From a bacterium (GTDB lineage Bacteria; UBA8248): a DNA stretch of 64,000 bases. The DNA lies in assembly GCA_965207065.1 (NCBI GenBank), contig OZ242260.1, positions 2,208,001 to 2,272,000 on the forward strand. The letters run 5' to 3'. Positions 1 through 64,000 of this stretch are shown here, piece by piece (within the stretch, counting starts at the first letter, position 1; the number at the start of each line of letters is the position of its first letter). Under the pieces are notes generated by a model. That model did not search any database. It was not told where the DNA came from and was given only the letters and a program-made list of their open reading frames with translations. A program made the translations under genes and the position numbers.

Positions 1-1
1 C

Positions 2-1360
2 GTGCGCGGCGGCCTCAAGGATCTCTCCCTCTCGCGCACGAGCTTTCAGTGGGGAATCCCCGTGCCGGGGGATGAGAAGCACGTCATCTACGTGTGGTTC
101 GACGCACTGAGCAACTACCTGACCGCGCCGGGCTTCGATGAGGACGGTGTCCGCGAGGGAAGCCCCTGGCCGACGGATCAGCACTTCATCGGCAAGGACA
201 TCCTGCGGTTCCACGCGGTCTACTGGCCCGCCTTCCTGCTCTCCGCCGGGGTCCCCCTGCCGGGCCAGGTCTTCAGCCACGGGTGGTGGACGATCGAGGG
301 CCAGAAGATGTCCAAGAGCCTGGGCAACGCCGTCGACCCGCACTGGCTGATCGAGGAATACGGCGTGGACGCCATCCGCTATTTCCTGCTCAAGGAGATC
401 CCCTTCGGGCTGGACGGGGATTTCTCCCATGGCGCGCTGATCGACCGCATCAACAGCGATCTGGCGAACGATCTCGGCAACCTGCTCCACCGTACCCTGA
501 ACATGGTGAAGCGCTACAGGGAGGGCCGTCTCGAACGCTCCGCAGCGGGCGATACCGAGGCGGAGGGCGCGTTTTGCGACTTCGTCGCCGAGGCGGCCGA
601 GAAATACGAGCGCGGCATGTCGGCCACCCACTTCCAGCACGGCCTGAGGGCCGCCTGGGAGGTGATTTCCTGCGCGAACAAATATATCGACACGAACGCA
701 CCCTGGACGCTCGCCAAAGAGGGCGACGAGGCCCGCCTTTGTTCGGTGCTCTGGCACGCCGTGGCGGCGATTCGCGTGGTCGCGGCCATGATTTCGCCCG
801 TCATGCCCGCTTCCGCGCAGAAGATTGGAGCGCAGATCGGGCTGTCCGAGGACTGGACGAGCGCGCCCTACGCGGAATTGATGGACATGCGCGGGCTGCC
901 GGAAGAGTTGCTCACCAATCTGGGCGACCCTCTTTTCCCGCGCATCGAGGATGAGGTGAAAGAGGCCATTCAGGAGAAGGTGGCCCGGCGCATCGCGGGC
1001 GGTGAAGAAGAGGCCGCGCCCGCAGAGGATGAGAAGGAACAGATATCCTTCGATGAATTCCAGAAAATGGATTTGCGCGCCGCTCAGGTAATAGAGGCCG
1101 AGCGCATACCGAAGTCGAAGAACCTGCTCAAGCTGACCGTTTCCTTAGGTGAGGAAACCCGAACCGTCGTGGCGGGCATCGCCAAGCACTATGCGCCAGA
1201 GGATTTGCCGGGCCGCAAGGTGATACTGGTGGCCAACCTCGCGCCCGCGAAGCTCATGGGCGTGGAATCCCAGGGCATGGTTCTCGCAGCCGAAGACGGC
1301 GAGAATCTCCTGCTCTTGGGTGTGGACGAGACGGTAACTCCGGGCGCGCCGATCCGGTAG
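2..1360 (+). CDS. metG: Methionyl-tRNA synthetase (5' end outside window)
   Basis: YVWFDAL, GKDILRFH and KMSKS motifs; C-terminal tRNA-binding OB domain (NLAPAKLMGVESQGMVL). Confidence 0.97.
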   Translation: MRGGLKDLSLSRTSFQWGIPVPGDEKHVIYVWFDALSNYLTAPGFDEDGVREGSPWPTDQHFIGKDILRFHAVYWPAFLLSAGVPLPGQVFSHGWWTIEGQKMSKSLGNAVDPHWLIEEYGVDAIRYFLLKEIPFGLDGDFSHGALIDRINSDLANDLGNLLHRTLNMVKRYREGRLERSAAGDTEAEGAFCDFVAEAAEKYERGMSATHFQHGLRAAWEVISCANKYIDTNAPWTLAKEGDEARLCSVLWHAVAAIRVVAAMISPVMPASAQKIGAQIGLSEDWTSAPYAELMDMRGLPEELLTNLGDPLFPRIEDEVKEAIQEKVARRIAGGEEEAAPAEDEKEQISFDEFQKMDLRAAQVIEAERIPKSKNLLKLTVSLGEETRTVVAGIAKHYAPEDLPGRKVILVANLAPAKLMGVESQGMVLAAEDGENLLLLGVDETVTPGAPIR

Positions 1361-1398
1361 AGACAAGACGCCCCGCCCGGGAGATTGGAGTTATTGGA

Positions 1399-3129
1399 GT
1401 GAACGAACCCATGGAATCCGGGCCGGATTCATCCGGCGATAAGGACTCATTCGCGGGTAAGGACAGAAGGGGACGCTCCCAGCGCCGCAGAAGAAGACGC
1501 GGTCGGAGGGGCGGAAAACGCCCGGAACACAAAGAAAGCCAGAATACATCCGGGAAAGCCGAGCCCGCCGCACACGCGCAAAACGGAGAGAAAGCCGCCC
1601 AGCGCCCTGAAAACGGAGGTGCGCGCGACCCCGATTCGAGGCGCAGGCGAGGCGGGCGCAGGGGCAAGAGCCGCCCGCGCGGTGAGCGGAGGCAGAGGCC
1701 CAAACCCCAGGTCATCATTGCCGAATTGCCCGGAACGAACGGCCTGCCCGTACTGGTGGACACCCACGTGCATCTCATCGACAAAGCGTTCGATCCGGAC
1801 CGCCAGGGGGCGGTGGAGCGCGCCATCGAGGAGAGGGTGCACTACATCATCTCGATGGGCACCTGTCTGGAGTCGAGCCGACAGACCCTCGACCTCGCGA
1901 TGTCCTACGCGGGCGTCTACGCGGCGGTCGGCGTGCATCCGAGCGACGTAAAGGACGTGAACGAGCGAACCATCAGGGATATCGCAAAACTCGCGGAAGA
2001 TCCCCAAGCGGTGGCCATCGGCGAGATCGGGCTGGACTACTACCGCGAGGGCGCCCCGCGCAAGACCCAGCGCAAGTGGTTCCGGGAGCAGATCCGGCTG
2101 GCCGTCGAGGTGAAAAAGCCCATCGTCGTCCACTGCAGGGACTCGGCGGATGACGTCTATGAGATATTGGAAAAAGAAAGGGCGTGGCGCGCGGGCGGCG
2201 TCATCCACTGTTTCACGGGCGATGACGAGCAGGCCCGGAAATTCCTGGACATCGATTTTCATCTGGGCGCGGGCGGGGCCATCACCTTTTCGCGCTCGGA
2301 AGAACTCCGCGAAGTCTTCGAGCGAATCCCCATCGAGCGCGTGCTACTCGAGACGGACAGCCCCTATCTCGCCCCCCCGCCGCACCGGGGCAAGCGAAAC
2401 GAGCCGGCCTACGTCGCGCGCGTGGCGGAGACTTTGGGTGAACTCCACGGGATGGCGACCGAAGATGTAACGCGTCTCACCACGGAGAACGTGCGCCGCC
2501 TGTTCGGGGTAGGGCCTGCGCGCGTGGAGGGCAGCGTCGCCTACCCGATCGGCGAGACGCTCTACCTCAACATTACGAACGATTGCCAGAATTCGTGTTT
2601 TTTCTGCGGCCTTCTGAGCGATTGCGTCTACAAGGGCCACAATCTGGCTCTCGAAAGTGACCCCGACGCGGCGGAGGTGCTCGCCGCCGCCGGCGACCCG
2701 ACCCGCTTCGAAGAAATCGTATTCAGCGGATTCGGCGAGCCGACGCTCAGGCTCGACGTGGTGAAGGAGGTGGCCGGCGAACTCAAGCGCCGAGGCGCCA
2801 AGCGGATCCGCCTCGTGACGAACGGGCTCGCGAACAAGACGCACGAGCGAAACATCCTCCCCGAGCTTGGCGGCCTCGTGGACGCGATATCCATCAGCAT
2901 GCAGGCGGAAAGCCCGGAAGCCTATGCGAAGGTCTGCAAGACCAAAGAAATCGAAGAACCCTACCCGCTGGTCAAGGAGTTCGTGAGGTGGTCTAAGAAC
3001 TACATCCCCGAGGTGGAGGTGACGGCGGTCAAGATGAACGGCCTCATTGACATCGAAGCGTGCGAGAAGGTGGCGACCGAGGAGCTGGGCGTGCCCTTCC
3101 GCGCGCATGAATACGTGCAGATGGATTAG
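1399..3129 (+). CDS. TatD-family hydrolase fused to a C-terminal radical SAM domain, with an Arg-rich N-terminal extension
   Basis: DTHVH, GVHP, GEIGLDYY and LLETDSPY TatD motifs; YLNITNDCQNSCFFC (CxxxCxxC) and FSGFGEPT; follows metG; start codon uncertain. Confidence 0.9.
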   Translation: MNEPMESGPDSSGDKDSFAGKDRRGRSQRRRRRRGRRGGKRPEHKESQNTSGKAEPAAHAQNGEKAAQRPENGGARDPDSRRRRGGRRGKSRPRGERRQRPKPQVIIAELPGTNGLPVLVDTHVHLIDKAFDPDRQGAVERAIEERVHYIISMGTCLESSRQTLDLAMSYAGVYAAVGVHPSDVKDVNERTIRDIAKLAEDPQAVAIGEIGLDYYREGAPRKTQRKWFREQIRLAVEVKKPIVVHCRDSADDVYEILEKERAWRAGGVIHCFTGDDEQARKFLDIDFHLGAGGAITFSRSEELREVFERIPIERVLLETDSPYLAPPPHRGKRNEPAYVARVAETLGELHGMATEDVTRLTTENVRRLFGVGPARVEGSVAYPIGETLYLNITNDCQNSCFFCGLLSDCVYKGHNLALESDPDAAEVLAAAGDPTRFEEIVFSGFGEPTLRLDVVKEVAGELKRRGAKRIRLVTNGLANKTHERNILPELGGLVDAISISMQAESPEAYAKVCKTKEIEEPYPLVKEFVRWSKNYIPEVEVTAVKMNGLIDIEACEKVATEELGVPFRAHEYVQMD

Positions 3130-3162
3130 GACAATCGTGACAGGTTGGTCGCCGCCGCAAAG

Positions 3163-3191
3163 GTAGGGACAGGTCGCGACCTTGTCCCTAC
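3163..3191. repeat. REP-like palindrome (GTAG family)
   Basis: GTAGGGACAGGTCGCGACCTTGTCCCTAC; related copies elsewhere in the window. Confidence 0.75.
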
Positions 3192-3339
3192 GGGGGCCTG
3201 CATGAATTGTCTATACGACCCACTGAACAATTCCACCCCATTTACGCTAGAATGACCCCATGAATAACCGATATCCCCCGGTAAGATTTACGAGGCCCTT
3301 TCAGCCGAAACCACTCATCACTCTCTGGAACAACTCCCT

Positions 3340-4269
3340 ATGAGCAGGCCCTTCTACATCCTCTCGCTGGACGGCGGGGGGTCGCTGGGGGTCTACACCC
3401 TGGGCGTGCTGGCGAAAATTGAGCGCACTTTGGAACGACCCCTGCACGAGGTATTCGACCTCGTCTACGGCGTCAGTACGGGCTCCATCATCGCCACAAT
3501 GGTGGCCCTAGGCGACCCGGTGGACCCGACGATTGCGGATCGCTATTTCGAGCTTGCGCCCGACGTGCTGGGGCCTCTGCTCGCACGCTCGAAGACAAAC
3601 GCGCTGGAGCGGCACTCCCAAAGAATTTATGGCGATAAGACGTTTGAGGATTTCAAGCTGGACGTGGGAATCCTCGTCACCCACGCGGAACATGACCGCC
3701 CCATGGTGTTCAAGAGGACGTTGAATCAACCGCATAATGGCCCTGAAAGTTTCCTGTCGGGCGAGGGCCTTAAAATTTCCGATGCGATCCTGGCCTCTTG
3801 CGCCGCGCATCCCTTCCTGAAGCAAAAGCGCATCGCCACCCCCCGACTCGAAGAGCGCACCGCGCTGGACGGCGGGTTTACGGCGAACAACCCCACCCTT
3901 TTCGCCATTGCCGACGCCACCGGGCCGCTCGGCGTCGCCCGGGAGGATATCCGCATATTGAGCGTCGGGACGGGGAGTTACCCCGATTCGCGAAAATGGA
4001 CGCGGCGGATCATCGCAGGCATCCGGCCCCTCAAGACCTACATGACGCTCTCGCGAACGAGTTCGAACACCGTCGATACGCTGCGCGAACTGTTCTTCCC
4101 CGACGTCCGGACTTTAAGGATCAACGATTCCTTCACCGACCGCGCCTATGAGACGGACTTTATGGAGCACGACCCGCGCAAGCTCAAGGCCATATTCGGG
4201 CTCGGGCGTAAATCCTTTGAAAGCGCCGAGGCCCGCGTGCGGGATTTTTTTGAGGATGTGCGTGGGTGA
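3340..4269 (+). CDS. Patatin-like phospholipase
   Basis: LSLDGGG oxyanion motif, GVSTG nucleophile elbow, DGG catalytic Asp, ILSVGTG. Confidence 0.9.
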   Translation: MSRPFYILSLDGGGSLGVYTLGVLAKIERTLERPLHEVFDLVYGVSTGSIIATMVALGDPVDPTIADRYFELAPDVLGPLLARSKTNALERHSQRIYGDKTFEDFKLDVGILVTHAEHDRPMVFKRTLNQPHNGPESFLSGEGLKISDAILASCAAHPFLKQKRIATPRLEERTALDGGFTANNPTLFAIADATGPLGVAREDIRILSVGTGSYPDSRKWTRRIIAGIRPLKTYMTLSRTSSNTVDTLRELFFPDVRTLRINDSFTDRAYETDFMEHDPRKLKAIFGLGRKSFESAEARVRDFFEDVRG

Positions 4270-4273
4270 GTTT

Positions 4274-4333
4274 GTAGGGACAACCCCCCGTGGTTGTCCC
4301 TTCGCCAGGACAGGCACGGGGGCCTGTCCCTAC
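4274..4333. repeat. REP-like doublet (GTAG...CTAC)
   Basis: GTAGGGACAACCCCCCGTGGTTGTCCC followed by GGACAGGCACGGGGGCCTGTCCCTAC; near reverse complement at 8760-8814. Confidence 0.75.
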
Positions 4334-4415
4334 GAGAATCGTTCTTGGCTGATGGAAAACACGCCTTTCAAGCCACCCTTCCATCCCGGCCCGTTTGGGG
4401 TAGAATGTCCTTGCT

Positions 4416-7400
4416 ATGGAAAAACACTCCTTTCATCCGCTGATCGCGCGCTGGTTCCGTGAGAAATTCGCGGAGCCGAGCGCCCCGCAGGATGCCGGCT
4501 GGCCCGAGATCGCCACCGGGCGCGACACGCTCATCGCCGCGCCCACGGGAACGGGCAAGACGCTGGCCGCCTTTCTGTGGTCGCTCGACGGCCTGGTTCG
4601 GGACGCGCTCGCGGGCGAACTCGAAGACGCCTGCCGCGTCGTCTACATCTCTCCGCTCAAGGCGCTGGGCAACGACATCCAGAAGAACCTGCAGGAGCCA
4701 CTGAGCGAAATCCGCGCGCTCGCCAAAAAAGAGGGCGTGGAGCTACCCGAAATCCGCGTGGCGGTGCGCTCCGGCGATACGCCCGCGCGCGAGCGCAGGC
4801 TCATGCTCAAAAAACGCCCCCACATCCTCATCACCACGCCGGAGTCGCTCTACATTCTCCTGACGGCAGAGCGCAGCCGGAAAGTATTGGAGAGCGCCCG
4901 CGCCGTCATCGTGGACGAGATACACGCGGTCGCGGGCGATAAGCGCGGCGCGCACTTAGCACTTTCTCTTGAGCGGCTGGACGCGCTATGCGGTGAGCGG
5001 ATACAGCGCATCGGACTCAGCGCCACGCAAAAGCCGATAGACGAGATAGCGCGCCTGCTCGTGGGTGCAGAAAGGCGAGAGGAGGACGGCGCTCCCGATT
5101 GCGCTATCGTGGACGTGGGCCACAAGCGCGAGATGTCGCTCGCCGTCGAGGTGGCCGATCAGGATATCGGCCCCATCGCCTCGCACGAGTACTGGGCCGA
5201 GGTGTTCGACCGCATTGCCGCCCACATCGAGAGCCACCGCACGACCATCGTGTTCGTCCACACGCGGCGGCTGGCGGAGCGCGTCTCCCACCGGCTCACG
5301 GAGAGGCTCGGCGAGGGCCGCGTGGCCGCGCACCACGGCTCCCTGTCGCGCAAGATCAGGCTGGACGCCGAAGAGCGGCTGAAATCGGGCGCGCTGTCGG
5401 CCATCGTCGCCACGGCGTCCTTGGAACTCGGCATCGACATCGGCCACGTCGACCTCGTCTGCCACCTGGGCGCGCCGAGAACGCTCGCCTCCCTGCTGCA
5501 GCGCGTGGGGCGTTCGGGCCACTGGAAGGGCGCTATCCCCAAGGGAATCGTCTTTCCCATGACGCGGGACGAACTCCTGCAGAGCGCCGCCGCCATCCGC
5601 TCGGTGAGAGGAGGCGCGCTCGATAGGGTCATCTTCCCGGAAGCGCCGCTCGACATCCTCGCCCAGCAGATGGTGGCCGAGGCCGCCGCGCAGGAAGAGG
5701 TGGAGGAAGAGGCGCTCTGGTCGCTCATCAGGCGCGCGCAGCCTTACGGGGCGCTTACGCGAGACGTATTCGAAGACGTGCTCGAGATGCTCACCGAGGG
5801 CATTTCGACCAGCCGGGGGAGGCGCACCGCCTATCTCCACAGGGACCGCGTGAACGCGCTCCTTAAGCCGAGGCGCGGGGCGCGTCTATGCGCCATCACC
5901 TCGGGCGGCGCGATTCCCGACACGGCGGATTACGACGTTATCGAGGGAGCGGCGGAGACCTTCGTGGGCAAGGTGAACGAGGATTTCGCCATCGAGTCGA
6001 ACGCGGGCGACATCTTCCTGCTCGGCAACCACTCCTGGCGCGTGAAGCGCGTGGAGCGCGGCAAGGTGCGCGTGGAAGACGCCGAGGGCCTTCCGCCGAA
6101 CATCCCCTTCTGGCTGGGCGAGGCGCCCTCGCGCACGGCGGAACTCTCGGAATCCGTCTCCTCGCTCAGGAGTGAGCTGGCGGAGCGTCTCACCGAGCCT
6201 GCCGAGGCGATGCGCTGGATGCGCGAAGAGTGCGGGCTATGCGCACAGGGCGCGTCGCAGATTCTCGATTACGTGCGCGAGACCGTGCGGGTGCTGGGGC
6301 GCGTACCTACGCAGGGTGAAATAATAGCCGAGCGGTTTTTCGACGAGGCGGGCGGGATGCAGCTCGTCATCCACTCGCCCTTCGGGGGCCGCATCAACCG
6401 CGCGTGGGGCCACACGCTCAGGAAGCGCTTTTGCCTCACCTTCGATTTCGAACTCCAGGCCGCCGCGACGGACGACGGCATCGTGTTATCGCTCTCATCG
6501 CAGCACAGCTTTCCGCTGGAATCGATCTTCGGCTACGCGCGCCTGGCTTCCCTCAAAAAGGACATGCTCCAGTCCGCCCTGCAATCGCCCATGTTCGCCA
6601 ACCGCTGGCGCTGGAACGCCACGCGCGCCCTGGCGCTGCCCCGGCACAGCGGGGGCAAGAAGGTGCCCGTCGCGATCCAGCGCATGCGAGCCGAGGACTT
6701 GCTCGCCGCCGTCTTCCCGGCCCAGCTCGCGTGTCAGGACAACCACCACGGCCCCATCGAGCCGCCCGACCATCCCCTCGTGAACGAGACGGTGGATAAC
6801 TGCCTGACCGAGGCGATGGACATCGAGAGCTTAAGGAACCTTATTCGTGATGTAGAAAACGGGAGGATTAAAACTTATGGCGTGGAGACGCCCGCGCCCT
6901 CGCCCATGTCGCACGAGATACTGAACGCGAACCCCTACGCCTTCATCGACGACGCGCCGCTGGAGGAGCGTCGCTCGCGTGCGGTACCGCTGAGGCGCGC
7001 CCTGCCGGATGACGCGGAGAGCGCCCGGCTGGATCCTGCCGTCATCGAGGAGGTGTGCGAGCAGGCACGGCCGGCCCCGCGCGACGCGGACGAGCTGCAC
7101 GACGCGCTGCTCTCCCTGTGCGCCCTGCCGGTGGAGGAAGCCGGTGAATGGTCCGCCTGGATGGATGAACTCGTGGCTTGCAACCGCGTGGCTAAGGCGG
7201 TATGGGCGGCGGATGGCGCCCAACGCGAAGGCTGGGTTCCTGCGGAGAGAATGGCGCTGATGCGTGCGGCGATTCCGGGGGTCAGGCTCACGCCGGATAA
7301 AATTCCCTTCCAGGGGGATGACGGACAACCGCCCGCGCAGGATGAGGCGGTGCTCGCCATCGTCAGAGGCTGGACCGAGGCGTCGGGCCCCGTGACGGCG

Positions 7401-8741
7401 GGTGAACTCGCCTCGCGGGTCGGTCTCGCGCGCTCGGACGTCGAGATCGCCCTGGCCGCCCTCGAGGGAGAGGGAGCGGTTCTGCGGGGCCGCTTCGCCC
7501 GCCTTGCGCCCGAGGCCGAAATCGAATGGTGCGACCGCGTGTTGCTCGCCCGCATCCACCGCATGACGCTGGGCAAGCTGAGGCGCGAGATAGAGCCCGT
7601 GACGGCGGCGGATTTCGTCCGCTACCTGCTGAGGTGGCAGCACGTGCACGAGGACGCCATGCTGCACGGGCGCGACGGCGTGCTGGAAGTGGTTCGCCAG
7701 CTACAGGGGCTGGAGCTTCCTGCGCCCGCCTGGGAGGAGCAGATTCTCCCGGCGCGCATCAAGAACTACGACGCAGCCGATCTGGAGGCGCTTTGCCTCT
7801 CGGGCCTCGTCGCGTGGGGGCGCCTGCGCCCCGGCGCTCCGCCCGAGCCGCTTGAAGAGCCTGCGAACGGGAGCCGATCCCGGGCGACCCAGAAGGCGCA
7901 GCCTTCGCGCCGCGCGCTCCTGGCCTTCCTGATGCGAGAGGAGGTGGGACTGTTCCTGAAACCCCGCGAAGCGGAAGAGGCCTGGCGGGGGAATCTCTCC
8001 AGGGCCGCTCTCGAAATACTCGATTTCCTTAAAAGTAGGGGAGCGTCATTCCTCGCCGACATCACGGTGGCGACGGGCAGGCTCAGGACCGAGGCTGAAG
8101 AGGCGCTCTGGGAACTCGTCGCGCGCGGCCTGGTGACGGGCGACGGCGTGGCGGGCCTAAGGGCGCTGATAGCGGGCGCGAACGAGAAGAAAAAGGGCGA
8201 ACGCAGGCTGCGCGCCCTGCCGGGGGGAAGGGCCATATCGCGCGAGGCGAAAAACCGGTTCATGCCCGTGGGCCGCTGGTCGCTCTGGGGGAGCGCTGCC
8301 GCCCCGCTCGATGAGGAGGCGCACCGCGAGGCCCATGCGCGGCAGTTGCTTAAAAGATACGGCGTCGTGCTGCGTGAACTGGCCGTGCGCGAACCTACGG
8401 CGCCGCGATGGCGCGAAATGGTGCGGGTGTTCAGACGCCTGGAAGCCAGGGGCGAGATTCGGGGCGGGCGTTTCGTATCGGGCTTCATGGGCGAGCAGTT
8501 CGCCCTGCCAGAAGCGGTGGAAGCCCTGCGCGCCGTCCGCAAGATTCCCGCGCGGGGCAAGCCCACCATCGTCCATGCGAGCGACCCCATGAATCTGACG
8601 GGCGTCATCACGCCGGGACCCAAGATTTCGGCCAGGTCGCGCGAGGTCATCCTCTACCGCGACGGCCTCGTGGCCGACAGCGGCCCCCTCGGCGAAGTGC
8701 GGAGCCGGATGCGGAATGAATCGCTGACGGGCGGGGGGTGA
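4416..8741 (+). CDS. lhr: Lhr-family SF2 helicase with long C-terminal region
   Basis: APTGTGKT, SPLKAL, DEIH, GLSATQ, SLELGID, QRVGRSGH; C-terminal EIRGGRFV...EQFALP typical of long Lhr proteins. Confidence 0.93.
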   Translation: MEKHSFHPLIARWFREKFAEPSAPQDAGWPEIATGRDTLIAAPTGTGKTLAAFLWSLDGLVRDALAGELEDACRVVYISPLKALGNDIQKNLQEPLSEIRALAKKEGVELPEIRVAVRSGDTPARERRLMLKKRPHILITTPESLYILLTAERSRKVLESARAVIVDEIHAVAGDKRGAHLALSLERLDALCGERIQRIGLSATQKPIDEIARLLVGAERREEDGAPDCAIVDVGHKREMSLAVEVADQDIGPIASHEYWAEVFDRIAAHIESHRTTIVFVHTRRLAERVSHRLTERLGEGRVAAHHGSLSRKIRLDAEERLKSGALSAIVATASLELGIDIGHVDLVCHLGAPRTLASLLQRVGRSGHWKGAIPKGIVFPMTRDELLQSAAAIRSVRGGALDRVIFPEAPLDILAQQMVAEAAAQEEVEEEALWSLIRRAQPYGALTRDVFEDVLEMLTEGISTSRGRRTAYLHRDRVNALLKPRRGARLCAITSGGAIPDTADYDVIEGAAETFVGKVNEDFAIESNAGDIFLLGNHSWRVKRVERGKVRVEDAEGLPPNIPFWLGEAPSRTAELSESVSSLRSELAERLTEPAEAMRWMREECGLCAQGASQILDYVRETVRVLGRVPTQGEIIAERFFDEAGGMQLVIHSPFGGRINRAWGHTLRKRFCLTFDFELQAAATDDGIVLSLSSQHSFPLESIFGYARLASLKKDMLQSALQSPMFANRWRWNATRALALPRHSGGKKVPVAIQRMRAEDLLAAVFPAQLACQDNHHGPIEPPDHPLVNETVDNCLTEAMDIESLRNLIRDVENGRIKTYGVETPAPSPMSHEILNANPYAFIDDAPLEERRSRAVPLRRALPDDAESARLDPAVIEEVCEQARPAPRDADELHDALLSLCALPVEEAGEWSAWMDELVACNRVAKAVWAADGAQREGWVPAERMALMRAAIPGVRLTPDKIPFQGDDGQPPAQDEAVLAIVRGWTEASGPVTAGELASRVGLARSDVEIALAALEGEGAVLRGRFARLAPEAEIEWCDRVLLARIHRMTLGKLRREIEPVTAADFVRYLLRWQHVHEDAMLHGRDGVLEVVRQLQGLELPAPAWEEQILPARIKNYDAADLEALCLSGLVAWGRLRPGAPPEPLEEPANGSRSRATQKAQPSRRALLAFLMREEVGLFLKPREAEEAWRGNLSRAALEILDFLKSRGASFLADITVATGRLRTEAEEALWELVARGLVTGDGVAGLRALIAGANEKKKGERRLRALPGGRAISREAKNRFMPVGRWSLWGSAAAPLDEEAHREAHARQLLKRYGVVLRELAVREPTAPRWREMVRVFRRLEARGEIRGGRFVSGFMGEQFALPEAVEALRAVRKIPARGKPTIVHASDPMNLTGVITPGPKISARSREVILYRDGLVADSGPLGEVRSRMRNESLTGGG

Positions 8742-8759
8742 AGTAGATAATCAACTGCA

Positions 8760-9352
8760 GTGACAGGCCCCCGTGCCTGTCCTGACGAGGGACAACCACA
8801 GGGGGTTGTCCCTACGGATGCGAAATTCATCGTTATTGGTTTTGTATATATCTTTCTCGATGGTTTGAAATCACTCCCCCTTGAGGGTCGGGCATCCCGA
8901 GGGGAATGCCCGATGAAAAAGGCCTTGAGTGGGTATAGGCAACCCCCTTGAAAGGGAAACCCCATAAAGGCAACCCCCCCTACCCCCCCTTGTCAGGGGG
9001 GTATAAAAAAAGGCGATGCGCCCCCGCCGGGCAGAGGGGGTATTGGTTTTTCTTGCCCCCCTGACAAGGGGGGGTAGGGGGGGTTGGTTTTACCGTCGAG
9101 CGGGGCGTCTCCTCTATCCCCGAAAATGCCCAAAGAGGGAGGACTCACCGTCATTCCGGCGAAAGCTGGAAGCCATTTTTGCGCCTTTTGTCTTTCGTCG
9201 GGGTTCCCACGCATCGGCGGGGAAGGAAACGCCGCCGTTCATTCATTCGCATCCGCAAATGGATTCCGGCTTTCGCCGGAATGACGAACAAAACCGCACT
9301 GCCTCGTAAGGACAGGTCGCGACCTCGGACAGGCGCAGGGGCCTGTCTCTAC
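8760..9352. repeat. Cluster of REP-like/palindromic intergenic repeats from several families
   Basis: GTAG-type doublets (8760-8814, 9306-9352); inverted pair CCCCCCTACCCCCCCTTGTCAGGGG / CCCCCTGACAAGGGGGGGTAGGGGGG (8974-9083); GTCATTCCGGCGAAAGC...GCTTTCGCCGGAATGAC pair (9149-9285). Confidence 0.75.
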
Positions 9353-9378
9353 GGACGAGAAACTATCTCCTCCCACCC

Positions 9379-9408
9379 AAAAGAAAACCCCGGTGGCTGG
9401 CACCGGGG
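9379..9408 (-). terminator. Probable intrinsic terminator of the cytochrome c' gene
   Basis: Stem CCCCGGTG/CACCGGGG with 5-nt loop, followed on the minus strand by TTTTCTTTT; about 25 nt past the stop codon. Confidence 0.6.
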
Positions 9409-9432
9409 CTTCCCTGTATCTCTGATGCGCCG

Positions 9433-9978
9433 CTATCTTTTCTTCTTCTTCCGGAACGACTTGTGGCATGCGCCGCATTGCCTGCCGATGAGGCCCACCG
9501 CCTTCTTGATGGCCCCGGGGCCGCCCTTGTAGTGGATTTGCGCCAGGACGGCGGCGTTCGCGGCCAGGCCGTCCGCGATGAGTCCGAATTTCGCCTTTTC
9601 CTTCCAGATGGCGGCGGTCGATGTCGTCTTGCCCGCCAGGGTGTTCTTTTTGAAAGCCTTTTTGATCTTGCTCGCCTTCTTGTACATGTCGCCTGCGGCC
9701 TGGCGCACCTGCTCCTCGACCACCCAGCCGCTGCCTTGCTTCATCGCGGCTCTCAGGCGCTTCATGTCGGCGCCGATGCCGCGCATGAGTTTCTTGCGCG
9801 CCTTCACGGCTGCCTCGTCGCCCTTCATCATCTTTTTGTCCTTCATGGCCATTTTCTTCTTTTTCATGGCCATCTTGTCGCCTTTCTTGCCCATCATCTC
9901 GTCGCCGGCGCAACCTGCGACGAGCGCGCCCGCCAAGGCCAGGACGGCCAGGCTTATGAATGCGTTTTGTTTTTTCAT
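9433..9978 (-). CDS. Class II cytochrome c (c'/c556-like), probable lipoprotein with Met/Lys-rich linker
   Basis: C-terminal CGACHKSFR; AVKARKKLM and AAIW class II motifs; signal peptide ending LVAGC. Confidence 0.85.
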   Translation of the reverse strand: MKKQNAFISLAVLALAGALVAGCAGDEMMGKKGDKMAMKKKKMAMKDKKMMKGDEAAVKARKKLMRGIGADMKRLRAAMKQGSGWVVEEQVRQAAGDMYKKASKIKKAFKKNTLAGKTTSTAAIWKEKAKFGLIADGLAANAAVLAQIHYKGGPGAIKKAVGLIGRQCGACHKSFRKKKKR

Positions 9979-10223
9979 GACCGGATTTCCCCCACTAAAT
10001 CAGAAACGAAAAAGACAATCAGGCGGAACTGTATAAAACCCTCTTGCGCGGAGCGCTTGAAAACCAAGTATGGGCGGTGGGTTTGCTCCACTTCACCTTG
10101 TATGGCCTCATATTAGCCCAAAAGAGACCCGGCGGCCAGTCCTGGAAATGGGGGTCAATCGCGACTGATGAAGGAGCGATTGCTGCGGACCAGGAAAACA
10201 ATAATACGCAAACCCTTCCGCCT

Positions 10224-10383
10224 CGGGGCTGCCCCACAGGTCGTGACCTCTCACTGCAATCCCTGTTGCCTTGTACCGTAGGGGCGGACCTGCGTGTCCG
10301 CCCGAAATGTTATTGAATGAGATATCGTGGTTATTACTTTCATTCCGGCGAAAGGCGGGCGGACACACGGGTCCGCCCCTACG
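10224..10383. repeat. REP-like repeats
   Basis: GTAGGGGCGGACCTGCGTGTCCGCCC and inverted GGGCGGACACACGGGTCCGCCCCTAC. Confidence 0.7.
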
Positions 10384-10610
10384 AAACCTGAATCGAAGAT
10401 CACCCACATCTCCCACCCGCCGGGCGGGCGTTGATCCCGAAGGCCATTTATGAAACCTTGGAAACTCCCGAGGGATTCATGGAGTCCTGGTTTCAATTCC
10501 GGCGCGGGCCGGTTGACGAGGAGACACGAGAGTCGCCGCGAGGTTTGCGGCGCGTAATCCTTATTTCATTTGCCGCCGGGCGGGCGGCCCCATTTGCGAA
10601 AGGAGCGGAC

Positions 10611-10904
10611 ATGGGCGCATACGTGGTCGGACACATCACCGTCAAGGACGAAGAGGGGTTCAACAACTACGCCGAGCAGGGGCTCGCAATCGTCGCCTCC
10701 GTCGGGGGCGAGGTGGCGGCGAGCGGACAGCTCGTGAAGGTGCTCACCGGCGAGCACGACAGGCAGATGTTCGTCCTCCTGAAGTTCCCCGACCAGGAGG
10801 CGGTGGAGAAATGGTATTACTCGGACGGTTACCAGGCCCTGATTCCGGGCCGCAACGAGGCGGTGGACATCACGTTCATCTCCTATGACGAGCCGGAGGA
10901 GTAA
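10611..10904 (+). CDS. DUF1330-family protein
   Basis: AAGGAG RBS before ATG 10611; MGAYVV...FPDQEAVEKWYYSDGYQ pattern. Confidence 0.8.
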   Translation: MGAYVVGHITVKDEEGFNNYAEQGLAIVASVGGEVAASGQLVKVLTGEHDRQMFVLLKFPDQEAVEKWYYSDGYQALIPGRNEAVDITFISYDEPEE

Positions 10905-11092
10905 GCGCAAACCGAGGGAGCGGGCGTGGGCGTTCCGGCCCGCGCCCGCTCTTCTCGTCCAGCCCCGAATCAGCACTCGATTCGCCGCCTCCATGAGAGC
11001 CCCGGCTTTCGCCGGAATGACGAAACTACTCCCGCGCAAGAACGGCGCGGGCGGTTCGCGACCTGTCCCTGCAGGCTCTGGTACGTAATTCC

Positions 11093-11911
11093 CTATTTTT
11101 TCCCGGCGGCGGCCGGTCTGGGCGCGGCCAGCGCCAGGGCGGAAGGCGCCCTGCGGAGGCTCAGCATGTAGACCGTGAGCGCTTCGAGATCCTCCGGCTT
11201 CAAATGGCCGTAGGCGGGCATGGCGGAACCGGGCGAAACCTTCTGCGGAAACTTGAAGTGTTCGATGTGCCACTTGGGGTCCTTCCGGCGCTCCCCCGCA
11301 AACGTCAGGTCGGGCCCGACGACCCCGCCGGCGCCCCTGATCTTGTGGCAGGCGAGACAGCCGTTCATCAGATACAGCAGCTTGCCCCTCTGGATGAGGG
11401 GGGCGTCTTTCAGGGCGCCCGCGTGGCAAGGGCCGCAGCTGGCCTGGATGAACCCGCCCCGCAGCAGCGGCTCCTCCCAGAACGGCACTTCTCCGTGGGC
11501 GTCCTGAACGCTCGTCGCCCGCCCCTGGCCCTGGTGGCACACGGTGCAGCCGAACTGCTCGAAGGGGTGCAGCGGGATGGTGGGATGCCTGGCGAAAGGC
11601 TGATCGGCATCCTTGAAAGCCGGGTGCTCGACCCCCCTGTGGCACATGACGCACCTGTCCACGCGCTCGCCTCCGGCCACGATGATCTGCTCGAACTGGT
11701 CCCCGCCCGACAGGGCGGCCTTGCGCTCCTCCTCGGTTCCGGCTCTTTCGACGAGCAATTCACGGAACGTCCGCTGGTAGCCCCGCCATTCACGGTCGTA
11801 GTCCTTCCAGACGGACAGCAGAAAAAACAGGGCCGCGCACACGCTCAGGGCGGCGAAGGCGACCACCCAGCCGAACGGCACATGGGAATCGTTGTGATTT
11901 GAATTCGCCAT
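11093..11911 (-). CDS. Membrane-anchored tetrahaem cytochrome c, partner of the Rieske/cyt b complex
   Basis: N-terminal TM helix; CVMCH, CTVCH, CGPCH, CLACH; PGSAMP axial Met motif. Confidence 0.88.
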   Translation of the reverse strand: MANSNHNDSHVPFGWVVAFAALSVCAALFFLLSVWKDYDREWRGYQRTFRELLVERAGTEEERKAALSGGDQFEQIIVAGGERVDRCVMCHRGVEHPAFKDADQPFARHPTIPLHPFEQFGCTVCHQGQGRATSVQDAHGEVPFWEEPLLRGGFIQASCGPCHAGALKDAPLIQRGKLLYLMNGCLACHKIRGAGGVVGPDLTFAGERRKDPKWHIEHFKFPQKVSPGSAMPAYGHLKPEDLEALTVYMLSLRRAPSALALAAPRPAAAGKK

Positions 11912-11923
11912 TCGTCATCCGCC

Positions 11924-13420
11924 TCAGTGCAGACCCGTTGCCTGCCACGGCCATATCCAGGCCCAGTTGGCGCCGCGGAAATAAAGCCCGATGAACGTGT
12001 AAATCAGATAAGACGTCAGAAAATAAGAATACAGGGCCAGGGCCCCCATCCGGCTCGACCCCGTCCGCCGCCAGATGTAGAGCGAACCGACCGCGAAGAG
12101 GACGATCAGTATGGTCCCCGGATTCAGGAGGTCGACCCATATCTGCGAGGCGCCCGGAACCAGCTTCCGCACCGCGTAGTGCTCGTTCAGGTAGGTCAGG
12201 ACGATTACGACCGGAATGATGACCAGTATCGACCAGAGCGTGATCCGCCGGCCCTGGCCCGAGGTGAACCAGGTTCCCTGGCCCTCGGGATTGCGGTCGA
12301 TGTAGGGAATGGTCATGAGCCCGATAATCGCGGCGGCGGGAACGATGACGCCTCCCGCCAAAGCGGAATAGCTCACGATTTCCTGAAGCCCGAGAAAGTA
12401 CCAGGGCGCCTTGGCGGGGTTGGGCGGATGGTCCGGGTTGGCCAGCTCCTCCAGAGGCGCGTCGAAAAAGTAGGCGACGACGGAGAGGACGGCCACCACT
12501 CCCACGAAGACGACCAGCATCCGGAAAACCGTGTGAGGCCAGCTCATGACCTCTTCTTCCGGCGCCTGGGAGTCGACCATGGGTGTTCTGCCCTCGGCCA
12601 GTTCCACGAGCATGTATGTCTTGTGCGGCGAAAAAGCCGCCGCTTCGCCCGGGGCGGCCTCCGAGGGTGACGCGGGCGGCCGGGAGAGGCCTCCGTCCTT
12701 GCGAATCCGCCAGAAATGGACGCCCATGAGGATCATCATGATTCCCGGCAGGAGTATGACGTGCATGACGTAGAACCGGATCAGCGCATTCTGCCCCACC
12801 GTATCGCCCCCGAGCATCAGCGTGCGGATGTATTCTCCGACCAGCGGCGGATAGCTGGCGATGCTCGACCCGACGGTGATGGCCCAAAACGCGAGCTGAT
12901 CCCAGGGGAGGAGGTAGCCCGTGAAGCTCATCATCAGGGTCGCCCCCCAGAGGAGCACCCCGATGACCCAGTTGAACTCGCGGGGCGCCTTGTAGCTGGC
13001 CGTATAGAACACGCGGCACATGTGCAAGAAGACGACGGCGACCATCGCGTGAGCGGCCCAGCGATGGAGATTCCGCAGGACGACGCCGTAGGAGACGACG
13101 AATTCCAGGTCCTTCATGTCGCTGTAGGCGCGCTCGGTCGAGGGGACGTAGAAGAACATGAGCAAAGCGCCGGTGCCCAGAAGGATCACGAAGAGGAACA
13201 GGGAGATGATGCCGAGTCCCCAGGTATAGGTAGGTTTCAGGCTGTGAACGTGCGTTCGCGCGGGAAGGACGTGCAGGAAGAAATTCGAGAACATGACGGC
13301 CGCGCGATCCAGATCGTTGTCCGGATAGCCCCTGCGGAAGATCGAACGGACGACGCGGTTGTCCGTAAGCCACGATACGGCTTTCTTGCGCCCTGTTTCC
13401 TTAGGGGATTCGGTGACCAT
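11924..13420 (-). CDS. Cytochrome b (fused b6 + subunit IV type, extra C-terminal helices)
   Basis: [36 protein letters not shown] haem ligands; Qo motif variant PAKAPWYF. Confidence 0.93.
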
Positions 13421-13429
13421 GATGACGGC

Positions 13430-13930
13430 TCAGATATTGAAATGCTCGGACGGGGCGACGACTTTGCGCGTATCGACCACGACGCGGCCATCCGGCGATT
13501 TCGTTATGTGGAAGAAGTCGAGCCCCCGAGGCGCAGGCCCCCCGAGCACCTGTCCCCGCCCGTCGAAAGTGCTGCCGTGGCACGGGCACCTGGCCCTCAA
13601 AATATCCGGAGATGCCCCCGGCGCCCCGACGAAGGGGGTAATCACGCAACGAAGATGGGGACAGACGGCCGTGCAGGCCCGGAACCCGTCCTTTTCACGA
13701 AACAGAACGATTTTCTTGTCGGCGAAAAACGTGATGGACCCCACGGTGTATTTCTCCAGGGCGTCGAGTTTCAGAACCGACTCGCCCTCATAAACGACGT
13801 TGGGGAACAGGAAGCGGACGTTGGCGAGGACCGGACCCAGCAGGGAAATCAGAAAGGAAACCCAGCCGAGGCCCAGGAGCATACGTCGCCGGGGGGTCTG
13901 TTCATCCATGCCCGCGCTCATGTCATCCAA
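13430..13930 (-). CDS. Rieske iron-sulfur subunit of a Rieske/cyt b complex
   Basis: RRRMLL TAT-like anchor; CPHLRC and CPCHGSTFD boxes; GPAPRGL. Confidence 0.93.
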   Translation of the reverse strand: MDDMSAGMDEQTPRRRMLLGLGWVSFLISLLGPVLANVRFLFPNVVYEGESVLKLDALEKYTVGSITFFADKKIVLFREKDGFRACTAVCPHLRCVITPFVGAPGASPDILRARCPCHGSTFDGRGQVLGGPAPRGLDFFHITKSPDGRVVVDTRKVVAPSEHFNI

Positions 13931-15968
13931 GCTCCACCCATTCTTCCTGGAAAGAAAAATTCTCGATGGTGACGGCGCCCGTGGGACAGCGCTGGGCGCA
14001 GAGCGAACAACGGATACACTTGTCCGGGTCCATGATCATGGCCGCGCCCCTCTCTACGGCGTCCCCGGCGGACGTTCCAAAGCGGGCCTGTACCAGAGCC
14101 GCCAGGTCCTCTCCTCCCTGCAGGGCTTCGAGGGGAACCATTCGCAGGCAGCGCGACGGGCAGACGTCCACACAGCCGCCGCAGAGGATGCACTTCGCGC
14201 CGTCGAAGATCGGGTTCGCGCTGCAGCGCAGACACCGAAGTCCCTGATCGACCGCTTCCCCGGGCGAATAGCCCAGTTCCACCTCGGCGACGCCGATTCT
14301 GCGCTCGATGGGCAGGGCGTCGGGATTTCGCCGAGACACTTTCTGGTATCCGGGGTTGACGATGGGAAGGGAAAACCCGTCCCCCGGCTCCTGGAGCAGC
14401 GCCTGCTGCAAGGGCTCGACAGAGGCCCACTGAAGATTTGTCTGGACGCCTGCCTGACCACCCGAGAGATAGGTGTGGATTGAGCGGGCGGCCCGGTGGC
14501 CGTTCTCCACGCCCTCGATGAAGATACGGGGGCCCATGGCGACGTCCCCGCCCGCGTACACGCCCGGAGCGGTCGTGGCCAGGGTTTCGGAGTCGACGCG
14601 AATGGTCCCGCGCGGCGTCGTCTCGACGCCGTCCTCCTCGCTGATCCAGGAAAGGTCGGAAGCCTGGCCGACGGCCACGATCACCGAATCGCACGGAATC
14701 ACGCGCTTGCTGTCCGGTTCGAATTCGGGGCTGAAGCGGCCCTCCTCGTCGAAGACGCGGGTGCACGTCTGGACTTCCAGCCCGACCACCCGGCCCTCTT
14801 TCTCCACGATGCGGACCGGCCCCACCCGGGGCTCGAGATCGATCCCCTCTTCGAGCGCCTCTTCAATCTCGAAGTCCGCCGCCGGCATCTCGTCGCGGGA
14901 TTCCAGGCAGATGACGTGGACGTTCCTCGCCCCCACGCGCATCGCCTCGCGGGCCACGTCCATCATCTCGCGCATGAGGACGGCGTCTTCCGTTTGATCG
15001 GCCGCGCTCGGGGAGGCATCTGCCTCGCCGGCCACCCGGGCGGCGACCCGGGCGGCGTCCATGGCCACGTTTCCCCCGCCGATCACGACGACGCGCTCGC
15101 CCAGTTCGACGCGGAAGTTCAGATTCACGTTCAGCAGGAATTCGACGGCCCGGAAAACGCCGTCCGCATCCTGGCCCTCCATGGGAAGAGAGCGGCTCAC
15201 ATGCGCGCCGATGGCGATGAACACCGCCTCGAAGCCTTCCTCGCGAAGGGTGGAGAGGTTGAAGTCCCGCCCGATGGCCTTGTTCACCCGAAGGTCCACG
15301 CCCAGGCTTAAGATGGCCTGAATCTCGGCCTGAACGAGATCGCGCGGAAGGCGGTATTCGGGAACCCCGAGCATCAGCATGCCTCCGGGGACGCCCTGTT
15401 TTTCGAAAACGCTTACGTCATAGCCGAGCAGGGCGAGATCGTGCGCGCAGGTCAGCCCCGCCACGCCCGAGCCGACGACGGCCACCTTTCGCCCCGCCGT
15501 TTCCACCCCCCCGGGCTTGCGGCGGGCCGCTTCCAGCACGGAGAAATCGTTGATGGTGCGCGTGGAGGGCTGAAAGCGGAGGTCGCGCATACTCCTGAGG
15601 CTGCGGTGCGAGAAGGAGGATTCCCCCTTGCCGGACGCCAGATCGGCCTCCACCCCGTAGCGCTCCGTCACGAATCGCTTGAGCGCACGGATGGCCACCG
15701 GCGCATCGATGTTGCCGCGGCGGCAGGCGGCTTCGCACGGCGCCGCGCAGACGCGCCCGCAAACCGACGCGAAGGGGTTGGGGCCCCGGGCGATGATGTA
15801 CGCGCGCTCGAAGTCTTCCTCTGAGATGGCGGTCACGTAACCCCGCGCGTCGGTATGGACGGGACACGCATCCTGACAGCAAATCGTTTTCCGCCAATGG
15901 TCGTGGCCGGGCAACTCGACCCGAAAGGAGCGCCCGGGAGGGAAGGGGTCCCGATTCGCTGAGTCCAT
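13923..15968 (-). CDS. FAD/NAD(P)-dependent Fe-S oxidoreductase (GltD/NfnB/DsrL-like) with C-terminal 2x[4Fe-4S] domain
   Basis: CQDACP, CGRVCAAPCEAACRR, GSGVAG, GGGNVA, YAGGD, CLRC, CILCGGCVDVCP, CIRCSLCAQRCP; start reassigned to ATG 15968. Confidence 0.88.
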   Translation of the reverse strand: MDSANRDPFPPGRSFRVELPGHDHWRKTICCQDACPVHTDARGYVTAISEEDFERAYIIARGPNPFASVCGRVCAAPCEAACRRGNIDAPVAIRALKRFVTERYGVEADLASGKGESSFSHRSLRSMRDLRFQPSTRTINDFSVLEAARRKPGGVETAGRKVAVVGSGVAGLTCAHDLALLGYDVSVFEKQGVPGGMLMLGVPEYRLPRDLVQAEIQAILSLGVDLRVNKAIGRDFNLSTLREEGFEAVFIAIGAHVSRSLPMEGQDADGVFRAVEFLLNVNLNFRVELGERVVVIGGGNVAMDAARVAARVAGEADASPSAADQTEDAVLMREMMDVAREAMRVGARNVHVICLESRDEMPAADFEIEEALEEGIDLEPRVGPVRIVEKEGRVVGLEVQTCTRVFDEEGRFSPEFEPDSKRVIPCDSVIVAVGQASDLSWISEEDGVETTPRGTIRVDSETLATTAPGVYAGGDVAMGPRIFIEGVENGHRAARSIHTYLSGGQAGVQTNLQWASVEPLQQALLQEPGDGFSLPIVNPGYQKVSRRNPDALPIERRIGVAEVELGYSPGEAVDQGLRCLRCSANPIFDGAKCILCGGCVDVCPSRCLRMVPLEALQGGEDLAALVQARFGTSAGDAVERGAAMIMDPDKCIRCSLCAQRCPTGAVTIENFSFQEEWVELG

Positions 15969-15978
15969 GCTCGCGACC

Positions 15979-16365
15979 CTATTTCGCCAGCGAGCGCATG
16001 AATGCGACCAGGTTCTGGAGGTCGGCGTCCGAAAGAACACCGCCCCAGGGTGGCATCAACGGTGATTTCCCTACCGCGACCCCGCCCAGCTTGGTGATCT
16101 TGGCGATATACTCGTCCGTTATGGTCTTCATGTATTTGGCGTCCGTGTGGTTTCGCGGCTTCGGGTTGAGCGCCTTGGCTGCGACGCCGTCTCCCTTGCC
16201 CGTTACACCGTGGCAGGAGGCGCAAAGCTGCTGGTATTTGACCTTGCCGGCTGCAACGTCGCCTTTCTGCTGAGCAGCGCTGTCACCTGCGGACGAGAAA
16301 AAGAGCGCCACAGCGAGCACCGGGCCTGTGCAGATGATAAATCTTCTCGATCGAGACATTCGCAT
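15979..16365 (-). CDS. Periplasmic monohaem class I cytochrome c
   Basis: Signal peptide, CASCHG, PKPRNHT, LMPPWG. Confidence 0.9.
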   Translation of the reverse strand: MRMSRSRRFIICTGPVLAVALFFSSAGDSAAQQKGDVAAGKVKYQQLCASCHGVTGKGDGVAAKALNPKPRNHTDAKYMKTITDEYIAKITKLGGVAVGKSPLMPPWGGVLSDADLQNLVAFMRSLAK

Positions 16366-16412
16366 TCAACCTCCCTCGCGGTTCTGCGGGCTTGTGTAAA
16401 CTTCCACCTCCG

Positions 16413-19079
16413 TTAAAGCGTCCGGGGAACGAAGCTCAAGCTCGTCAGCGAATGCTTGTGCGGAGACTCTCCTATCTTCTTCAACTTCCCCTTGCCCAGC
16501 TTGTAGCGGTAGCGGTTGGTCAGGGGGTCCGGCACCCGGTGAACCACCGAATTGGCCGGGTTCTCGGGAAAACCGAAATAGGCGAAGGTGACGCCCTCCC
16601 GAACCGCGTCGGTGACCATGGCCACGGCGGTGAAGCTCCCCTTGCTCTTCTTGATCCGCCCGGCCTTCATGAGCTCGGTGAAGGTCTGCTCCTTGCCGTC
16701 GACGCCGATGTATCCGCCCGTCTGCACGAGGAGGTCGTCGTTCTCGATGGCCACCAGGTCTCCTGATTCGATGCCCCGGGCGCCGGCGTCTTTGGGGTGT
16801 ATCTCCAGGAACTGCTGCGGCCAGCGCTGCATGATGTAGGGCCGACGCTTGTCGTCGTAGCCGGATTGCCAGAGCTCGTTGATCCGCCCGTTCGTCACCC
16901 ACAACTCGTCTCCCTGCGGGGTGACCCGCTCGTAGAAATCCTTGAAGTCCTCCCAGTAGCTCTTCAGCAAAACCGCCTTGCCGCTCTGGGTCCCGAAGGA
17001 GGTGAGCCACTTCCTGTGCATGGTGGGGCCTTCGGGGGTTCCCAGTTCGAGGGTCTCGTCGTGGAGCCGCTTCGTCCCGACGAGTTCGCCCTTGACCATG
17101 CGGATGGGGGTCTGGATGCCGCCGGTCCCGTATTCGCGGAGCAGTTCGTGGCCCCGTTTCCCCTCGCGCTTGGCCTTCACGACGAGCGGATGGTAGTTGA
17201 GCACCCCTTTTCTTCCGAAGCGGGCCGCCTCCTCGAATATCTGGTTGCTGTCCTTCCAGTCGAAGCCCTTGAAGCCCATCTTCCTCGCGAAAGCGGCGAT
17301 GATCCACCAGTCGGGCCGGGCCTCTCCGGGCGGGTCGGCGAATTTGCTGTAGAGCCTGAGGCGGCGCTCGCCGTTGCAGCGGGTGAAGTCTTCCTCGCCC
17401 CAGGTGGCGGCCGGAAGAATCAGATCCGAATACTCGGTTCCGATGGGAGCAACCGGGTAGATATCCTGGTGGGCCACGACCATGCCGCCGGCGTCCACTC
17501 GCCGCTTTAAGGCGTCCACCGCCGAATCGACGTCGAAGCTCTCGATCTGATGCGGGTTGCGGCGCGTCAATCGCTGGAAGACGTCCATCAGCTCCTGTGA
17601 CGCCGCCATGGCCTGGCACCAGGTGGTTCCGATGACCCATGCGAAGCGAACGTGGCCGTCCACGACCCAGCGGTCGAGGTCGATCTCCTTCTTGCGGCGC
17701 CCCGGCGCCTTCTCCGGAGATAAGGCCCTCGGGTAACCGGCCGCGCCCATCCAGCCCCGTTGGTGCCCACCGCCCCGGGAGATAACACGGCCCGGCCGCG
17801 ACCCGGCGCCGCAGACCAGCCCGAGGGCCGCGAACGAAGCCGTGTTCCCGAAACTGTTGCACCAGTAGTTTCCCTTCTCGAGCATGAACGAGGTCTTCTT
17901 GCGCGTTCCGTCGGGCTTGGGCTTGGCGAGGATTTCGGCTGTCTTTCGAATGTCCGCCGCCGGCACGCCCGTGATCTTCGCGGCTCGCTCCAGTTCGGCG
18001 TAGGGATAGCTCAGGATCCACTTCCTGTAGCCCTCGAAGTCGGTCCCGTACTTGCCCCAGGTCGTGACCCACTGCCACGGCGTGTTGCGGGTGCCGCGTC
18101 CCATGCCGGAGCCGATCTCCCACTTGTTCGACACCTTTCTCGCGATAAACTCCTTGTCCTCCCAGCCGTTCTCGAGGATCAGGCGGATGATGGCCAGTTG
18201 GAGAACCGTATCCGTTCCCGGAATCACGGGGAGGAAGAGGCCTCCCTGCTTCTCGCCGTAGGCCACGCCCGAGGTCTTGCGCGGAAGGGCGAAGACCAGC
18301 TTCTTGTTCGGCGTTTTTCCGCCCATGATCCACGAGGTGAATAGCACCGACTTGGTCTCCCACGGGTCGACGCCCGAGAAGAAAATAACCTCGGCCTCTC
18401 CCCAGTCGTCATAGGAGGCGCTGAAGGGATTGATGCCTGAAAAATCGATCCCCGGCGTATCCGGACCGGGACCCGGCTTGTCGTGCGGGGCATACGCCGG
18501 CGTTCCGATGGCTCGGAAGGCGAGTTTGGAGATGGCGTAGGTGTTTTCGAAATACTGATAGGAATACGTCTTCATGGCCCAGGCGTGTTCGCCGAACTTG
18601 TCGAGCACGTGTTTCGAGATTCCCGCCATGACGCCCATGGCCGTATCCCACGAGACCTCCTGCAAGGTTCCGCGAACGCGCATCATCGGCTGGCGCAGGC
18701 GGTCCTGCGAGGGTTCGTTGGGATTGTAGAGCTTCTTCGCCAGGACGCCGCCCCGGATGGAGTGGTTTCCCCCGACGTTCACGACCTTCGCATCCTTGTC
18801 CGGCATGACGATGACGTGGTGTGGGCGGCCGTTCACCATGATGATGTTGTGCATGTTCGGGCTGACCCAGCCGCCGCTCATGATGCCGGTGGGAAAATCG
18901 ACGCCCAGCGCGTTCTGGTTGGCCCTGGGCCCGCCCTCGCGCCCGATCGGCCAGCGGTAGACCTTGTACCCGCAGCCCACGATGCAGTAATCGCACGCCG
19001 TGGTGAAAACCTCCGCGTTTCGCGGGGGGAGGGGGACACTGTCTTCCGCAAGGTAGTAGTTCGTTACCTTTCCTGCCAT
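16413..19079 (-). CDS. idrA: DMSO-reductase-family molybdoenzyme, AioA-like; probable iodate reductase large subunit
   Basis: VPLPP..A....TACDYCIVGCGYKVYRWP [3Fe-4S] motif (canonical AioA has CHFC); GGHQRG, NGERRLR, TNGRINELWQS; no signal peptide; adjacent to a Rieske gene and two peroxidases. Confidence 0.8.
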   Translation of the reverse strand: MAGKVTNYYLAEDSVPLPPRNAEVFTTACDYCIVGCGYKVYRWPIGREGGPRANQNALGVDFPTGIMSGGWVSPNMHNIIMVNGRPHHVIVMPDKDAKVVNVGGNHSIRGGVLAKKLYNPNEPSQDRLRQPMMRVRGTLQEVSWDTAMGVMAGISKHVLDKFGEHAWAMKTYSYQYFENTYAISKLAFRAIGTPAYAPHDKPGPGPDTPGIDFSGINPFSASYDDWGEAEVIFFSGVDPWETKSVLFTSWIMGGKTPNKKLVFALPRKTSGVAYGEKQGGLFLPVIPGTDTVLQLAIIRLILENGWEDKEFIARKVSNKWEIGSGMGRGTRNTPWQWVTTWGKYGTDFEGYRKWILSYPYAELERAAKITGVPAADIRKTAEILAKPKPDGTRKKTSFMLEKGNYWCNSFGNTASFAALGLVCGAGSRPGRVISRGGGHQRGWMGAAGYPRALSPEKAPGRRKKEIDLDRWVVDGHVRFAWVIGTTWCQAMAASQELMDVFQRLTRRNPHQIESFDVDSAVDALKRRVDAGGMVVAHQDIYPVAPIGTEYSDLILPAATWGEEDFTRCNGERRLRLYSKFADPPGEARPDWWIIAAFARKMGFKGFDWKDSNQIFEEAARFGRKGVLNYHPLVVKAKREGKRGHELLREYGTGGIQTPIRMVKGELVGTKRLHDETLELGTPEGPTMHRKWLTSFGTQSGKAVLLKSYWEDFKDFYERVTPQGDELWVTNGRINELWQSGYDDKRRPYIMQRWPQQFLEIHPKDAGARGIESGDLVAIENDDLLVQTGGYIGVDGKEQTFTELMKAGRIKKSKGSFTAVAMVTDAVREGVTFAYFGFPENPANSVVHRVPDPLTNRYRYKLGKGKLKKIGESPHKHSLTSLSFVPRTL

Positions 19080-19091
19080 GATGCGTCCTCC

Positions 19092-19634
19092 TCAGCGCTG
19101 TACCGGCGCAAGATTCGAGTGGTAACCGTATAGCAGCCCCATCATCCCGATCGCGTAGATGTCGTCCCCGCGGGTCTCCAGTACGACCTGGGGGAGGCTT
19201 TCCGTGGCCTGCCCGGCCCCGACCATCCCGTGCTTCATCAGGTCGAAGGTCGTCAGATGGAACGGGCACGGGCCAATGGCCTTGTGCTGCGCGTTGTATG
19301 TGCCCTGGAGGGGACCGCCCATGTGGGTGCACAGGGTGCTGAACGCCACGACGTCTCTCCTGGGGCCGACGCCGCCGCCTGCGGCGACGCCCAGCTTGAC
19401 CAGCATGCACCCCGAGAAGACGTCCTTCCACGGATACTGGAAGAACTGGGGGGTATCGACTTTGAGGGCGCTTAGCTTGCCGATTTTCCGGCGGGGATAC
19501 TCAGCCCTCTGCAGGGCCGCACCGGCCAGGCCGGGGATGCCCTCGACCAGCACGATGCTCATGGCGGTTCCGCCGGCCAGGAGAAAGGCGCGCCGCGAGA
19601 CGCAAGGCCGGGTTTCCTTGGCTTCCTGAGTCAT
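19092..19634 (-). CDS. idrB: AioB-like Rieske small subunit; probable IdrB
   Basis: TAT signal SRRAFL; CTHMGG and CPFH ligands (disulfide Cys absent); GQATESLPQV, GLLYG. Confidence 0.8.
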   Translation of the reverse strand: MTQEAKETRPCVSRRAFLLAGGTAMSIVLVEGIPGLAGAALQRAEYPRRKIGKLSALKVDTPQFFQYPWKDVFSGCMLVKLGVAAGGGVGPRRDVVAFSTLCTHMGGPLQGTYNAQHKAIGPCPFHLTTFDLMKHGMVGAGQATESLPQVVLETRGDDIYAIGMMGLLYGYHSNLAPVQR

Positions 19635-19644
19635 GGATTCCTCC

Positions 19645-20784
19645 TTACTGCATGGCCGCGTACGGCGGCAGTTCGGGGGGCTTCATGAGCAAAGGCTCAT
19701 CGCTCGATAACGATTCCAGGAAGGCGAGCAGGTCTTCCTTCTCCTCGTCAGAAAGCCCCAGTTTCTTGAGAAGCGGACTCTTGTTCGCGTCCTCTCCCCC
19801 TCCTTCGTCATAAAAGTCAATGACCTCATCCAACTCGAAAAACGCGCCGTTGTGCATATAGGGCGCCGTGTATTTCAGCTCCCTGAGGCTGGGGGTACGG
19901 AACCTCCCCGTATCAGCCTTGCGCTTGGTGGTGTAGTAGAGCCCCAGGTCCCGGTCCGCTTTCCGGTAGACGGATTCGGGAACGCCTCTGATCACGTGCT
20001 GGAAGCGAAGCGTTATCTGCCTCAAGGGGTCTTCCTCGAACGCGGGGTTCTTCGGCACGCCGACGTTGTGATAGTCCTCATCCGAGAGGAGAGGGCCGTT
20101 GTGGCACTGGACGCACCCCGCCTTTCCTTGAAAAAGAGCCAGCCCGCGCTCAGCGCTTTCCGAGAGCGCCTTCTTGTCCCCTTTCATGAAGCGGTCGAAC
20201 GGCACGTCCTTCGCATTCGAAACTATGGTGCGCTCGAAGGCCGAGATGGCCCGCCATGCGTCGTCGATGGTCGGCCAGGGGGATCCGAACACCGTACGGA
20301 AGCGCTTGACGTATTCGGGAATCTGGCGCAGGCGCTCCTCCATCATCATGGTGTCGCCGTTTCCGGCCACGTTGCCCGTGGCGGCGCTCTTGGCCTGGGC
20401 TTCGAGGCTCGGGACCTCGCCCGCCCAGAACAGTTTTGCGTAATAGGCGGAATTGAGGATCGTCTGGGAATTCCGCCAGTGCTGCGTGCCCGGGTAGCCC
20501 CGGCTCAGGTCCCCGCCGTCTCCCCAGCCGCTCTCGGGGCTGTGGCAGGAGGCGCACGACGTGCTGGCGTCCCCCGACAGGCGGGCGTCGAAAAAGAGCA
20601 GCTTGCCCAACGCCACCTTGGCGGGTGACATGGGATTGTCCGCAGGCACCGGAACAGGCGGCAAGGGCCCCAGCGGAGGGAATTTCCCCTTCTCGGCCGC
20701 GTCCGCTCCTCCCACCAGAAGGGCGGCGATGAAGCAGACGGCCATCGTGGAACCCAGGAAGCAGTTTTTCATTCGCGCGTTCAT
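19645..20784 (-). CDS. Di-haem cytochrome c peroxidase/MauG family (IdrP-like)
   Basis: LGKLLFFDARLS, CASCH, CVQCH, FRTPSLRE..TAPYMHNG; GAGGAG RBS before ATG 20784. Confidence 0.9.
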   Translation of the reverse strand: MNARMKNCFLGSTMAVCFIAALLVGGADAAEKGKFPPLGPLPPVPVPADNPMSPAKVALGKLLFFDARLSGDASTSCASCHSPESGWGDGGDLSRGYPGTQHWRNSQTILNSAYYAKLFWAGEVPSLEAQAKSAATGNVAGNGDTMMMEERLRQIPEYVKRFRTVFGSPWPTIDDAWRAISAFERTIVSNAKDVPFDRFMKGDKKALSESAERGLALFQGKAGCVQCHNGPLLSDEDYHNVGVPKNPAFEEDPLRQITLRFQHVIRGVPESVYRKADRDLGLYYTTKRKADTGRFRTPSLRELKYTAPYMHNGAFFELDEVIDFYDEGGGEDANKSPLLKKLGLSDEEKEDLLAFLESLSSDEPLLMKPPELPPYAAMQ

Positions 20785-20794
20785 GGCCGTCTCC

Positions 20795-21901
20795 TCAATT
20801 ATCGCCGAGTTTGCGGAGTTCATAATCGGGAATTTTCGGTTCTTTCGCGGAAACCACCTCGCCCGAGAGGCTCTTCATGAATTCCACCAGCGCCTTTTGC
20901 TCACCCGCATCGAGTCCCAGCGGCTTGAGCCGCGGACTCTTGTTCGGGCCGCTCCCGCCGCCCTTGTTATAGAAGGCGACGACGTCCTCAAGCGCGGCGA
21001 GCGCGCCGTTGTGCATGTAGGGAGCCGTCCGGGCGACTTCGCGCAGGGTCGGCGTGCGGAACTTGCCCCGGTCGCGCTCCTCTTTCGTCACGACGTAGAG
21101 GCCCGGGTCGGCCCTCAGATTCATGAAGTTCGGGACGCCGATCACCTTGTTGAAGCGGCGGAACGTGATGTGGCGCAGCGGGTCCTTGAATATCTGTTCG
21201 TTTTCGGGAACGCCGAGCGCATGAAATCCGCCGTCGCTCAAAAGAGCGCCATTATGGCACCCGGCGCATCCGGCCTTCCCCCGGAAGAGGGCGAGACCCT
21301 TCTGCGCCTCGGCGGAAAGGGCCTTTTTGTCGCCCTTCAAGTAGTTGTCGAAAGGCACGTTCCTGGACGTGATGGTATGAAGGAACGCCGCGATGGCCTT
21401 GAGCGAGCCGCCGAAGGAAGGCTCCCCGCCATAGGCCTCCTTGAACATCTTGACGTAGGCGGGAACCTGCTTGAGCCGCTCGGGGAACAGACGGCCGTCC
21501 ACCAGCATGAAGTGGGCTTCCGTCAGGTGGTCCCGCACGAGGGTGGGCAGGTCGGCCCCGCTCAGGCGACCGTCCCAGAAAACGCGCTTGTTGTAGGCGG
21601 CGTTCAGGAGCGTCTGGGCGTTCCGGAAATACTTGCTGCCGGGATAGCCCGTAGAGAGGCTCTGCCCGTCGCCCCATCCCCTGGCGGGTTGATGGCAGGT
21701 GGCGCAGCTGATGCCTCCGTCCCCCGACATGCGGGGGTCGAAGAACAGATGCCGGCCCAGTTCGGTCTGCGCGGGCTTCTGGGCCCTGGGCGCCGGCAGG
21801 GGTTCGAGAGATGCCCCCCACCCCGCTGCAGGGAGCAAGACCCAGGCGCTCAGCAGGATTCCGCAGAGTATCCGGCGCCGGATGGCGCGAACTAAATCCA
21901 T
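20795..21901 (-). CDS. Di-haem cytochrome c peroxidase/MauG family (IdrP-like), paralogue
   Basis: LGRHLFFDPRMS, CATCH, CAGCH, FRTPTLRE..TAPYMHNG; signal peptide. Confidence 0.9.
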   Translation of the reverse strand: MDLVRAIRRRILCGILLSAWVLLPAAGWGASLEPLPAPRAQKPAQTELGRHLFFDPRMSGDGGISCATCHQPARGWGDGQSLSTGYPGSKYFRNAQTLLNAAYNKRVFWDGRLSGADLPTLVRDHLTEAHFMLVDGRLFPERLKQVPAYVKMFKEAYGGEPSFGGSLKAIAAFLHTITSRNVPFDNYLKGDKKALSAEAQKGLALFRGKAGCAGCHNGALLSDGGFHALGVPENEQIFKDPLRHITFRRFNKVIGVPNFMNLRADPGLYVVTKEERDRGKFRTPTLREVARTAPYMHNGALAALEDVVAFYNKGGGSGPNKSPRLKPLGLDAGEQKALVEFMKSLSGEVVSAKEPKIPDYELRKLGDN

Positions 21902-21973
21902 TCTTCCCTCCTCCCAAGCTGGCTGTTCTATCTCCTGTAAGACATCCGTCCCGTATATGCTGGAAATACGGCC

Positions 21974-22717
21974 TTATTTCGAAGAGAACGTGAAGGCGGC
22001 GGTCTTCTTCCCCCCGGCGGTTATGGTGATCTTCTTCTTCTTGACCCCCAGGGCCGGGTGCCACGCCCGCAGGGAATATTTCCCCGGAGGAACGTCGTTG
22101 ATCTCGAAGCTCCCGTCATCGTTCACGAGCGCGTAATAGGGATTCCTGGCCACGAAGAGAAAGCCCTTCATCCAGTTGTGCACGTCGCACTCGATACGGA
22201 CGATGGGGCTGCGCCGGACCTTCGCCCTGCGGACGACTTTCTTCCGCTGCTTGGGCTGGGAGATGTTCCACATGGAGCGTTTCGCCCGGCCGATGATCTC
22301 GTAGGTGTGGATGTTGTGGTGGGCGTCGTCGCTGTTCAGGATGGTGACCTTGCCCCCCTCGGCGACGACCTGGAGGTAGGGGACGTAGGCGCACTTCTTC
22401 TGGTCCACCACGGCGCTCTGGATTTTCTCGGGGTAAGCCTTGCCCTTCTTCACCTTGTCGAGATAGACGACAACGCCCCTGAGGGCGCCGTCCTTCGCGT
22501 CCACCTCCTGGCGGGTGACCTGGCCCTCCCCGCAGGCGTGCTGGTCCTTGGTGATGATGTATTTGACGGGCTTGGGAGGCTCGCCCTCGAAGCTCACCTT
22601 GCCGGTGACGGCGCCGCCGCCTGTGATAGATACGACTTTGTACTTCGCCAGGGAAGCGTCTGGAAAAAAGAGAAAAGGCAGGGACAAAACGAAAGGCAAG
22701 AAAAATTTACGAATCAT
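21974..22717 (-). CDS. Exported cupredoxin-like / carboxypeptidase-regulatory-like domain protein
   Basis: Signal peptide; DQKKCAYVP, NSDDAHHNIH, CDVHNWM, DGSFEINDVPPGKYSLRAWHP. Confidence 0.75.
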   Translation of the reverse strand: MIRKFFLPFVLSLPFLFFPDASLAKYKVVSITGGGAVTGKVSFEGEPPKPVKYIITKDQHACGEGQVTRQEVDAKDGALRGVVVYLDKVKKGKAYPEKIQSAVVDQKKCAYVPYLQVVAEGGKVTILNSDDAHHNIHTYEIIGRAKRSMWNISQPKQRKKVVRRAKVRRSPIVRIECDVHNWMKGFLFVARNPYYALVNDDGSFEINDVPPGKYSLRAWHPALGVKKKKITITAGGKKTAAFTFSSK

Positions 22718-23076
22718 TGCGAAAGCTCCCCCACGAAGTCCTGCATTGGCTCACGGCAACCCTGTCATCTATGAATCCGAGTCGTAATCCATCCTCCTCA
22801 TCAGCGGAGTGTCGGCGCGGAACGCGAACTTCCTTGCGTTTCCGGTCCCGTCCGAACGTGTGAGAAGCGGTATCGACACCCCTGAAACGCTACGGATATC
22901 CGGTCCTGAATCCATGAGTGCCGCGCGCTCTTTATAAGCTTGTTCCTGTTTTCAATATAAGGACAACGCTCGAATGTTGCAACAAAATGGAAGTCCGGTT
23001 TTTCCCCGATGGGCGGGGCGTTGCAAGGGCCGTTGCCAGGGTGGCGAACGCTCCCTCCTTCCCCGGGAGCGCCCCA

Positions 23077-23265
23077 CACCTATATGTCTGACCTACACCA
23101 GCCTCGCGACCAAATCGATTTGCGGGATGAGGGTGTGAAAGAGACGAAAAGGCAAAATCAAAATGGATTCCGGCTTTCGCCGGTATGACGAGCAAAACCG
23201 CACCGCCTCTTGTAGTGACAGCCCCTCCACGGGGCTGTCCCACAGGTCGCGACCTGTGTCCCTAC
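23077..23265. repeat. REP-like repeat cluster
   Basis: TATATGTCTGACCTAC, GGATTCCGGCTTTCGCCGGTATGACG and GTAGTGACAGCCCC...GTCCCTAC; resembles 9262-9352 and 26680-26850. Confidence 0.7.
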
Positions 23266-23337
23266 GGCATTTTCAACCACCCCGAGGAGGGGGGTTGCCG
23301 CATATTCCCTCCCGGACAAGGTATGTTATTTCGCGGG

Positions 23338-24180
23338 CTACCCCTTCACCGCGCCGGCCGTCATGCCGGCGATGATCTGACGCGCCGAGAAGAAGGTGAA
23401 GATCAGCGGCGGGATGACGATGAGCGTGCCCATCGCCATGATGCGCCCCCATTCGGGGCCGGAGTCCGTGAGGAACAGGCTGGTGGCGACCGGCAGCGTG
23501 CGCGTGGTCCTGTCCGTCAGCAGCAGGGCCAGGATGAACTCGTTCCATGCGATCCGGAACACGAAGATGCCGGTGACGGCGTATCCCGCCTTCATCACCG
23601 GGAAGAGGACGCGGGTGAACACCTGCCAGGGCGTGGCCCCGTCCACGATGGCGGCTTCCTCGAGCTCGACCGGAACCTGCTTCACGAAGCCGTAGAGCAG
23701 CCAGATGGAGAAGGGCAGGTTGAGCGCCGTGTAGAAGAAGACGAGGCCCGAAAGCTGGTTCGCAATCCCCAGCACGATGGAGACTGCGAAGGCCGGGATC
23801 GCCAGCACCGCCGGCGGTATCATGCGGACGAGGAGCGCCCCGTTGGCGATGGACTGGCGGCCCGGGAACTGCATGCGGGCCAGCGCGTAGGCCGCCATGC
23901 CGCCGGTCGTCAGCGTGATCAGGGTTGTCGAAACGCCCACGATGACGGAATTCACCAGATACCGGTCGAAGTGCGCATCGCCGATGATGTCGGCGTAGTT
24001 CTGCAGGGTGGGGAAGAAGAAAAACCACACGGGATTCCCGTCGAAGATCAGCACCTCGTTCTTGAAGGAAGTGCTGATCATGATGTAGATGGGCGTCAGG
24101 CATATGATCGACAACAGGATGAGCCCCGCGTAGTGGAAGATCATTCTCGGTTTGGCCGGTTCGAAACGCATCGCCTTCAC
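23338..24180 (-). CDS. Carbohydrate ABC transporter permease
   Basis: ELEEAAIVDGA (EAA) loop, AWNEF, GMTAGAVKG. Confidence 0.93.
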   Translation of the reverse strand: MKAMRFEPAKPRMIFHYAGLILLSIICLTPIYIMISTSFKNEVLIFDGNPVWFFFFPTLQNYADIIGDAHFDRYLVNSVIVGVSTTLITLTTGGMAAYALARMQFPGRQSIANGALLVRMIPPAVLAIPAFAVSIVLGIANQLSGLVFFYTALNLPFSIWLLYGFVKQVPVELEEAAIVDGATPWQVFTRVLFPVMKAGYAVTGIFVFRIAWNEFILALLLTDRTTRTLPVATSLFLTDSGPEWGRIMAMGTLIVIPPLIFTFFSARQIIAGMTAGAVKG

Positions 24181-24181
24181 C

Positions 24182-25093
24182 TCACACGTCGGCGCGGGTT
24201 TTCATGGGGTTGCTGACCAGCAGGATCGCCAGGCTGAGGGCGAAGACGATCAGCAGCAGGAGGACGGAGATGGCCGCCGCATAGCCGAGTTGCTGGGCGT
24301 CGAAAGCGGTCTTGTAGACGTGCAGCGAGAGCAGTTCCGTCGCCAGCCCCGGACCGCCTTCCGTCAGGATCAGCATGACCTCCAGCCCCTTGAAGACGTC
24401 GATGAGCCGGAGCAGGAGAGCGATGATCAGGATCGACTTGATCATCGGCAGCTTCACCAGGAAGATCTGCTGCCACGTATTCGCGCCGTCGATGCGCGAC
24501 GCTTCGAGCACCTCCGAAGGCAGCGCCTGAAGGCCTGCGATCACGATGATGAAGACGAACGGCGTCCACTGCCAGATGTCCGTGAACACGATGGCGAAAA
24601 ACGCGAGATGCGGCTCCCCCAGCCAGATCAGCGGCTCGAAGCCGGCGAGTTCCATGTAATGGTTGATCCAGCCCGCCCGGGCGTCGAACAGGTAGCGCCA
24701 TACCAACCCGACCACCACGGGCGAAATCATGAGCGGCATGATGAAGATCGTCCGGAAGATGGACGCACCTCGAATCGGTTTCTCCAGCAGCAGGGCCAGC
24801 GCGACCCCCAGCGTCATCTCGATGGTGATCGTGAAGAAGCCGAACTTGAACGTCACCCACATGGATTCCTGGACGTTCTCGTCGCGTAGCATGCGCAGAT
24901 AGTTGTCTGCGCCGATGAACTCCGCCGTCGACATCGGCGTGCCGACCCCCCAGTCCATCATACTGAGTATCAGCCCCTGGACGACCGGGTAGATGAGACC
25001 CGCGCCCATGAGCAGGACGGCGGGCGCGACGAACAGGTAACCGACGATCGACCGCCGCATGCCTGTCGCCACCGGAGGGGACGGGTCGCTCAT
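24182..25093 (-). CDS. Carbohydrate ABC transporter permease
   Basis: DIWQWTPF, EASRIDGA, LTEGGPG. Confidence 0.93.
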   Translation of the reverse strand: MSDPSPPVATGMRRSIVGYLFVAPAVLLMGAGLIYPVVQGLILSMMDWGVGTPMSTAEFIGADNYLRMLRDENVQESMWVTFKFGFFTITIEMTLGVALALLLEKPIRGASIFRTIFIMPLMISPVVVGLVWRYLFDARAGWINHYMELAGFEPLIWLGEPHLAFFAIVFTDIWQWTPFVFIIVIAGLQALPSEVLEASRIDGANTWQQIFLVKLPMIKSILIIALLLRLIDVFKGLEVMLILTEGGPGLATELLSLHVYKTAFDAQQLGYAAAISVLLLLIVFALSLAILLVSNPMKTRADV

Positions 25094-25175
25094 GGTGAGC
25101 GTTCCGGGAACCGGCTGCCTGCGGGCGAAGCGCCTCCCCCGGCGGGGCCGGGGGAGGCGGGTTCAGGGGTTTCGG

Positions 25176-26531
25176 CTACTTGGAAGATTTCGACTGCCAC
25201 CGATAGTAGCCCTCGCGTTTCATGACGGCGCGCGCCTTTACCGCCGCCTTGTCCAGAATCGGCTTGATGGGCTTGTCGGAGGTCAGGACCTGATGCAGCG
25301 CGATGCCGAGCACCTTGATGTTCAACTCGTTCCACTCGGGGATCAACGGCCGCCAGTCCGGGTCGGCGCATTTGAGCTGTTCCGCGATCACCGGATATTC
25401 CGGGAATTTTTTGGAGAACACCGGATCGGTGAGCGTGGAGATGCGGATCGGGTCGCCGCCGAGCTCGACGATCCGCCGGTCGGCCTTCTTCGAGGTCAAC
25501 CACTGGATGAACAGGAACGCCGCCTCCTTGTTCTTCGAGTTGGCCGGTATGCCCATGGCGAAACCGCCCGTCTCGGAGCCGCACTGGACGTCGGTCGGAT
25601 GGAGCGCGTAGCCAACCTTGCCGACGACCTTCGATTGCTTCGGGTCGCGGGCCCTGGCGGCGATCTTCAGCGAGTCGATGTACATGGCCGCGTCGCCATG
25701 CAGGAACGCCTTGGACGCCTCGCCGTAGCTGTAGGACGGAATGCCCCGGGGGCCGTACTTCACCGTTTCGCGCAGGAACTCCGCGGTCTTCACGCCGGCG
25801 GGGCTGTTGAAGACGGGCTGCCACTTGTCGTCGAAGACGCGGGCGCCCATGGGCGCGGCATGGAACAGCCAGGCGGCCGTGACCTGGTGCCCGGTCTTGC
25901 CGCGCATGGTGAGGCCGCCCATCCCCGTCTTCTCCTTGATGGTCTTCGCCGCCTTTCGGACGTCGGCGTAGGTCTTCGGCACGGCGAGGCCCAGCTTCTT
26001 GAACACGTCCTTGCGGTAGGCCAGGATCGAGGTCTCGGCGCCGAACGGCAGACCGTAGAGCGCGCCCGACTTGCCGGGCAGATAGCCCTTCTTGCCGCCG
26101 ACGATGCCGCCGTTCTGGATGTAGGCGTCGGCGATGTCCTCGATGTCGTAGTTCGGGTCGACGAACGCGGGGCTGGTGAAGAACTGCGAGAGGGGCGTCA
26201 GCAGGCCCTTCGCCACGTACTCGCCCTTCCACATCACCACCCAGGCGACCACGTCGAAGTCGCCGTCTTTCTTGCTCATCTCTAGAAGCTGGCGATTCCG
26301 CATCTTGAGGTACTGGGAGTAGTCGATCTCGACCTTGATGCCCGTCTCCTTGGTGAACTCGGCGACCAGTTGCTTGGCCTTCTTGAAGTGCGAATTCGAG
26401 GGCCAGCTGACCACCAGCGTCTTGCCCTTGTACTTCTCGTAGGGATTGGCCATCAGCGTCGTGGCGCTGAACGTCAGGGCCAGGGCCGCCGCAAGCGCGA
26501 CCAGCCCTGTGATCCGAAATTTCGATTTCAT
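25176..26531 (-). CDS. Carbohydrate ABC transporter solute-binding protein
   Basis: Signal peptide; FTKETGIKV, YGLPF, AYRKDV, SKNKEAAFLFIQWLTS. Confidence 0.9.
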   Translation of the reverse strand: MKSKFRITGLVALAAALALTFSATTLMANPYEKYKGKTLVVSWPSNSHFKKAKQLVAEFTKETGIKVEIDYSQYLKMRNRQLLEMSKKDGDFDVVAWVVMWKGEYVAKGLLTPLSQFFTSPAFVDPNYDIEDIADAYIQNGGIVGGKKGYLPGKSGALYGLPFGAETSILAYRKDVFKKLGLAVPKTYADVRKAAKTIKEKTGMGGLTMRGKTGHQVTAAWLFHAAPMGARVFDDKWQPVFNSPAGVKTAEFLRETVKYGPRGIPSYSYGEASKAFLHGDAAMYIDSLKIAARARDPKQSKVVGKVGYALHPTDVQCGSETGGFAMGIPANSKNKEAAFLFIQWLTSKKADRRIVELGGDPIRISTLTDPVFSKKFPEYPVIAEQLKCADPDWRPLIPEWNELNIKVLGIALHQVLTSDKPIKPILDKAAVKARAVMKREGYYRWQSKSSK

Positions 26532-26679
26532 GATTTCCTCCTTATCAGGTTAGTAATGAAATGGAATCATACACTTAAATCGACAACTTCTCCTGAGTGG
26601 TCCATTCATAAAGAATCCAGCAGCCCGATTCATAATTCCCTCTCCCAAACCATTCCCTCGTTCGGAATGAACCACTGCC

Positions 26680-26850
26680 GTCATTCCGGCGTCATCGCCG
26701 TTTCTGTTGTAGGTCGGACATATATGTCCGACAAATATGTCTGACCCTACACATCACCCTCGAATGGCGACCGTAGGGACAGGCCCCCGTGCCTGTCCTG
26801 CCCTCCGTGGTTGTTCTTCGTCTGGACAGGCACGGGGGCCTGTCCCTACA
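26680..26850. repeat. REP-like repeat cluster
   Basis: GTAGGTCGGACATATATGTCCGAC and GTAGGGACAGGCCCCCGTGCCTGTCC...GGACAGGCACGGGGGCCTGTCCCTAC. Confidence 0.75.
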
Positions 26851-26860
26851 AAACCATCCC

Positions 26861-27988
26861 TTATGAAACCGTCCCGGCCCGGGCGGCCGGCTTGAGCGCG
26901 AGACCGGTCTCCCTGTCGAACAGGTAGAGCCGCTCCGTTTCGAAATAGTAGGTGCCCGACTCCATCCGCCCGTGCTCCGGGCCGGCTTCCACGGAGACGG
27001 AAATCCTTTGCTCGCCGATGCGCGCGGCGAGAAACTGGTTGGAGCCGACATACTCGGCGACGTCGACCGCGAGCTGCACCGGGGCCGTGGCGCCGCCCGA
27101 ATACCTCGCTCCCGTCGAGGAGAAATGCTCGGGACGCAGGCCCGCGACGACTTTCCGGGAACCGGCGCCGGCGAGGCTCTCGTGGAAGGCCCTGGGAACC
27201 GGAAGCTCGAAGCCGTCTCCTGAAATCACGTATTCCGAACCTTCCCCCTTGATTTCTCCGTCGAGCATGTTCATGGCCGGCGAGCCGATGAAGCCGGCGA
27301 CAAACCGGTTGACGGGGTGATTGTAGACCTCGGGCGGCGTGCCGATCTGCTGAATGACCCCCTCGTCCATGATCACGATGCGGTCGGCCATCGTCATGGC
27401 CTCGATCTGGTCGTGGGTCACGTAGATCATGGTGCGGTCGAGCTGCTTGTGCAGCAGCGCCAGCTCGGTGCGCATCTGGGCGCGGAGCTTGGCGTCGAGG
27501 TTCGAGAGGGGTTCGTCGAACAGGAAGCAATAGGCGTCGCGCACGATGGCGCGTCCCATGGCGACGCGCTGGCGCTGTCCGCCCGAAAGCTCCCTCGGCT
27601 GGCGGTGCAGCAGTTCGCTCAGGCCGAGCATTTCCGCGGCGCGCGCCACCCGCGCGGCGATCTCCGCCTTGGGGAACTTGGCGAGGCGAAGCGAGAACGA
27701 CATGTTGCCCGCCACGTCCATGTGCGGATAGAGCGCGTAGGACTGGAAGACCATGGTGATGTCGCGGGCCTTGGGAGGCGCATGGGTGACGTCGTTTCCG
27801 GCGATCATGATGCGGCCCGCCGAGACTTCCTCGAGACCGGCGATCATGCGAAGCGTCGTGGACTTGCCGCAGCCCGAGGGGCCGACCAGCACCACGAATT
27901 CGCCTTCTTCGATCTGGAGGTTCAGGTCGGTGATGACGGTGACCCGGCCGAATCTCTTCGTCACGTCGATGAGATCAACGGCAGCCAT
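26861..27988 (-). CDS. Carbohydrate ABC transporter ATP-binding protein (MalK/UgpC family)
   Basis: GPSGCGKST, LSGGQRQRVA, DEPLSNLDA, YVTHDQ. Confidence 0.95.
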   Translation of the reverse strand: MAAVDLIDVTKRFGRVTVITDLNLQIEEGEFVVLVGPSGCGKSTTLRMIAGLEEVSAGRIMIAGNDVTHAPPKARDITMVFQSYALYPHMDVAGNMSFSLRLAKFPKAEIAARVARAAEMLGLSELLHRQPRELSGGQRQRVAMGRAIVRDAYCFLFDEPLSNLDAKLRAQMRTELALLHKQLDRTMIYVTHDQIEAMTMADRIVIMDEGVIQQIGTPPEVYNHPVNRFVAGFIGSPAMNMLDGEIKGEGSEYVISGDGFELPVPRAFHESLAGAGSRKVVAGLRPEHFSSTGARYSGGATAPVQLAVDVAEYVGSNQFLAARIGEQRISVSVEAGPEHGRMESGTYYFETERLYLFDRETGLALKPAARAGTVS

Positions 27989-28382
27989 GACTCTCCTTTT
28001 CCGGCTGCGGCGACCCCGATTTCCCCATGATGGCGAATCCTGCCGCGTCGCTCATCGTCGGCCGTCGCATGCCCCCGCACATGTGCGGACCACGAGTTCG
28101 AGAGCTTCCTTTTGTCATTCTCTATATTGTTCGTGTATACGGGAAACTGGGATGATTTGCAATTGTCTGAAAATCGGTGGAACCGGCCCCGGGCATGCGG
28201 TTGGCAAAACGAATTCGGACAGCCGCAGCTTCTTCCCAAGAGGGGTTGCTCCGTTCCTGATCGATCATCCGACTGATGCACACAAGCCGAGTGCGGCTGG
28301 AGTAGGATTCCTGGTCTTTTGAAAAACGAACTCTATATCCGGGGTCTGTAGAAAATTCTGATCGAGGTGCTGCGCAGACCCG

Positions 28383-28473
28383 CGTGACCTGGACAACATG
28401 AAGATACAGGCCTGCCTGGCGACGGCAGCGGTCAACATCAAGCGGCTAACCGCCGCTCTTGTTGCCGGATAAT
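28383..28473 (+). mobile_element. C-terminal remnant of an IS1182/IS5-like transposase
   Basis: Short frame RDLDNMKIQACLATAAVNIKRLTAA resembles the end of these transposases; below ORF-track cutoff. Confidence 0.45.
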
Positions 28474-29281
28474 ATTTGGTAATATTCAGTATTGAGCTTC
28501 CCTGAGAGTGAAAACTATTATCTCGCGAACACCCATTTGCCGTAATTGATGAACAGAGGGAATTAGTTGTCACCATCATAGACGTATTTCTATCTTTCCT
28601 GAAAAAAGAACATCAGAATCACGGTCGAGCAGTGGAAAGGATTCGGAAAAGAGGCCGGGAAGCGCAAAATATCACCCGACCGACTGGTGGTCGGACACGT
28701 GGTAGAAGCCCAGGTACGTCGGGAATAGCCCCGCCGGGCATCCATCTGCTGTGCCCGGCCATGTTTGCCGCGCAAGCCATTGTGCGGGATATGAAGAGAG
28801 CAGGAAGGGAGGAAGAAATCAGGCAAATCAGACGGAATATTACCGAAATCGCGCCGGCATTACCTAGCAATTTGATGAAAGATACGTGGGACTGGCTGGA
28901 ACCTGAAAACGGCCATGCGTGAGTTGACCTCCTCGATCCGATGGATTTCGGTTCGATAATGGGGCCGCTATTGGAGAGTACGATCAGATCGTTTCGAATT
29001 CGCTAAATTCTTTTATCGAATACACATTTAGAGATGATCCTGATTCCTGAGACTAACTGTTCACCAAATTCACCGGATAAAACCATCATCCTGGATGGTA
29101 TATTATTTGGTGGGAATTTCCATAAAGGAGCCGTATCGGGTTATAATTGTGAATCTATGCAGACGGCAGACACCCTGCTTGGCTCGAAGGTTGTGGCCGA
29201 TTATCGAGGCTAGGCGCGCTTGCCGGAGTTCCTTGGGTACGGAATCTGGTGTTCGGGAAAGATGCTCTATTAAGGAAAACT

Positions 29282-30826
29282 ATGCCGAATATAGTTTCAT
29301 TGCAAGGAAACCTTTTATTGCGTCTTGGAGCAGTATTGTTCGTTTTCTACGTTCTGGTCGGCTGCGGCGGGGGGAACGGTTCTTCCACTCCGCCTCCGGC
29401 GGTCGTCCCGACGGGCGAGACCCCGAGCCTGCCGTCCGGCGTTTCGTTCGCAGACTATGAATGGCTAAACACCTTCCGGCCGGGGGCGCCGGTGATGGAA
29501 TTCGGCGCGTCCTTGCACGTCGGCGCCGATGTCGCCCCGCCGGCGGACGCCCTCACGGCGTCGGGCGAGCGCAGCGGGGTCGCCCTTTCGAGGGGAAGGG
29601 TTCGCGACGGGGAGAGCGCCGGGGACGTCGTCGATTATCTTCGCGTTGCCGCGAGCCACAACATCTCGGAGCGAAGCGTGAGCGGGCTTGCGACCTATAA
29701 CGAGGCGCCGCCGATGGTCTTGTATCTGCTGGACGGGCCGTATACCCGCAACTTCTCCACGCGCTTCGCGCGTCTGACGCAGGACGCCGTCAAAGTCATC
29801 AACACGGCCCTGCCTTTCGAGAAGCAGATCAGGTTCAGCACATCACTGCTCCCCGAGAGCGACGGTGGCGCGACGCTGGGGCGAGGTAAGGGTGAGATTT
29901 GGGTACAGTTCATTCCAAAGACCCATCACATCTATCCGCCGGGCGCCGACCCGGCGGAACTGGGCCGCGCAAGGGTATTCTACAACGTCAAGGACGAGTC
30001 CGCGCCGGCGTGGGAAATCTCTGAGGACGGCGCTGGCTATTCCACGGTCATCATCGACCCCGAGGCTGTGGGGTCCTTTGACGACGTGGAAGTCACCCAC
30101 GTAATTGTCCATGAACTGCTCCACGCGGTGGGTTTCGTGAGCCACACGGATCCGGAGCGTTACGCTTCGACACTCAGCAGCGTGGGATTTTATCCCGGCA
30201 CACAGCGGCGCGTTCCGATCCATCCGATCGACCGCGAGGGTCTGCTCGCTGCCTACAGTCGCTTCAGTCCCGGCGCCAGTCCTGACGCCATTACCGTGGA
30301 AACGCTCGGACCATGGAGCGAGATATCGTATCATCTGCGCGGGGATATTGACTTCGAGCCCGGGGAGATGTCCTTCGGCGTCGCCTTCAGAAACGGTCTT
30401 CCGCAACCCTGGGTCTTCGGCCCGAAACCCCCGACGGCGCTGAGGGACAACCAGGCGCTCACTGAGAACGTGACCTGGAGGGGCGCGCTGGTAGGGGCAA
30501 CGGCCACTGGAGATGGAGTCATCGGGGACTCTGTGCTCACCCTTGAAATGAGTGACTTCACCGGTGAACTCGACTTCACCGGCATACGCTTCGAAAGCGG
30601 CGCGACATGGGGAGACGGCGACCTGCGCTACAGGATCCGTGTGGATGGGTCGGACAACACCTTCGGGCGCGCAGATGCGGAATTCCGGAAAGTGGGACCC
30701 GGTTATGAGTGGACGGGCGCAGACCTGGGTACCATAACCGGCGTCTTCTTCGGCCCCCTTCACGAGGGAATGGGCGGCGTTCTCGAAAGACACGATCTTT
30801 CGGCTGCCTTCGGGGGGAAAAGATAA
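29282..30826 (+). CDS. Lipoprotein with zinc-metallopeptidase motif and C-terminal TbpB-like beta-barrel (intact copy)
   Basis: Lipobox LVGC-GGG, P/T-rich linker, HELLHAVGFVSH, C-terminus ITGVFFGPLHEGMGGVLE...AAFGGKR. Confidence 0.75.
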   Translation: MPNIVSLQGNLLLRLGAVLFVFYVLVGCGGGNGSSTPPPAVVPTGETPSLPSGVSFADYEWLNTFRPGAPVMEFGASLHVGADVAPPADALTASGERSGVALSRGRVRDGESAGDVVDYLRVAASHNISERSVSGLATYNEAPPMVLYLLDGPYTRNFSTRFARLTQDAVKVINTALPFEKQIRFSTSLLPESDGGATLGRGKGEIWVQFIPKTHHIYPPGADPAELGRARVFYNVKDESAPAWEISEDGAGYSTVIIDPEAVGSFDDVEVTHVIVHELLHAVGFVSHTDPERYASTLSSVGFYPGTQRRVPIHPIDREGLLAAYSRFSPGASPDAITVETLGPWSEISYHLRGDIDFEPGEMSFGVAFRNGLPQPWVFGPKPPTALRDNQALTENVTWRGALVGATATGDGVIGDSVLTLEMSDFTGELDFTGIRFESGATWGDGDLRYRIRVDGSDNTFGRADAEFRKVGPGYEWTGADLGTITGVFFGPLHEGMGGVLERHDLSAAFGGKR

Positions 30827-31033
30827 CGACGCTCTCCTAAGAGGGAAGCGGAAGCTCCCGAATGTTTCTTTTCCCGGTGCTATCGGATAAGTATGGAATG
30901 TGCCGGCGTTTGTCGGCAGGCACTGACGGGGCTGTTGAAAAAGCGTGAAGATAATCTTCACCTCCGGGCATCGCGACCGTCCACGTGGCAGGCCCTGGGC
31001 GCGGCGAGGGATTCGGGATGAATTCGAGCCTCA

Positions 31034-32431
31034 TCAAGCGCCTTGTCTGCGCCTTATGCGTACGATAAGTTTCTCGGGCGACATGGTGAAGGAGAGGCGC
31101 TCGCGCACATCCTCTGGCGGCGAGGCGGCTTCCACTGCGAAGTTCGTGCACACCATGGCGAGCACGGCCCGCATCTCGCACATAGCGAGGTTTCGGCCAG
31201 GACACTGGCGTGGCCCGCCACCGAACGGGAAAAAGATTGCATCGGGGGGATTATCCGGATCAAAGCGTGCAAGGCGTTCGCCGCGCGTCGCGGTGTGACG
31301 GGTGAGAAGAAGGATGGGTGTTCCCGCAGGTATGGGGAAGCCGAGGATATCGGCATCCTGGTTGGGTTCAATGCCGATGATCGGGGCGACGGGCTTAAGA
31401 CGCATCACCTCACTCAGAAACGCATCATGAAACTGCAGGGATTCGGTCTGCGCGTATGTCCAGGTTTTACAAGCCGTGCCGAGCGCCTCGTCTGCCTCCG
31501 CACGAAGGCGCGCAGCGTGCCCGGGATATTGCGCGAGGTAGTGGAGCGCCCAGGCGAGGGTGTTCGCGGTAGTGTCTTCTCCGGCGAGCAGGAGCGTCAC
31601 GGCGTCCGCGAATATTTCATCGTCCGTAAACAAAGGTTCTCCCTCCCCGGAGGCGGCGATTGAGGCTTCGATGAAATTCCCAGGCGTAACGCTGCGCCGC
31701 GGGTTTTCTTCCATTCGTTCCTTAGCAGCGCGGATCATGTCGCGAACCTCGGATTTCAATCCGGCAAGGGCGCGTTCGAGCGCTCGATCCGAAGGCAGCC
31801 GGAAGCACCTCCAAAAGGGTAAGGGCAGGTTCAGACGGCGGTGCAACACCGGGAATATGGCGGCGAGATGGTGACGGATGGATGCGCCGGGACTTTCGGG
31901 CGCGCCGAGGTCGACGCCGAAGACGAATTGCATGGTGACACGGGCGGTGAAGCGCATGAGGTCACGGCAGGGGTCTATCGCCTCTCCATGATCGGCCGCG
32001 CGTTCCCAGCGCCGTCTCAGGCGCTCGACTTCTCGCGCGAGTTCGGGGAAGAACCGTTTCATACGCGCAGTACTAAAAGCCGAGGCGACGATGCGCCGTC
32101 GCCTGCGCCAGTCTTCCCCCTCAGCGGCGAACACACCGGCGAGGCCCATCTCCTCCGCCACTCCCGCCAGCGGCTTCGCGCGCCGGAAGCCGTGGGGCCG
32201 CTTCCCCAGTATATGGGCTATGGCGTCCGCTTCCGAGACCACCGCGTAATTCCGCCTGCCCAGCGATATACGGTAGATCGGCCCGTATCGATCCGCCCAT
32301 CTCTCGAGTATGCAGTGCATCCTCGCAAAACGAATCTGGTGAAGGTTGCCGAGCAGAGGCAGACCCAAAGGTCCGGGGAGGTCACCGAACTTCCTTTGGG
32401 CGTTTCTAGTTCCCCTCGTCCCGGTGGCCAT
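31034..32431 (-). CDS. Cytochrome P450
   Basis: LPGPLGLPLLGN, AGEDTT (I helix), EVMR (ExxR), FGGGPRQCPG haem Cys. Confidence 0.95.
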   Translation of the reverse strand: MATGTRGTRNAQRKFGDLPGPLGLPLLGNLHQIRFARMHCILERWADRYGPIYRISLGRRNYAVVSEADAIAHILGKRPHGFRRAKPLAGVAEEMGLAGVFAAEGEDWRRRRRIVASAFSTARMKRFFPELAREVERLRRRWERAADHGEAIDPCRDLMRFTARVTMQFVFGVDLGAPESPGASIRHHLAAIFPVLHRRLNLPLPFWRCFRLPSDRALERALAGLKSEVRDMIRAAKERMEENPRRSVTPGNFIEASIAASGEGEPLFTDDEIFADAVTLLLAGEDTTANTLAWALHYLAQYPGHAARLRAEADEALGTACKTWTYAQTESLQFHDAFLSEVMRLKPVAPIIGIEPNQDADILGFPIPAGTPILLLTRHTATRGERLARFDPDNPPDAIFFPFGGGPRQCPGRNLAMCEMRAVLAMVCTNFAVEAASPPEDVRERLSFTMSPEKLIVRIRRRQGA

Positions 32432-32464
32432 TTTCAAGTTTACCGAATAAACGACGCCATGCGC

Positions 32465-32746
32465 TCATATGCCGGCGAGGCCGAGTATCGCCGCTACAGC
32501 CGCAGCGATACTCGAAAGCATAGAAACCACACCCAGAAACAGGCGTAGCGGGCTTCTCGCCTCTACTTCCGTATCCTGGGGAAACATCCGCTTCAAAAGG
32601 CCGGGCGCGAACGTGGCAGCAGACAGCGAGAAGGCCGCGGCGCCCGCCCATAGGAGATTCGTATCCGTCCGCCCGATGTTCCACAGATACACCAGTGACG
32701 CCCCCGAAAACGCCTGAATCGTCAGCCACAGCAACCCCTGGAGCAA
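32465..32746 (-). CDS. Small hydrophobic membrane protein, possibly truncated
   Basis: Three hydrophobic segments; directly upstream of the P450; no family recognised. Confidence 0.35.
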   Translation of the reverse strand: MLQGLLWLTIQAFSGASLVYLWNIGRTDTNLLWAGAAAFSLSAATFAPGLLKRMFPQDTEVEARSPLRLFLGVVSMLSSIAAAVAAILGLAGI

Positions 32747-32889
32747 GGCTGCGAAACGGCACGCCTGGACACGCTCCCCGCGGCTCTCGAGAACCCGGGA
32801 CGCCGCCTCAATCGCACGAAAACGCCACTCCTCCTCTTCAGCGTCCGCACGTATGCGAACGCTGTCGAGCAGCCAAAGGCGGCGAAGCT

Positions 32890-34216
32890 AGCGGCGGCGG
32901 GAGTGGATATGGTCCGGACGTATTCCACAATACGGCGCATGTGGTAGCGGGACCAAATCAGACGATCGAAGACGTCAGGCAAGCGCCGGCGATAGATTTT
33001 TCACGGAACGCTTCATATAGGAACCGGCGTTGAGCCGGACAGGAATCAACTCGGGACGACAGGTGAACATGGTGATGCGGCTATATCATCAGGTCATGTG
33101 CGCGATGGGGCAGGGCGTGACGCCGTGGTTGCTTATTTCAGCCAGTTCTTATTTACGGACTATAAGAGGTTCAGTACATTCCGGGAGCAACCCGTAGTTC
33201 GGGTTGCCCGGGGGACATCTGCCGCGCATACGGAATTGGTGGTCCGCGCCGTCCAGATACTCAATGCCTATCTTCCCCGTGAGAATCGGATGATATTGAG
33301 CGATATTTCATCGCCATACGGAGCCGACCTTGCTGATGTTCCCTATGGAAAAATTCATATCAACTTCGGCCCGTTTGGAGAACAGATTCCAGAAAATTTA
33401 AGGACACATCAAGGAGTATCAGGTGTCACTTCTATCGTAACTGATATTGATGGAGTGGAACAAACCTATGTAAATTCTTCCCGCATATGGATGAATACGA
33501 GGAGACTGTACCAATTTACCGATGAGGCCAATATCTCGACTATGGCCCATGAACTTATGCACTCTCTCGCATTCGGTGGACACCCGGACGCCGCCAGATA
33601 TCCTGATTCACTCTTGCGCTCCAGATCTCCACGTGGTTTCTCGAGACGAATCCTGGGGCCGATAAACCGTGATGTAATTGCTGCGGCTTTCGAGTATCCC
33701 CCCTCGGCTGCGTCGGCAAACGAACTCGAACCATGGAGCGATACGTCGTTTCATCTGCGCGGCGATATGAATGACGTATCATTCGGCGTTGCTTCTTTTA
33801 ACGGCTTGCTGCAGCCGTGGGCATCCGGTCTGAGACCGGCAACGAATCTGGCGGATAATCTGGCTCTATCGGGAAGTGCTAGCTGGTCTGGACGTCTCCT
33901 GGGGTTCACTTCTCAATCGTAATCACTCGCCGGAACTGCGGATCTCACCATCAACCTCGTAACGCTCAGGGACCAGATTGACTTTACCGGCCTCGAGCAT
34001 TGGGGCGTGAATGCTGCTCCCGGTTCTATCGGCTCAGGAACGACCTGGAATGACGGCGACCTGCGCTATGACGTCGTCGTTCGGGGCAATACGTTCACGC
34101 AGTCGGGTGGCGATACCGGCGAAGTTACGGGTGCTTTCTTCGGCCCAAATCACGAAGGGATGGGCGGTATCGTCGAGAGAAGCGATATGTCCGCCGGATT
34201 CGGCGGAACGCGTTAG
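32890..34216 (+). pseudogene. Second peptidase/TbpB-barrel lipoprotein, disrupted
   Basis: No signal peptide (begins SGGGSG); frameshift in T run near 33000; HELMHSLAFGGH; in-frame TAA 33920-33922 with homology continuing in frame to FFGPNHEGMGG..FGGTR*. Confidence 0.8.
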
Positions 34217-34251
34217 AAAAGTGCCTGAAAATTCACCCTTTCATAATCATA

Positions 34252-35678
34252 ATGAGAACAAACCACTTGCGAAATAAAAATCGTTTCACTCAAATGGCAT
34301 TCTCCGTTCTTCTCTCTTTGGCGTTGATATTGCTTGGCTGCGGCGGTGGAGGCGGGGGCGGGAGTGCGGTTATCCCGAGAACACCTTCTGTCATTCCATC
34401 TTCTGTCATTCCGCTGCAAGCACCTGTTCATACGCGACAGGCCCCGATAATCGAATATAGCGATACCGTGCATGTGGGAGCCGGAGTCAGGCCGGAGGCG
34501 AACCAGCTTGCATCAGTGAGACAGGATGGCGATACGGTTATCTCATCCGGTCATGTGCGCGATGGAGCGGGTCGTGAGGCCGTTATCGCATTCCTGGGCC
34601 AATTCATCGAAAACTTTAGCCAGCTCTACGATAGCGAACCGTCGCTTCATACATGGGTAAGTCCGCCGGTAGTCCGCGTAGCGGAAGGAACCACCCCCAG
34701 GCAGACGGATTACGCCGTGCAGGCGGTACAGATAATCAACGCATATCTTCCTCGTGAAAACAGGCTGCGATTCAGCAGCGTTCCTTCCCCGCCGGGCGTC
34801 GGCACTTTTGAAGTATCGGAAGGGGATATTTTTATCGATTTCGCGCCGCACAGCCGATGGAACCCGCCGAGCAGACTGGTATATCGCGGAGTAGCGCGTC
34901 CGGCTCCTGTTTCCATTGCCGAATTTGAAGGCGGGCCAAGAACATTCCTAGAAATGCACAGCGCCAGAATATGGATAAATGAGGACAGGCTCGGGAATTT
35001 TACCCATGAGGCTAATATTCTGCTGCTGGCCCACGAACTTCTACACGCCCTTGGTTTACGACCTGGACACCCGGATTACGACATTTACCGTGACTCGATT
35101 ATGCGATCGCGTGTTCCCCGTTCGTATTCAGACCGCATTCTCGGCCCGGTTGACCATGAGCGATTCAGGCCATTTACGCCGCTTATGAGCCGGGCGAGAC
35201 GGACGTGCACAGCCTTGGCGCATGGAGCGATACATCGTTCCACGTTCGCGGAGATATTGGAGATATCGCATTCGGCGCGACCTCGAGAAACGGCCTGGTT
35301 CAGCCCTGGGCAAGAGGTCCCAAACCGGAAAACGACCTGACCGATAACCAGTCGCTATCGGGGAACGCAAGTTGGTCGGGCCGCCTCCTGGGAATGACTT
35401 CCGGTTCCGAGCCACTGAGCGGACATACCCGATTGAGCATCAACATCGGAACGCTCAGGGGGGCAGATTAACTTCATGGATTTGGAATATGTCGATTCAG
35501 GAACAGCCTGGAATGACGGTGATCTCAGCTATAGCGTCATCGTCAGAAAGAATACATTCATCCAAACGGGTGGCGATGCCGGAGAGGTTACAGGAATATT
35601 TTTCGGGTCAAACCACGAGGGAATCGGCGGTGTCGTGGAGAGTAGAGATATGTCCGCCGGATTCGGCGCACGCGATAG
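34252..35678 (+). pseudogene. Third peptidase/TbpB-barrel lipoprotein, frameshifted
   Basis: Lipobox LLGC-GGGG, HELLHALGLRPGH; frameshifts near 35160, at a G6 run near 35460 and near 35669. Confidence 0.8.
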
Positions 35679-36537
35679 AAAAAGATGGAAAGGCAAGAAT
35701 GCAGGAGTGGGGACGGCGAAATATCAGGCTGATTCTAATTTTTTTCCGTTCCAATACTTAAGCTTGGAGTTTATCGCCTCTTCCTGGCAATTCTTGAAGA
35801 ATCACTGCCATTTGTACTGACTCTTTCGCCCGTTTTCTGACGGCGGGGGAATTCCAGCGGGGGTGAGATTCCGCTATCCTGTTGATACCATTTCTGATAT
35901 TTCTTTTTTTTTCGAGATTGGTTGGGGGCTTGCTCCCTATTAAAAAGCAACCAAAACGGAAGCGGGCGAATTCTAACTCCTGCGCATGCCGGCACGTAAT
36001 TGTCGAAGCGTCTCCCGAATCCGCCCGATTCAGCAAGTCATTTCCTGGATTACCCGATAATTTTGTCGCAACCTCCGAGATGTTGCGGCTGATTGTCTCG
36101 AACCGGCCTCCAGTCCGACTTTCTGCATGCCACGAGTGATGACTCGTGTGACGATAATGGCTGAGCGCAATTAATAGAATTTCGATTGGTGTCAAGCCAT
36201 TCCCATCTCACCGTGAGTGCTCTCCCGCTACAAAAACGACGCTATCGAATTTGGCATTTGCGCTTGTCGGCGAATACAAGTTCGATTACACGATTGAGGC
36301 TAACATGTCATCGTGGATACGGCACCAAATCCTGGGCAAGATCGATGCTCCGGCCCGGATGGGTATATTGCCGCCCGGCAAAATCGTTGATATACCGATG
36401 CAGGCAAGCACGCCCACCTTCCGCACGCTGGCGATGCACTGAGTTCGTAGCGCATTCGGGGTCATGCGCCCGCAACCGCCTGGTTCGGTTTCGGCCGAGG
36501 TAACGGTCACCGGCCTTTCGCCGACTGACCCAGGCAG

Positions 36538-37344
36538 TCATATCGTGCGCGCGCGCCAGGTATTGAGGAACTCGCGCAGGCGATCGCTTCGCGGCCGCTT
36601 GAAGACATCGTCGGGGGAACCCCGCTCGATGACCTCGCCTTCGTCCATAAACACGACTTCGTCGGCCACATGCGCGGCGAATCCCATCTCGTGGGTGACC
36701 ACGACCATGGTCATGCCCTCGCCCGCAAGCTCCTGCATCACCTCGAGCACCTCGCCCACGAGTTCGGGATCCAGCGCAGAGGTCGGCTCGTCGAAATACA
36801 TCACGTGCGGCCGCATCGCAAGCGCCCGGGCGATAGCGGTGCGCTGCTGCTGACCGCCCGAGAGCCGGGCCGGGTAGGCGTGGGCCTTCTCCTCCATCCC
36901 CACCTTGGCCAGCGTCTCCATCCCGATCGCCTCCGCCTCCCGCCTGCCGAGCCTCTTCACCACGCGCAGCGCCTCGGTCACGTTGCCAAGCGCCGTCTTG
37001 TGCGGCCACAGGTTGTAGTGCTGGAAGACCATGCCGATGACGCTGCGCACGCTGTCGATGTTGCGGTCGCTGTCGGGCACACGCCTGCCGTCGACCTCGC
37101 GGTAGCCCAGAAGCCGGCCTTCGATGAACACCCGGCCCTCGTCGTAGCGGTCGAGAAACGCCATGCAGCGCAGAAGCGTGCTCTTTCCCGAACCCGACGG
37201 GCCGATGACGCAGACAACCTGCGAGCTGTCGACCGCGAGGTCGATCCCCCTCAGGACGTGAGCCGCGCCGAAGCGCTTGTGCAGGCCCTCGACCAGGACC
37301 ACGGGTTTGTGTTCCATGGCGCCGCCGGCCTCTTCGCCCCTCAT
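36538..37344 (-). CDS. Polar amino acid ABC transporter ATP-binding protein
   Basis: [41 protein letters not shown]. Confidence 0.95.
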
Positions 37345-37997
37345 GATGCGTGGCCGAGCCGGCGTTCGAGCACCCCGCCGGTGAGCGCGATGCCCTCGAT
37401 GAGCAGCCAGTAGAGCAGGGCGACCGCCACGTATGGCTCGACCACGGCGAAGGTCTCATTGACCATCTGCGTCGTGTTCTTCGTCAGCTCGGCGACGGTG
37501 ATGATCGACAGGAGGGCCGATTCCTTGACCAGGATAATGACCTGATTGGTGGACGGGGGTATGATCAGCGTCAGCATCTGGGGGATCTGGATGCGGGCGA
37601 CGATCAGCCGGCGCGGGATGCCGAGCATGCGCGCGGCTTCGAGTTGCCCCGCGGGGATGGACTGGAACCCGGCCCTGAAAATTTCTGCGAAATACCCCCC
37701 GCCGTAGAGTCCGAGGCCGATGATCCCGACCGGTTCGGCATCCAGGGTCAGGCCGAACGAAGGCCCCCCGTAGTACAAGATGAACAACAAGGTCAGTATC
37801 GGGATCCCGCGCATGACCTCGATGTAGGCCCGGCACAGAAGCTTCACGGGGCGCAGCGGCAGGCCGTAGAGCACCGCAACCCCGAGACCGGCGGCGACGG
37901 CCAGAAGCGACGCCAGCGCGCAGACATGGACCGTCGTCCACAATCCCGACAGCAACAGCGGGCCATAGCGGAACATGATGTCGATGTCGAAGGACAT
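37341..37997 (-). CDS. Polar amino acid ABC transporter permease
   Basis: [33 protein letters not shown]. Confidence 0.93.
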
Positions 37998-38014
37998 GGT
38001 TTCTCCCGGAGCGG

Positions 38015-38671
38015 CTAGCGCGCCGCCACCGCGTAGCGCCTCTCGAACCAGGCCCCGGCGCGGGCCAGGAACAGGTTCATCGCGAGGTATATGAGGGCCG
38101 CGATCGTGTAGGCTTCCAGCGGCCGGTACGTGACGGACACCACCTGCTGGCTGGTGCGCATGAGTTCGGTCACCGCGATCACCGAGATCAGCGAGGAGTT
38201 CTTGAGGATGCTGATGGTCTCGTTGACGAGCGCCGGCAGCACCAGGCGCATCATCTGCGGGATCAGGATCCTGACCCGGATGGCCGGCATACCGATCCCG
38301 AGCATGCGCGCGGCCTCGACCTGGCCCGGCTGGATGGACAGCAGGCCGCCCCGGAATATCTCGGCCTGAAACGCCGCGGTATTCATCGTCAGCGCGATCA
38401 TCGCCGCGGCGACAGGCGGCACGTCGAGGCCGATTTCCGGCAGCAGGTAGAAGATGATCAGCAACTGCACCAGAATGGGCGTCCCTCGCCAGAAGCTCCG
38501 GTAGGCGGCCGAGGGCCGCCGGATCGACCGGCTACGGGAGATCAGGCCGAAACTGAGCCAGAGACCCAGGATCATGCCGGCGGCGATGGAGACCGCAGAT
38601 ACCGTGATGGTCATCCCCGCCCCGGCGAGGAACGCGCCGTAGTGGTTCGAAATGACGCCAGAAAAATCCAC
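38015..38671 (-). CDS. Polar amino acid ABC transporter permease
   Basis: RGTPILVQL, AEIFRGG, GQVEAA, LKNSSL. Confidence 0.93.
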   Translation of the reverse strand: MDFSGVISNHYGAFLAGAGMTITVSAVSIAAGMILGLWLSFGLISRSRSIRRPSAAYRSFWRGTPILVQLLIIFYLLPEIGLDVPPVAAAMIALTMNTAAFQAEIFRGGLLSIQPGQVEAARMLGIGMPAIRVRILIPQMMRLVLPALVNETISILKNSSLISVIAVTELMRTSQQVVSVTYRPLEAYTIAALIYLAMNLFLARAGAWFERRYAVAAR

Positions 38672-38701
38672 CGGCGGGACCCGTAGATTGCCGGCCGGCG
38701 C

Positions 38702-39565
38702 CTAGTCGAGCGGTACCGGCAGCTTGTCGGACGGCAACTCCATGGGCCCGCCGAACCACTTCTTCTGAAGCGCGGTCAGCACACCCGACCTGTTGAGCTC
38801 GGAGAGTTGCTTGTTCATGAAGGCGACCAGCGAAGCGCTGTTGTCGTCCTTGCGCCCGGCCCAGCTGAAATACTTCTTGGGACCGAATGTCGGCAGCACC
38901 ACCTCGAACCTGTCCGGCCGCTTGCGAACGAGATCCAGCAGGTTCGGCAGGCTGTTGCAGACGGCGCTGATCCTTCCTGCCGCCAGATCGGCGAAGGCCT
39001 CGTTGAAATCGACGTAGGTCTTGATCCCCTTGACCCCCTTGACCCCCTTGCCTGCGCCCTTGAGTTTGTTGGCGAAAGCCTGGAGGGCCTGGAGCTGCGC
39101 CGAGCCCGCCTGTGAGCCCACCATGCGCCCGGCGATGTCTCCGGGCGCCCTGATTGAATCGTCGCCCTTGCGCTTGACCAGCGCCATGGTCGCGTCGGCT
39201 ATCGGCAGGCTCAGCGCATACTTCTCGTAGCGCGCCCTGGTGACGGTCACCGAAGTGACGACGTAGTCGAACTTGGCCGCGGACAGGCCGGGAAGAATCC
39301 CCTGCCAGGGAAGATCGAGCCGTTTCAGCTTGACCCCCGGCAACGCCTTCATGACGTGCGCCATGATGTCTGTCGAGTAGCCTACGATCCTGCCGTCCTT
39401 GACAAACTCGAATGGCGGGAACCGGGCCTCGGTTCCGACGATGAATTCGCCTCGTTTCTTGATATCGGAGAGGAGGTCCGCTCTGGCCGGACCGCTGGAA
39501 ATGCCAAGACTCGCCGCCACTGCAACTGCAAACCCGACCGCCCACATCCGTTTGAATGAAGCCAT
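38702..39565 (-). CDS. Polar amino acid ABC transporter substrate-binding protein
   Basis: Signal peptide; VGTEARFPPFEF, WQGILPGL, LQKKWFG. Confidence 0.92.
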   Translation of the reverse strand: MASFKRMWAVGFAVAVAASLGISSGPARADLLSDIKKRGEFIVGTEARFPPFEFVKDGRIVGYSTDIMAHVMKALPGVKLKRLDLPWQGILPGLSAAKFDYVVTSVTVTRARYEKYALSLPIADATMALVKRKGDDSIRAPGDIAGRMVGSQAGSAQLQALQAFANKLKGAGKGVKGVKGIKTYVDFNEAFADLAAGRISAVCNSLPNLLDLVRKRPDRFEVVLPTFGPKKYFSWAGRKDDNSASLVAFMNKQLSELNRSGVLTALQKKWFGGPMELPSDKLPVPLD

Positions 39566-39890
39566 TGCCCCTATCCTCCCCTCTCACGCGCGGCGCCGAA
39601 CACGCCGACGCGGAATGGAATAAAGCATCAGTGATTGCCCATGACGGCTTCACCCTCAAAATCTAGTGCACTCCCCGAAGCCTGTCAATCCAGGAGCCCT
39701 GAAGGCTACGCTACGCGATGTCAAGCGGGCCGGATTACCCCGCCCGGCTCAACGATTTGGACGTCACGCCACCGCTCGCGGGCGGACGAGCACAGGTGCC
39801 GGGCCCGATCGCATCGCGCCGGATCGACACCTTGACGCCGACGCGACGCGGGGGTTATGTTGGCGGTTCCAGCCATCAAGGGGGAGCGTT

Positions 39891-40490
39891 ATGACCGGGT
39901 TACAGACGATTCCGGCGCGAAGCGGCAAGGCCGCTCCGGTCGCCAGGGGCCAGAAGATCAAGGTCGTCAATACCCACGGCCAGCAGGTCGTGGACACTTG
40001 GGCTTTCGCGCAGCGCGACCTGCGCGAGTTCATGTCGATGGAACACACCCGCGCAACCTTGACGAAAATGCGCCCGGACGTGGGCGATGCGCTCTACAGC
40101 AACCGCCGCCGTCCCATCCTGACGCTCGTCGAGGACACCTCGCCCGGCGTTCACGACACGCTGGTCGCCGCATGTGACGACTACCGCTACGGCCTGCTCG
40201 GCTGCACGGAATACCACGACAACTGCACCGACAATCTGGCCGCAGCCCTCTACGAACTCGGACTGACGCCGCCCGGGACGCCCTCGCCGCTCAACCTGTT
40301 CATGAACATCCCCTGGGAGCCGGCCGGCCGCCTCGCCTTCGCCGCGCCGGTTTCGAAAGCGGGCGACCACGTGCTGTTCGAGGCCAATCTCGACGTCGTC
40401 GTCGCCTTCTCCGCCTGCCCGCAGGACATCCTTCCGATCAACGGCGAGGCGCGCGAGCCGACCGAAGCGCATTTCCAGATCCTCGACTGA
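39891..40490 (+). CDS. DUF1989 (urea carboxylase-associated family) protein
   Basis: GQQVVDTW, HDTLVAACD, HDNCTDNL, PLNLFMNIP, SACPQD; GGGGAG RBS before ATG 39891. Confidence 0.88.
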   Translation: MTGLQTIPARSGKAAPVARGQKIKVVNTHGQQVVDTWAFAQRDLREFMSMEHTRATLTKMRPDVGDALYSNRRRPILTLVEDTSPGVHDTLVAACDDYRYGLLGCTEYHDNCTDNLAAALYELGLTPPGTPSPLNLFMNIPWEPAGRLAFAAPVSKAGDHVLFEANLDVVVAFSACPQDILPINGEAREPTEAHFQILD

Positions 40491-40533
40491 CCCGCCCCGG
40501 TCGAACTCCGGCAACACCGCTTCCAGACATATG

Positions 40534-41250
40534 TTTCCCGGACCGTCCGTGATGGTGAAGTGCAGCGGCTTGTAATTGGACATGTAAGTCCCCCGGACGG
40601 TCGCGGCCATAAGCATCACCCACGCCGACCTCGCGGTCTCGATCGTGGTGAAGGTCTGGGTGGGGATGCTCAGGTCGACGAAGCTCTAGCCCCCGGAATG
40701 GTCACGGACCGATACCCGCTGTTGCCTGCGGCGATATGGTCGCCGCCGTCCCCCACGTAGTAGTTCACGGCGATGGGAGCGGCCGGTACCGGATCCTGGC
40801 GGATGCGGACCGTGAAGATCGTCCCCTCCTCAAGGGTGTACAGGCCGCCGCCCTCGGTGACACCCGTCGAGAGGGTGCCCTTGATCGTGATGTAGGCGCC
40901 CCCTGTCGTGAATTCATCGGGAAGCTCGCCGTCGTTGTAGATGGTCACCCTAGCCGACTGGTGGAGCTTGCTACTGACAACCCCGGACGGCACCGAGGCG
41001 ATGTTGAACCGCTCCTGAACCTCGACCGCTGTGTCCTCGGTGGTCTGGATGTCGAAGGTGTGCGAAGCGGCATTGGCCGGGATGGTGACGGTGGCCGAGC
41101 AGGCAGTGTAGTCGCTGCTGCTCGCCGTCTTGTTTGTGCAGGTTATGCCGACCGCCGTGGGCGAGCTCCGCGTCTGGACGATGTTCAGCGTGACGCTAAC
41201 CGCGTCGCCCTCGTACGCGCCGTACGTCGCCGCAGGGGTCGGGGGCGAAG
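40534..41250 (-). pseudogene. Calx-beta-repeat protein fragment
   Basis: YEGD..., VTIPANAASHTFDIQTTEDTAVE..ERF, VTIYND; second repeat frameshifted near 40690; 5' end abuts IS256 remnant. Confidence 0.6.
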
Positions 41251-41261
41251 AGGACGGCATC

Positions 41262-41717
41262 GGGTTCTAGACTCTGTCGATGCTCCATGAGATGTGGGGG
41301 GCCGACACCCGCGAGCATGCGAAGAACGCGTTCGAGCGCTTCTGCGCCACCTGGGAGGTGAAGTACCCCAAAGCCGTCGAGTGCCTGGCGAAGGACTGCG
41401 AGGAGTTGTTCGCCTTCTACGACTTCCCGGCGGCGCACTGGCGGAGTATCCGGACGACGAACCCCATCGAGTCGACCTTCGCCACCATCCGGCTTCGAAC
41501 GGCGAAGACGAGGAACTGCCTGAGCGAGAAGTCGGCGCTGAGCCTCGTGCATCAACTCGCCATGAGCGCCGAGAAGCGATGGGGGCCGCTACGCGGCCTG
41601 CGTCATCTGGCGGACGTGATCACCGACGTGAGGTTCATCAATGGGGTGAACGAAAAGGAAACCGGCAGGGAGGCCGCTGAACTCAGGACGGCCATACACA
41701 ACATTTGACAGTAACTC
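41262..41717 (+). mobile_element. IS256-family remnant (transposase C-terminus and right end)
   Basis: YPKAVECL, FYDFPAAHWRSIRTTNPIESTFATIRLRT; ends ATACACAACATTTGACAGTAACTC. Confidence 0.88.
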
Positions 41718-41956
41718 CGGCTCGGCTTATAGTACGCGAAATTGGGACAGACGAAGCTTGGAAGGCGTGCGTGTTGCGCGCGGAGTGCCGGGCGACAGGT
41801 TTGGAGGCGATGCGATGACCATGATGGATTTGGCGAGGGACGTGTTGCGCGCGACGGGAACGACGGTCGCGCAAGCGCTGGGCCTGAACGGCAAGGTGAT
41901 CGAAGCGCGTTCGCGCGAGCCCTTGACAAACCCGGATGATGCGGTTGTTACAATAA

Positions 41957-42052
41957 GCCGGGTCGCCGGGTCGCCGGGTCGCCGGGTCGCCGGGTCGCCG
42001 GGTCGCCGGGTCGCCGGGTCGCCGGGTCGCCGGGTCGCCGGGTCGCCGGGTC
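41957..42052. repeat. Perfect tandem repeat (GCCGGGTC)x12
   Basis: 96 bp counted directly. Confidence 0.97.
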
Positions 42053-42067
42053 GCCCAACCTGCGTCC

Positions 42068-42631
42068 GTGGCTTGGGCGATGAATCTGTGCGGCGCATGG
42101 CGGCGCTGGCTCCAGTCTCCAGCATCCCCGTCTGAGTCGGGCCGCTTCGGCGGTGCCGCGGCTGTCGTGCGCCTGTCCATCCTGGCCCTGACGTGTCTGC
42201 TGCTTGCGGGGCTCTCCTCCCAAGCCTACGCGCAGCGTGTGGACAGGACCGGCTGCCCAAATGTGAACCTATACCCAGGAGAGATTGCGAAGAGCGAGAT
42301 TGATCCGCTCATGGCAGCCTACAAGGCCGCCGCCGAAGCACTGCGTGGAGATGCTCTGGCCTACTTGACCAAAACTGGGGCAGCGTTCACTACCGCCGAG
42401 GCTGCTGGGGAGGCACTCCTCCAAGGGATGCGAAGCGTGCGTAATCGAATACGAAGCGGCGGCACAGAAGTCGGCGCTCCGCACTATAATGTCGCGTTTC
42501 AGTGGCAGCTTGATCTGGCCAAGCTCAATGGCGTGTCGAGACGCCTGAACAAGCACACCGGGTTACGACAGGTTGCTAACGACATCAAGTACGATGCGAG
42601 GCGATGTGAAGGCATCACGCGCAGCCACTAG
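42068..42631 (+). CDS. Hypothetical exported protein
   Basis: Hydrophobic stretch ending AYA-Q, two Cys in the mature part; start uncertain. Confidence 0.45.
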   Translation: MAWAMNLCGAWRRWLQSPASPSESGRFGGAAAVVRLSILALTCLLLAGLSSQAYAQRVDRTGCPNVNLYPGEIAKSEIDPLMAAYKAAAEALRGDALAYLTKTGAAFTTAEAAGEALLQGMRSVRNRIRSGGTEVGAPHYNVAFQWQLDLAKLNGVSRRLNKHTGLRQVANDIKYDARRCEGITRSH

Positions 42632-42976
42632 TGTGCCAGCCAGAAAACCCCCGTTTCGATCGGAATTCGCTGCATGGGCGAGATGATTCCTCGCACCTCG
42701 TCGACTTGTGGAAGGTACGCAACCCGGCTAATGTTTTGGAGGCGGACGGGATGCTGCGGTTCACAGGCATGCGCTTCGAAGACGGCGCGAACTGGAGCGA
42801 CGGCGACCTGCGTTACTTCATCGAAGTCAGCGGCAGGGAATTCCGTCGAGTGTGCAGTTCGTTCGTGCCCAACGGGCCCGCCGACTCCAATGAAGTGCCT
42901 TACTACTGGGCGTCGGGTGAGGATTTCGGGGTCGTCACGGGCGTGTTCTTCGGGACTGCGCACGAAGGGATGGGCG
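42632..42976 (+). pseudogene. C-terminal barrel fragment of the peptidase/TbpB lipoprotein family
   Basis: FTGMRFEDGANWSDGDLRY...DFGVVTGVFFGTAHEGMG matches the 29282-30826 C-terminus. Confidence 0.8.
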
Positions 42977-43385
42977 AACGGAAAAGCAATAGCAGCTTCC
43001 GGCGCCGGTGCGGGAAGTCGATGACATGCCGCACCTTGAATTTTCAGGAACGCACGAGATGTTGATTGTTGGGCAGTTTCCATAGATACTGGGAAGACGA
43101 TTTTTTTCGATAATCAAGACTGGCTGAACGGTGCTAAAGAGAAAGCGCCCCGGCTCAAATAACGCTTTTCGCCCACTCGTGGTGTCTCGTCGGGTGATGG
43201 CGAAATGGTTATCGTGACGGGAGGCTAATCCAGTTCCCGAATGAGTAGTGGGTTTTCATTTCTCCTCGGAAAAGCCACAAGCGCGAAGTATACAGGGATG
43301 AAATGCCCTTCGCCCGATAATGTCCAATTTTGACGGTTCGCAAGATGATCGAAGTCAGGTGGTTTCATGCCGCTTGTTTTACAAA

Positions 43386-44804
43386 ATGTCGCGGATGCGA
43401 TTTTTCGTTTCGGCGGGTCTAGCGGCGCTAACTGCCTTGATGCCCGCTCATTCCGCCCTTGAGGAGCGCGAGGGGCGTGTATTCCCCTCGACGAAGACCC
43501 TCACCATGTCCGACGCGATTCAGCAGGCCCTACGAAACAACCGAAGCCTCATCGACGCGCGCCTGAGGCGCATCACGGAGAAGTTCGCGCTCGAGAGGGC
43601 GGAAGAGCGTTACCATCCCAGGCTTAGCGTGACTCCCTCCGTGTCCGTCGACAGCTCGGGTTTCGGCGCGGACGTTGCATCTGAGGTGTCGGTGCGCGTT
43701 CCCACGGGCGGTCGTTTCACATTGAGTTGGTCGAAAGGGATCCGGGAAGGGGAGGATGAGGTGGACGAGCCCGTCGTTCTCCGTTTCGAACAACCTTTGC
43801 TCAAAGGCGCCGGCGTTGCCGTGGATACCGTTCCCGTGAAGGTCTCGAGGCTGCGGGAGAAGCTGAACATCCTCTCGTTCAAGTCGGCGGTGAGCGACGT
43901 CGTCGTCTCGGTGATCGAAGCCTACCGGAGGGTTCTGGAATCGAAACGGCGATTGGAGATCGCCGAGCGGTCTCTGGAGAGGCTGAAAGGACAGCTCGAA
44001 GTCAACAGGGCGCTGGTCCAGGCGGGCAGAATGGCCCGGCAGGACATCGTTCAGACCGAAGCGGACATCGTCAATCAGGAGATCCGGCTCACGGAGGCCC
44101 GCAACGAGCTTGAATCCACGCGCCTGTCGTTGCTCGTCTTGCTGGGTCTGGACAGCCGGCTGCGTCTGCGCTTGTCGGAGGATTTGCAATTCGCCGCATC
44201 GCGTGTACGACCGGGTTTCGTGCGCAGCTTTGAATCGGCGCTACGCAACCGGCCTGATTACCTGAGGGAGCGGATCAACGTTAAAATCGCCGAGACCGAT
44301 TATCTTGTGGCCCGCAACGAGCAATTTCCCGATCTGTCGCTGTTCTCGGAGTTGGGGTTCGACGTGAAGGGCGAGGAGGATAGCGACTATTCCGCCGGGC
44401 TGGAATTGACGCTCACGCTGGGGGATCGCTCACGGGAAGAGCGGCTCCTGAACGCGAGAGTCTCCCTGAGGCGTGCGCAAAACGCTCTTGCGCGAGTGCG
44501 CGATTCGATTGGAATCGAAATCCGCAGGGCGGTTCAGGACCTGCGGCTGAAGTCCCGTCAGGTGGAATTCTCCAGGCGGGCGCTGAGGCTCGCGGAACGA
44601 AAACTCATGATAGCGCAGGAAAAACTGCGCCTGGGACTCTCGTCGAACTTCGAGATGACGCAGTTTGAGCAGGACCTGATTTCAGCGCAAAATGCCGAGG
44701 CCGAAGCCGTCGTTTCCTTGCTGAACGCGCGAACGGCTTTCGACCGATCGCTTGGCGCGACGCTGGAGACATGGAAGATCGACGTCAAACGGGTGGAAGA
44801 ATGA
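43386..44804 (+). CDS. TolC-family outer membrane protein
   Basis: Signal peptide, LTMSDAIQQALRNN, FEQPLLKG, helical OEP repeats; start moved to ATG 43386 by comparison with the paralogue at 51179. Confidence 0.88.
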   Translation: MSRMRFFVSAGLAALTALMPAHSALEEREGRVFPSTKTLTMSDAIQQALRNNRSLIDARLRRITEKFALERAEERYHPRLSVTPSVSVDSSGFGADVASEVSVRVPTGGRFTLSWSKGIREGEDEVDEPVVLRFEQPLLKGAGVAVDTVPVKVSRLREKLNILSFKSAVSDVVVSVIEAYRRVLESKRRLEIAERSLERLKGQLEVNRALVQAGRMARQDIVQTEADIVNQEIRLTEARNELESTRLSLLVLLGLDSRLRLRLSEDLQFAASRVRPGFVRSFESALRNRPDYLRERINVKIAETDYLVARNEQFPDLSLFSELGFDVKGEEDSDYSAGLELTLTLGDRSREERLLNARVSLRRAQNALARVRDSIGIEIRRAVQDLRLKSRQVEFSRRALRLAERKLMIAQEKLRLGLSSNFEMTQFEQDLISAQNAEAEAVVSLLNARTAFDRSLGATLETWKIDVKRVEE

Positions 44805-46621
44805 TGGCAGACAGCGCCTCCTTGTATGAAAACATCGTGAGCACCATCTCCGCCGCCGTGATATCCCTGAGTCCCGACGGCGTGGTCACCAGTTTCAACC
44901 CCACGGCGTCGAAGCTCACGGGCTTGTCCGCAGAGGCGGTCATCGGAAAGAAGTTCTCCGAACTCATCCTTTCCCTGGAAGGGGCGGATGAGCTGTTCGA
45001 CGCAATACTCGAAGCCGTTTACGATGCTTCGGTCGTCCACCAGCGCACCGTGGAAGCGGTTTTCGCAAACCGGCTGTATTATTTGTCCGTGACAACGACC
45101 TACATTCAGGATGAACGCGAGGGCGAACTGGTCAGGACCGGTATCCTGGCGGTATTCGAGGATATCTCCGAAATCAGGGAGTTGCACCTCAACGAGTTGC
45201 GCCTCAAGAAGGAGTTGGAAGATGAGCATGAAAAACTGCTCGACGCTTTCCGGAAGATCGAGGCCGGCAACCGGCAGTTAAGGGCGGCTTCGACGAAGAT
45301 TCGCGCTCTGAGATTGGGAGCGGCCGCCTTCGCCCTGATTCTGCTAGCGACGCTCGGGGCCTATTTCTGGAAGGCGGGGTTTCTCCTGATCGAGGATAGG
45401 CTTGCGAGCGATGCCGTACGAATGATGCCGCCGGCCGTCCTGCAGGATGTTCCCGGTATTGTGGTTTCACCGAGGCGGATTTTTTCCTCGATTTCCATCC
45501 CCGGACGACTGGAGCCGAAGCGTCGGGTCGAAATCACCGCTCCGCTCGAGGGTAAAGTGGCGGAGATTCATTTTCAGTACGGCCAACGGGTTGCGAAAGA
45601 CCAGACGCTGATGGAACTGGACGTGGAGCCGACTCGGATCAAACATCGCCGTGCGCGGGTCGAGTACATCAAGGCGCGCAAGCGGGTCAAGGAACTCGAA
45701 GATTTGTCCGGCAACGTCGTCGTGTCCCGGGCGCGACGGGCCGTGGAGCAAAATAAGGCCGAACTAGAAGTGAACAAGGAAAGACTTTCGAAATCCGCGT
45801 TTCTGCTCGGGCGGGGCCTGATACCGGACTCTGAACACGAGGCAATGAAACGAACCCATCACAACTTGCAACTAAATCTCGAGTCGGCGGAACTCGATCT
45901 GAAGGTTATTCTCGCGGACGCCAACATCAATCGTGAAGCGGCCCGGCTCGAGTTCGACAACGCCCGGGTGAGATTGAAGACTCTCGCCGAGATTATACGC
46001 CGCTCGAAAGTGAAGGCGCCTTTAAGCGGGGTCATTATACAGCCGGGAGCTGGCAGTCGGGTGTCGAACACTCAACTGGGCCCCGTTGTGATGAAAGGCA
46101 CGACAGTGAAGCAGGGAGGCTACTTGCTGAGCATCGGCGATTTCTCCGGCCTGAAAATAGTCGGTAACGTGGATGAGGTGGACGTCGTGCGGATTCGCGC
46201 CGGTCAGGCCGTCACAATCGTTGGCGACGCTTTCCCGGGTATCAGGCTGAAGGGCAAGGTTGCGGAAGTCGCCCAGCAAGCCATGAGAGGCGGCTTTAGA
46301 AGGGGGGGGCTTCCGCGTTTCAAGGTGGCCGCCGTCGTGGAAGAGCTCACGGACGCGCAACGCAAGGTGCTGCGACTGGGCATGTCGGCTGTATTGCGCA
46401 TCGTGGTCTACGACAAACCCAACGCATTGGTGGTCCCTATCGGCGCGGTGAACACGCAATCAAGCCGTCCTCGCCTGCTGGTGAAAGACAAGGAGACCGG
46501 CGAGGCGCGATTTGTCGAGGTGGTCACCGGCGTGACGACCGTGAGCGAAGTGGAGATACTCGAGGGGCTTGAGGCGGGCGATGAAATCATAATCCCTGCG
46601 CGAGAAGATTCTGTGTCTTGA
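44801..46621 (+). CDS. PAS domain fused to a membrane-fusion (periplasmic adaptor) protein
   Basis: AVISLSPDGVVTSFNPTASKLTG...AVFEDISE (PAS), coiled coil, TM helix, ITAPLEGKV, VKAPLSGVI, VDEVDV, EILEGLEAGD; ATGA overlap with the TolC gene. Confidence 0.85.
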   Translation: MMADSASLYENIVSTISAAVISLSPDGVVTSFNPTASKLTGLSAEAVIGKKFSELILSLEGADELFDAILEAVYDASVVHQRTVEAVFANRLYYLSVTTTYIQDEREGELVRTGILAVFEDISEIRELHLNELRLKKELEDEHEKLLDAFRKIEAGNRQLRAASTKIRALRLGAAAFALILLATLGAYFWKAGFLLIEDRLASDAVRMMPPAVLQDVPGIVVSPRRIFSSISIPGRLEPKRRVEITAPLEGKVAEIHFQYGQRVAKDQTLMELDVEPTRIKHRRARVEYIKARKRVKELEDLSGNVVVSRARRAVEQNKAELEVNKERLSKSAFLLGRGLIPDSEHEAMKRTHHNLQLNLESAELDLKVILADANINREAARLEFDNARVRLKTLAEIIRRSKVKAPLSGVIIQPGAGSRVSNTQLGPVVMKGTTVKQGGYLLSIGDFSGLKIVGNVDEVDVVRIRAGQAVTIVGDAFPGIRLKGKVAEVAQQAMRGGFRRGGLPRFKVAAVVEELTDAQRKVLRLGMSAVLRIVVYDKPNALVVPIGAVNTQSSRPRLLVKDKETGEARFVEVVTGVTTVSEVEILEGLEAGDEIIIPAREDSVS

Positions 46622-46678
46622 GGATGCGGGTTGTCATCGCCGACTCGGGGAGCATTCAAACCGCAGAAGTGAGGAAAC

Positions 46679-47362
46679 ATGCTTGAATTGGTGGACGTTC
46701 ACAAGAGCTACGTCACGGGTCCGGTCACCACGGAAGTTCTCAGAGGCTTGCAACTCGAAGTGAGACGGGGCGACCTGCTGTCGATCATGGGGCCCTCCGG
46801 CAGCGGAAAATCGACGTTGCTGAACATCATCGGCCTTCTTGACCGCCCTACGAGCGGCTCCTGCCTGCTGAATGGCCGGGAACTCATGAAAATGAACGAC
46901 GATGAACTGTCTTCGCTTCGAAACGTCAGTATCGGCTTTGTATTTCAGTCGTTCTTTCTGTTGCCCCGCCTCACGGCGCTGGAGAACGTATCCGTCCCGC
47001 TCGTATACAGGAGATGGAGCGGAGCGGCGATCAGGGGCCGATCTCTCGAGATGCTCGAGAAGGTCGGCATGGGGGACCGCGCGAACCACAGACCCAACCA
47101 GCTCTCCGGTGGACAGCAACAGCGCGTGGCCATTGCGCGCGCCCTCGTCGGAGACCCGGCGGTCCTGCTGGCCGACGAACCTACCGGCGCTCTGGATTCT
47201 GACACTTCCGAAGCAATCATGGCGTTGTTTCTGGAACTGAACGCTTCGGAAGAGGTGACAGTCATCATTATCACCCATGACCGTGACGTCGCCCGCCGAT
47301 GTGCGCGGCGCACCCGCATACGAGACGGCTTGCTGGAGGAGTCCCCGGAAACCGGTGAGTGA
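46679..47362 (+). CDS. MacB/LolD-type ABC ATP-binding protein
   Basis: [37 protein letters not shown]. Confidence 0.95.
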
Positions 47363-47405
47363 ACGGCGTCATCTCCGGCGAATTTATTTTTGAAAGCACA
47401 ATAAA

Positions 47406-48593
47406 ATGTTAGAGATCACGAAAAGTTATCTGAAAGAGGCGATGCGCAGCCTATACTCTTCCAAGCAGCGCAGCCTGCTCACGATTGTCGGCGTCGTAGT
47501 CGGCGTGAGTTCAATGATCGCGATGGTTTCCATCGGGTTGATCGTGCAGCATGAGGCCCTCAAGCGGTTCCGGGCGCAGGGCACCGACATCATGATGATC
47601 AGAAAACTGGAAGAACCCCAGACTTCGAAAAAAAACAACATCACCCTCGAGGACGCCCTCGGACTGATGAAGCTTTCCACCATCGTGTCCTCGGCCCCGT
47701 TCCTCGTCTCCTCCTGGCAGACCTCTGTCGCCAAAAGGAATCTGAACGTCCGGGTCTTCGGGGTTACGGAACGTTTCGCGGCCCTCAGGAAACTTCCGCT
47801 GGACGAAGGACGATTCATATCGGACCTCGACCATCGCCGGTATTTCTGTGTTCTCGGAGCGGACATCGCCAGCGCCCTGCGCAGTGCTGGCGTCCGCCCC
47901 CTCGTCGGAGGCTCGTTTGTGGTGCGAGAGGTGGTCTATACCGTCGTGGGCGTCTTGCGCAAAACCCCGAGCAACCCGCTGGGGTTTCGCGATGCGAACG
48001 AAGCCGTTTTCATTCCTTTCAGTACGGCGAAAAGGGTTTTCGGCAATCCAGAACTCGAAGATGTCGTGGCCCGAATGACCCCGGGAGCGCATCACGACGA
48101 TATGATCGCGCAGGTGAAGGATTACTTTCGCCTCAAACCGAACGGTCCTAAAATAGAAGTGAGCACCCCGAGGCAGCTGATTGAGCAAATGCAGAATCAA
48201 ATGCGATTGATCACGCTGTTCTTAGGGTCGGTGGGAGGCATTTCTCTCCTCGTCGGAGGACTCGGCGTCATGAACGTCATGATGGCGACTGTATCGGAGC
48301 GGCGTCTGGAGATTGGAATCAAGCGCGCCCTCGGGGCTCGTCGCCGCGACATTCGGTGGCAATTCCTGATTGAATCGCTCATCCTGTCCATGCTCGGCGG
48401 CGGATTCGGAATTGCCCTGGGGCTCGGCGTGTCAAATGTCATCAGCAACCAGAACGGCTGGCAGTTTTTCGTGTCGCCCGAAACGGTCGGCCTGGGATTC
48501 GGCATCACCGCAGGCACCGGTCTATTCTTTGGTTTCTATCCGGCCTATATGGCGGCCAGGCTCGATCCTATCGTTGCGTTGCGCGGTAATTAG
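47406..48593 (+). CDS. MacB/FtsX-type ABC permease
   Basis: [47 protein letters not shown]. Confidence 0.93.
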
Positions 48594-49029
48594 GCGGGTG
48601 GTTTCCTCTCCGGCAAGGTTAGGGATTGACCGTCGCGCCTGCGCCCACGCGCGGATTGAAGCGCCATGTTTCGACGTGGTCTATGCCGGAAAGGTTTTCC
48701 GGCAATAGCACTACTTTTTTATCGTGACTCATCACGCTTGCCGGCCATCGTTTGGTGTCCCGGAAAGAAGCATCCGCCAGCTCCGTTCAATGCAGTTCGT
48801 TCGCGTTGTAGCACCATGAATCATGAAATCCCTGAAAAAAACTGCCAATTCCGTTCATGCTCAATAATAATATAAATACCCCGTATTCGGGTTTTTCGTC
48901 AGGCGCAACGACTCAAACGAGGTAAAGACGCTGAGGGATTACCGTGCAGAGGGAGATAAGTATTTCGCGGTGCGGTTTTTCAATCTGGAGTAACAGCAGG
49001 TCCAGTTCAGGGACGGCCGTTGGGGGAAT

Positions 49030-49392
49030 TGGTCCCCGCCTTAAAGGGCCTGTACGCTGCGAGCAGACTCACGCGGTTGATCGGATGGATCAGGGAAAGC
49101 GGTTACGTTCCGCGCACGTAGGTATCGCTCAAGACCGACTCGAAGCGTTCACAATCCGTGTGACTCATAAAGCCGACGGCGTGGAGAAGCTCGCGAACCA
49201 GAACCTGCTTGATCTCCTTGTCGCTGAAAGAGACAACGGCGTCCAGAGCGATCAGGCCGTCGGCACGGAGCGCGCCTTCCCAAAATCCGGCTTCCGATCA
49301 CTCCCTTTGCTCATGGTAGAAGACATACTTCAATACCCTCGTCCTGCCGAATTCGTCCGCGTTGGCGCCCGACCAATATTTGTGAGACGGCT
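49030..49392 (-). pseudogene. Peptidase-domain fragment of the same lipoprotein family
   Basis: Manual translation VRFLPK..GANADEFGRTRV..*..VRELLHAVGFMSHTDCERF..*..IHPINRVSLLAAY aligns with 29282-30826; two in-frame stops; first His is Arg. Confidence 0.8.
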
Positions 49393-49481
49393 TCTTGGGC
49401 AAGAACCGTACGTTCTGAGATCGTATCGGTAGAAATACTCCGTGCGTTCCTCGGTTATCGGCCGGTCGATGGCCTCCAATC

Positions 49482-50027
49482 TCAGCAGCCTCTGCCGCCA
49501 CCATCCTTGATATAGCCGGTGTATGAGATGGTACTCGGCAACAGGGTCTCCACGCGTACCCAATTACCGTTTTGTTGTATCCATCCTCCATACTGGGAAG
49601 CTTTTGGCTCAGACAGCTGCAGAGTAAGGCTTTCCTGACCCTCATTGATATTGTCATTTAACGTTTGCACGTAGATGCGCGCGCCGTTGACGCCAGCGCT
49701 GAACTCAACTTTGCCGGTGGTATTATTGTAGTCATTTCCGGCCACAGCAGTGCCGTTTTCTGTTTTGTATCGATAGGTGAGACTTCCGCTATAAATGTTC
49801 TTGCCCGGCCTGGCTATCCCGAAACTCAACCGCCCTCCTTCACACGCATTCGCGGACTGTGCTAGCGCATGCGACGGCACAATGACACCGGTCATCAACG
49901 GAACAGCGAACACGGCAAATACCAAGGCCCACAAAGCGCGCTTCTTTCGGGTATTCCTTATGGTGACTGTGAGCGTGGCAACCGCAATCGGCACCCGCGC
50001 TATGCTTCTGTAAAATGCCTTTTTCAT
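49482..50027 (-). CDS. Small exported single Calx-beta domain protein
   Basis: YKTENGTAVAGNDY..TTGKVEFSAG..VQTLNDNINEGQE; GGAG RBS before ATG 50027. Confidence 0.8.
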   Translation of the reverse strand: MKKAFYRSIARVPIAVATLTVTIRNTRKKRALWALVFAVFAVPLMTGVIVPSHALAQSANACEGGRLSFGIARPGKNIYSGSLTYRYKTENGTAVAGNDYNNTTGKVEFSAGVNGARIYVQTLNDNINEGQESLTLQLSEPKASQYGGWIQQNGNWVRVETLLPSTISYTGYIKDGGGRGC

Positions 50028-50071
50028 GTCAGTTTCTCCCTTGATTGATGGTAGAAGCGGCTGCTCAGGTA

Positions 50072-50584
50072 TCAGCACCCCCCTGCCTGTGCTTGCGCAA
50101 CCGAGATTGAACCGTCGTCATCGATAATCTTCCCCTGCCTCTCGAATTGCCTCGGGAACTCCGGAGAGAGTTGGATAGGCGGCGTCATCCACCCCTCGAC
50201 GTTGCTGTAATACCCAGACATCTGGAAATCGTAGAACTTCAGAACGAAGAATTCGTCATTTTCCTTGGTGCAGTCGTCGCGCGTTTTCACCGAAATTCTC
50301 TTCTTCGATTCGCCCGGCCCAAATTCCACCTTGCCGCTGACCGACTCGAAATCCTGTCCGCTCGTGGCCGATCTGCCTTCCGTTCGATACGACCAGCGAT
50401 AGGACCAGTTATTCGGCGGGAGGTTCGTATCTATCTTGAACGTCATAGTCCCGCCCTCGCGAGCCTCGGCATCGGCCGCCAATGCCAGCGGCGAGCCGGT
50501 CGCTGCCCCGATCATCATCATGACAGCGAAAGTGGCCGCCGCAATCGGAAGTGGTGTGATATTGCGGTAGAATGGCTTTTCCAT
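50072..50584 (-). CDS. Small exported single Calx-beta domain protein
   Basis: YRTEGRSATSGQDF..VSGKVEFGPGESKKRISV...DDCTKENDEFF, GKIIDDD. Confidence 0.82.
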   Translation of the reverse strand: MEKPFYRNITPLPIAAATFAVMMMIGAATGSPLALAADAEAREGGTMTFKIDTNLPPNNWSYRWSYRTEGRSATSGQDFESVSGKVEFGPGESKKRISVKTRDDCTKENDEFFVLKFYDFQMSGYYSNVEGWMTPPIQLSPEFPRQFERQGKIIDDDGSISVAQAQAGGC

Positions 50585-50599
50585 GTAGGTCCCCTTTAT

Positions 50600-50830
50600 C
50601 TTGATGGACTGTCGTACTCGGTAGCTTCTAGTCCTAGTCGGCCTTGGCCTTGCTGTCCCGCGTCTGATACGAGTACCGAAAGTCGGAATCCGGCACCGTA
50701 TAGCCCGGTGCAGCGGTGGGCGCCGCGATCACGAACTCCGCTGCCTCACCATCGGTCACCGTGACATCCTGCGACGCGGCCGACTGGGCAATCGACGTGA
50801 GCATAACGTCGAGCAGGGCTCCTCCCCTCA
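50600..50830 (-). pseudogene. Third Calx-beta gene, degraded
   Basis: VTDGEAAEFVI..FRYSYQTRDSKAKAD then in-frame TAG stops where the paralogues have GQDF/GNDY. Confidence 0.5.
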
Positions 50831-51178
50831 ACATTCGCAACCACGCGGGTGCCTCGACAGAAATCGATTCTTCATAACTTTCTTCTTGTCCGAGTGCCGT
50901 TTCGTACTTCCGGTTCTTCTCTATCCCAATAATATTACAAGCCCGGAAATCGAAAATCAATTTTTTTTAATTTTAATTTCCAGAATAAAATCAATATAGT
51001 GGCGAGGTCTCGGAAGGACCGGAAGGAAATGCCCTCCGCCCGAAAGTGACGGATTCCGACGGTTAAAGAGATAATCGGCGGCAGGCGGTTTCATTCGCCT
51101 AATATATGAGAGTGGCACAAGGGGAGGGGTGATACGATTTGTCTGCTACCCGGGATCAGGGACATCACGGTTTGCTGC

Positions 51179-51466
51179 ATGAAGCTTTCGCTCACGCTGT
51201 TTCTCGTTTCGGCGAGCCTGGCGACACTGGTCTTTATGACACCCGTCTCCTCGACACCTGTGGAACGAAGCGGGCGAGCGTTGCCCTCGACTGAGAAGCT
51301 CACGTTGGCCGATGCGATTCGACGAGCCCTGCGGAATAACCGAAGCCTCATCAATGCGCGCCTCGCGCGCATCGCACAGAAGTTCACGCTAAAGAAAGCG
51401 GAAGAAAGGTATCATCCGACGCTGAGCGTCACCCCCTCAGTTTCCGTCGACCGCTCCGGTTTCGGG
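51179..51466 (+). pseudogene. 5' fragment of a second TolC paralogue
   Basis: ALRNNRSLINARL..KFTL..AEERYHP.LSVTPSVSVD.SGFG nearly identical to the 43386 gene; homology stops at an intron-derived palindrome. Confidence 0.88.
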
Positions 51467-51639
51467 GGCCGGGTAGGCGGGGGCATTGCTGCGCCCCGCC
51501 TACCCGGCCAATGGTTAGTAACAGTTCGGCGGAGGGGTGATAACTTAGTCGATGCCGGAGACATTTGTAGGAATTGCGCGGTGTAGCCAGCTTCAGCTGG
51601 TGCTTTCCTTTTCTTTATCACCCCACGACCGAACGAATA

Positions 51640-52448
51640 TTGCGCCAGGCTAAGCCCTGGAGAGGAGGATGCCATGACCTGAAACCTCTCGTAGCGACCC
51701 AGCGGGTTCGACTCCCGCCCGGCAAAGGCGAAGCCGGCCAGCCGGAAGCGAGTCTTGCATGGCGTGCGGCAACGCCCGTCGTGAAGCGTAGACAGCAGGT
51801 GATGAAGCGGCGGGGTAAGCCTCGAAATCGGTCAATCGACGACGCCTTCATTGTTAATCGTGTGGGGGCAGCACCAGGAGCGCCGCCAATGGCGAGGCGC
51901 AACGGGTCGTCCGGGGTCGTGGGCCGGCGCAAAGTCACGGGACGGGTCGCCAGGGAACCTGGGAGATCCTGCTCTTGCCCGTGGGCAAGAACGCTGGAAA
52001 GGGGACGGCCAGCGTGAACAATCCAGACCCCGGCCCGTCGCCGGACCTGCACGGCGGCGGGAGCGCCCCAGGGCGGACACGAACCCGGCAGGCGCCCGCG
52101 GAACCGGCTGGCCAAAACAATAAGCCGAAGGACATGCGAGGGTAGGAAGTCGTAGCGCCCTGATAGTACCGCTGAAGGCGGGGAACCGTGGCCATCGGGA
52201 CCCGCTGGAGGGAAGCGGGGCGTCATCTGTACAGAACCACTGATGGGAAACGATGGAGGAAACTCTGAGTTCCACCAACACGTACACGAAACAGCAGTGG
52301 ATAGCCGAACAGGCGAGGAATGCCTCGACCTGCGGACCAAGGGTGACAACCCCTTGAGCGAACCTGTCAGGTGAGGAACCGAGTGCGTCAATCGCGCACG
52401 CTCGGGTCTGCGGGGGGAGGGGCGCAGCAATGCCCCCTCCTACCCGGC
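51640..52448 (+). ncRNA. Group II intron with internally deleted RT ORF
   Basis: 5' TTGCG; domain V-like GAACCGAGTGCG..CGCACGCTCGGGTCTG; domain VI-like GGGGCGCAGCAATGCCCCCTCCTACCCGGC; only about 22 codons resembling an RT start (MEETLSSTNTYTKQQWIAEQAR) remain near 52253. Confidence 0.8.
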
Positions 52449-52461
52449 CATGGTTAGTAAC

Positions 52462-53613
52462 CGATGGAGTGGACGCGCCCTCCCGGCGCCATCAAACTGG
52501 GCGTGTTGACATTGGTCTGCCGCCCTGCGGGAGGAGCGAGATGGAACAGGTCCACATCATCGGTATCGACTTGGCGAAACACGGATTTCAACTCCACGGC
52601 GCGCGCCCGGACGGGTCGGTCGCGTTCCGCAAGAAGCTGACGCGGGGGAAGGTGTTGGGTTTTCTGGAATCGCAGCCTCAGTGCCGGGTTGCGATGGAGG
52701 CATGCGGGAGTGCGCACTATTGGGGCCGCGAGATCGGCGAACTCGGCCATGAGGTGAAGATCATGCCACCGCGATATGTGAAGGCGTTCGTCAAGCGTCA
52801 GAAGAACGACGCCGCGGATGCAGAGGCGATCTGCGAGGCGGCCTCTCGTCCCACGATGCGCTTTGTGGCCGTGAAGACAGAAGAGCAGCAGGCTTTGGGG
52901 ATGCTGTTCCGCACGCGCGACTTGCTGGTTCGCCAGCGGACCCAGACGGTCAACGCCTTGCGCGGGCACCTGGCGGAGTTCGGCGTCATCGCCCCCAAGG
53001 GTACCGCCCACGTCGTACAGCTGGCGTCCGCCGTTGCGGACCCGGACTCGGGGCTGCCCGAGTCTGTTCGCGAACCGGGCGGGCTTCTGCTCGGGCAGAT
53101 CGCCGACCTGAACAGGAAAGTCGGGGAACTGGAGAGCCGGATCCGCTCGGGCGCTTACGAGGAACAGGAGGCGAGGCGACTGATGAGCATCCCGGGAATC
53201 GGGCCGATCTGCGCGTCGGCGATACTGGCCTTCGCGCCGCCGATGGAGAGCTTCCGGAGCGGGCGGGACTTCTCCGCCTGGCTCGGCCTTGTGCCGCGAC
53301 AGCACTCGACCGGAGGCAAGTCTCGACTGGGCAAAGTGTCGAAGATGGGACAGCGCGACATCAGGCGGCTGTTGATCACGGGTGCAATGACGGTGGTGCG
53401 CTGGGCGGACTGGCGCGGCGCGCCGCCGGGCTCCTGGCTCGCCCGGATGCTGGCGCGCAAGCCGAGGATGCTGGTCGCGGTGGCGCTGGCCAACAGGATG
53501 GCGCGCATCGCCTGGGCGCTGATGACGAAAAGAGAATGCTACAGGGAGCCTGCGCCGGGCATCTGAACGGCAGGCGGGCGAATATAGACGGGAGGAATGT
53601 AAGCAGGTCGGAA
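52462..53613 (+). mobile_element. IS110-family (IS1111-type) element; transposase 52541-53566 intact, right end apparently truncated
   Basis: IGIDLAK, MEACG, KNDAADAEAI, GLVPRQHSTGGK; left end ATGGAGTGGACGCGCCC; no matching right end seen. Confidence 0.9.
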
Positions 53614-53828
53614 GGAGCAGAGGCGGCCTTTGCTCGCTTCAACGGCCGTCCCGCACCCGATTTCAAACATCTCGACCTCTATATTTTCGTGGCAAGAGCC
53701 AAGGATGCGCTCATCCTCGCGCATGGCGTGGAGTGATCACTGATCGGGGCCGACGCTACCACGCTCATCGACCCTAAAGACCTCAACATCGGCCGCGCCA
53801 TTCTGGCCGGGGCAACGGAAAAGGCGGT
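53614..53828 (+). pseudogene. Cache-domain fragment
   Basis: GAEAAFARFN..DLYIFV..ILAHG.. * LIGAD..LIDP..IGRAIL resembles single Cache domains; in-frame TGA. Confidence 0.45.
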
Positions 53829-53995
53829 TGTGGCTTTCGCCATTTTGGAGGCGGAGAAGAGTAGATATCCTTCTCTCGTATTATATATCGACATAAGTTC
53901 ATGCTTCTGTTTCGTAATCGGGCTGATTCCATATCCCGGCTTTTCAGTAGCGCGATTGACATTCTTTCCGTTAATCGACGGGATGCACGCGCCGC

Positions 53996-54811
53996 TCATC
54001 TTCCGTGCGCAAACAATTCCCGGAAATTGCCGAGAAGGAACAGCGCCGCCGCTGCTAAGATGATGCACGGCCCCGCGGGCGCGTCCCATTCGACCGACGC
54101 CCAAAGTCCCGCCCCTACTGAGACGATTCCCGCCAGGACGGCGAGCGCCGCCATCTGCTCGGGCGTTCTGGCGAACCGGCGCGCCGCCGCCGCCGGGATG
54201 ATGAGCATCGAGGTGATGAGCAGAATTCCAATCAGCTTCATGGCGACTGCGATGATGAAGGCAATCAGGAGCATGATGACGAACTTCACGCGGAAAGTCG
54301 GGACACCTTCGGTATTCACGAGTTCCTCGTGCACCGTGACGGCGAGAAGTCCCCGCCAGATAAAGGAGAGCGTTCCCAACACAGCCGCGCCGCCAAGGTA
54401 GATCCACCACAGATCCATCGCTCCGACGGCGAGGATGTCCCCGAAGAGATAGCCCATCAGGTCCACCCGGATCGTTTCCATCACGCTGACGGCGAAGATG
54501 CCCACTGAAAGCACCGTGTGCGAGAGTACGCCCAGAAGCGTATCAACGGCCAGTCTCCTTTGCTTCTGAAGCAGGAGAAGCACCAGCGCGAAGCAGATGC
54601 ACGCGGTGAGGATGCCGAGCCGCAGGTCGATTCCAAAGGCGAAGCCCATCGCCACGCCGAGGAGGGCTGTTTGGGCGAGGGATTCCCCGAAATATGTCAT
54701 CTTGCGCCAGACGATGAAACATCCCACGGGCCCCGTCACCACGGCTACGCCGACTCCGCCCAGAAGGGCGCGAATCATGAAATCTTCCATCAGGCGCTCC
54801 TGCGGAGGCAT
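53996..54811 (-). CDS. znuB: Zinc ABC transporter permease
   Basis: GPVGCFIVWRKMTYFGESL, DTLLGVLSH, VDLMGYLFGDIL, LIIPAAAARRFARTPEQM. Confidence 0.88.
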   Translation of the reverse strand: MPPQERLMEDFMIRALLGGVGVAVVTGPVGCFIVWRKMTYFGESLAQTALLGVAMGFAFGIDLRLGILTACICFALVLLLLQKQRRLAVDTLLGVLSHTVLSVGIFAVSVMETIRVDLMGYLFGDILAVGAMDLWWIYLGGAAVLGTLSFIWRGLLAVTVHEELVNTEGVPTFRVKFVIMLLIAFIIAVAMKLIGILLITSMLIIPAAAARRFARTPEQMAALAVLAGIVSVGAGLWASVEWDAPAGPCIILAAAALFLLGNFRELFAHGR

Positions 54812-54830
54812 CTGCCGAATTCGCTGATCC

Positions 54831-55440
54831 TCATTGCGGAAACCCCAAAACCAGCAAGTCGTCGGTGAACTCCATGACGAGGTGGAGGTCGTGTGAAATC
54901 ATCAGGACGCCGCAACCCCTCTCCTCCCTTATCTGCATGATCAGGCGGTGGAGATCGATTTGTCCAGCCATGTCCACGTTCTGGATGGGTTCGTCGAGAA
55001 CGAGGAGTTCGGGGTCGCGCAGCAGGGCGCGGGTGAGAAGGACGCGCTGGCGCTCACCGCCAGAAAGGGTTCCGACGGGGCAGTCCAGCAGGTCCCCGGC
55101 GCCGACTTCCCCGAGGCTAGCCTCCATCTGTTTTCGAGACGGATTTTGCGTCAGGCGCAACAATCTGCTTACGGTGAGCGGAAGTGTGGGGTCCACCGCG
55201 AATACCTGGGGAACGTAGCCGACCTTGAGGCCCTCCTTTCTGTGAACCTCGCCCGTATCAGGCTTCAGCAGACCGAGCAAAACACGGATGAGCGTGGTCT
55301 TGCCCGAACCGTTGGGGCCGACGATGCAGAAAATTTCGCTCGCCGATATCTCAACGTTTATCTTTTCGAAAACAGGCTACGCCCCGAAGCTCAAAGCTAG
55401 ATTATTGGCAGTAATGAGCGGTGTCCGGCCCCTAATCATC
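54831..55440 (-). pseudogene. znuC: Zinc ABC transporter ATPase, disrupted
   Basis: GPNGSGKTT, GYVPQ..DPTLPLTV, LSGGERQR, SHDLHLVM; in-frame TAG near 55378; short C-terminus. Confidence 0.82.
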
Positions 55441-55890
55441 ACCGCACTCGGGGCGACGGCCGCTGATTTCCAGAACGGGCGTCTCCATCTGAAAACCGGC
55501 CCGGCCGGCGCCGGTTTTCCCGCTTTGTGTCTCGGCCACGTTTCCACAATCGCGGCTTATGAAGAATTAGGAATTGCACATCTCTACGGGCGTGGCCCAT
55601 CCTATGTAGGCGTTTGGACTCTCGATGCGGTGGACGAGGCCGGGCTGCATAAGAAAATCAAGCGCCCGGCATACGGTGGGTGGAGCGTTTCGTCCCCCGG
55701 CTGTGTTCAGGCGCTGGAGAACGTAGTAGGAGCCCATGGGAGCGTGGCTCTCCCGGAGGATATCGGTCACCCCCCTCTCGTGAGCGGCGTGAGTCTCGCT
55801 CCGCGCGTCCGGCAAATCGCCCCGGCTCGTTTCAGGGCGTTCACGATACAGGCCCCGTGGTCGTGGTCCTTGCGGGGAAAATGATTGCTG
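55432..55890 (-). pseudogene. zur: Zinc uptake regulator, frameshifted
   Basis: DHDHGAC..RGARLTP, PPTVCRALDFL..GLVHRIES, RDCGNVAE, LEISG..PEC spread across frames. Confidence 0.8.
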
Positions 55891-55980
55891 TGCGATTTCA
55901 CCCGGTGCTTCCTGACCTGATTTATGAATTCCAATACGGATCGCTCATCATTGTTTCCTTTAACTGCTGGTTCATTCCCC

Positions 55981-57135
55981 TCAAACGCCGCTCTTCGCTT
56001 GTTCGAGGGATGCGACGTTCACCGGGTGTGTGTTGCGGCGACGCTTGTCGTAGCGAATATGCAGGCGAGAGGCATCGGCGAGGCTCAGGCCCACTTCGCG
56101 CAATTCGCCCCGGCTGAATCCCTTGCCGGGCCGCCAGACGCCGCGAGTGTCCCGCACGAGGGGGAAAATACCGTTTTCCGCGAGAGCGGGTTCCAGGAAT
56201 TCATCCGGCGACTCTTGCATCACCGCAGCCGCGAGGGAATCCCCAACCTCTTCCGTTATATCTTCCGCAGGCTCACTCTCCTTGGAGATTTCCGGTTCAG
56301 GTGCAGCAGCTTCTGCGGCGCTTTCGGCTATCTCCGAGTCAGCTTCTTCGTCTACGAGCGGTGGTTCGTCTTCATCCGTCGAATCTTGCAAAACCGACGC
56401 CGTTCGTGTCTTCTCATCCTCGGCAACGGCGTCATCGACGGCTTCCGTTTCACTCTCCTGAATGACCTCTCGCTCGGGCGTGTCAGCAGATTCATCCAAA
56501 ACAGGCGCAGCCAATGTCTCGAAGTCCTCGCCGTACCCTTCATCCAGTTTGGCATCTTGAGAAAGCACGGTCTCATCCGGCGCGTTATCCGTGATCGACG
56601 CAGCCAGGGATTCCTCCACATCCTGAGCCATTTCGTCCATGGCATCCGGCTCGGTCTCCTGCGGTGCTCCCCCTTCGGGCGCAGATGCCTCCGCGACGTT
56701 ATCGACTGCTTCCGAGGCCGCGACTTCATCGTTGTGAGACGACTCCGTTTCTTCCCGCGACGCTTTTGATTCCGTCTCGCTCAGCAACTCCAGGTCGAGA
56801 CCATATTCCTCATACGGTGCTGCTTCACTAGGCGGCTCGGGCGGATCCGGCGACTCATCCGTGATCGGCTCGACCAATGCCTCCGGAGCGGGAGCATCGC
56901 CGCCATCATCCGCGTCCACGCCGTTCGCTGAACCGCTTGGCTCAGGCTCTCCGGAAACGATCAGTTCCAGTTCCTGATGCGAACCAGGCGCTTTGTCCTC
57001 CGAATTTCCCGTCGCAGACGGAACGCACGGTTCGATGGTCGCCGGAGGCGGTATCTCATACCCCTCTTTCGGTTCAGCCTGTGCGGCGTTCTTGCGACGC
57101 GCGATACGGCTCAATAAATTCTTTTTGATATTCAT
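55981..57135 (-). CDS. Acidic low-complexity protein with C-terminal eL13 (L13e)-like domain
   Basis: GAGG RBS; basic N-terminus; about 300 aa E/D/P/A-rich; C-terminal RPGKGFSRGELREVGLS..ASRLHIRYDKRRRNTHPVNVASL. Confidence 0.7.
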   Translation of the reverse strand: MNIKKNLLSRIARRKNAAQAEPKEGYEIPPPATIEPCVPSATGNSEDKAPGSHQELELIVSGEPEPSGSANGVDADDGGDAPAPEALVEPITDESPDPPEPPSEAAPYEEYGLDLELLSETESKASREETESSHNDEVAASEAVDNVAEASAPEGGAPQETEPDAMDEMAQDVEESLAASITDNAPDETVLSQDAKLDEGYGEDFETLAAPVLDESADTPEREVIQESETEAVDDAVAEDEKTRTASVLQDSTDEDEPPLVDEEADSEIAESAAEAAAPEPEISKESEPAEDITEEVGDSLAAAVMQESPDEFLEPALAENGIFPLVRDTRGVWRPGKGFSRGELREVGLSLADASRLHIRYDKRRRNTHPVNVASLEQAKSGV

Positions 57136-57813
57136 GCCGCCCTCTTTGAGATCGGAATCTCGTTGTGTAGAGAAACAATAATCCGGGGCGGTAGAAACAG
57201 GTGAGACAGGCTACGGATTCAAACTAGCGATTACGAAGGCCCGGAGTCAAGCGGCGCATCGCCAAGCGCGCGGGTTCGCAAGGGCGGATATCGACAGGGG
57301 GAAATCCGTGCAGACCGAGCGAGCATCTCTCGTTCAAACCGAATTCGAGCTATCAGCCTGTCGAACTCAGGGCCTGTCTTCTGCAATAGGGTGTATCGGT
57401 GAGGTGTTGCGATGTATCCGGTGGGGTGGACGCGCGGCGGACCGCTCCCTCATCGCTTACGCTTGCTTTCTTGGAGGAGCGGAAGCCGCCTCGGAGGATT
57501 CGGAAATATCCTTCTTGCGCCGCTCGGCGCCGTGTTCGGCCCGGTGACCGCGATGTTCCCGGTTGGGGCGATCTCCAAGGATGATCGGTTTAGGCTCTCG
57601 GCACGGAGTTTCTCGCCATTGATTTGCGCGCCGCTGGAGATCCGGAGATTATCCCGCGAAGGCAGCAGGCGTCAGCGGACAGGATGAACCGCTACGGAAA
57701 AAACCGGAATCCCGAGGCAGGGCAGCGAGCTCTTGCGGCCTGGCCTGCACGTAGCTCACCGGCATCACGGGGGGACGCCAGCGCCCGGCGAACTGTATCT
57801 CGACAGGGACACC

Positions 57814-58740
57814 CTAGTGTGATGTCCTCAACAAAAAGATGATTATAATGGATTAAGTAACGCGGCTCGTGCCCGACCGACCTTTTCGACGATCTCTGCG
57901 ACGCTTTTCGTCCAGACGAATGGCCGGGGATTTTCGTTGTAGCTGCCCACACATTCTCTGAGACATCCCTCGAGGTGGGGAACCGAAGTGAAGACCCCGC
58001 GGCGCATCCGCTTGTCGGTCAGCATGGCAAAGAACCGCTCCACCAGATTGACCCACGACGCGCTCTTCGACATAAAATGCAGGAACACCCGGTTGTTCCG
58101 CTCGATCCACCCGAGCACCTTCTCGTGCTTGTGGGTGGCGTAGTTGTCCAGAACGATATGGATCTCCTGGTCTTTCGGCGCCTGCCTCTCGACCTCGCGC
58201 AGGAAGCGCAACACCTCCTGGTGGCGATGCTTGCGATACGTCTTGCCGGGCACTTCGCCGGTCGCCACGTTGAGCGCCGCGAACAACGTGGTCGTGCCGT
58301 GGCGCTTGTAATCATGCGTCATCGTTGCAATGCGTCCCTTCCTGAGCGGCAACCCCGGCTGCGTCCAGTCCAACGCCTGTATCTGACTCTTCTCATCGAA
58401 GCTGAACACCACCTCTTTCCCCGGTGGGGTGAGGTACAATCCCACCACGTCCTGCACTTCTCCTCGAAACGCGCGTCGTTGCTCAACCGGAACGTCCGTA
58501 TCAGGTGCGGCTTGAGCCCGTGTGCGCACCACACACGATACACGATGCTGTGCGTTGTCCCCAGATACCGCGCATGCTCCCGGCTATCCTTCCCGTCGTG
58601 ATTCCCGCCGCACGGCCGTTCCTTCTCGATCATCGATACGCCTTCCGCGGTAACCCGCGTGCGCCAGCGACCCACCTAGTTCGCGTCGACCCCCAACTCC
58701 GCCACTATCGCCTTGTTCGTCATCCCTCCCACGGCCAGCA
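57814..58740 (-). mobile_element. IS630-family element, frameshifted transposase
   Basis: DEKSQIQALD.TQPGLP, THDYKRHGTTTLFAAL, VLDNYATHK, SWVNLVERFF; CTAGTGT end at 57814; N-terminal half split across frames. Confidence 0.88.
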
Positions 58741-58876
58741 AGGATGAATGTTAAGCGAGTCCCTCTAAAGCCTAGTTTTATCAAGTCTTATACCCTGCAG
58801 GTTCCCCAGAGAGAAGCCCTACAAGAGAAGTTAACTTATCGAGCATGCGATTAATAGTCATCTTTCGCTTGGTGGT

Positions 58877-59479
58877 TTGGAAAGTGAAACGGATCCGAAA
58901 AGACAGATAAAGAATGTTTTGAAGAATTTGATCGAACATGTGTACTTCGAACATGTTACACAGGGACTCTATCGAAAGGCAGATAAAGTCGAATCCATTC
59001 GAACAGTTGATGAGTTCCTCGCTGCTCATGGAATGCCACCCCTCCCCAAACAAAAACAAGCAAAAGAGGATGAAAGCAAAGAGAAAGAACCAGAGATACT
59101 TCCAGTAGAATTAGAAATAGGCTCCGGTTCAGAAGTCGTCAATGCGTGGTATTTTCCGGCATACAAAGAGTTAGCTGAATTTAAGAATCAGGATACATGG
59201 CCTATCAAGATCGGTCGCTCCGATGGTGAGCCGACAAGTCGAATCAAAGATTCTATAGATCAAGCTCCCGAGAAACCCGCGATAGCATTCCTTCATTACG
59301 TTGATGATTCGCGTGAAAGTGAGAAGTGGTATCACATTCACATGAAATTGAAGAAAAAACATATCAACCAAGCGATCGGTGATGAATGGGTTGACTCCAA
59401 CTTATCTGAATTACGCGAAATGGGAGAAGTTCTAGAAGATATCCTGACCAAAAGCAAGGGTGTTTCGAATGACACATAA
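58877..59479 (+). CDS. Hypothetical protein with GIY-YIG/T5orf172-like C-terminal domain, possibly 5'-truncated
   Basis: AWYFP..WPIKIGRS..P.SRI..EK..H..GDEW; AT-rich relative to flanks. Confidence 0.5.
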   Translation: MESETDPKRQIKNVLKNLIEHVYFEHVTQGLYRKADKVESIRTVDEFLAAHGMPPLPKQKQAKEDESKEKEPEILPVELEIGSGSEVVNAWYFPAYKELAEFKNQDTWPIKIGRSDGEPTSRIKDSIDQAPEKPAIAFLHYVDDSRESEKWYHIHMKLKKKHINQAIGDEWVDSNLSELREMGEVLEDILTKSKGVSNDT

Positions 59480-60431
59480 CGCCCCAAGCAAGCATTTCCG
59501 GTCAGACATATCCATCATTGAGTTGATGGATATGCTCCCGGACGAGGACGCGGCCCATGAGTGGTTCGAGTCCGTATACTGGCCCGAGGTGAGGTGCTGC
59601 TGGCATTGCGGGAGCGTCAAGACGAGTCCCGTCAAGAACCGCAAGCCCATGCCCTAGTGGTGCGGGGATTGCAGGAAGTATTTCAGCGTCAAAACGGGCA
59701 CTGCTATGGCAAGCTCGAAAATCCCCATGCGCAAGTGGGCAATCGGGATATACCTCTATCTCACCTCGCTCAAGAGCGTTTCGAGCATGAAGCTCCACCG
59801 GGATTTGGGGATCGGACAGAAGGCAGCCTGGTTCATGCTTCACCGATTGCGCGAGGCGTGGAACCTGGAGGATGGGCTTCTCTTTGATGGCCCGGTCGAG
59901 GTTGATGAGTCATTTTTCGGGGGCCGGCGTCGCAACATGAGCAACGAGAAGCGGGCGAAGGAAACGGGACGAGGCCCAGCTGGCAAATCGGCTGTTGTTG
60001 GTCTTAAGGATCGCTCTACAAACAAGGTGAGAGCGAGGATGTTATCCAAAATGGACGCACGCACGCTTCAAGGCTTCATCGTGGAGCATACGAAAGAAGG
60101 GGCGATGATTTGGACGATGCGAGCGCATACGACAGCCTCCATAATCATCAATCCGTCAAGCACTCCGGTGAGCGAGTTCGTGAAGGGTCAAGCGCATACG
60201 AACGGCGTAGAGAGCTTCTGGTCGATGCTCAAGAGGGCGCACAAGGGAACGTTTCACAAGATCAGCCCGAAGCACTTGAACCGATACGTTCAGGAGTTCG
60301 CAGGAAAACACAATATTCGGGGTGAGGATACCCTGGAGCAAATGAAGTTCGTCGCGCTTGGGCTTACAGGATAACGTCTCAAGTATCGTGATTTGATTGC
60401 AGACAATGGGCTTTCTAATGAAGCTGTCTAA
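59468..60431 (+). mobile_element. IS1595-family transposase pseudogene
   Basis: CWHCGS..C.DCRKYFSV zinc ribbon, VEVDESFFGG, HTNGVESFWSMLKR; TAG 59655-59657, frameshift near 60110, TAA 60372-60374. Confidence 0.88.
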
Positions 60432-60693
60432 TCAGTGATCAAAGGTAACGGATGACAATATTATATCCGGTTTTCACCGCGCCGTATAGTACTTGCGGCT
60501 GAACGGCTTTTTGGTCGCTCCTCTCCGGTTATAGGCTTTCTCTGTTCGTGAAGCCCGGCTCCCGCATTGCCCGGCATTGAAGCCGTGTGCTAAACAATAC
60601 ATTCTGGAACGACACTACAATCAAACGATAAGTGAGAGTCCGCCGATAAACGTCCATTTCAACACGAAATAAGCGATAGGAGAACGAATTGAA

Positions 60694-61560
60694 ATGAAGT
60701 TGCGTGTCGAAACGCTCCTGGTGACTGTTGCGCTATGGGTGTTACCGGCGTTTGCAAGTGCTGCTCCCGCGCATTGTAAATACTGGAACACGCTCTCCTT
60801 TTTCATCAGCGCCGATTCGGGGGATGTCGCCCATTGTCTCAAGACGAAAAACGCAAACGCGAGCGACGTGGCTGGTCTTACCCCCATGCACCGCGCAGCA
60901 GGCTTCGGGAGAAACCCTGTACTGGTGAATATCCTGGCGAAGTCGGGCGCCAAGCCGAATGCGCTTGATGCGAAGAAGATGACGCCGCTGCACATGGCGG
61001 TGAGTTTCAACAGGAATCCCGCCGTCATCACCGCGCTCATAGCTGTAGGGGCCGACACCGAAGCGAGAGAGCGACGCACGTGGACACCACTCCATCTGGC
61101 GTCGGCATTCGGCAACAAGCCCGCCGTGATTCGCGCGCTCGTGAAGGGGGGCGGTAAATTGGAAGCACGGACAGGGGTCGGGCGTACGGCGCTTCATCTC
61201 GCCGCCCTGAAAGGCTTGTTCCCTACCGTGGCCTTGCTCATCAAGCTTGGAGCGAAGGTGTACGCGCGCGACATATACGGCCGCACGCCGCTTCACTTGG
61301 CTGCCCAGGCGAGTTCACCCGCCGTTGTGCGCGCACTGGTGCGGGCGAAAGCGAAAATAAATGCGGGCGATACGCGCGGAGAATGGACACCGTTTCATCT
61401 CGCGGCGTGGTACGGCAAGAACCTCGCCGTCGCCAAGGCCTTGTTCGAGATGGGGGCCGATAAACAAGTAAAAGACAAATTCGGCAGAACGCCGTTTTAT
61501 TACACGAAGTACAACGAGAACCTCAAGGAAAGTGTCGACTACTTCAAACCGAGGAAGTGA
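60694..61560 (+). CDS. Exported ankyrin-repeat protein
   Basis: Signal peptide ending ASA; six TPLH-type repeats (TPMHRAA, TPLHMAV, TPLHLAS, TALHLAA, TPLHLAA, TPFHLAA). Confidence 0.93.
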   Translation: MKLRVETLLVTVALWVLPAFASAAPAHCKYWNTLSFFISADSGDVAHCLKTKNANASDVAGLTPMHRAAGFGRNPVLVNILAKSGAKPNALDAKKMTPLHMAVSFNRNPAVITALIAVGADTEARERRTWTPLHLASAFGNKPAVIRALVKGGGKLEARTGVGRTALHLAALKGLFPTVALLIKLGAKVYARDIYGRTPLHLAAQASSPAVVRALVRAKAKINAGDTRGEWTPFHLAAWYGKNLAVAKALFEMGADKQVKDKFGRTPFYYTKYNENLKESVDYFKPRK

Positions 61561-61747
61561 CCCCCTGGTCGGGTTTAACATCGCAACTCCAAGTAAAACC
61601 CACCCAACCCCATCACACGCCGCTGCCGGACAGCAATATCTCCTCTGTTGCCCCAAGAGCCCGCCGCGTCGATTCCATCGACTCATATGAGATTGTCCCA
61701 TAGACAGGGAGCCGACAGCCTAGTCGAATCCTTTGCGGCACAAGGTA

Positions 61748-62389
61748 TCAGGTTCGATGAGCATACGATCCTGGAGGGTCAGGCCGCTGCGTACATAGCG
61801 CGCAAACCGCGTCTTCGGGGTACGGGTTGTTTTTGAGCATCTTCGGACACTGGTTACAGCGTTCGTGAACCGCCACATTCAGGACGACTTTCCTAGGGTA
61901 TCCCGATATTCTCCGCCTGGAGCCGTAAGGATTTGCATAAGTCCTGATACAGGCGTTACCCAGAACCTTTTCGGTTTTATTATAGGCGCTCCTGTAGGCG
62001 GCTATCCTGTCTTTTCTGTTTTCGATTCTTCTGGTTCCTCGGCGTGTTTTTCTTCGGGTAGCCTTATAAGCTTTTCTGGCTTGTGCTCTGGTCTTGGAAG
62101 CGACTTTTCTGGCAACCGTTTCGGCGCATCTCTTTTTTGTGTAGGCATCCGATTTGGCTCGCTTGAACGTCTTGTCGGCGGTTTTTCGATTCCAGGTAAA
62201 CCTTTCCAGCACTTCTCATCTTAACGAAGGCGGCTTTGGGGACTTTCGCCAAGGGTCCACACCCTTGGCGAACGAAATTTCGGCGTTGAGATAGTCCAGA
62301 CAGTTAGGCGCTTTGCGCCCTGGCAGGCGCCGCAAAAGCCACCAGGATCAGGATGAATAAGGCTGCGAACACAGCGATTATTGTTCTCA
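61748..62389 (-). pseudogene. Probable degraded exported basic protein
   Basis: Signal-like MRTIIAVFAALFILILVAFAAPARA then stop/frameshift; downstream K/R-rich ORF. Confidence 0.3.
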
Positions 62390-63039
62390 TACCTATTCTC
62401 AACGTGCATGACAGTTCAGGCAAAACCCTATTGGCGAATAACGATGAAACACCCCGCAAAAACTAGACTCACGTGGATGCTCCCAAAGAAACAAAAGCCA
62501 TGACCAGATCAAAGGGACTTCTGGCTGCCACCCTACGGACAAACCGGAAGCTAGTCTTCAATCGGTAACATCAACGTGTCTGTCGCGACGCGAGCGAAGG
62601 GATGCCAGGACCGAGGAGTCAGTCTCTCGCGCTTCGTTCGTATCTCTACTTGCTTGAGCACCGGGGAATGTACCTCTACCTGCCGCGCTACACCGTGATA
62701 CAACTCGCAACAGGCGAGCAGGTCGCGATGCGCCACATCTTCGCTAAACTATCGAGCGAAGAATTGGAAATCATGACCGATACCTCGCCCATGATGACTC
62801 TGAGCGGGTATTTGTTCGCCGCAATTCCGTGCCGCTGGTTCGCATACGTATTGTTGGGAGTCAGACAATTCGGAAAGTGGGGTGGAACCGCCTGAATTTT
62901 TCAAGAAGTCGCCTTTCTCTACGTTTTTTTCATGAGCACGGGTATAATGCGATTACTCCAAAGGGTTTTCCTTCACCCAGGAAACGCCGCGGGGGGTCCG
63001 ATGGACAACGCCGGTTTCATCCAATAACTGACGGACGTA

Positions 63040-63942
63040 GTGGGGGAGGACGCACCGGGTCTGGACCTGCGCGGTTTCTTCATTGGTTCCTAAGGCACGT
63101 TCGCCATCATCACGGAACTCACCGTGCGGCTCACGCCCAACCCCGAGAGCGTGCACACCATGCTCGCGTGTTTCTCTCGAGTGGGGGATGCCTGCCGGAC
63201 GGTGAGCGACGTCATTGCGGCCGGGGCCGTGCCAGCCGCGATGGAGCTGATGGAGCGCTACACCATTGAGGCGGTAGAAACCGTTGTTCAAGCGGGCTAT
63301 CCCAAGGACGCAGAGGCCGTTTTGCTGCTCGAACTCGACGGCCTGCCGTCTTCCATCAAACCGCTCGAGACCCTCATTCGCGATGTATGCGAGAAGAACA
63401 ACAGCTCCTCGTTCCGGGTCGCACAGACAGAAGAGGAGCGCGAAAGCCTGTGGATGGGCCGGAAAAAGGCGTTCGGCGCCTTTGGGGTCATCGCGCCCGC
63501 CTACTATTGCCTGGACGGCACGGTTCCCCGCTCGAAACTCGCGCAGGTGCTTGATGAGTTTGATGAAATCGCCTCTCGCTACGATTTACGCATCACGAAC
63601 GTGTTTCACGCCGGGGACGGGAGCCTGCACCCGAACGTCCTGTTCGACGATCAGGCGCCCGGGGAAACCGAGCGGGTGATTGAATGTGGAGCGGAGGTGC
63701 TGCGCGCGTGCATCCGGGCCGGGGGCGTGCTCTCGGGCAAGCACGGCATCGGCCTCGAGAAAATCAGGGAGATGAAGGAGCAGTTCGACGAATCCACGCT
63801 CGAGATCATGGAGCGCGTACGCGACGCCATCGACGAAGACGGCCTGATGAACCCCGGCAAGATCATGCCCGATGAGGAAAACGTGTTCCCGGTCGCTTCG
63901 GGCGGCGCCCTCGCCCGGATGGGCGGGGGGATGACGAAGTAG
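63040..63942 (+). pseudogene. glcD: FAD-linked oxidase (GlcD-like), 5'-truncated
   Basis: DLRGFFIGS*GTFAII (GSEGT with TAA), DGTVPRS, HAGDG.LHP, SGKHGIG (normally GEHG), LMNPGKI. Confidence 0.8.
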
Positions 63943-64000
63943 AAACCCGTGGCCCTCGAACTCGACTCGTTCGCCAAGTCCCTGGAGGCGGATTCAGGCG

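Follow-up and report, generated by a model that had tools for sequence, protein, structure and literature searches.

An idr-type gene cluster joined to a flavoprotein-bearing Rieske/cytochrome b module in a sponge-associated bacterium

Gene content and layout of the locus

The window analysed here, a stretch of 64,000 nucleotides, carries on its minus strand ten tightly spaced open reading frames (22717-11093, coordinates from the ORF listing) that encode, in this order, a cupredoxin-like protein, two di-haem peroxidases, IdrB, IdrA, a monohaem cytochrome c, a GltD-like flavoprotein, a Rieske protein, a fused cytochrome b6/subunit IV and a tetrahaem cytochrome c:

22954..22982, minus strand: sigma-70-like consensus match some 240 nt before gene 1, weak (9 of 12 positions agree; one match in the region versus a shuffle mean of 1.7, hence no excess over shuffles)
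21974..22717, minus strand: gene 1, periplasmic two-domain protein of 247 aa, type-1-copper cupredoxin with a C-terminal CarboxypepD_reg-like beta-sandwich (conserved ligands, AF2 model, Foldseek)
20795..21901, minus strand: first IdrP-type di-haem cytochrome c peroxidase, 368 aa (PF03150, 144.9 bits; CxxCH at residues 66 and 212)
19645..20784, minus strand: second IdrP-type di-haem cytochrome c peroxidase, 379 aa from ATG 20784 (PF03150, 147.9 bits; CxxCH at 77 and 224)
19092..19634, minus strand: IdrB, Rieske [2Fe-2S] small subunit (TIGR02694, AioB-type, 123.5 bits, cut-off 95.65)
16413..19079, minus strand: IdrA, molybdopterin catalytic subunit, 888 aa (PF18465, PF00384, PF01568)
15979..16365, minus strand: monohaem class-I cytochrome c, 128 aa, with a signal-like N-terminus (PF13442/PF00034; one CxxCH)
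13923..15968, minus strand: cytoplasmic GltD-like flavoprotein, 681 aa (Pyr_redox_2, Fer4_20, 2x[4Fe-4S])
13430..13930, minus strand: membrane-anchored Rieske protein (PF00355; RRRMLL and a TM helix; CPHLRC ... CPCHGSTF)
11924..13420, minus strand: fused cytochrome b6/subunit IV, 498 aa (cytochrome b N- and C-terminal domains; ExtP/ExtQ-like)
11093..11911, minus strand: membrane-anchored tetrahaem cytochrome c, 272 aa (four CxxCH; PF02433/PF00034; FixO-like last haem domain)

From gene 1 to gene 10 the gaps measure 72, 10, 10, 12, 47, 10, -8, 9 and 12 nt, assuming the starts ATG 20784 (second peroxidase), ATG 15968 (flavoprotein) and TTG 13930 (Rieske protein, with ATG 13921 as an alternative), which confirms the co-oriented arrangement described in the first-pass annotation. 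Most starts are preceded by a GGAGG-like stretch (GAGGAG for the second peroxidase), weak in the case of the flavoprotein. In the gap between idrA and the cytochrome c gene (16365-16413), where a transcription break had been considered, we found no intrinsic terminator of any quality. A sponge metatranscriptome contig (X10, record 13) spans this gap (16144-16550, 38 differences in 407), and further contigs from sponge RNA libraries span the cytochrome c/flavoprotein and flavoprotein/Rieske junctions, though such libraries can hold DNA and the contigs do not prove a single transcript. The ten-gene arrangement is conserved in relatives and is therefore not due to chance. MAGs that bear the title Nitrospinota are the organism's nearest relatives, and sponge RNA libraries contain close kin; the host is a sponge-associated bacterium of an uncultured lineage, not a proteobacterium, and the Pseudomonas and REP-element frame of the first-pass annotation does not apply to it.

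We propose that the operon joins two units, an idr-type iodate reductase and a specialised Rieske/cytochrome b module, a reading that, taken whole with the working set out below, we hold with slightly more confidence than doubt.

A predicted iodate reductase of the idrABP1P2 kind

The product of gene 1 starts with a hydrophobic signal-like segment. Pfam sees only its C-terminal CarboxypepD_reg/fn3_3 sandwich and makes no cupredoxin call; the earlier label of cupredoxin-like is nonetheless right, as H134, N135, C177, H180 and M183 are invariant across 14 homologues, the AlphaFold2 model (pLDDT 88.7) matches plastocyanin, amicyanin and pseudoazurin in Foldseek (TM 0.6-0.7 by target), and PF00127 is matched by all three homologues tested (L128, L136, L149). 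The protein shares with these three families the fold, the His...Cys-x2-His-x2-Met ligand set and the His-Asn pair, and differs from them by the additional C-terminal sandwich. Of 37 related loci, 11 have a homologue near idr, and in the metagenome loci with room a homologue sits immediately upstream of the flavoprotein gene in 46 of 62, making this two-domain cupredoxin a recurrent first gene of flavoprotein-Rieske/b operons as well as a neighbour of idr clusters.

Both peroxidases belong to the CCP_MauG di-haem type according to the domain search, the first with an N-terminal hydrophobic segment, and both genes are found upstream of idrBA in 23/37 related loci. Published work uses such a gene pair to tell idr neighbourhoods from aio ones (PMC8692401). 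IdrB carries a twin-arginine signal (SRRAFL); IdrA has no signal peptide, an N-terminal C-x2-C-x3-C 3Fe-4S motif and a Rieske_3 3Fe-4S domain, and scores 458.7 bits with the AioA-type model TIGR02693 (cut-off 359.05). It is 58% identical to IdrA of Azonexus hydrophilus NCP973, an isolate that respires iodate (PMC13455634), versus 28-31% to AioA (NT-26, Thermus and others). In a quick ML tree it falls with NCP973 in a subclade of 11 rows (SH-aLRT 100), which a long branch sets apart from four AioA. The peroxidase-peroxidase-idrB-idrA order is common to the operon and the idrABP1P2 clusters of NCP973, Pseudomonas sp. SCT and Denitromonas iodatirespirans IR-12, as are the Tat signal of IdrB and the AioA-like Mo subunit with its 3Fe-4S motif. 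In NCP973 a c-type cytochrome gene also follows idrA, its product being only weakly similar to the one found here (29% over 80 aa). The operon differs from these clusters by its leading cupredoxin gene and by a complete flavoprotein-bearing Rieske/cytochrome b complex within the same transcription-unit-like block. The assignment of the first five genes to an idr-type cluster is thus upheld by the two-peroxidase/idrB/idrA synteny and by the grouping with a demonstrated IdrA, and we predict from sequence that the cupredoxin, the peroxidases, IdrB and IdrA together form an idrABP1P2-type iodate reductase in the periplasm.

A specialised Rieske/cytochrome b module

The monohaem cytochrome c gene remains with the module in kin loci devoid of idr (L093, L095, L096), and is part of the Rieske/b module, not of idr. 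The flavoprotein, encoded once in the genome, has no hydrophobic segment and combines an N-terminal Fe-S domain in which six Cys are invariant, Rossmann motifs for FAD and NAD(P), and a C-terminal 2x[4Fe-4S] ferredoxin domain with three further invariant Cys; its gene is followed by cytochrome b in 53/53 metagenome loci with room. The best solved relative of the Rieske protein is that of Kuenenia (9rk4_A, E 7.3e-15), with b6f Rieske proteins at about 1e-9. Cytochrome b displays the haem ligands H119/H133 and H220/H235 in b6-type spacing and, by our reading, five hydrophobic segments in its subunit-IV part. The haem c_n cysteine is replaced by Gly68, and none of the 36 closest cytochrome b proteins has Cys at this position. 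The tetrahaem cytochrome c, with an N-terminal TM segment, replaces cytochrome f/c1; where metagenome loci have room behind cytochrome b, a similar multihaem protein is encoded next in 36 of 38. Since a separate, split Rieske/b6/subunit IV set that has kept the haem c_n cysteine lies at 3.765 Mb, the module is an extra complex. Compared with cytochrome b6f/bc1, it shares the Rieske CxH...CxCH boxes, the four b-haem histidines with b6 spacing and the motif region of the quinol-oxidation site, but lacks cytochrome f or c1 and the haem c_n site, and has gained the flavoprotein.

Its composition suggests that the genome encodes, as its second Rieske/cytochrome b complex, a specialised one with a flavoprotein, a type that was first met in anammox bacteria; complexes with an NAD(P) oxidoreductase are known from there but not understood (PMC12954380). 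Kuste4569-4574 and Kustd1480-1485 of Kuenenia stuttgartiensis likewise consist of a Rieske protein, a b6-type cytochrome b, a five-helix subunit IV, a multihaem c in place of cytochrome f and, in the cytoplasm, an NAD(P) oxidoreductase that contains a chain of Fe-S clusters, and the two Kuenenia Rieske proteins are the nearest solved relatives of the one encoded here. The module differs by its fused cytochrome b/subunit IV, by four haems versus six or eight, by the missing haem c_n cysteine (the published Kuenenia models contain haem c_N) and by having no HAO-like partner. It also adjoins an iodate reductase, a named high-potential acceptor, whereas for Kustd1480-1485, according to that paper, no such acceptor has been put forward (PMC12954380). 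The first-pass annotation knew of no described idr cluster with its own bc-type complex; among the papers and passages covered by our search none describes one, which leaves that statement standing for the pairing, but the architecture of the module itself is not new.

The contact between flavoprotein and cytochrome b, for which structure prediction had been suggested, receives weak support from docking of the C-terminal part of the flavoprotein on a dimer of cytochrome b (ipSAE 0.46 versus a maximum of 0.00 among three controls; three runs sharing at least 80% of contacts, partner pLDDT at least 65). The mark used is reached by 116/157 solved complexes and 2/215 mismatched pairs, and scores up to 0.60 comprise only 18 of these solved complexes along with both mismatches. 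The docking result is silent on the direction of electrons.

Linkage of the two units and possible electron flow

IdrA is found in 17/51 genomes of the phylum, all 17 of which carry the module, and in none of the 31 without it (0/31); the two units are adjacent in 15 of these 17, in two gene orders. Kin are not independent of one another, so that the linkage as a whole perhaps reflects three or four events. The order is unchanged in another family (L092) and rearranged in G036 (L094), where the module precedes cupredoxin, peroxidases, IdrB and IdrA. An unrelated Calditrichaceae locus (L013) has the order of the operon, yet its IdrA and flavoprotein come from other subclades, and the join there is independent. 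The linkage therefore recurs, and the first-pass view that the idr genes form one operon-like unit with the Rieske/cytochrome b complex, the flavoprotein and the c-type cytochromes is supported. In three kin loci, by contrast, the module follows an Rrf2 regulator gene and has no idr beside it (G050, G048, G040; IdrA is absent from G050 and G040, and on another contig in G048), and IdrA occurs in 0/80 metagenome loci with the nearest flavoproteins. Conversely, by our reading, only three of the 26 idr loci having at least 3 kb beyond idrA contain the module, two of them from kin, and 23 do not. Relatives of the module adjoin other enzymes, among them a cd1-type nitrite reductase (L151), another Mo enzyme (L161) and Cyc2-like proteins. 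Because the module stands without idr and most idr loci are without the module, neither unit needs the other; the last five genes are an autonomous module and the pairing is a variant with a dedicated supply of electrons, and no obligatory chain, so that the "self-contained" chain of the first-pass annotation is not supported.

The sequences show the gene content, the cofactor motifs, the export signals, the homologies and the recurrent linkage; how electrons might travel, and to which substrate, can be proposed from these parts. Quinol, probably menaquinol (MqnA/D family genes are found, UbiA_proteo is below cut-off), would be oxidised at the Qo site, and one electron would pass via the Rieske centre and tetrahaem c to the soluble cytochrome c and/or cupredoxin, then to IdrB, IdrA and iodate, the peroxidases clearing reactive by-products. 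With its haem c_n site lost, this cytochrome b would not return the second electron to quinone; the electron may cross the membrane through both b haems and enter the Fe-S clusters of the flavoprotein in the cytoplasm. Iodate pulls electrons so strongly that this one could reduce NAD(P)+, and we favour such a quinol-based bifurcation over NAD(P)H input by analogy with the anammox literature, which argues for quinol bifurcation making NAD(P)H (PMC12954380). This analogy may fail, since the published anammox models contain the haem c_n that is missing here. Nor is it evident that the organism has a special need for NAD(P)H, as the genome encodes complex I (two NuoD matches) and one haem-copper oxidase, and no RuBisCO was found in it. 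Against the proposed working, idrABP1P2 clusters of distant MAGs alone suffice for iodate reduction upon expression in E. coli (PMC13455634), and published idr models use the ordinary (housekeeping) bc1 complex and cytochrome c551 (PMC8692401).

Co-location without dedicated coupling is an explanation that we consider unlikely: the module would be a general quinol:cytochrome c/cupredoxin oxidoreductase of low-oxygen respiration, co-regulated or co-moved with idr, and IdrAB would be fed from a common periplasmic carrier pool. The module without idr in kin and in 80/80 metagenome loci, its relatives beside the nitrite reductase, the other Mo enzyme and Cyc2-like proteins, and Idr working elsewhere without the module would fit it, whereas the terminator-free gaps of 47 and 10 nt, an adjacency kept through rearrangement in the phylum, the separate Calditrichaceae join and the absence of IdrA from genomes without the module speak for coupling.

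The same low probability attaches to NAD(P)H entry, which the first-pass annotation had included in its wiring and which is one of two possibilities for the flavoprotein leg, opposite to the direction argued for anammox bacteria. The flavoprotein would oxidise NAD(P)H and pass electrons over its Fe-S clusters to the b haems (with or without quinol), the Rieske protein, tetrahaem c, cytochrome c and finally IdrAB and the peroxidases, which would make the operon an NAD(P)H:iodate oxidoreductase chain. Cofactors of this kind (FAD, NAD(P) site, at least four Fe-S clusters) can in principle pass electrons either way, and the lost haem c_n/Qi cysteine fits any model with the flavoprotein as n-side partner. 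Electrons of the b haems, however, reach the Rieske centre only through quinone chemistry at the Qo site, and Hauser et al. regard an NAD(P)H feed as wasteful beside proton-pumping NADH dehydrogenases (PMC12954380), for which this genome holds NuoD genes.

AioAB belongs to the same enzyme superfamily as IdrAB, with the same subunit make-up, and its partner is azurin or cytochrome c, small periplasmic carriers likewise present here. With both Mo-enzyme subunits above the NCBIfam arsenite-oxidase equivalog cut-offs, every database name reading arsenite oxidase and module relatives next to Cyc2-like proteins, the enzyme might oxidise arsenite or another reduced compound and send electrons, opposite to the direction expected here, via cytochrome c/cupredoxin uphill to quinone or NAD(P)+, but this is very improbable given the far lower identity to biochemically known AioA than to the IdrA of a demonstrated iodate respirer, the clear split in the tree and the adjoining peroxidase pair that marks idr versus aio (PMC8692401).

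We therefore retain a predicted iodate reductase joined to a quinol-oxidising module of its own. The pairing, in one operon, of an iodate reductase, a blue-copper protein and this complex hints at the electron source of the enzyme.

Gene content of the operon and identity of its molybdenum enzyme

The ten open reading frames (ORFs) lie on the minus strand, from 22717 to 11093 in the ORF listing of the window. The ten-gene observation of the first-pass annotation holds overall, and its intergenic gaps of 72, 10, 10, 12, 47, 10, -8, 9 and 12 nt were reproduced with the starts that it implied. Pfam and NCBIfam gave the domain calls listed below.

Genes of the operon, 22717 to 11093, in order of transcription
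Gene 1, (-), 247 aa: Pfam matches a C-terminal CarboxypepD_reg/fn3_3 sandwich alone
Genes 2 and 3, (-): di-haem CCP/MauG peroxidases
Gene 4, IdrB, (-): AioB-type Rieske subunit, TIGR02694 over cut-off
Gene 5, IdrA, (-): AioA-type molybdopterin subunit with Rieske_3 3Fe-4S domain; PF18465/PF00384/PF01568, TIGR02693 over cut-off
Gene 6, (-): monohaem cytochrome c
Gene 7, (-): GltD-like flavoprotein with Fer4_20, Pyr_redox_2 and a C-terminal 4Fe-4S dicluster domain
Gene 8, (-): second Rieske protein
Gene 9, (-), 498 aa: cytochrome b with b6 and subunit-IV parts in one; best NCBIfam matches ExtP and ExtQ
Gene 10, (-), 272 aa: tetrahaem c, four CxxCH motifs

Genes 1 to 5 make up the idr unit and genes 6 to 10 the Rieske/cytochrome b module. 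The N-terminal 3Fe-4S motif of IdrA reads C29-x2-C32-x3-C36. Among sequence motifs, a twin-arginine signal (SRRAFL) is present on IdrB and none on IdrA; both peroxidases, the cytochrome c and the gene 1 product have hydrophobic N-termini, the module Rieske protein carries an RR motif and a membrane anchor, the tetrahaem protein is also membrane-anchored, and the flavoprotein has no hydrophobic segment. Scans for consensus promoters and terminators turned up nothing usable within the operon. A cytochrome c' gene (PF01322; 9433-9978, minus strand) lies 1.1 kb downstream on the same strand, with a plus-strand DUF1330 gene in between. The Rfam search of the window returned no riboswitch near the operon, its sole match being a group II intron at 51.7 kb (D1-D4 RNA, 51709-51926, plus strand, 124 bits against a gathering score of 49); an IS110-family transposase gene (52430-53566) adjoins this intron, and more transposase genes are found at 57843-58532 and 59706-60374.

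The early call of gene 1 as cupredoxin-like proved correct by its ligand residues, its AlphaFold2 fold and the PF00127 matches of its homologues. Residues H134, N135, C177, H180 and M183 are invariant in 14 gene 1 homologues, and we take this His-Asn ... Cys-x2-His-x2-Met set to be an amicyanin-type blue-copper site. The best PDB matches of the model (mean pLDDT 88.7) are plastocyanin, amicyanin, pseudoazurin and a NirK cupredoxin domain, and PF00127 was matched directly by all three homologues tested from metagenome loci (L128, L136, L149). By fold and by its His, Cys, His and Met ligands, gene 1 is a type-1 copper cupredoxin, with copper binding predicted.

The molybdenum enzyme passes, with its Rieske subunit, the NCBIfam cut-offs for arsenite oxidase (AioAB). 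An arsenite oxidase is nevertheless very unlikely: the window's IdrA falls outside the AioA cluster, and peroxidase genes are adjacent. It is 58% identical to the plasmid-borne large subunit of Azonexus hydrophilus NCP973 (plasmid records searched), versus 28-31% to AioA of NT-26, Thermus HB8, Nitrobacter and others. The part of PMC13455634 consulted counts NCP973 among five isolated iodate respirers, and it also reports that idrABP1P2 clusters from SAR324 and alphaproteobacterial MAGs gave E. coli iodate reduction. In the NCP973 locus the order is peroxidase, peroxidase, small subunit, large subunit, c-type cytochrome, moaA. This c-type cytochrome has only 29% identity to the window's cytochrome c over 80 aa, which does not establish orthology.

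In a quick maximum-likelihood tree of 31 sequences (four AioA and 27 Idr-like, NCP973 being the one demonstrated IdrA), a long branch parts the AioA from the Idr-like sequences, and the window's IdrA shares an 11-row subclade with NCP973 (SH-aLRT 100). Reyes-Umana et al. delimited the IdrA clade by adjacent peroxidase genes, placed NC10, Rokubacteria, Lindowbacteria and Planctomycetaceae among its deep members, and used a profile HMM with a score threshold of at least 640, as far as the excerpts of PMC8692401 go. These four groups are the closest to the window's IdrA, and two di-haem peroxidase genes stand directly upstream of idrBA in the window, in agreement with that delimitation; both are found upstream in 23 of 37 related loci, most of the others being cut by contig ends. 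Because of the identity to NCP973, the tree position, the peroxidase synteny and the published clade definition, we file the first half of the operon as an idr-type cluster encoding a predicted iodate reductase.

Evidently the NCBIfam arsenite-oxidase cut-offs also take in IdrA. Among the IdrA relatives listed, all are named 'arsenite oxidase / arsenate reductase (azurin) large subunit', save one generically named fragment; automatic annotation thus hides idr genes, and such database names are misleading for the Idr clade. Beside the Idr clade lies a separate four-row clade from gammaproteobacterial MAGs (L018-L020 and L028; pair at 9464-12916 in L018), with IdrBA-like pairs at 51-61% and 54-56% identity and a large subunit about 85 aa longer. 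No peroxidase gene occurs in the 10 kb upstream of the pair in L018-L020; the upstream room in L028 is below 1 kb.

The Rieske/cytochrome b module

Three kin genomes from other genera carry the five-gene module as a free-standing unit, preceded by an Rrf2-family regulator gene.

Rrf2-family regulator genes preceding the stand-alone module
L093, 6149-6787
L095, 6338-6823
L096, 14596-15063

Cytochrome c (gene 6) stays with the module in these three loci and is therefore counted as part of it. Unlike them, the window's operon has no Rrf2-family gene upstream. Scanning metagenomes with an alignment of 40 flavoproteins yielded 80 loci (41-58% identity), and wherever there was room the arrangement was largely kept: a cytochrome b gene follows the flavoprotein within 2.5 kb in 53 of 53 loci, a multihaem cytochrome like gene 10 comes next in 36 of 38, and a gene 1 homologue lies within 1.2 kb upstream of the flavoprotein in 46 of 62. 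An IdrA-like gene was found near the flavoprotein in none of the 80. Other enzymes do occur as neighbors, namely a cd1-type nitrite reductase carrying several fused c-type domains directly after a module relative (L151, 13533-16076), and a multihaem protein followed by a different molybdenum enzyme with an Fe-S subunit after another (L161, 7740-10484). From these neighbors, the module pairs with various periplasmic reductases.

Upstream of many of the cupredoxin-flavoprotein-Rieske/b operons on soil-type metagenome contigs lies a protein of 450-520 aa without Pfam matches. It carries a single N-terminal CxxCH in two of three cases examined (L128, 7735-9300; L136, 7841-9205; not L135), which is the architecture of Cyc2-type outer-membrane cytochromes, so that this protein may be called Cyc2-like; similar ORFs occur in L190, L159, L131, L118 and L145. 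The kin also hold a third Rieske/cytochrome b type without flavoprotein (L097-L101, L105, L106), its Rieske protein about 35% and its split cytochrome b about 45-48% identical to those of the module, and a 900-1005-aa protein with a tetrahaem-protein-like domain lies near it in six of the seven loci (not L097). The module cytochrome b of genome G007 (L092, 9952-11463) contains one in-frame TAG, possibly from a sequencing error, from decay to a pseudogene or from recoding.

In architecture the module is the same as two complexes of the anammox bacterium Kuenenia, Kuste4569-4574 and Kustd1480-1485, described in the consulted part of PMC12954380 as a Rieske protein, a b6-type cytochrome b, a five-helix subunit IV, a multihaem c and a cytoplasmic NAD(P) oxidoreductase. 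Cytochrome b and subunit IV are two proteins in Kuenenia, whereas they are fused into one here. The 16 papers carrying the Kuste/Kustd locus tags appear, by the 13 titles listed, to deal with anammox bacteria throughout. Comparison of the module Rieske protein with solved structures gave matches to the Kuenenia Rieske proteins 9rk4 (E 7.3e-15) and 9rk3 (E 1.7e-9), the former well ahead of all b6f Rieske proteins. As in the anammox type, a GltD-like FAD/NAD(P) Fe-S protein is co-encoded, and a TM-anchored multihaem c with four CxxCH stands in place of cytochrome f/c1. The haem His spacing of the cytochrome b is 14/15, and by reading of the sequence its subunit-IV part has hydrophobic segments at 291-324, 348-375, 390-417 and 426-450 plus a C-terminal one.

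A second Rieske/b6/subunit IV set, of the split type, is encoded at 3.765 Mb in the genome. This housekeeping b6 keeps the haem c_n cysteine, whereas the module has Gly68 there, and none of the 36 nearest cytochrome b homologues has Cys at this position. The Kuenenia models, in the portion of PMC12954380 consulted, contain haem c_N, in which the window's module differs. Given Gly68 and its 36 homologues, the module appears to have given up the n-side quinone-reduction site of b6-type complexes, which fits a role of the flavoprotein as n-side partner. The same portion proposes that His43/His62 of the Kuenenia cytochrome b could ligate an additional b haem between the two monomers of the dimer; the candidate counterpart, His50, is present in 35 of 36 cytochrome b sequences and in the housekeeping b6 as well. 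The Ser/Phe pattern after CPCHG was discarded as a marker of a special redox potential, being the same in module and housekeeping Rieske proteins.

The flavoprotein gene is single-copy in the genome. Its product has six N-terminal Cys, three further Cys and Arg557 as invariants, the dinucleotide motifs GSGVAG and GGGNVAMD, and two CxxCxxCxxxCP motifs. When its residues 480-681 were docked on a cytochrome b dimer (two copies, residues 1-330), the ipSAE was 0.46, versus 0.00 for the best of three controls, which the tool rates as 'weak support'; at least 80% of contacts agreed between runs, with partner pLDDT of at least 65. The docking mark is reached by 116 of 157 solved complexes and 2 of 215 mismatches, and scores up to 0.60 comprise only 18 of the 157 and both mismatches.

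Linkage of the two units and their host

Within the GTDB phylum of the window's genome (51 species genomes), a module ortholog, defined by a fused cytochrome b of 57% identity or more along almost the full length, is found in 20 genomes and IdrA in 17; all 17 have the module, and none of the 31 module-less genomes has IdrA. In 15 of the 17, IdrA and module share a contig and are no more than about 6 kb apart; the exceptions are G014, where both are at contig ends, and G048, where they are on different contigs. The recurrence that the linkage hypothesis called for was thus seen among kin, in G007, which belongs to another family and keeps the window's order (L092), and rearranged in G036 (module, cupredoxin, peroxidases, IdrB, IdrA; L094). 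It was also seen outside the phylum: a Calditrichaceae locus (L013) reads cupredoxin, peroxidases, IdrB, IdrA, second cupredoxin-like gene, flavoprotein, Rieske, cytochrome b, pentahaem c. As its IdrA falls in a different subclade of the quick tree, and its flavoprotein falls among those of metagenome modules, remote from the window's clade (itself sister to NC10-type sequences), the junction arose more than once. By our own count the module occurs in only 3 of the 26 idr loci whose contigs extend 3 kb or more past idrA, two of the three being kin, and the joining events number about three or four in all, kin not being independent. A GltD-like gene near idrA in L010 was not counted as module (opposite strand, 29% identical, within a 1191-aa ORF).

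The claim that an idr cluster with its own bc-type complex is undescribed stood up to a literature search: an idr-linked private Rieske/cytochrome b complex, flavoprotein or cupredoxin was not found in the passages retrieved from PMC8692401, PMC13455634, PMC10989891 and PMC11373643, a scope outside which lie neighborhood figures and supplements that may show such neighbors.

The window's genome is a single contig of 4.48 Mb. Its closest IdrA relatives among 185,579 species genomes come from MAGs titled Nitrospinota (96-97%), followed by Methylomirabilota and Rokubacteria (76-77%), in a set made up of the best 80 of 595 relatives. Coupling of nitrite oxidation to iodate, an idea prompted by the Nitrospinota label and a passage in PMC11373643, was dropped because no NxrA/NarG-type match came near the cut-off (best 134.9 bits versus 984.75). 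The host genome has two NuoD matches, one haem-copper oxidase match and no match to the RuBisCO large subunit. The presence of MqnA/D-family genes, with UbiA_proteo under cut-off, points to menaquinone as the host quinone. A Cld-family gene lies far from the operon, at 1.747 Mb; this family also includes haem-biosynthesis enzymes, and nothing is drawn from the gene.

RNA libraries labelled sponge metagenome contain contigs that are 90-99% identical to the operon. Ankyrin-repeat genes are typical of sponge symbionts, and the one in the window (60694-61560, plus strand) fits these libraries. Logan contigs from four runs were aligned to 10800-23200 (two sponge RNA-Seq, one sponge metatranscriptome, one of unrecorded kind, guessed to be RNA). 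They cover both operon halves; three of the runs leave a number of bins empty, from which nothing is drawn. In the metatranscriptome (X10), record 13 (16144-16550, 38 differences in 407) spans the gap between idrA and cytochrome c, and record 11 the flavoprotein/Rieske junction; record 4 of another run (X1) spans the cytochrome c/flavoprotein junction. This hints at expression of the operon, a single transcript being beyond the reach of such contigs and the libraries possibly holding DNA.

Proposed electron path and its implications

The first-pass annotation read the operon as one chain from NAD(P)H or quinol to IdrAB and the peroxidases. This was supported in part. The operon joins two units of known kinds. 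The high-potential path is the likely part: electrons would pass from quinol via the Rieske protein and tetrahaem c to cytochrome c and/or the cupredoxin, and on through IdrB and IdrA to iodate. The low-potential electron could flow in either of two directions, NAD(P)+ reduction by bifurcation or NAD(P)H input. In bifurcation, the very high potential of iodate would draw one electron from menaquinol via tetrahaem c, the carriers and IdrAB, and the second would cross the membrane through a cytochrome b without quinone-reduction site to the flavoprotein and NAD(P)H. Iodate is a stronger acceptor than nitrite or nitrate (IO3-/I- about +0.7 V), and complex I genes are present in the window's genome. 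According to the part of Hauser et al. consulted (PMC12954380), quinol bifurcation reduces NAD(P)+ when a strong acceptor takes the other electron, and NAD(P)H input is energetically disfavored where proton-pumping NADH dehydrogenases exist; growth yield is higher on iodate than on nitrate in the excerpt of PMC13455634. On these grounds we favor bifurcation over NAD(P)H input with modest confidence, although it is not evident why a heterotroph would need such NAD(P)H. That the operon encodes an iodate-driven, quinol-bifurcating NAD(P)+ reductase, with the two-domain cupredoxin as general carrier of a widespread module, is a tentative proposal that may well prove wrong.

Electron supply to iodate reductase has been modelled as quinol to bc1 to cytochrome c551 (in the passages of PMC8692401 retrieved). 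The window's operon and the independent one of Calditrichaceae, both from uncultured hosts, would represent lineages encoding a private supply line to Idr, with a conserved blue-copper protein. The role of flavoprotein-bearing Rieske/cytochrome b complexes has been debated for years in anammox bacteria, and one of Kuenenia's two complexes lacks a proposed driving acceptor, according to the consulted part of PMC12954380. With complex and defined soluble-substrate reductase in one operon, a simple assay offers itself (quinol, iodate and NAD(P)+), and if the proposal is true, this would be the first case where the long-proposed anammox-type mechanism has, encoded in one operon, an acceptor of high potential that is named and chemically simple. 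The finding also extends idr to a sponge-associated lineage and bears on iodine cycling in sponges.

What the first reader, a model, noticed from the sequence alone, without database searches (positions are those of the whole stretch)
16413..21901. AioA-like enzyme looks like iodate reductase rather than arsenite oxidase
Seen: CDYCIVGC instead of AioA CHFCIVGC; APHDKPGPGPD where AioA has IHNRPAYNSE; GGHQRG versus GGHQEG; a Rieske subunit lacking the disulfide Cys (CTHMGG/CPFH); two tandem peroxidases; no ars or aioXSR genes in the window. Known: the paired peroxidases distinguish idr from aio clusters. Inference: iodate reduction in an organism that would probably be auto-annotated as an arsenite oxidiser. 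The reaction direction and substrate cannot be proven from sequence.
Basis: partly seen in the sequence, partly recalled or inferred. Interest (0 to 1): 0.78.

Follow-up and report, generated by a model that had tools for sequence, protein, structure and literature searches.

The report
Iodate reductase cluster mislabelled arsenite oxidase
This gene cluster most likely lets an uncultured bacterium breathe iodate, although automatic annotation would call it an arsenite oxidase, and here it sits beside its own electron-supply genes.

Summary
Four minus-strand genes (16413-21901) encode two dihaem peroxidases, a TAT-signalled Rieske subunit and an 888-aa molybdoenzyme, in the order idrP2-idrP1-idrB-idrA. 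NCBIfam scores both subunits above the arsenite-oxidase cut-offs. Yet the large subunit is only about 30% identical to characterised AioA, against 58% to IdrA of the iodate-respiring isolate Azonexus hydrophilus NCP973.

In two trees it falls in the peroxidase-linked Idr crown, apart from AioA and from seven intermediate representatives. It carries the Idr state at 18 of 19 discriminating columns. The peroxidase pair precedes idrBA in 70 of 74 related loci and in 0 of 5 aio loci.

Caveat: its subclade (records labelled Nitrospinota, Rokubacteria, NC10) already appears in a published IdrA tree, but I found no experimental test of it. My trees cannot say whether it lies inside or beside the tested clades (AU p = 0.50). 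The disulfide-less Rieske is not diagnostic.

Beyond the finding, the conserved unit is longer (11093-22717). It adds a predicted type-1 copper protein and a Rieske/cytochrome b complex with an NAD(P)-binding iron-sulfur flavoprotein. Verdict: a new member of a known kind; substrate still unproven.

The parts
16413..19079 (-). idrA-like catalytic subunit, 888 aa. It has an N-terminal C-x2-C-x3-C [3Fe-4S] motif, molybdopterin oxidoreductase and dinucleotide-binding domains, and no signal peptide of its own.
   Evidence: Translation. Pfam PF18465, PF00384 and PF01568. 58% identity to Azonexus hydrophilus NCP973 IdrA against about 30% to AioA. Trees. 18 of 19 signature columns in the Idr state.
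19092..19634 (-). idrB-like Rieske [2Fe-2S] small subunit, 180 aa, with the TAT motif SRRAFL and the motif CxH-x18-CxxH without disulfide cysteines.
   Evidence: Translation. PF00355. The x18 spacing is found in 73 of 83 IdrB-type proteins, against x13-15 in 5 AioB. The same motif is described for strain DN11 IdrB (PMC10149662, passages).
19645..20823 (-). idrP1-like dihaem cytochrome c peroxidase (CCP/MauG family). The ORF is 392 aa, and the true start is probably a later Met because the ORF overlaps the upstream gene by 29 nt.
   Evidence: Translation with two CxxCH. PF03150 E 4.5e-43. It is the orthologue of the gene directly upstream of idrB in the related loci. Naming follows the order idrP2, P1, B, A in PMC10989891 (passages).
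20795..21901 (-). idrP2-like dihaem cytochrome c peroxidase, 368 aa.
   Evidence: Translation with two CxxCH. PF03150 E 3.7e-42. It takes the first position of the four-gene order in the related loci.
21974..22717 (-). Secreted 247-aa protein predicted to be a type-1 copper (cupredoxin) domain fused to a C-terminal beta-sandwich.
   Evidence: H134, C177, H180 and M183 are invariant in 25 of 25 aligned homologues. AlphaFold2 pLDDT 91.2. Best PDB fold matches are amicyanin, plastocyanin and pseudoazurin (prob 1.00, TM on target 0.5-0.69). A homologue lies in 33 of 82 idr loci. Pfam sees only the C-terminal CarboxypepD_reg/fn3_3 part.
13923..16040 (-). NAD(P)-binding FAD / iron-sulfur protein of the GltD/NfnB type with an extra 2x[4Fe-4S] ferredoxin domain. 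The ORF is 705 aa; homologues of 681-685 aa suggest a start about 20 codons later.
   Evidence: Pfam PF07992, PF14691 and PF12838. NCBIfam NF009410 'NAD(P)-binding protein', 437 bits, below its cut-off of 516. Best solved relatives are NfnA/NfnI-type and related flavoproteins. It lies next to idr in 10 of 82 loci.
13430..13930 (-). Rieske iron-sulfur subunit of a cytochrome bc/b6f-type complex, with the canonical CPHLRC...CPCH motif including the disulfide cysteines.
   Evidence: Translation. PF00355. Weak b6f PetC matches.
11924..13420 (-). Cytochrome b, 498 aa (b6-like N-terminal half plus a C-terminal membrane part).
   Evidence: PF00033 and PF13631. NCBIfam cytochrome b6 and ExtP/ExtQ-type matches, below cut-offs.
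11093..11911 (-). Membrane-anchored tetrahaem cytochrome c, 272 aa, with four CxxCH and an N-terminal hydrophobic helix. It is the last gene of the conserved block.
   Evidence: Translation. PF00034 and PF13442. Nucleotide similarity to five of the ten compared loci (L009-L012, L017) stops within about 120 bases past each end of 11093-22717 on at least one side; L017 shows this on both sides.

Best explanation
The region encodes a periplasmic, molybdenum-dependent iodate reductase system of the Idr type (idrP2-idrP1-idrB-idrA). It is not an arsenite oxidase.

Proposed mechanism:
1. IdrB carries the twin-arginine signal and takes the cofactor-loaded IdrA across the membrane with it.
2. Electrons from the quinol pool pass through the Rieske/cytochrome b complex encoded immediately downstream.
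3. They move on to c-type haem and/or the predicted blue-copper protein encoded immediately upstream.
4. From there they pass to the IdrB Rieske cluster, the IdrA [3Fe-4S] cluster and the Mo-bis-pyranopterin centre, which reduces IO3- to hypoiodous acid.
5. HIO ends up as iodide. The two dihaem peroxidases remove the peroxide or other oxidant formed on the way.

Shown here: the gene content, its order, the cofactor motifs, the placement with Idr and away from Aio, and the conservation of the whole 11.7-kb block.

Inferred from published work on other strains: the substrate, the direction of electron flow, the role of the peroxidases, and the use of the neighbouring bc complex and copper protein as the electron supply.
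For: 1. Identity gap. tblastn against 72,556 plasmid records gives three hits at 49-59%: Azonexus hydrophilus NCP973, Thiothrix subterranea and Vibrio sp. THAF190c. The next best is 31.5%, which is true AioA. Solved AioA structures align with E of about 1e-82 but with different active-site motifs.

2. Experimental anchor. L001 is from A. hydrophilus NCP973, listed among five isolated iodate respirers that reduce 1 mM iodate to iodide (PMC13455634, passages). Its locus reads ccp-ccp-small-large-cytochrome c-moaA.

3. Trees.
- FastTree: 110 rows, 886 columns, rooted on NapA and FdhF. The window sits in an 87-leaf crown (support 0.919). Seven 50%-cluster representatives and then the AioA clades lie outside it.
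- IQ-TREE: LG+C20 PMSF, 67 of those 110 rows, 887 columns. The crown has 46 rows (SH-aLRT 92). The window is in a 31-row clade (95) together with the Beta/Gammaproteobacterial group that holds NCP973.

4. Signature columns. 19 columns separate the proteobacterial Idr group (at least 90% one residue) from canonical AioA (at least 7 of 8 another residue). The window has the Idr state at 18 and the Aio state at 1. The seven intermediate representatives have 6-15 Idr states.

5. Active-site motifs. H-N-R-P-A-Y-N-S-E and GGHQEG in AioA (8 of 8 for H, N, R, P and both E) are H-D-K-P-G-P-G-P-D and GGHQRG in the window. Arg at the last motif occurs in 53 of 53 sequences of the window's group and 33 of 34 of the proteobacterial group.

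6. Synteny. Of the 74 related loci (of 82) with at least 3 kb upstream:
- 70 have both peroxidases in the same order
- 2 have one ORF the size of both
- 2 have none
The 5 aio loci have none, and instead carry arsenic genes (ars or arsR) beside aioBA, with aioX/aioR as well in two of them.

7. Literature.
- Paired peroxidases define idr neighbourhoods, and the deeper branches include Rokubacteria, Lindowbacteria, NC10 and Planctomycetaceae (PMC8692401, passages and supplementary file 2).
- The electron path bc1 -> cytochrome c551 -> IdrAB -> HIO is that paper's model.
- IdrA has a [3Fe-4S] cluster and no amino-acid Mo ligand (PMC10100899, passages).
Against: - No verified sequence from Pseudomonas sp. 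SCT, Denitromonas IR-12, Azoarcus DN11, Aromatoleum TC-10 or Roseovarius azorensis was in my sets. The only sequence from a tested strain is NCP973. The tested marine clades are represented by congeners or same-phylum MAGs, not by the tested sequences themselves.
- The window's subclade has no experimental test in the papers I read. That subclade is the 53-leaf group of records labelled Nitrospinota, Rokubacteria, NC10, Chloroflexota, Planctomycetota and others.
- Whether the subclade lies inside or beside the clades with tested members is unresolved. FastTree puts it as sister to them. IQ-TREE puts it inside. The AU test does not reject the sister arrangement (lnL difference 0.09, p = 0.503).
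- The loop after the conserved His differs between the window's group and the proteobacterial group. It is HDKPGPG(N/P)D and nearly invariant in the window's group. In the proteobacterial group it is variable, with Ser in 25 of 34 at the position aligned to AioA's Ala. The window has Gly there.
- No chlorite-dismutase-like gene, moaA or two-component sensor lies beside the cluster in the ORFs scanned.
- NCBIfam's arsenite-oxidase models are passed. They pass equally for loci with peroxidases, so this only shows that the models do not separate the two enzymes.
Confidence: 0.78

Rival explanations
1. It is an Idr-like enzyme of the same architecture that acts on a different high-potential substrate or has broader specificity. 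Candidates are another halogen or chalcogen oxyanion such as bromate, chlorate or selenate. The peroxidases would again deal with reactive by-products.
For: - The window's 53-leaf group is untested in the papers read.
- Its position relative to the tested clades is unresolved.
- Its active-site loop HDKPGPG(N/P)D is nearly invariant and differs from the loop of the tested proteobacterial group.
- The neighbouring cytochrome b scores just under the cut-off of a model named for a selenite/tellurite reduction operon: NF040969, 266 bits against 290.
Against: - 18 of 19 signature columns agree with the tested group.
- The four-gene synteny with both peroxidases is shared across the whole crown.
- Published authors treat all idrABP1P2 holders as likely iodate reducers (PMC8692401, passages).
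- Two phylogenetically distant clusters gave iodate reduction when expressed in E. coli (PMC13455634, passages).
Confidence: 0.15
2. It is a divergent arsenite (or antimonite) oxidase, as automatic annotation says. It would feed electrons from As(III) to cytochrome c or the copper protein.
For: - Both subunits exceed NCBIfam's arsenite-oxidase equivalog cut-offs.
- Every source name shown for the full-length relatives is arsenite oxidase or arsenate reductase (azurin).
- The fold and cofactor set are shared with AioAB.
- A blue-copper partner would echo the azurin in the enzyme's official name.
Against: - Identity to characterised AioA is about 30%.
- The protein lies outside both AioA clades in both trees.
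- The AioA motifs HNRPAYNSE and GGHQEG are not kept.
- No ars, aioX, aioS or aioR-type gene was found among the 47 other ORFs scanned, whereas all 5 aio loci inspected have arsenic genes beside aioBA.
- Two peroxidases are present, and 0 of 5 aio loci have them.
Confidence: 0.04

Closest known systems
IdrABP1P2 iodate reductase of dissimilatory iodate-reducing bacteria (Pseudomonas sp. SCT, Denitromonas iodatirespirans IR-12, Azoarcus sp. DN11, Aromatoleum toluclasticum TC-10, Azonexus hydrophilus NCP973)
   Same: - Same four genes in the same order, P2-P1-B-A.
- [3Fe-4S] motif in A, and no side-chain Mo ligand position.
- TAT-signalled Rieske B with CxH-x18-CxxH.
- Two dihaem peroxidases.
- 58% identity of A to the NCP973 protein.
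- 18 of 19 signature columns.
   Different: - It belongs to a separate subclade, whose records are labelled Nitrospinota, Rokubacteria or NC10, with no tested member.
- The active-site loop differs: HDKPGPGPD.
- It has no adjacent c551-type cytochrome, moaA or sigma-54 two-component pair as in the NCP973 locus.
- Instead it is flanked by a cupredoxin-like gene and a complete Rieske/cytochrome b complex with an NAD(P)-binding flavoprotein.
Putative idr cluster of Candidatus Methylomirabilis iodofontis (bin48; locus L051) and other uncultured-phylum idr clusters
   Same: It is a genome-only prediction in an uncultured lineage with the same P2-P1-B-A order (PMC10989891, passages).
   Different: - The IdrA proteins are only 56% identical.
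- L051 falls in the other half of the crown, with the marine Alphaproteobacteria and SAR324 sequences.
- L051 shows no bc complex or cupredoxin homologue in the 10.7 kb held.
Arsenite oxidase AioAB (Alcaligenes faecalis 1G8K; Pseudorhizobium banfieldiae NT-26 4AAY)
   Same: - Same fold and cofactor chain: Mo-bisPGD, [3Fe-4S], Rieske [2Fe-2S].
- Small gene before large gene.
- TAT export through the small subunit.
- NCBIfam equivalog models are passed.
   Different: - About 30% identity.
- Opposite proposed direction of catalysis.
- Different residues next to the conserved His and Arg/His pair.
- Rieske spacing x18 against x13-15.
- Peroxidases are present.
- No ars or aioXSR genes.
Rieske/cytochrome b complexes of anammox bacteria that carry an NAD(P) oxidoreductase subunit (Kuenenia stuttgartiensis Kuste4569-4574, Kustd1480-1485)
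   Same: The gene set is the same: Rieske + cytochrome b + multihaem cytochrome c + an FAD/iron-sulfur NAD(P) oxidoreductase encoded together. For the anammox complexes a quinol-bifurcating, NAD(P)H-producing role driven by a high-potential acceptor has been proposed (PMC12954380, passages).
   Different: - The cytochrome c here is tetrahaem, not hexa- or octahaem.
- The cytochrome b here is one 498-aa protein.
- Homology of the subunits to the Kuenenia proteins was not tested, because I had no Kuenenia sequences.
- The high-potential partner suggested by gene adjacency is iodate reductase, not a nitrite reductase.

Membership tests
Idr (iodate reductase IdrABP1P2) | The catalytic subunit clusters with IdrA of iodate-reducing strains and apart from AioA. 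| tested here: met
   The window falls in the crown with A. hydrophilus NCP973 IdrA. FastTree: 87 leaves, support 0.919. IQ-TREE: 46 rows, SH-aLRT 92. The AioA clades and 7 intermediate representatives lie outside. Caveat: NCP973 is the only tested strain in the trees, and placement inside versus beside the tested clades is unresolved (AU p = 0.503).
Idr (iodate reductase IdrABP1P2) | Conserved gene order idrP2-idrP1-idrB-idrA, with two dihaem cytochrome c peroxidases directly upstream. | tested here: met
   The order is present in the window. The same order is found in 70 of 74 related loci with at least 3 kb upstream. 0 of 5 aio loci have peroxidases.
Idr (iodate reductase IdrABP1P2) | IdrA has an N-terminal [3Fe-4S] motif and no amino-acid ligand to Mo. 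| tested here: met
   C29-x2-C32-x3-C36 and PF18465 at E 1.1e-36. The residue aligned with AioA's Ala is Gly203. The feature is as stated in PMC10100899 (passages). Cofactor content itself is not testable here.
Idr (iodate reductase IdrABP1P2) | IdrB is a Rieske protein with CxH-x18-CxxH and a twin-arginine signal. | tested here: met
   CTH-x18-CPFH and SRRAFL. The x18 spacing is found in 73 of 83 IdrB-type proteins, and a TAT-like motif in 68 of 83. The motif is described for DN11 IdrB in PMC10149662 (passages).
Idr (iodate reductase IdrABP1P2) | Iodate-dependent activity or induction, and loss of iodate respiration when idrA is removed. | not testable with these tools
   This needs expression, enzyme assay or culture. 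None exists for this lineage in the papers found.
AioAB arsenite oxidase | Passes the curated NCBIfam equivalog models for both subunits. | tested here: met
   TIGR02693 scores 458.7 against 359.05, and TIGR02694 scores 123.5 against 95.65. RefSeq also names the proteins of the peroxidase-linked NCP973 locus as arsenate reductase (azurin) subunits, so that naming does not separate Idr from Aio.
AioAB arsenite oxidase | Active-site residues of AioA: the H-N-R-P-A-Y-N-S-E loop and R-x-G-G-H-Q-E-G. The residue names His195, Glu203, Arg419 and His423 of A. faecalis are recalled, not from a call. | tested here: not met
   His, Arg and His are kept. Asn->Asp200, Arg->Lys201, Ala->Gly203, Glu->Asp207 and Glu->Arg441 differ. 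The canonical AioA clade has N, R, P and both E in 8 of 8. A search for papers naming these residues found none in the library.
AioAB arsenite oxidase | Clusters with characterised AioA, with arsenic genes (aioXSR, ars) nearby. | tested here: not met
   The window lies outside both AioA clades. No such gene is among the 47 other ORFs scanned. All 5 aio loci inspected have ars and/or aioXSR genes.
NAD(P)-linked Rieske/cytochrome b complex (anammox type) | Rieske, cytochrome b, multihaem cytochrome c and an FAD/FeS NAD(P) oxidoreductase are encoded as one unit. | tested here: met
   Genes at 11093-16040 on one strand. The set is kept next to idr in 10 of 82 loci in three different gene orders. 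This shows gene content only.
NAD(P)-linked Rieske/cytochrome b complex (anammox type) | Subunits homologous to the Kuenenia complexes, with NAD(P)+ reduction by quinol bifurcation. | not tested
   No Kuenenia sequence was at hand. No source name in the 120 listed relatives of the flavoprotein mentions anammox bacteria. Activity is not testable here.
Cupredoxin (type-1 copper protein) | Greek-key beta-barrel with a His...Cys-x2-His-x2-Met ligand set. | tested here: met
   H134, C177, H180 and M183 are invariant in 25 of 25. The model has pLDDT 91.2. Fold matches are amicyanin, plastocyanin and pseudoazurin. Pfam gives no cupredoxin hit at E <= 1e-5. Copper binding itself is not testable here.

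The most novel reading that the evidence does not exclude
In this lineage the iodate reductase is hard-wired to its own NAD(P)-linked Rieske/cytochrome b complex.

Quinol oxidation would be bifurcated. One electron runs downhill through tetrahaem cytochrome c or the blue-copper protein to IdrAB and iodate (E0' about +0.7 V). The other is pushed uphill through the b haems and iron-sulfur clusters to FAD and NAD(P)+, as proposed for the anammox Rieske/cytochrome b complexes.

Iodate respiration would then make reducing power directly, which would suit an autotroph.

If the hosts, which NCBI labels Nitrospinota, include nitrite oxidisers, this would also give a genetic handle on the proposed iodate-dependent nitrite oxidation in oxygen-deficient waters.
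Probability: 0.2. Interest if true: 0.8.

Novelty: new member of a known kind. Interest (0 to 1): 0.45.

Why it matters
Iodate reduction controls how much iodide is in sea water and groundwater. That in turn bears on ozone chemistry, iodine nutrition and the mobility of radioactive iodine-129.

Genomes with this cluster are still named arsenite oxidisers by standard pipelines. The relatives with a source name that were listed to me carried that name, and 582 relatives were found among the scanned species-representative genomes. Arsenic cycling is therefore over-counted and iodine cycling under-counted.

This window adds a species from a branch with no cultured or tested member. It also shows that in this branch the reductase travels with a copper protein and a dedicated, NAD(P)-linked bc-type complex. 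That is a concrete, testable proposal for how electrons reach the enzyme.

Tried and rejected
As a result the IdrA sequences of SCT, IR-12, DN11 and TC-10 could not be recognised among the unnamed hits.
- My genome scan query was led by the Azonexus protein in the hope of pulling in those strains. The 80 loci kept (of 582 confirmed) did not include them.
- A second homologue search with the Azonexus protein gave no named tested strain either.
- The 50%-identity representative library gave useful intermediate clades, but without names or context. I therefore cannot say whether those intermediates have peroxidases.
- The missing Rieske disulfide was tested as a discriminator and rejected.
- The search for papers naming the AioA active-site residues found nothing. 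Those residue numbers remain recalled.
- A first search for idrA together with copper-protein terms was too loose to be informative: its 10 listed papers all lack idrA. I replaced it.
- I did not fold IdrA. The tool returns no coordinates, so it could not map the signature residues onto the substrate funnel.
- I did not run a complex prediction for the copper protein with IdrAB. Transient electron-transfer pairs are a poor case for it.
The gene context of the closest metagenomic homologues (for example the 94% hit P0005) therefore stayed unchecked.

Full report
**What is there.** On the minus strand, one search lists four consecutive ORFs:
- 20795-21901 (368 aa)
- 19645-20823 (392 aa)
- 19092-19634 (180 aa)
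- 16413-19079 (888 aa)

The two upstream proteins each match the dihaem cytochrome c peroxidase family (PF03150, E 3.7e-42 and 4.5e-43) and each has two CxxCH motifs. The 180-aa protein is a Rieske protein with SRRAFL near its N-terminus and the cluster motif CTH-x18-CPFH. The 888-aa protein has the '3Fe-4S Rieske_3' domain, the molybdopterin oxidoreductase domain and the dinucleotide-binding domain.

**Automatic annotation would say arsenite oxidase.** NCBIfam's equivalog models for the large and small subunits are both passed: 458.7 bits against 359.05, and 123.5 against 95.65. Where a source name is shown for the full-length relatives, it is 'arsenite oxidase' or 'arsenate reductase (azurin)'. 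The RefSeq annotation of the Azonexus plasmid uses the same name.

**It is not AioA.**
- tblastn against 72,556 plasmid records found 850 records with a match. The best three are 58.4% (Azonexus hydrophilus NCP973), 59.0% (Thiothrix subterranea, cut by the record start) and 49.2% (Vibrio sp. THAF190c).
- The next best is 31.5%. From there on the hits are AioA of Ralstonia, Thermus, Burkholderia, Ensifer and NT-26.
- I fetched five aio loci: Thermus thermophilus HB8, Ensifer adhaerens, Ralstonia solanacearum, Cytobacillus firmus and Pseudorhizobium banfieldiae NT-26. None has a peroxidase. Four have ars resistance genes beside aioBA (the Thermus locus only an ArsR-family regulator), NT-26 and Ensifer have aioX/aioR, and NT-26 has no ars gene in the stretch fetched.
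- The Azonexus and Vibrio loci have ccp-ccp-small-large, like the window.

**Link to experiment.** A. hydrophilus NCP973 is named as one of five isolated dissimilatory iodate reducers and was shown to reduce 1 mM iodate to iodide (PMC13455634, passages). The same paper reports that idrABP1P2 clusters from one Alphaproteobacteria MAG and one SAR324 MAG raised iodate reduction when expressed in E. coli (passages). Three aerobic marine Alphaproteobacteria with idr clusters reduce iodate, and idr genes are induced in Roseovarius azorensis (PMC11445184, abstract). Knock-out, proteomic and transcript evidence for IR-12, SCT and DN11 comes from passages of PMC8692401, PMC10746228 and PMC10149662.

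**Relatives and synteny.** A scan of species-representative genomes found 598 pattern matches. Of these, 582 encode a relative, and the best 80 were kept. I compared all ORFs of these 80 loci, the two plasmid loci and the window against the window's proteins by blastp. Of the 82 loci, 74 have at least 3 kb upstream of the large-subunit gene:
- 70 have both peroxidases as separate ORFs in the window's order.
- 2 (L003, L054) have one ORF the length of both.
- 2 (L070, L077) have none.
- The other 8 loci are cut too short to judge.

This matches the published statement that idrAB is always preceded by idrP1P2 (PMC8801600, passages) and the order P2, P1, B, A (PMC10989891, passages).

**Trees.** For the first tree I used the large subunits of 77 of the 82 loci; five truncated ones (L040, L076, L078, L079, L082) were left out. 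To these I added the window, five AioA, NapA and FdhF as outgroups, 17 full-length 50%-cluster representatives and 8 other hits. That made 110 rows and 886 columns.

FastTree places the window as follows:
- It sits with six loci at 96-98% identity. Two of these carry the NCBI label Nitrospinota.
- That set lies inside a 13-leaf clade, which is sister to a 7-leaf Rokubacteria/NC10 clade.
- These lie inside a 53-leaf group that also holds Chloroflexota, Planctomycetota, Lindowbacteria and others.
- The 53-leaf group is sister to a 34-leaf group of Proteobacteria, SAR324 and Methylomirabilis. Together they form an 87-leaf crown (support 0.919).
- Outside the crown come seven representatives (P0127; P0126, P0131 and P0133; P0129; P0138; P0135), and then the AioA clades.

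An IQ-TREE run with a site-heterogeneous model on 67 of the 110 rows keeps the crown (46 rows, SH-aLRT 92) but moves the window's clade. It now lies in a 31-row clade (95) with the Beta/Gammaproteobacterial group that holds NCP973. The marine Alphaproteobacteria, SAR324 and Methylomirabilis form the other half, 15 rows.

Forcing the FastTree arrangement costs 0.09 log-likelihood units (AU p = 0.503). Membership of the crown is therefore supported. Bracketing by tested enzymes is not settled.

**Active-site columns.** The loop that reads H-N-R-P-A-Y-N-S-E in 8 canonical AioA reads H-D-K-P-G-P-G-P-D in the window. GGHQEG reads GGHQRG.

The Arg is found in 53 of 53 sequences of the window's group, in 33 of 34 of the proteobacterial group and in five of the seven intermediates. 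The two outermost intermediates (P0135, P0138) keep the AioA-like HNRP...E and GGHQEG. They may correspond to the published 'unknown clade', but I cannot check that.

Across the alignment, 19 columns separate the proteobacterial Idr group from canonical AioA. The window has the Idr residue at 18, its group has 17-19, and the intermediates have 6-15.

One difference inside the crown deserves notice. At the position of AioA's Ala, the proteobacterial group mostly has Ser (25 of 34), while the window's group has Gly (52 of 53).

**The Rieske argument.** None of 83 IdrB-type proteins has the disulfide cysteine pair. NT-26 and Ensifer AioB lack it too, while Thermus, Ralstonia and Cytobacillus AioB have it. 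The spacing between the two halves of the motif separates the families better in this small sample: x18 in 73 of 83 IdrB-type proteins, against x13-15 in the 5 AioB.

**What is already in print.** PMC8692401 says that deeper-branching members of the IdrA clade include Planctomycetaceae, Rokubacteria, Lindowbacteria and NC10 (passages). Its supplementary file 2 lists 'Nitrospina sp. (HAX46043.1)' and 'Rokubacteria bacterium GWA2_70_23' directly after the Halobiforma and Dehalococcoidia names, and carries the clade labels 'Arsenite Oxidase', 'Unknown' and 'Iodate Reductase'. The extract keeps the order of names but not the brackets.

The Rokubacteria record is my L004 (IdrA 75% identical to the window's). 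Lindowbacteria is P0078 (64%). The window is therefore a new species-level member of a branch already drawn into the Idr family. It is 90-91% identical in nucleotides to the nearest genomes over the cluster.

A comparative-genomics paper on Nitrospinota does not contain the words arsenite, aioA or molybdopterin in its main text (PMC10839748, find).

**Beyond the finding: the conserved unit is longer.** Downstream on the same strand lie four genes:
- a 705-aa NAD(P)-binding FAD/iron-sulfur protein of the GltD/NfnB type
- a canonical Rieske protein
- a 498-aa cytochrome b
- a membrane-anchored tetrahaem cytochrome c

Upstream lies a secreted 247-aa protein that Pfam sees only as a CarboxypepD_reg-like sandwich. 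Its homologues keep His134, Cys177, His180 and Met183 in 25 of 25 sequences. The AlphaFold2 model is confident (pLDDT 91.2). Its best structural matches are amicyanin, plastocyanin and pseudoazurin. I read it as a type-1 copper electron carrier.

A homologue of the copper protein lies in 33 of 82 idr loci across several phyla. The flavoprotein-Rieske-cytochrome b set lies next to idr in 10 of 82 loci:
- downstream in eight loci of the window's clade
- upstream in L048
- upstream in the distant L036, whose subunits are only 34-48% identical to the window's

In five of the ten closest loci compared (L009-L012, L017), nucleotide similarity stops within about 120 bases past at least one end of 11093-22717; in L017 this holds at both ends.

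The published electron path for Idr is quinol -> bc1 -> cytochrome c551 -> IdrAB (PMC8692401, passages). Here the bc-type complex is part of the cluster.

Rieske/cytochrome b complexes with an NAD(P) oxidoreductase subunit are known from anammox bacteria. For those, quinol bifurcation to NAD(P)+ driven by a high-potential acceptor has been proposed (PMC12954380, passages). That is the basis of my most novel reading. It rests on gene adjacency only.

Literature searches on this point:
- No paper in the library holds both 'idrA' and 'cupredoxin'.
- No paper holds four of 'iodate', 'idrA', 'Rieske', 'cytochrome b' and 'electron bifurcation'.
- Subscription papers, including the original Idr paper of Yamazaki et al. 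2020, were not searchable. I know that paper only through citing papers.

**Verdict.** This is an Idr-type iodate reductase cluster that pipelines mislabel as arsenite oxidase. It is a new member of a known kind, from an untested branch, with a conserved and apparently undescribed electron-supply module. Substrate and direction remain inferences. I put iodate reduction at about 0.78, a related substrate at about 0.15 and arsenite oxidation at about 0.04.

Noticed in passing
window 21974-22717 (-): A secreted 247-aa protein annotated by Pfam only as a CarboxypepD_reg/fn3_3 sandwich has an invariant His-Cys-His-Met set and a predicted cupredoxin fold. Homologues sit in 33 of 82 idr loci from several phyla. 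No paper in the library holds both 'idrA' and 'cupredoxin'.
   Followed up: yes
window 11093-16040 (-): A Rieske / cytochrome b / tetrahaem cytochrome c set with a GltD/NfnB-like NAD(P)-binding FAD-FeS protein lies directly downstream of idrA. The same set is next to idr in 10 of 82 loci in three different gene orders. It resembles the NAD(P)-linked Rieske/cytochrome b complexes of anammox bacteria (PMC12954380, passages).
   Followed up: partly
window 11093-22835 against L009, L010, L011, L012, L017: In five of the ten closest loci compared, nucleotide similarity (87-91%) stops within about 120 bases past at least one end of the cupredoxin-idr-bc block, at both ends in L017. In L007 and L013 it runs on to about 6 kb. 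The block may sit in different contexts, or the flanks may diverge faster.
   Followed up: partly
window 9433-9978 (-) and 10431-10904 (+): A cytochrome c' gene and a DUF1330 gene follow the block. Both are also present after the block in L007 and L013.
   Followed up: no
L070 9075-11996 and L077 9908-12952: Two loci (labelled Alteromonadaceae and Thermoanaerobaculia) form their own clade inside the Idr crown. They have idrB-idrA but no peroxidase genes in about 9 kb upstream, and longer large subunits (973 and 1014 aa by ORF). They are exceptions to the peroxidase rule.
   Followed up: no
proteins P0135, P0138, P0129, P0126, P0131, P0133, P0127: Seven 50%-cluster representatives branch stepwise between AioA and the Idr crown. 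The two outermost keep AioA-like HNRP...E and GGHQEG. The inner five already have GGHQRG. Their gene context is unknown.
   Followed up: partly
proteins P0143, P0166, P0167, P0169, P0172 and others: Many proteins of 1100-2100 aa match only the N-terminal half (about residues 19-446) of the window's large subunit at 34-39% identity. They are fused or multidomain relatives of unknown nature.
   Followed up: no
window 41280-41708, 52430-53566, 57843-58532, 59706-60374: The second half of the window holds four transposase genes or fragments (Mutator-family piece, IS110, DDE_3, IS1595-like). G+C there dips to 0.53-0.57, against 0.61-0.68 around the idr block.
   Followed up: no
window 44771-46621 (+): An ORF joins PAS sensor domains to a HlyD-type membrane-fusion protein. 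It sits inside a MacB-type efflux set (outer-membrane factor, ABC ATPase, FtsX permease).
   Followed up: no
window 1399-3129 (+): One 576-aa ORF carries a TatD-type hydrolase domain followed by a radical-SAM domain. This may be a true fusion, or two genes merged by my longest-ORF rule.
   Followed up: no

Follow-up and report, generated by a model that had tools for sequence, protein, structure and literature searches.

A predicted eL13-fold domain at the C-terminus of an acidic bacterial protein, with relatives encoded beside DruE-like helicases

Introduction

The ribosomal protein eL13 counts as a marker for the ribosomes of archaea and eukaryotes, and to our knowledge it is not a component of bacterial ones. 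A 2011 Pfam tally, as quoted in an excerpt of PMC3056875, lists 0 bacterial eL13 members.

The other described systems closest to the gene studied here are the Druantia defence systems. Structures of Druantia III-A have been solved in 2026 preprints (10.64898/2026.05.12.722862, 10.64898/2026.05.13.724313, 10.64898/2026.05.13.724758). In the portions of these and related sources available to us, the C-terminal domain (CTD) of DruH is described as contacting DruE in canonical Druantia III (10.64898/2026.05.13.724313), Druantia III-B is described as having a compact DruE without PLD domains (2026 preprints), and a helicase without a nuclease domain is reported for III-B or type III-like systems (2026 preprints, PMC12458937). 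We found no link between L13e or eL13 and bacterial defence in the portions of the literature available to us, including passages of Druantia and YprA papers.

Here we analyze a gene in a 64,000-nucleotide stretch of bacterial DNA, referred to as the window. A preliminary description of this stretch had proposed that the gene encodes a co-opted eL13-like module preceded by a long acidic disordered region, perhaps acting on RNA or on ribosomes of the cell or a host, with the acidic region as a possible mimic of nucleic acid.

Results

The gene encodes an intact acidic protein under purifying selection

The gene, P0001, occupies positions 55981..57135 on the reverse strand and comprises 384 codons plus a stop, as given by the open reading frame list and translation. 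The frame begins with ATG and has zero internal stops, and the 384-residue product has a pI of 4.05 and a net charge of -70. There are 81 homologues, ranging from 211 to 672 residues, and 74 of them carry a precomputed PF01294 match. The start codon is supported by the conservation of the N-terminus among 40 aligned family members. Ratios of nonsynonymous to synonymous substitution (dN/dS, NG86, 10 pairs) ranged over 0.19-0.51 in the CTD and over 0.30-0.56 in the acidic region. All 10 pairs gave values below 1 in both regions, and most pairs stayed below 1 in each of the three segments, showing that purifying selection acts on the gene.

The ESM Atlas contained no usable match for P0001 or for the Ig-string protein P0098 described below, a Foldseek search of BFVD with the P0001 model returned 0 matches (E up to 0.001), and PADLOC likewise returned 0 families (E up to 0.01). 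NF038336 was not matched by P0001 in the NCBIfam search (E up to 10), and a signal peptide-like hydrophobic N-terminus is not visible in its sequence.

The first 20 residues (57076..57135, reverse strand) contain 6 K/R and no D/E, giving a net charge of +6, and form a putative amphipathic helix on the basis of the AlphaFold2 (AF2) model, the alignment and charge counts. The helix is predicted at residues 3-12 with low confidence (pLDDT about 55). R10, R13, R14 and K15 are nearly invariant in the 40-sequence alignment. The same alignment revealed a conserved proline-rich motif, YEIPPP.AIEP.VP, at residues 26-39 (57019..57060, reverse strand), in which P29 and I34 are invariant and E27, P30, P31 and A33 nearly so.

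Residues 21-318 (56182..57075, reverse strand) form the acidic disordered region, defined by AF2 pLDDT, composition and its dN/dS values. With 91 D/E against 9 K/R, this region has a net charge of -82, in agreement with the strongly acidic stretch behind a short basic N-terminus noted earlier. Its pLDDT is below 50 almost throughout, and the model places residues 13-321 in disorder, without beta domains. The region varies in length across the family, with indels, and contains two copies of a short linear motif. Copy 1, EEYGLDLELL at residues 109-118 (56782..56811, reverse strand), has Y111 and E116 invariant and E110, G112, L115 and L118 nearly invariant across the 40 sequences. Copy 2, EGYGEDFETL at residues 199-208 (56512..56541, reverse strand), was recognized by a regular-expression match and as a repeated block in the alignment. 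At least one copy of the EEYG-type pattern occurs in 79 of 82 family proteins (one copy in 23, two in 40, three in 14 and four in 2).

The C-terminal domain is predicted to adopt the eL13 fold

The CTD, residues 319-384 (66 aa; 55984..56181, reverse strand), was delineated by HMM and PDB sequence matches, the AF2 model, VIA, Foldseek and hhalign. It is modelled as a beta hairpin and three helices with pLDDT 78-93, and has a net charge of +6 and a pI of 11.2. Its last ~60 residues read in translation as they had been quoted in the preliminary description.

The Pfam family Ribosomal_L13e (PF01294) matched residues 334-370 of P0001 with 25.2 bits (cut-off 24.9; E 1.7e-5), the match being confined to profile positions 62-98 of 180. 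The NCBIfam model for archaeal L13e (NF008914) gave an E value of 2.6e-12 and 46.2 bits, against an equivalog cut-off of 96. The best PDB match found by phmmer was the eL13 chain of 9e6q (E 5.8e-5). In the structural comparison by VIA, the best 8 matches to the CTD model were all eL13 chains (Z 9.4-7.2, rmsd 1.6-3.2 Å, 64-68 residues), and the next match had a Z of 2.6. The closest was Pyrobaculum eL13, with Z 9.4 and rmsd 1.6 Å over 64 residues at 39% identity. The best 50 Foldseek matches were also all eL13.

Within the CTD, 22 columns of the 40-sequence alignment are invariant, from V327 to L377, including R331, G332, W334, R335, G337, G339, F340, S341, E344, L345, D363, K364, R365-R367, H370 and N373. 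On sequence comparison, the resemblance to eL13 is judged to be beyond chance, and the HMM matches and predicted fold together indicate that this bacterial protein carries a true eL13-type module as its CTD. The proposal of an eL13-like domain in a bacterial protein is thus upheld by Pfam and NCBIfam matches as well as by the fold, and so is its co-option, the domain being clearly set in a non-ribosomal architecture.

The nearest relatives of the domain are encoded beside DruE-like helicases

A 70-residue CTD query was searched against 1.84 billion representatives and returned 227 matches at E up to 1e-3. Among the 150 matches listed, 53 are proteins of 480-971 aa that carry the domain at their extreme C-terminus, and these form one homologous family, here called the Ig-string family. 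No further Pfam domains were detected in 10 of 10 members tested. In an AF2 model of one member (pLDDT 81), a helix (residues 2-16) and a disordered stretch (19-147) precede Ig-like all-beta domains (158-671), with the CTD last (683-740). The short amphipathic helix also starts Ig-string relatives, and the D+E fraction of the linker is 0.12-0.34 across 24 members. Since these relatives have an acidic disordered linker too, that of P0001 appears to be an inherited feature rather than a novelty. With respect to database names, 9 of 10 long or mid-length cluster representatives of the CTD matches are unnamed; 5 of 11 short-form clusters are named, all as archaeal or as 'ribosomal protein L13e'.

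A scan with a 10-sequence alignment identified seven metagenome loci of the Ig-string family, of which two end inside the gene and five include downstream DNA. In all five of the latter, the Ig-string stop codon overlaps the start of an open reading frame of ~1400 aa. The pair is also present in two congeneric genomes, G022 and G024, so that the Ig-string gene lies directly upstream of a DruE-like helicase frame in 7/7 loci with downstream DNA. The ~1400-aa protein contains DEAD, Helicase_C and MZB domains, matches PADLOC DruE1 with E values of 1.6e-147 and 2e-155, and has no nuclease domain.

The usual C-terminal module of the Ig-string partner is the eL13 fold. Occasionally it is replaced or supplemented: single cases have a domain resembling RNA-polymerase omega or an extra NusB, and one Ig-string relative has a complete NusB domain beside the CTD. 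A complex prediction for the CTD of the L026 Ig-string protein (residues 700-786) with its DruE-like neighbour (residues 60-960) gave scores of 0.02 and 0.01 where the mark is 0.32, a result that bears on binding in neither direction. Viral contigs yielded no relative of the Ig-string or acidic family, and tblastn searches of phage and plasmid records gave no match to P0098; like the empty BFVD search, these results are compatible with the presence of relatives in phages.

Sequence searches did not connect the Ig-string family to canonical DruH. The two showed no detectable homology by hhalign (probability 0.3%), and the NF038336 model (YjiT/STY4851), which scores E. coli DruH at 977 bits, gave no match in Ig-string relatives. 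PADLOC at E up to 10 returned 0 families for 3 of 4 Ig-string members and a stray Csx19 match (E 0.048) for the fourth. Conversely, the L13e signal is absent from canonical DruH.

The acidic and Ig-string families share their C-terminal domain

The CTDs of the P0001 and Ig-string families align with an hhalign probability of 99.5% (E 1.1e-22, 64 columns), and the P0001 CTD is 54-58% identical to the best long Ig-string matches. Both families carry the signatures G-G/V-W-R-x-G-K-G-F-S and D-K-R-R-R. The hhalign alignment spans the CTD alone, and the likeness of the N-terminal parts, in each case an amphipathic helix leading into an acidic disordered linker, is one of layout and composition, a pattern rather than a sequence match. 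In its AF2 model, P0001 lacks the Ig-like body of about 500 residues. When P0098 was compared with P0001's own genome, the match was limited to residues 684-735.

The acidic family contributes 15 CTDs to a CTD tree, all of them in a single clade (SH-aLRT 98). This clade is nested in a 70-row group (51 Ig-string, 15 acidic and 4 short; support 81) that is separate from most short L13e-like sequences. Because this tree has 62 columns and most of its forks are unresolved, it does not settle the direction of descent, which could be loss of an Ig string or a fusion that arose independently.

Within its phylum, the acidic gene was found in one genus, at several loci

Of 51 genomes surveyed in the phylum, 19 carry PF01294. 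All 19 belong to one Nitrospinota genus (19/23 genomes), and the domain was detected in 0/28 genomes of 14 other genera. The acidic form is carried by 18 of the 19 domain-positive genomes, in one to three copies per genome, and 14 called copies from across the genus have an intact frame. Genomes with the acidic form lack an intact DruE-like gene; full-length DruE-like genes are restricted to G022 and G024 within the genus, and both are without the acidic form. Protein and PDLC00013 searches of P0001's own genome (96% complete) found no DruE-like helicase.

The widespread locus of the acidic gene is chromosomal and conserved in 12 of 16 copies examined. Its neighbours are metabolic (a TRAP transporter, a luciferase-like monooxygenase, an FMN reductase and a hydrolase), with no defence genes. 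A paralogue of P0001, at positions 4184318-4185445 of G000, is flanked by an adjacent pair of short conserved frames, which are putatively hicA/hicB-like. The G022 Ig-string/helicase pair occupies the slot of this paralogue, lying between flanks collinear with G000 4158119-4183393 and 4186667-4193812, and the shared slot may be an insertion hotspot. Derivation of the acidic paralogue in place from the G022 cassette was considered and is not proven: the paralogue is inverted relative to that cassette, and the G024 cassette lies at another site. No recurrent partner gene was found across the widespread, paralogue and window loci.

The gene in the window was duplicated together with an upstream leader/promoter region of about 217 nt (57136..57352, reverse strand), identified by blastn to the paralogue. 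Positions 55974-57352 align to the paralogue locus (G000:C1:4184311-4185663) as four segments with 69-79% identity, ending 7 nt beyond the P0001 stop codon. No Rfam family was found in or upstream of P0001 (50000-64000, E up to 0.1), and no terminator-like site was found around the gene. The lone sigma-70-like site in 55400-57900, at 57675-57648 and hence farther upstream of the leader, is at chance level.

In the window, the gene is accompanied by znuB and other znu genes, a truncated ABC ATPase, and transposases and IS elements, among them IS110 and ISXO2-like transposase frames. The adjacent ABC ATPase frame (54831-55280) covers profile positions 32-136 of 137 and lacks its N-terminus, and two separate frames make up the DDE_3 transposase region (57843-58675). 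The earlier picture of an intact gene among pseudogenes is partly borne out. An ankyrin-repeat gene and many IS elements were also observed near P0001.

Discussion

We interpret P0001, with a probability of about 0.5, as a cytoplasmic, non-ribosomal protein that derives from a Druantia-like (type III-B-like) sensor/adaptor subunit, belonging to a phage-defence system of two genes, and that lacks both the Ig string and the helicase; its eL13-fold domain would bind nucleic acid. A nucleic-acid binder of defence origin is more probable than a component of the ribosome. The location of its CTD relatives beside DruE-like helicases, as traced by homology, points to phage-defence ancestry, and the analogy with published DruH suggests that the CTD may contact nucleic acid or a helicase.

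Under this interpretation, we infer descent from a parent that would have combined an amphipathic helix, an acidic linker, an Ig-like string and an eL13-fold CTD, and that would have been translationally coupled to a DruE-like YprA-family helicase. P0001 would retain both ends and the acidic linker, the Ig string and the helicase having been lost. The basic CTD could bind single-stranded DNA or RNA through R331, W334, R335, K338 and K364-R367. The tail, with its charge of -82, could be autoinhibitory, competing with nucleic acid for the CTD surface and the basic N-terminal helix and so gating binding, and the repeated EEYG.D.E.L motifs might recruit a partner. Because P0001's own genome is without a DruE-like helicase, it could act in defence today only with some other partner.

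Several other interpretations were weighed. As a ribosome- or rRNA-directed factor, P0001 would dock its eL13 module on the cell's own rRNA or on a host 60S subunit, with the acidic tail serving as a spacer or nucleic-acid mimic. The invariance within the family of the most conserved eL13 residues (G-K/R-G-F-S, E-L, D-x-R-R) and the superposition of the CTD on eL13 at 1.6-3.2 Å are consistent with this, and the presence of NusB, an RNA-binding family, beside the CTD of one Ig-string relative makes an RNA ligand plausible. However, bacterial ribosomes are not known to contain eL13, the Pfam match spans only profile positions 62-98 of 180, the NCBIfam score is 46 bits where the equivalog cut-off is 96, and no signal peptide-like hydrophobic N-terminus is visible. 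The nearest CTD relatives are defence-linked rather than ribosomal, adjoining DruE-like defence helicases. The action on ribosomes proposed in the preliminary description finds no support here, and we consider it unlikely. A more speculative idea, which we also regard as improbable, is that the Ig-string partner of a widespread Druantia-like helicase system uses CTD modules borrowed from the gene-expression machinery. Serving for docking or as integrated decoys for phage factors, these modules would link the immunity conferred by the helicase with RNA, transcription or translation; P0001 would then be a free-standing module with a new role, such as a nucleic-acid-gated regulator or a helicase antagonist. 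P0001 could instead be a decoy or regulator of DruE-like helicases, its free CTD taking the place of the Ig-string partner on the helicase or DNA and its tail blocking the DNA channel, in an anti-defence or immunity-damping capacity. The homology of its CTD to that of the helicase partner, the complementary occurrence of the acidic form and an intact DruE-like gene within the genus, the common slot of the acidic form and the G022 cassette, and the contact between the DruH CTD and DruE, as given in the available portion of 10.64898/2026.05.13.724313, all argue in this direction. Yet the gene is stable, chromosomal and beside metabolic genes at a locus conserved in 12 of 16 copies examined, no copy was found on viral contigs, and the carrier genomes are without an intact DruE-like target; purifying selection would hardly maintain a decoy whose target is missing from the same cell. 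We judge a decoy role distinctly unlikely.

The architecture of P0001, with repeated conserved linear motifs in its linker and one to three copies per genome, would also suit a scaffold or hub protein that forms assemblies or condensates. Polar organisers of the PopZ type have a short N-terminal client-binding helix, an acidic proline-rich disordered linker and a small C-terminal helical domain. The likeness is one of layout only, and the CTD fold is eL13-like rather than an oligomerisation bundle. We give this possibility little credence. Still more doubtful is a host-directed symbiosis factor, in which the module, being of eukaryotic type, would act inside an animal host cell together with acidic motifs like D-L-E-L-L, which may resemble eukaryotic sorting signals. 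Ankyrin-repeat genes and many IS elements are frequent in host-associated bacteria and both occur nearby, and within the phylum the family is confined to one genus; against this, neither a secretion signal nor an adjacent secretion-system gene was seen, and the closest relatives of the CTD are bacterial defence-linked proteins. We are just as sceptical that P0001 is what remains of a defence gene that has lost its function and is decaying. It does lie among broken genes and transposases, and its dN/dS of 0.2-0.56 is higher than usual for core genes, but the frame is intact in the 14 called copies, 22 CTD columns are invariant, 10 of 10 pairs have dN/dS below 1 for both the CTD and the acidic region, and the gene was duplicated along with its upstream region.

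If P0001 is indeed a derivative of a Druantia-like subunit, the acidic orphan form would illustrate how a defence subunit can be trimmed and kept after loss of its helicase. The eL13 core fold emerges as a recurrent, strongly conserved bacterial domain, and the label 'ribosomal protein L13e' probably misleads annotation and phylogenomic surveys. Our analysis provides a biological setting for the eL13-like domain as the signature CTD of an uncharacterised partner of DruE-like helicases. For Druantia research, this offers a handle on the CTD as a candidate single-stranded DNA- or RNA-binding or helicase-docking element, and on why omega-like and NusB domains replace or supplement it.

Comparison with known systems

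The Ig-string relatives of P0001 have the same layout as DruH of type III Druantia, with an N-terminal part, about six Ig-like domains and a small helical CTD, and they too are encoded directly upstream of a DruE-type helicase. Since the Ig-string family is without detectable sequence homology to DruH, the analogy is one of architecture and gene position only. As in the III-B and type III-like systems, the helicase here is without a nuclease domain. Unlike DruH, P0001 itself has neither an Ig string nor a DruE-like gene, adjacent or elsewhere in its genome.

With eL13 (PF01294/NF008914), the P0001 CTD shares the common core fold of ~65 residues and the signature residues. eL13 is a small, basic, stand-alone protein with full N- and C-terminal extensions, whereas P0001 is a bacterial protein of 384 aa with a pI of 4.05 and a 298-residue acidic disordered region, and only its last 66 residues resemble eL13. 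In both P0001 and the Ig-string family, a tryptophan that the aligned archaeal eL13 chain lacks precedes R-x-G-K-G-F-S. The database name 'ribosomal protein L13e' for members of the P0001 family is probably a misnomer.

Ocr and ArdA are acidic anti-restriction proteins that act as folded mimics of B-form DNA. P0001 resembles them in its extreme net negative charge and its link to the defence and counter-defence gene pool. In contrast to these folded mimics, its acidic part is predicted to be disordered and is tethered to a basic domain of nucleic-acid-binding type.

The C-terminal domain of the acidic protein adopts the eL13 fold

The gene at 55981-57135 on the reverse strand is an uninterrupted frame of 384 codons with an ATG start. 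Its product, P0001, begins with a 20-residue N-terminus containing six K/R and no acidic residues, continues with a 298-residue stretch carrying 91 D/E and 9 K/R (net -82), and ends in a 66-residue C-terminal domain (CTD, residues 319-384) with a net charge of +6 and a pI of 11.2; the pI of the whole protein is 4.05. The intact frame, basic N-terminus and acidic stretch of approximately 300 residues given in the preliminary description are all found. In an AlphaFold2 model based on 40 aligned family sequences, only residues 322-384 are predicted with confidence (pLDDT 78-93); they fold into a beta hairpin and three helices. A weak helix is predicted at residues 3-12, and pLDDT is below 50 throughout between this helix and the CTD.

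The Pfam Ribosomal_L13e profile (PF01294) matches residues 334-370 (profile positions 62-98 of 180) with 25.2 bits, just above the gathering cut-off of 24.9, and the archaeal L13e NCBIfam model matches with an E of 2.6e-12 (46 bits; equivalog cut-off 96). In a phmmer search of P0001 against PDB sequences, eL13 chains rank first (best, 9e6q, E 5.8e-5). An all-against-all structural comparison of the CTD model with 48,161 PDB representatives placed eL13 in all of the top eight positions (Z 9.4-7.2, rmsd 1.6-3.2 Å over 64-68 residues, 24-39% identity), with the ninth match at Z 2.6; similarly, Foldseek returned eL13 as all 50 of its 50 best matches. The eL13 likeness of the CTD is real. Since both profile and structural matches are present, the eL13-like domain proposed from the sequence stands, although P0001 matches only the conserved core of eL13 and the rest of the ribosomal protein is unmatched.

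The acidic family is conserved within one genus

A word-indexed search returned 81 homologues of P0001 (211-672 aa), 74 of them with a precomputed PF01294 match. Organism names are available for five: four are Nitrospinae/Nitrospinota and the fifth is a Rhodospirillaceae MAG. The label 'ribosomal protein L13e' is attached to four of these five. The named sources of seven genomic loci of the family are Nitrospinota/Nitrospinaceae MAGs. The 40-sequence alignment shows 22 invariant columns in the CTD, a conserved N-terminus (K-K-N-F-L-S-R-I-A-R-R-K, then Y-E-I-P-P-P) and an acidic region that varies in length and in which a short E-E-Y-G-L-D-L-E-L-L-type motif recurs; 79 of 82 acidic-family proteins have at least one copy of it. 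Across ten gene pairs, dN/dS (Nei-Gojobori) was 0.19-0.51 for the CTD, 0.30-0.56 for the acidic region and 0.17-2.2, from few changes, for the 60-residue N-terminus. Purifying selection maintains the acidic-form gene, less tightly than a core gene.

PF01294 matches occur in 19 of 51 genomes of the phylum, all within one genus, namely the source genome (G000; one 4.48-Mb contig, 96% complete) and 18 of 22 others; none was found in 28 genomes across 14 other genera of the phylum or in 14 control genomes. The acidic form itself is present in 18 genomes, because the weak match in the 19th (G022) is an Ig-string protein, a member of the larger family described below. G000 has a second copy, the paralogue, at C1:4184318-4185445. 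The duplicated unit comprises the gene and ~217 nt upstream, with ~70% nucleotide identity between copies. The paralogue's locus, where most acidic-form copies of the genus lie, is flanked by metabolic genes (TRAP transporter, luciferase-like monooxygenase, FMN reductase, alpha/beta hydrolase and NAD-binding protein).

The window copy is the secondary one; its neighbours are znuB, an ABC ATPase missing its N-terminal part, and transposases of three kinds. The ATPase ORF beside znuB (54831-55280, reverse strand; Pfam positions 32-136 of 137, a longer ORF being present at the syntenic locus L003) and a DDE_3 transposase region split into two overlapping-frame ORFs (57843-58675, reverse strand) look like broken genes. 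A group II intron element of ~740 nt (51709-52448), too short for an intron-encoded protein, contains the RNA domain RF02005 (51709-51926, 124 bits) and an RF00029 match (52374-52448) at 35.7 bits, under its gathering score of 40; an IS110-family transposase ORF (52430-53566) starts at its 3' end. A 288-aa ankyrin-repeat protein (60694-61560, forward strand; Ank_2 E 1.2e-37) is encoded amid ISXO2-like and DDE_3 transposase ORFs.

The same domain terminates Ig-string proteins encoded beside DruE-like helicases

A 70-residue CTD query gave 227 matches at E <=1e-3 among 1.84 billion representatives. The best 150 include ~47 short, basic proteins and 53 longer ones (480-971 aa) that carry the domain at their extreme C-terminus. 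Eleven short basic clusters were checked, and the five with names were each archaeal or L13e-annotated. The 53 long proteins among the matches listed form one homologous family, the Ig-string family; other Pfam domains were absent from all ten members tested, and a profile of 40 members matched only eL13 among PDB sequences (E 1.6e-13), in the CTD only. In the AlphaFold2 model of one member (pLDDT 81), an N-terminal helix is followed by ~130 disordered residues, an all-beta region (158-671) and the CTD; Foldseek matches the all-beta region to strings of Ig domains (titin, contactin, S-layer, complement C3). The linkers are acidic (D+E fraction 0.12-0.34 in 24 members), one containing ~420 residues of acidic repeats.

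A second search yielded 160 Ig-string members. Among the best 120, 105 end in the eL13-like domain by motif, as do, by eye, a further seven of the 15 motif-less members listed. In four of the 120 listed (P0285, P0295, P0308 and P0309) a K/R-rich, coiled-coil-looking tail replaces it; P0285, the one tested, had no Pfam match. In P0299, a 929-aa metagenome member, a NusB domain is present in full (PF01029, E 2.1e-27, residues 714-841) between the Ig string and the CTD.

The downstream gene was examined at seven metagenome loci of the family. An ORF of ~1400 aa follows, with overlapping stop and start, in all five that reach beyond the Ig-string gene; the other two stop within it. This ORF contains DEAD, Helicase_C and MrfA Zn-binding (DUF1998) domains and matches PADLOC DruE1 with E 1.6e-147 and 2e-155. 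A helicase of another kind is encoded in the window at 4416-8741 (forward strand): this large 1441-aa Lhr-type protein, with DEAD, Helicase_C, DEAD_assoc and three Lhr winged-helix domains, has no relation to the DruE-like family.

The acidic and Ig-string families align over the CTD only

Compared by hhalign, the two family alignments match in the CTD (probability 99.5%, E 1.1e-22, 64 columns) and nowhere else, and matches between G000 and an Ig-string protein are likewise confined to this domain. In both families W precedes R-x-G-K-G-F-S, whereas the aligned archaeal eL13 chain lacks this W. In a tree of 62 CTD columns, poorly resolved and with several flagged long branches, the 15 acidic-family CTDs are monophyletic (SH-aLRT 98) and nest within a larger group (support 81) that also takes in 51 Ig-string and four short rows.

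Neither protein nor PADLOC-family searches found a DruE-like gene in G000, whose sole MZB helicase lies 1.1 Mb from the window gene. In the genus, full-length DruE-like genes are confined to G022 (62% identity) and G024 (64%), in both directly downstream of an Ig-string gene, and both genomes lack the acidic form. G023 has weak, stop-interrupted DruE-like pieces (34-37% identity) and G028 only weak, partial matches (E 1e-7).

The flanks of the G022 pair are collinear with G000 4158119-4183393 and 4186667-4193812, and in G000 the corresponding interval is occupied by the acidic paralogue together with two short neighbouring ORFs, a putative hicA/hicB pair. The paralogue is inverted relative to the G022 cassette, and the G024 cassette lies at a different site; the shared slot is therefore a common variable region, and descent of the paralogue in place from the cassette is unproven. 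The cassette flanks map to G000 at ~4.18 Mb (G022, loci L036/L038) and ~3.735 Mb (G024, locus L037). With two chromosomal sites in two congeners of one genus, the Ig-string/DruE-like cassette behaves as a mobile unit.

Residues 117-694 of the G024 partner (L037:9742-12132) align with the Ig-string family (hhalign probability 100%), and the protein ends in an RNA-polymerase omega/Rpb6-like domain (PF01192, E 6.5e-8, residues 715-769) and a short acidic tail, which replace the eL13-like domain; its DruE-like ORF follows at 12335-16498.

Proposed function and alternatives

We propose, at a probability of about 0.5, that P0001 is an Ig-less, helicase-less derivative of a Druantia-like partner subunit whose eL13-fold CTD binds single-stranded nucleic acid. 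The conserved basic domain would provide the binding surface, for which the acidic tail would probably compete in an autoinhibitory manner, and the repeated linker motifs may recruit a partner. The fold, the CTD homology, the gene linkage, the phyletic pattern and purifying selection are what the data show; nucleic-acid binding, autoinhibition, this direction of descent and any role in defence today are inferred.

A role on the ribosome or rRNA would suit the intact eL13 RNA-binding signature of the CTD and the NusB domain beside the CTD of one Ig-string relative, but nothing further points to it, and we consider it unlikely. Slightly less probable again is that P0001 acts on DruE-like helicases, as their decoy or regulator: the complementary distribution of the acidic form and DruE-like genes is compatible with this, yet the gene is a stable chromosomal one, in genomes without an intact target. 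A scaffold role is weaker still, and a host effector or a dead remnant we regard as very improbable.

Comparison with known Druantia systems

DruH, the Ig-containing partner of DruE in type III Druantia, binds ssDNA at its Ig5/CTD interface (10.64898/2026.05.12.722862) and uses its CTD to contact the DruE stalk (10.64898/2026.05.13.724313). In layout and gene position the Ig-string family is DruH-like, but homology is unsupported by sequence comparison: hhalign against E. coli plasmid DruH gave a probability of 0.3%, three of four members tested had no match to PADLOC models at E <=10 (the fourth, only a stray Csx19 match, E 0.048), and the NCBIfam YjiT/STY4851 model, which scores E. coli DruH at 977 bits, gave no Ig-string match. 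E. coli DruH has no L13e signal. The plasmid supplying this canonical comparator (NZ_CP127005.1, locus L039) carries an array of Zorya II, Druantia III (STY4851-family protein and 2104-aa helicase), an SNF2 protein and a methyltransferase, in agreement with the 2025-2026 papers.

Full-text search found no relevant work joining L13e/eL13 with bacteria, helicases, defence or anti-phage systems, and neither 'ribosom' nor L13 turned up in term searches of the Druantia/YprA papers. The eL13-fold CTD of a DruE partner and the acidic orphan therefore appear undescribed in the literature text covered. The Ig-string gene and the ~1400-aa ORF together form a Druantia-like module of two genes, whose compact DruE is devoid of a nuclease domain; this fits the systems termed type III-like or III-B in published work (PMC12458937, 10.64898/2026.05.13.724758).
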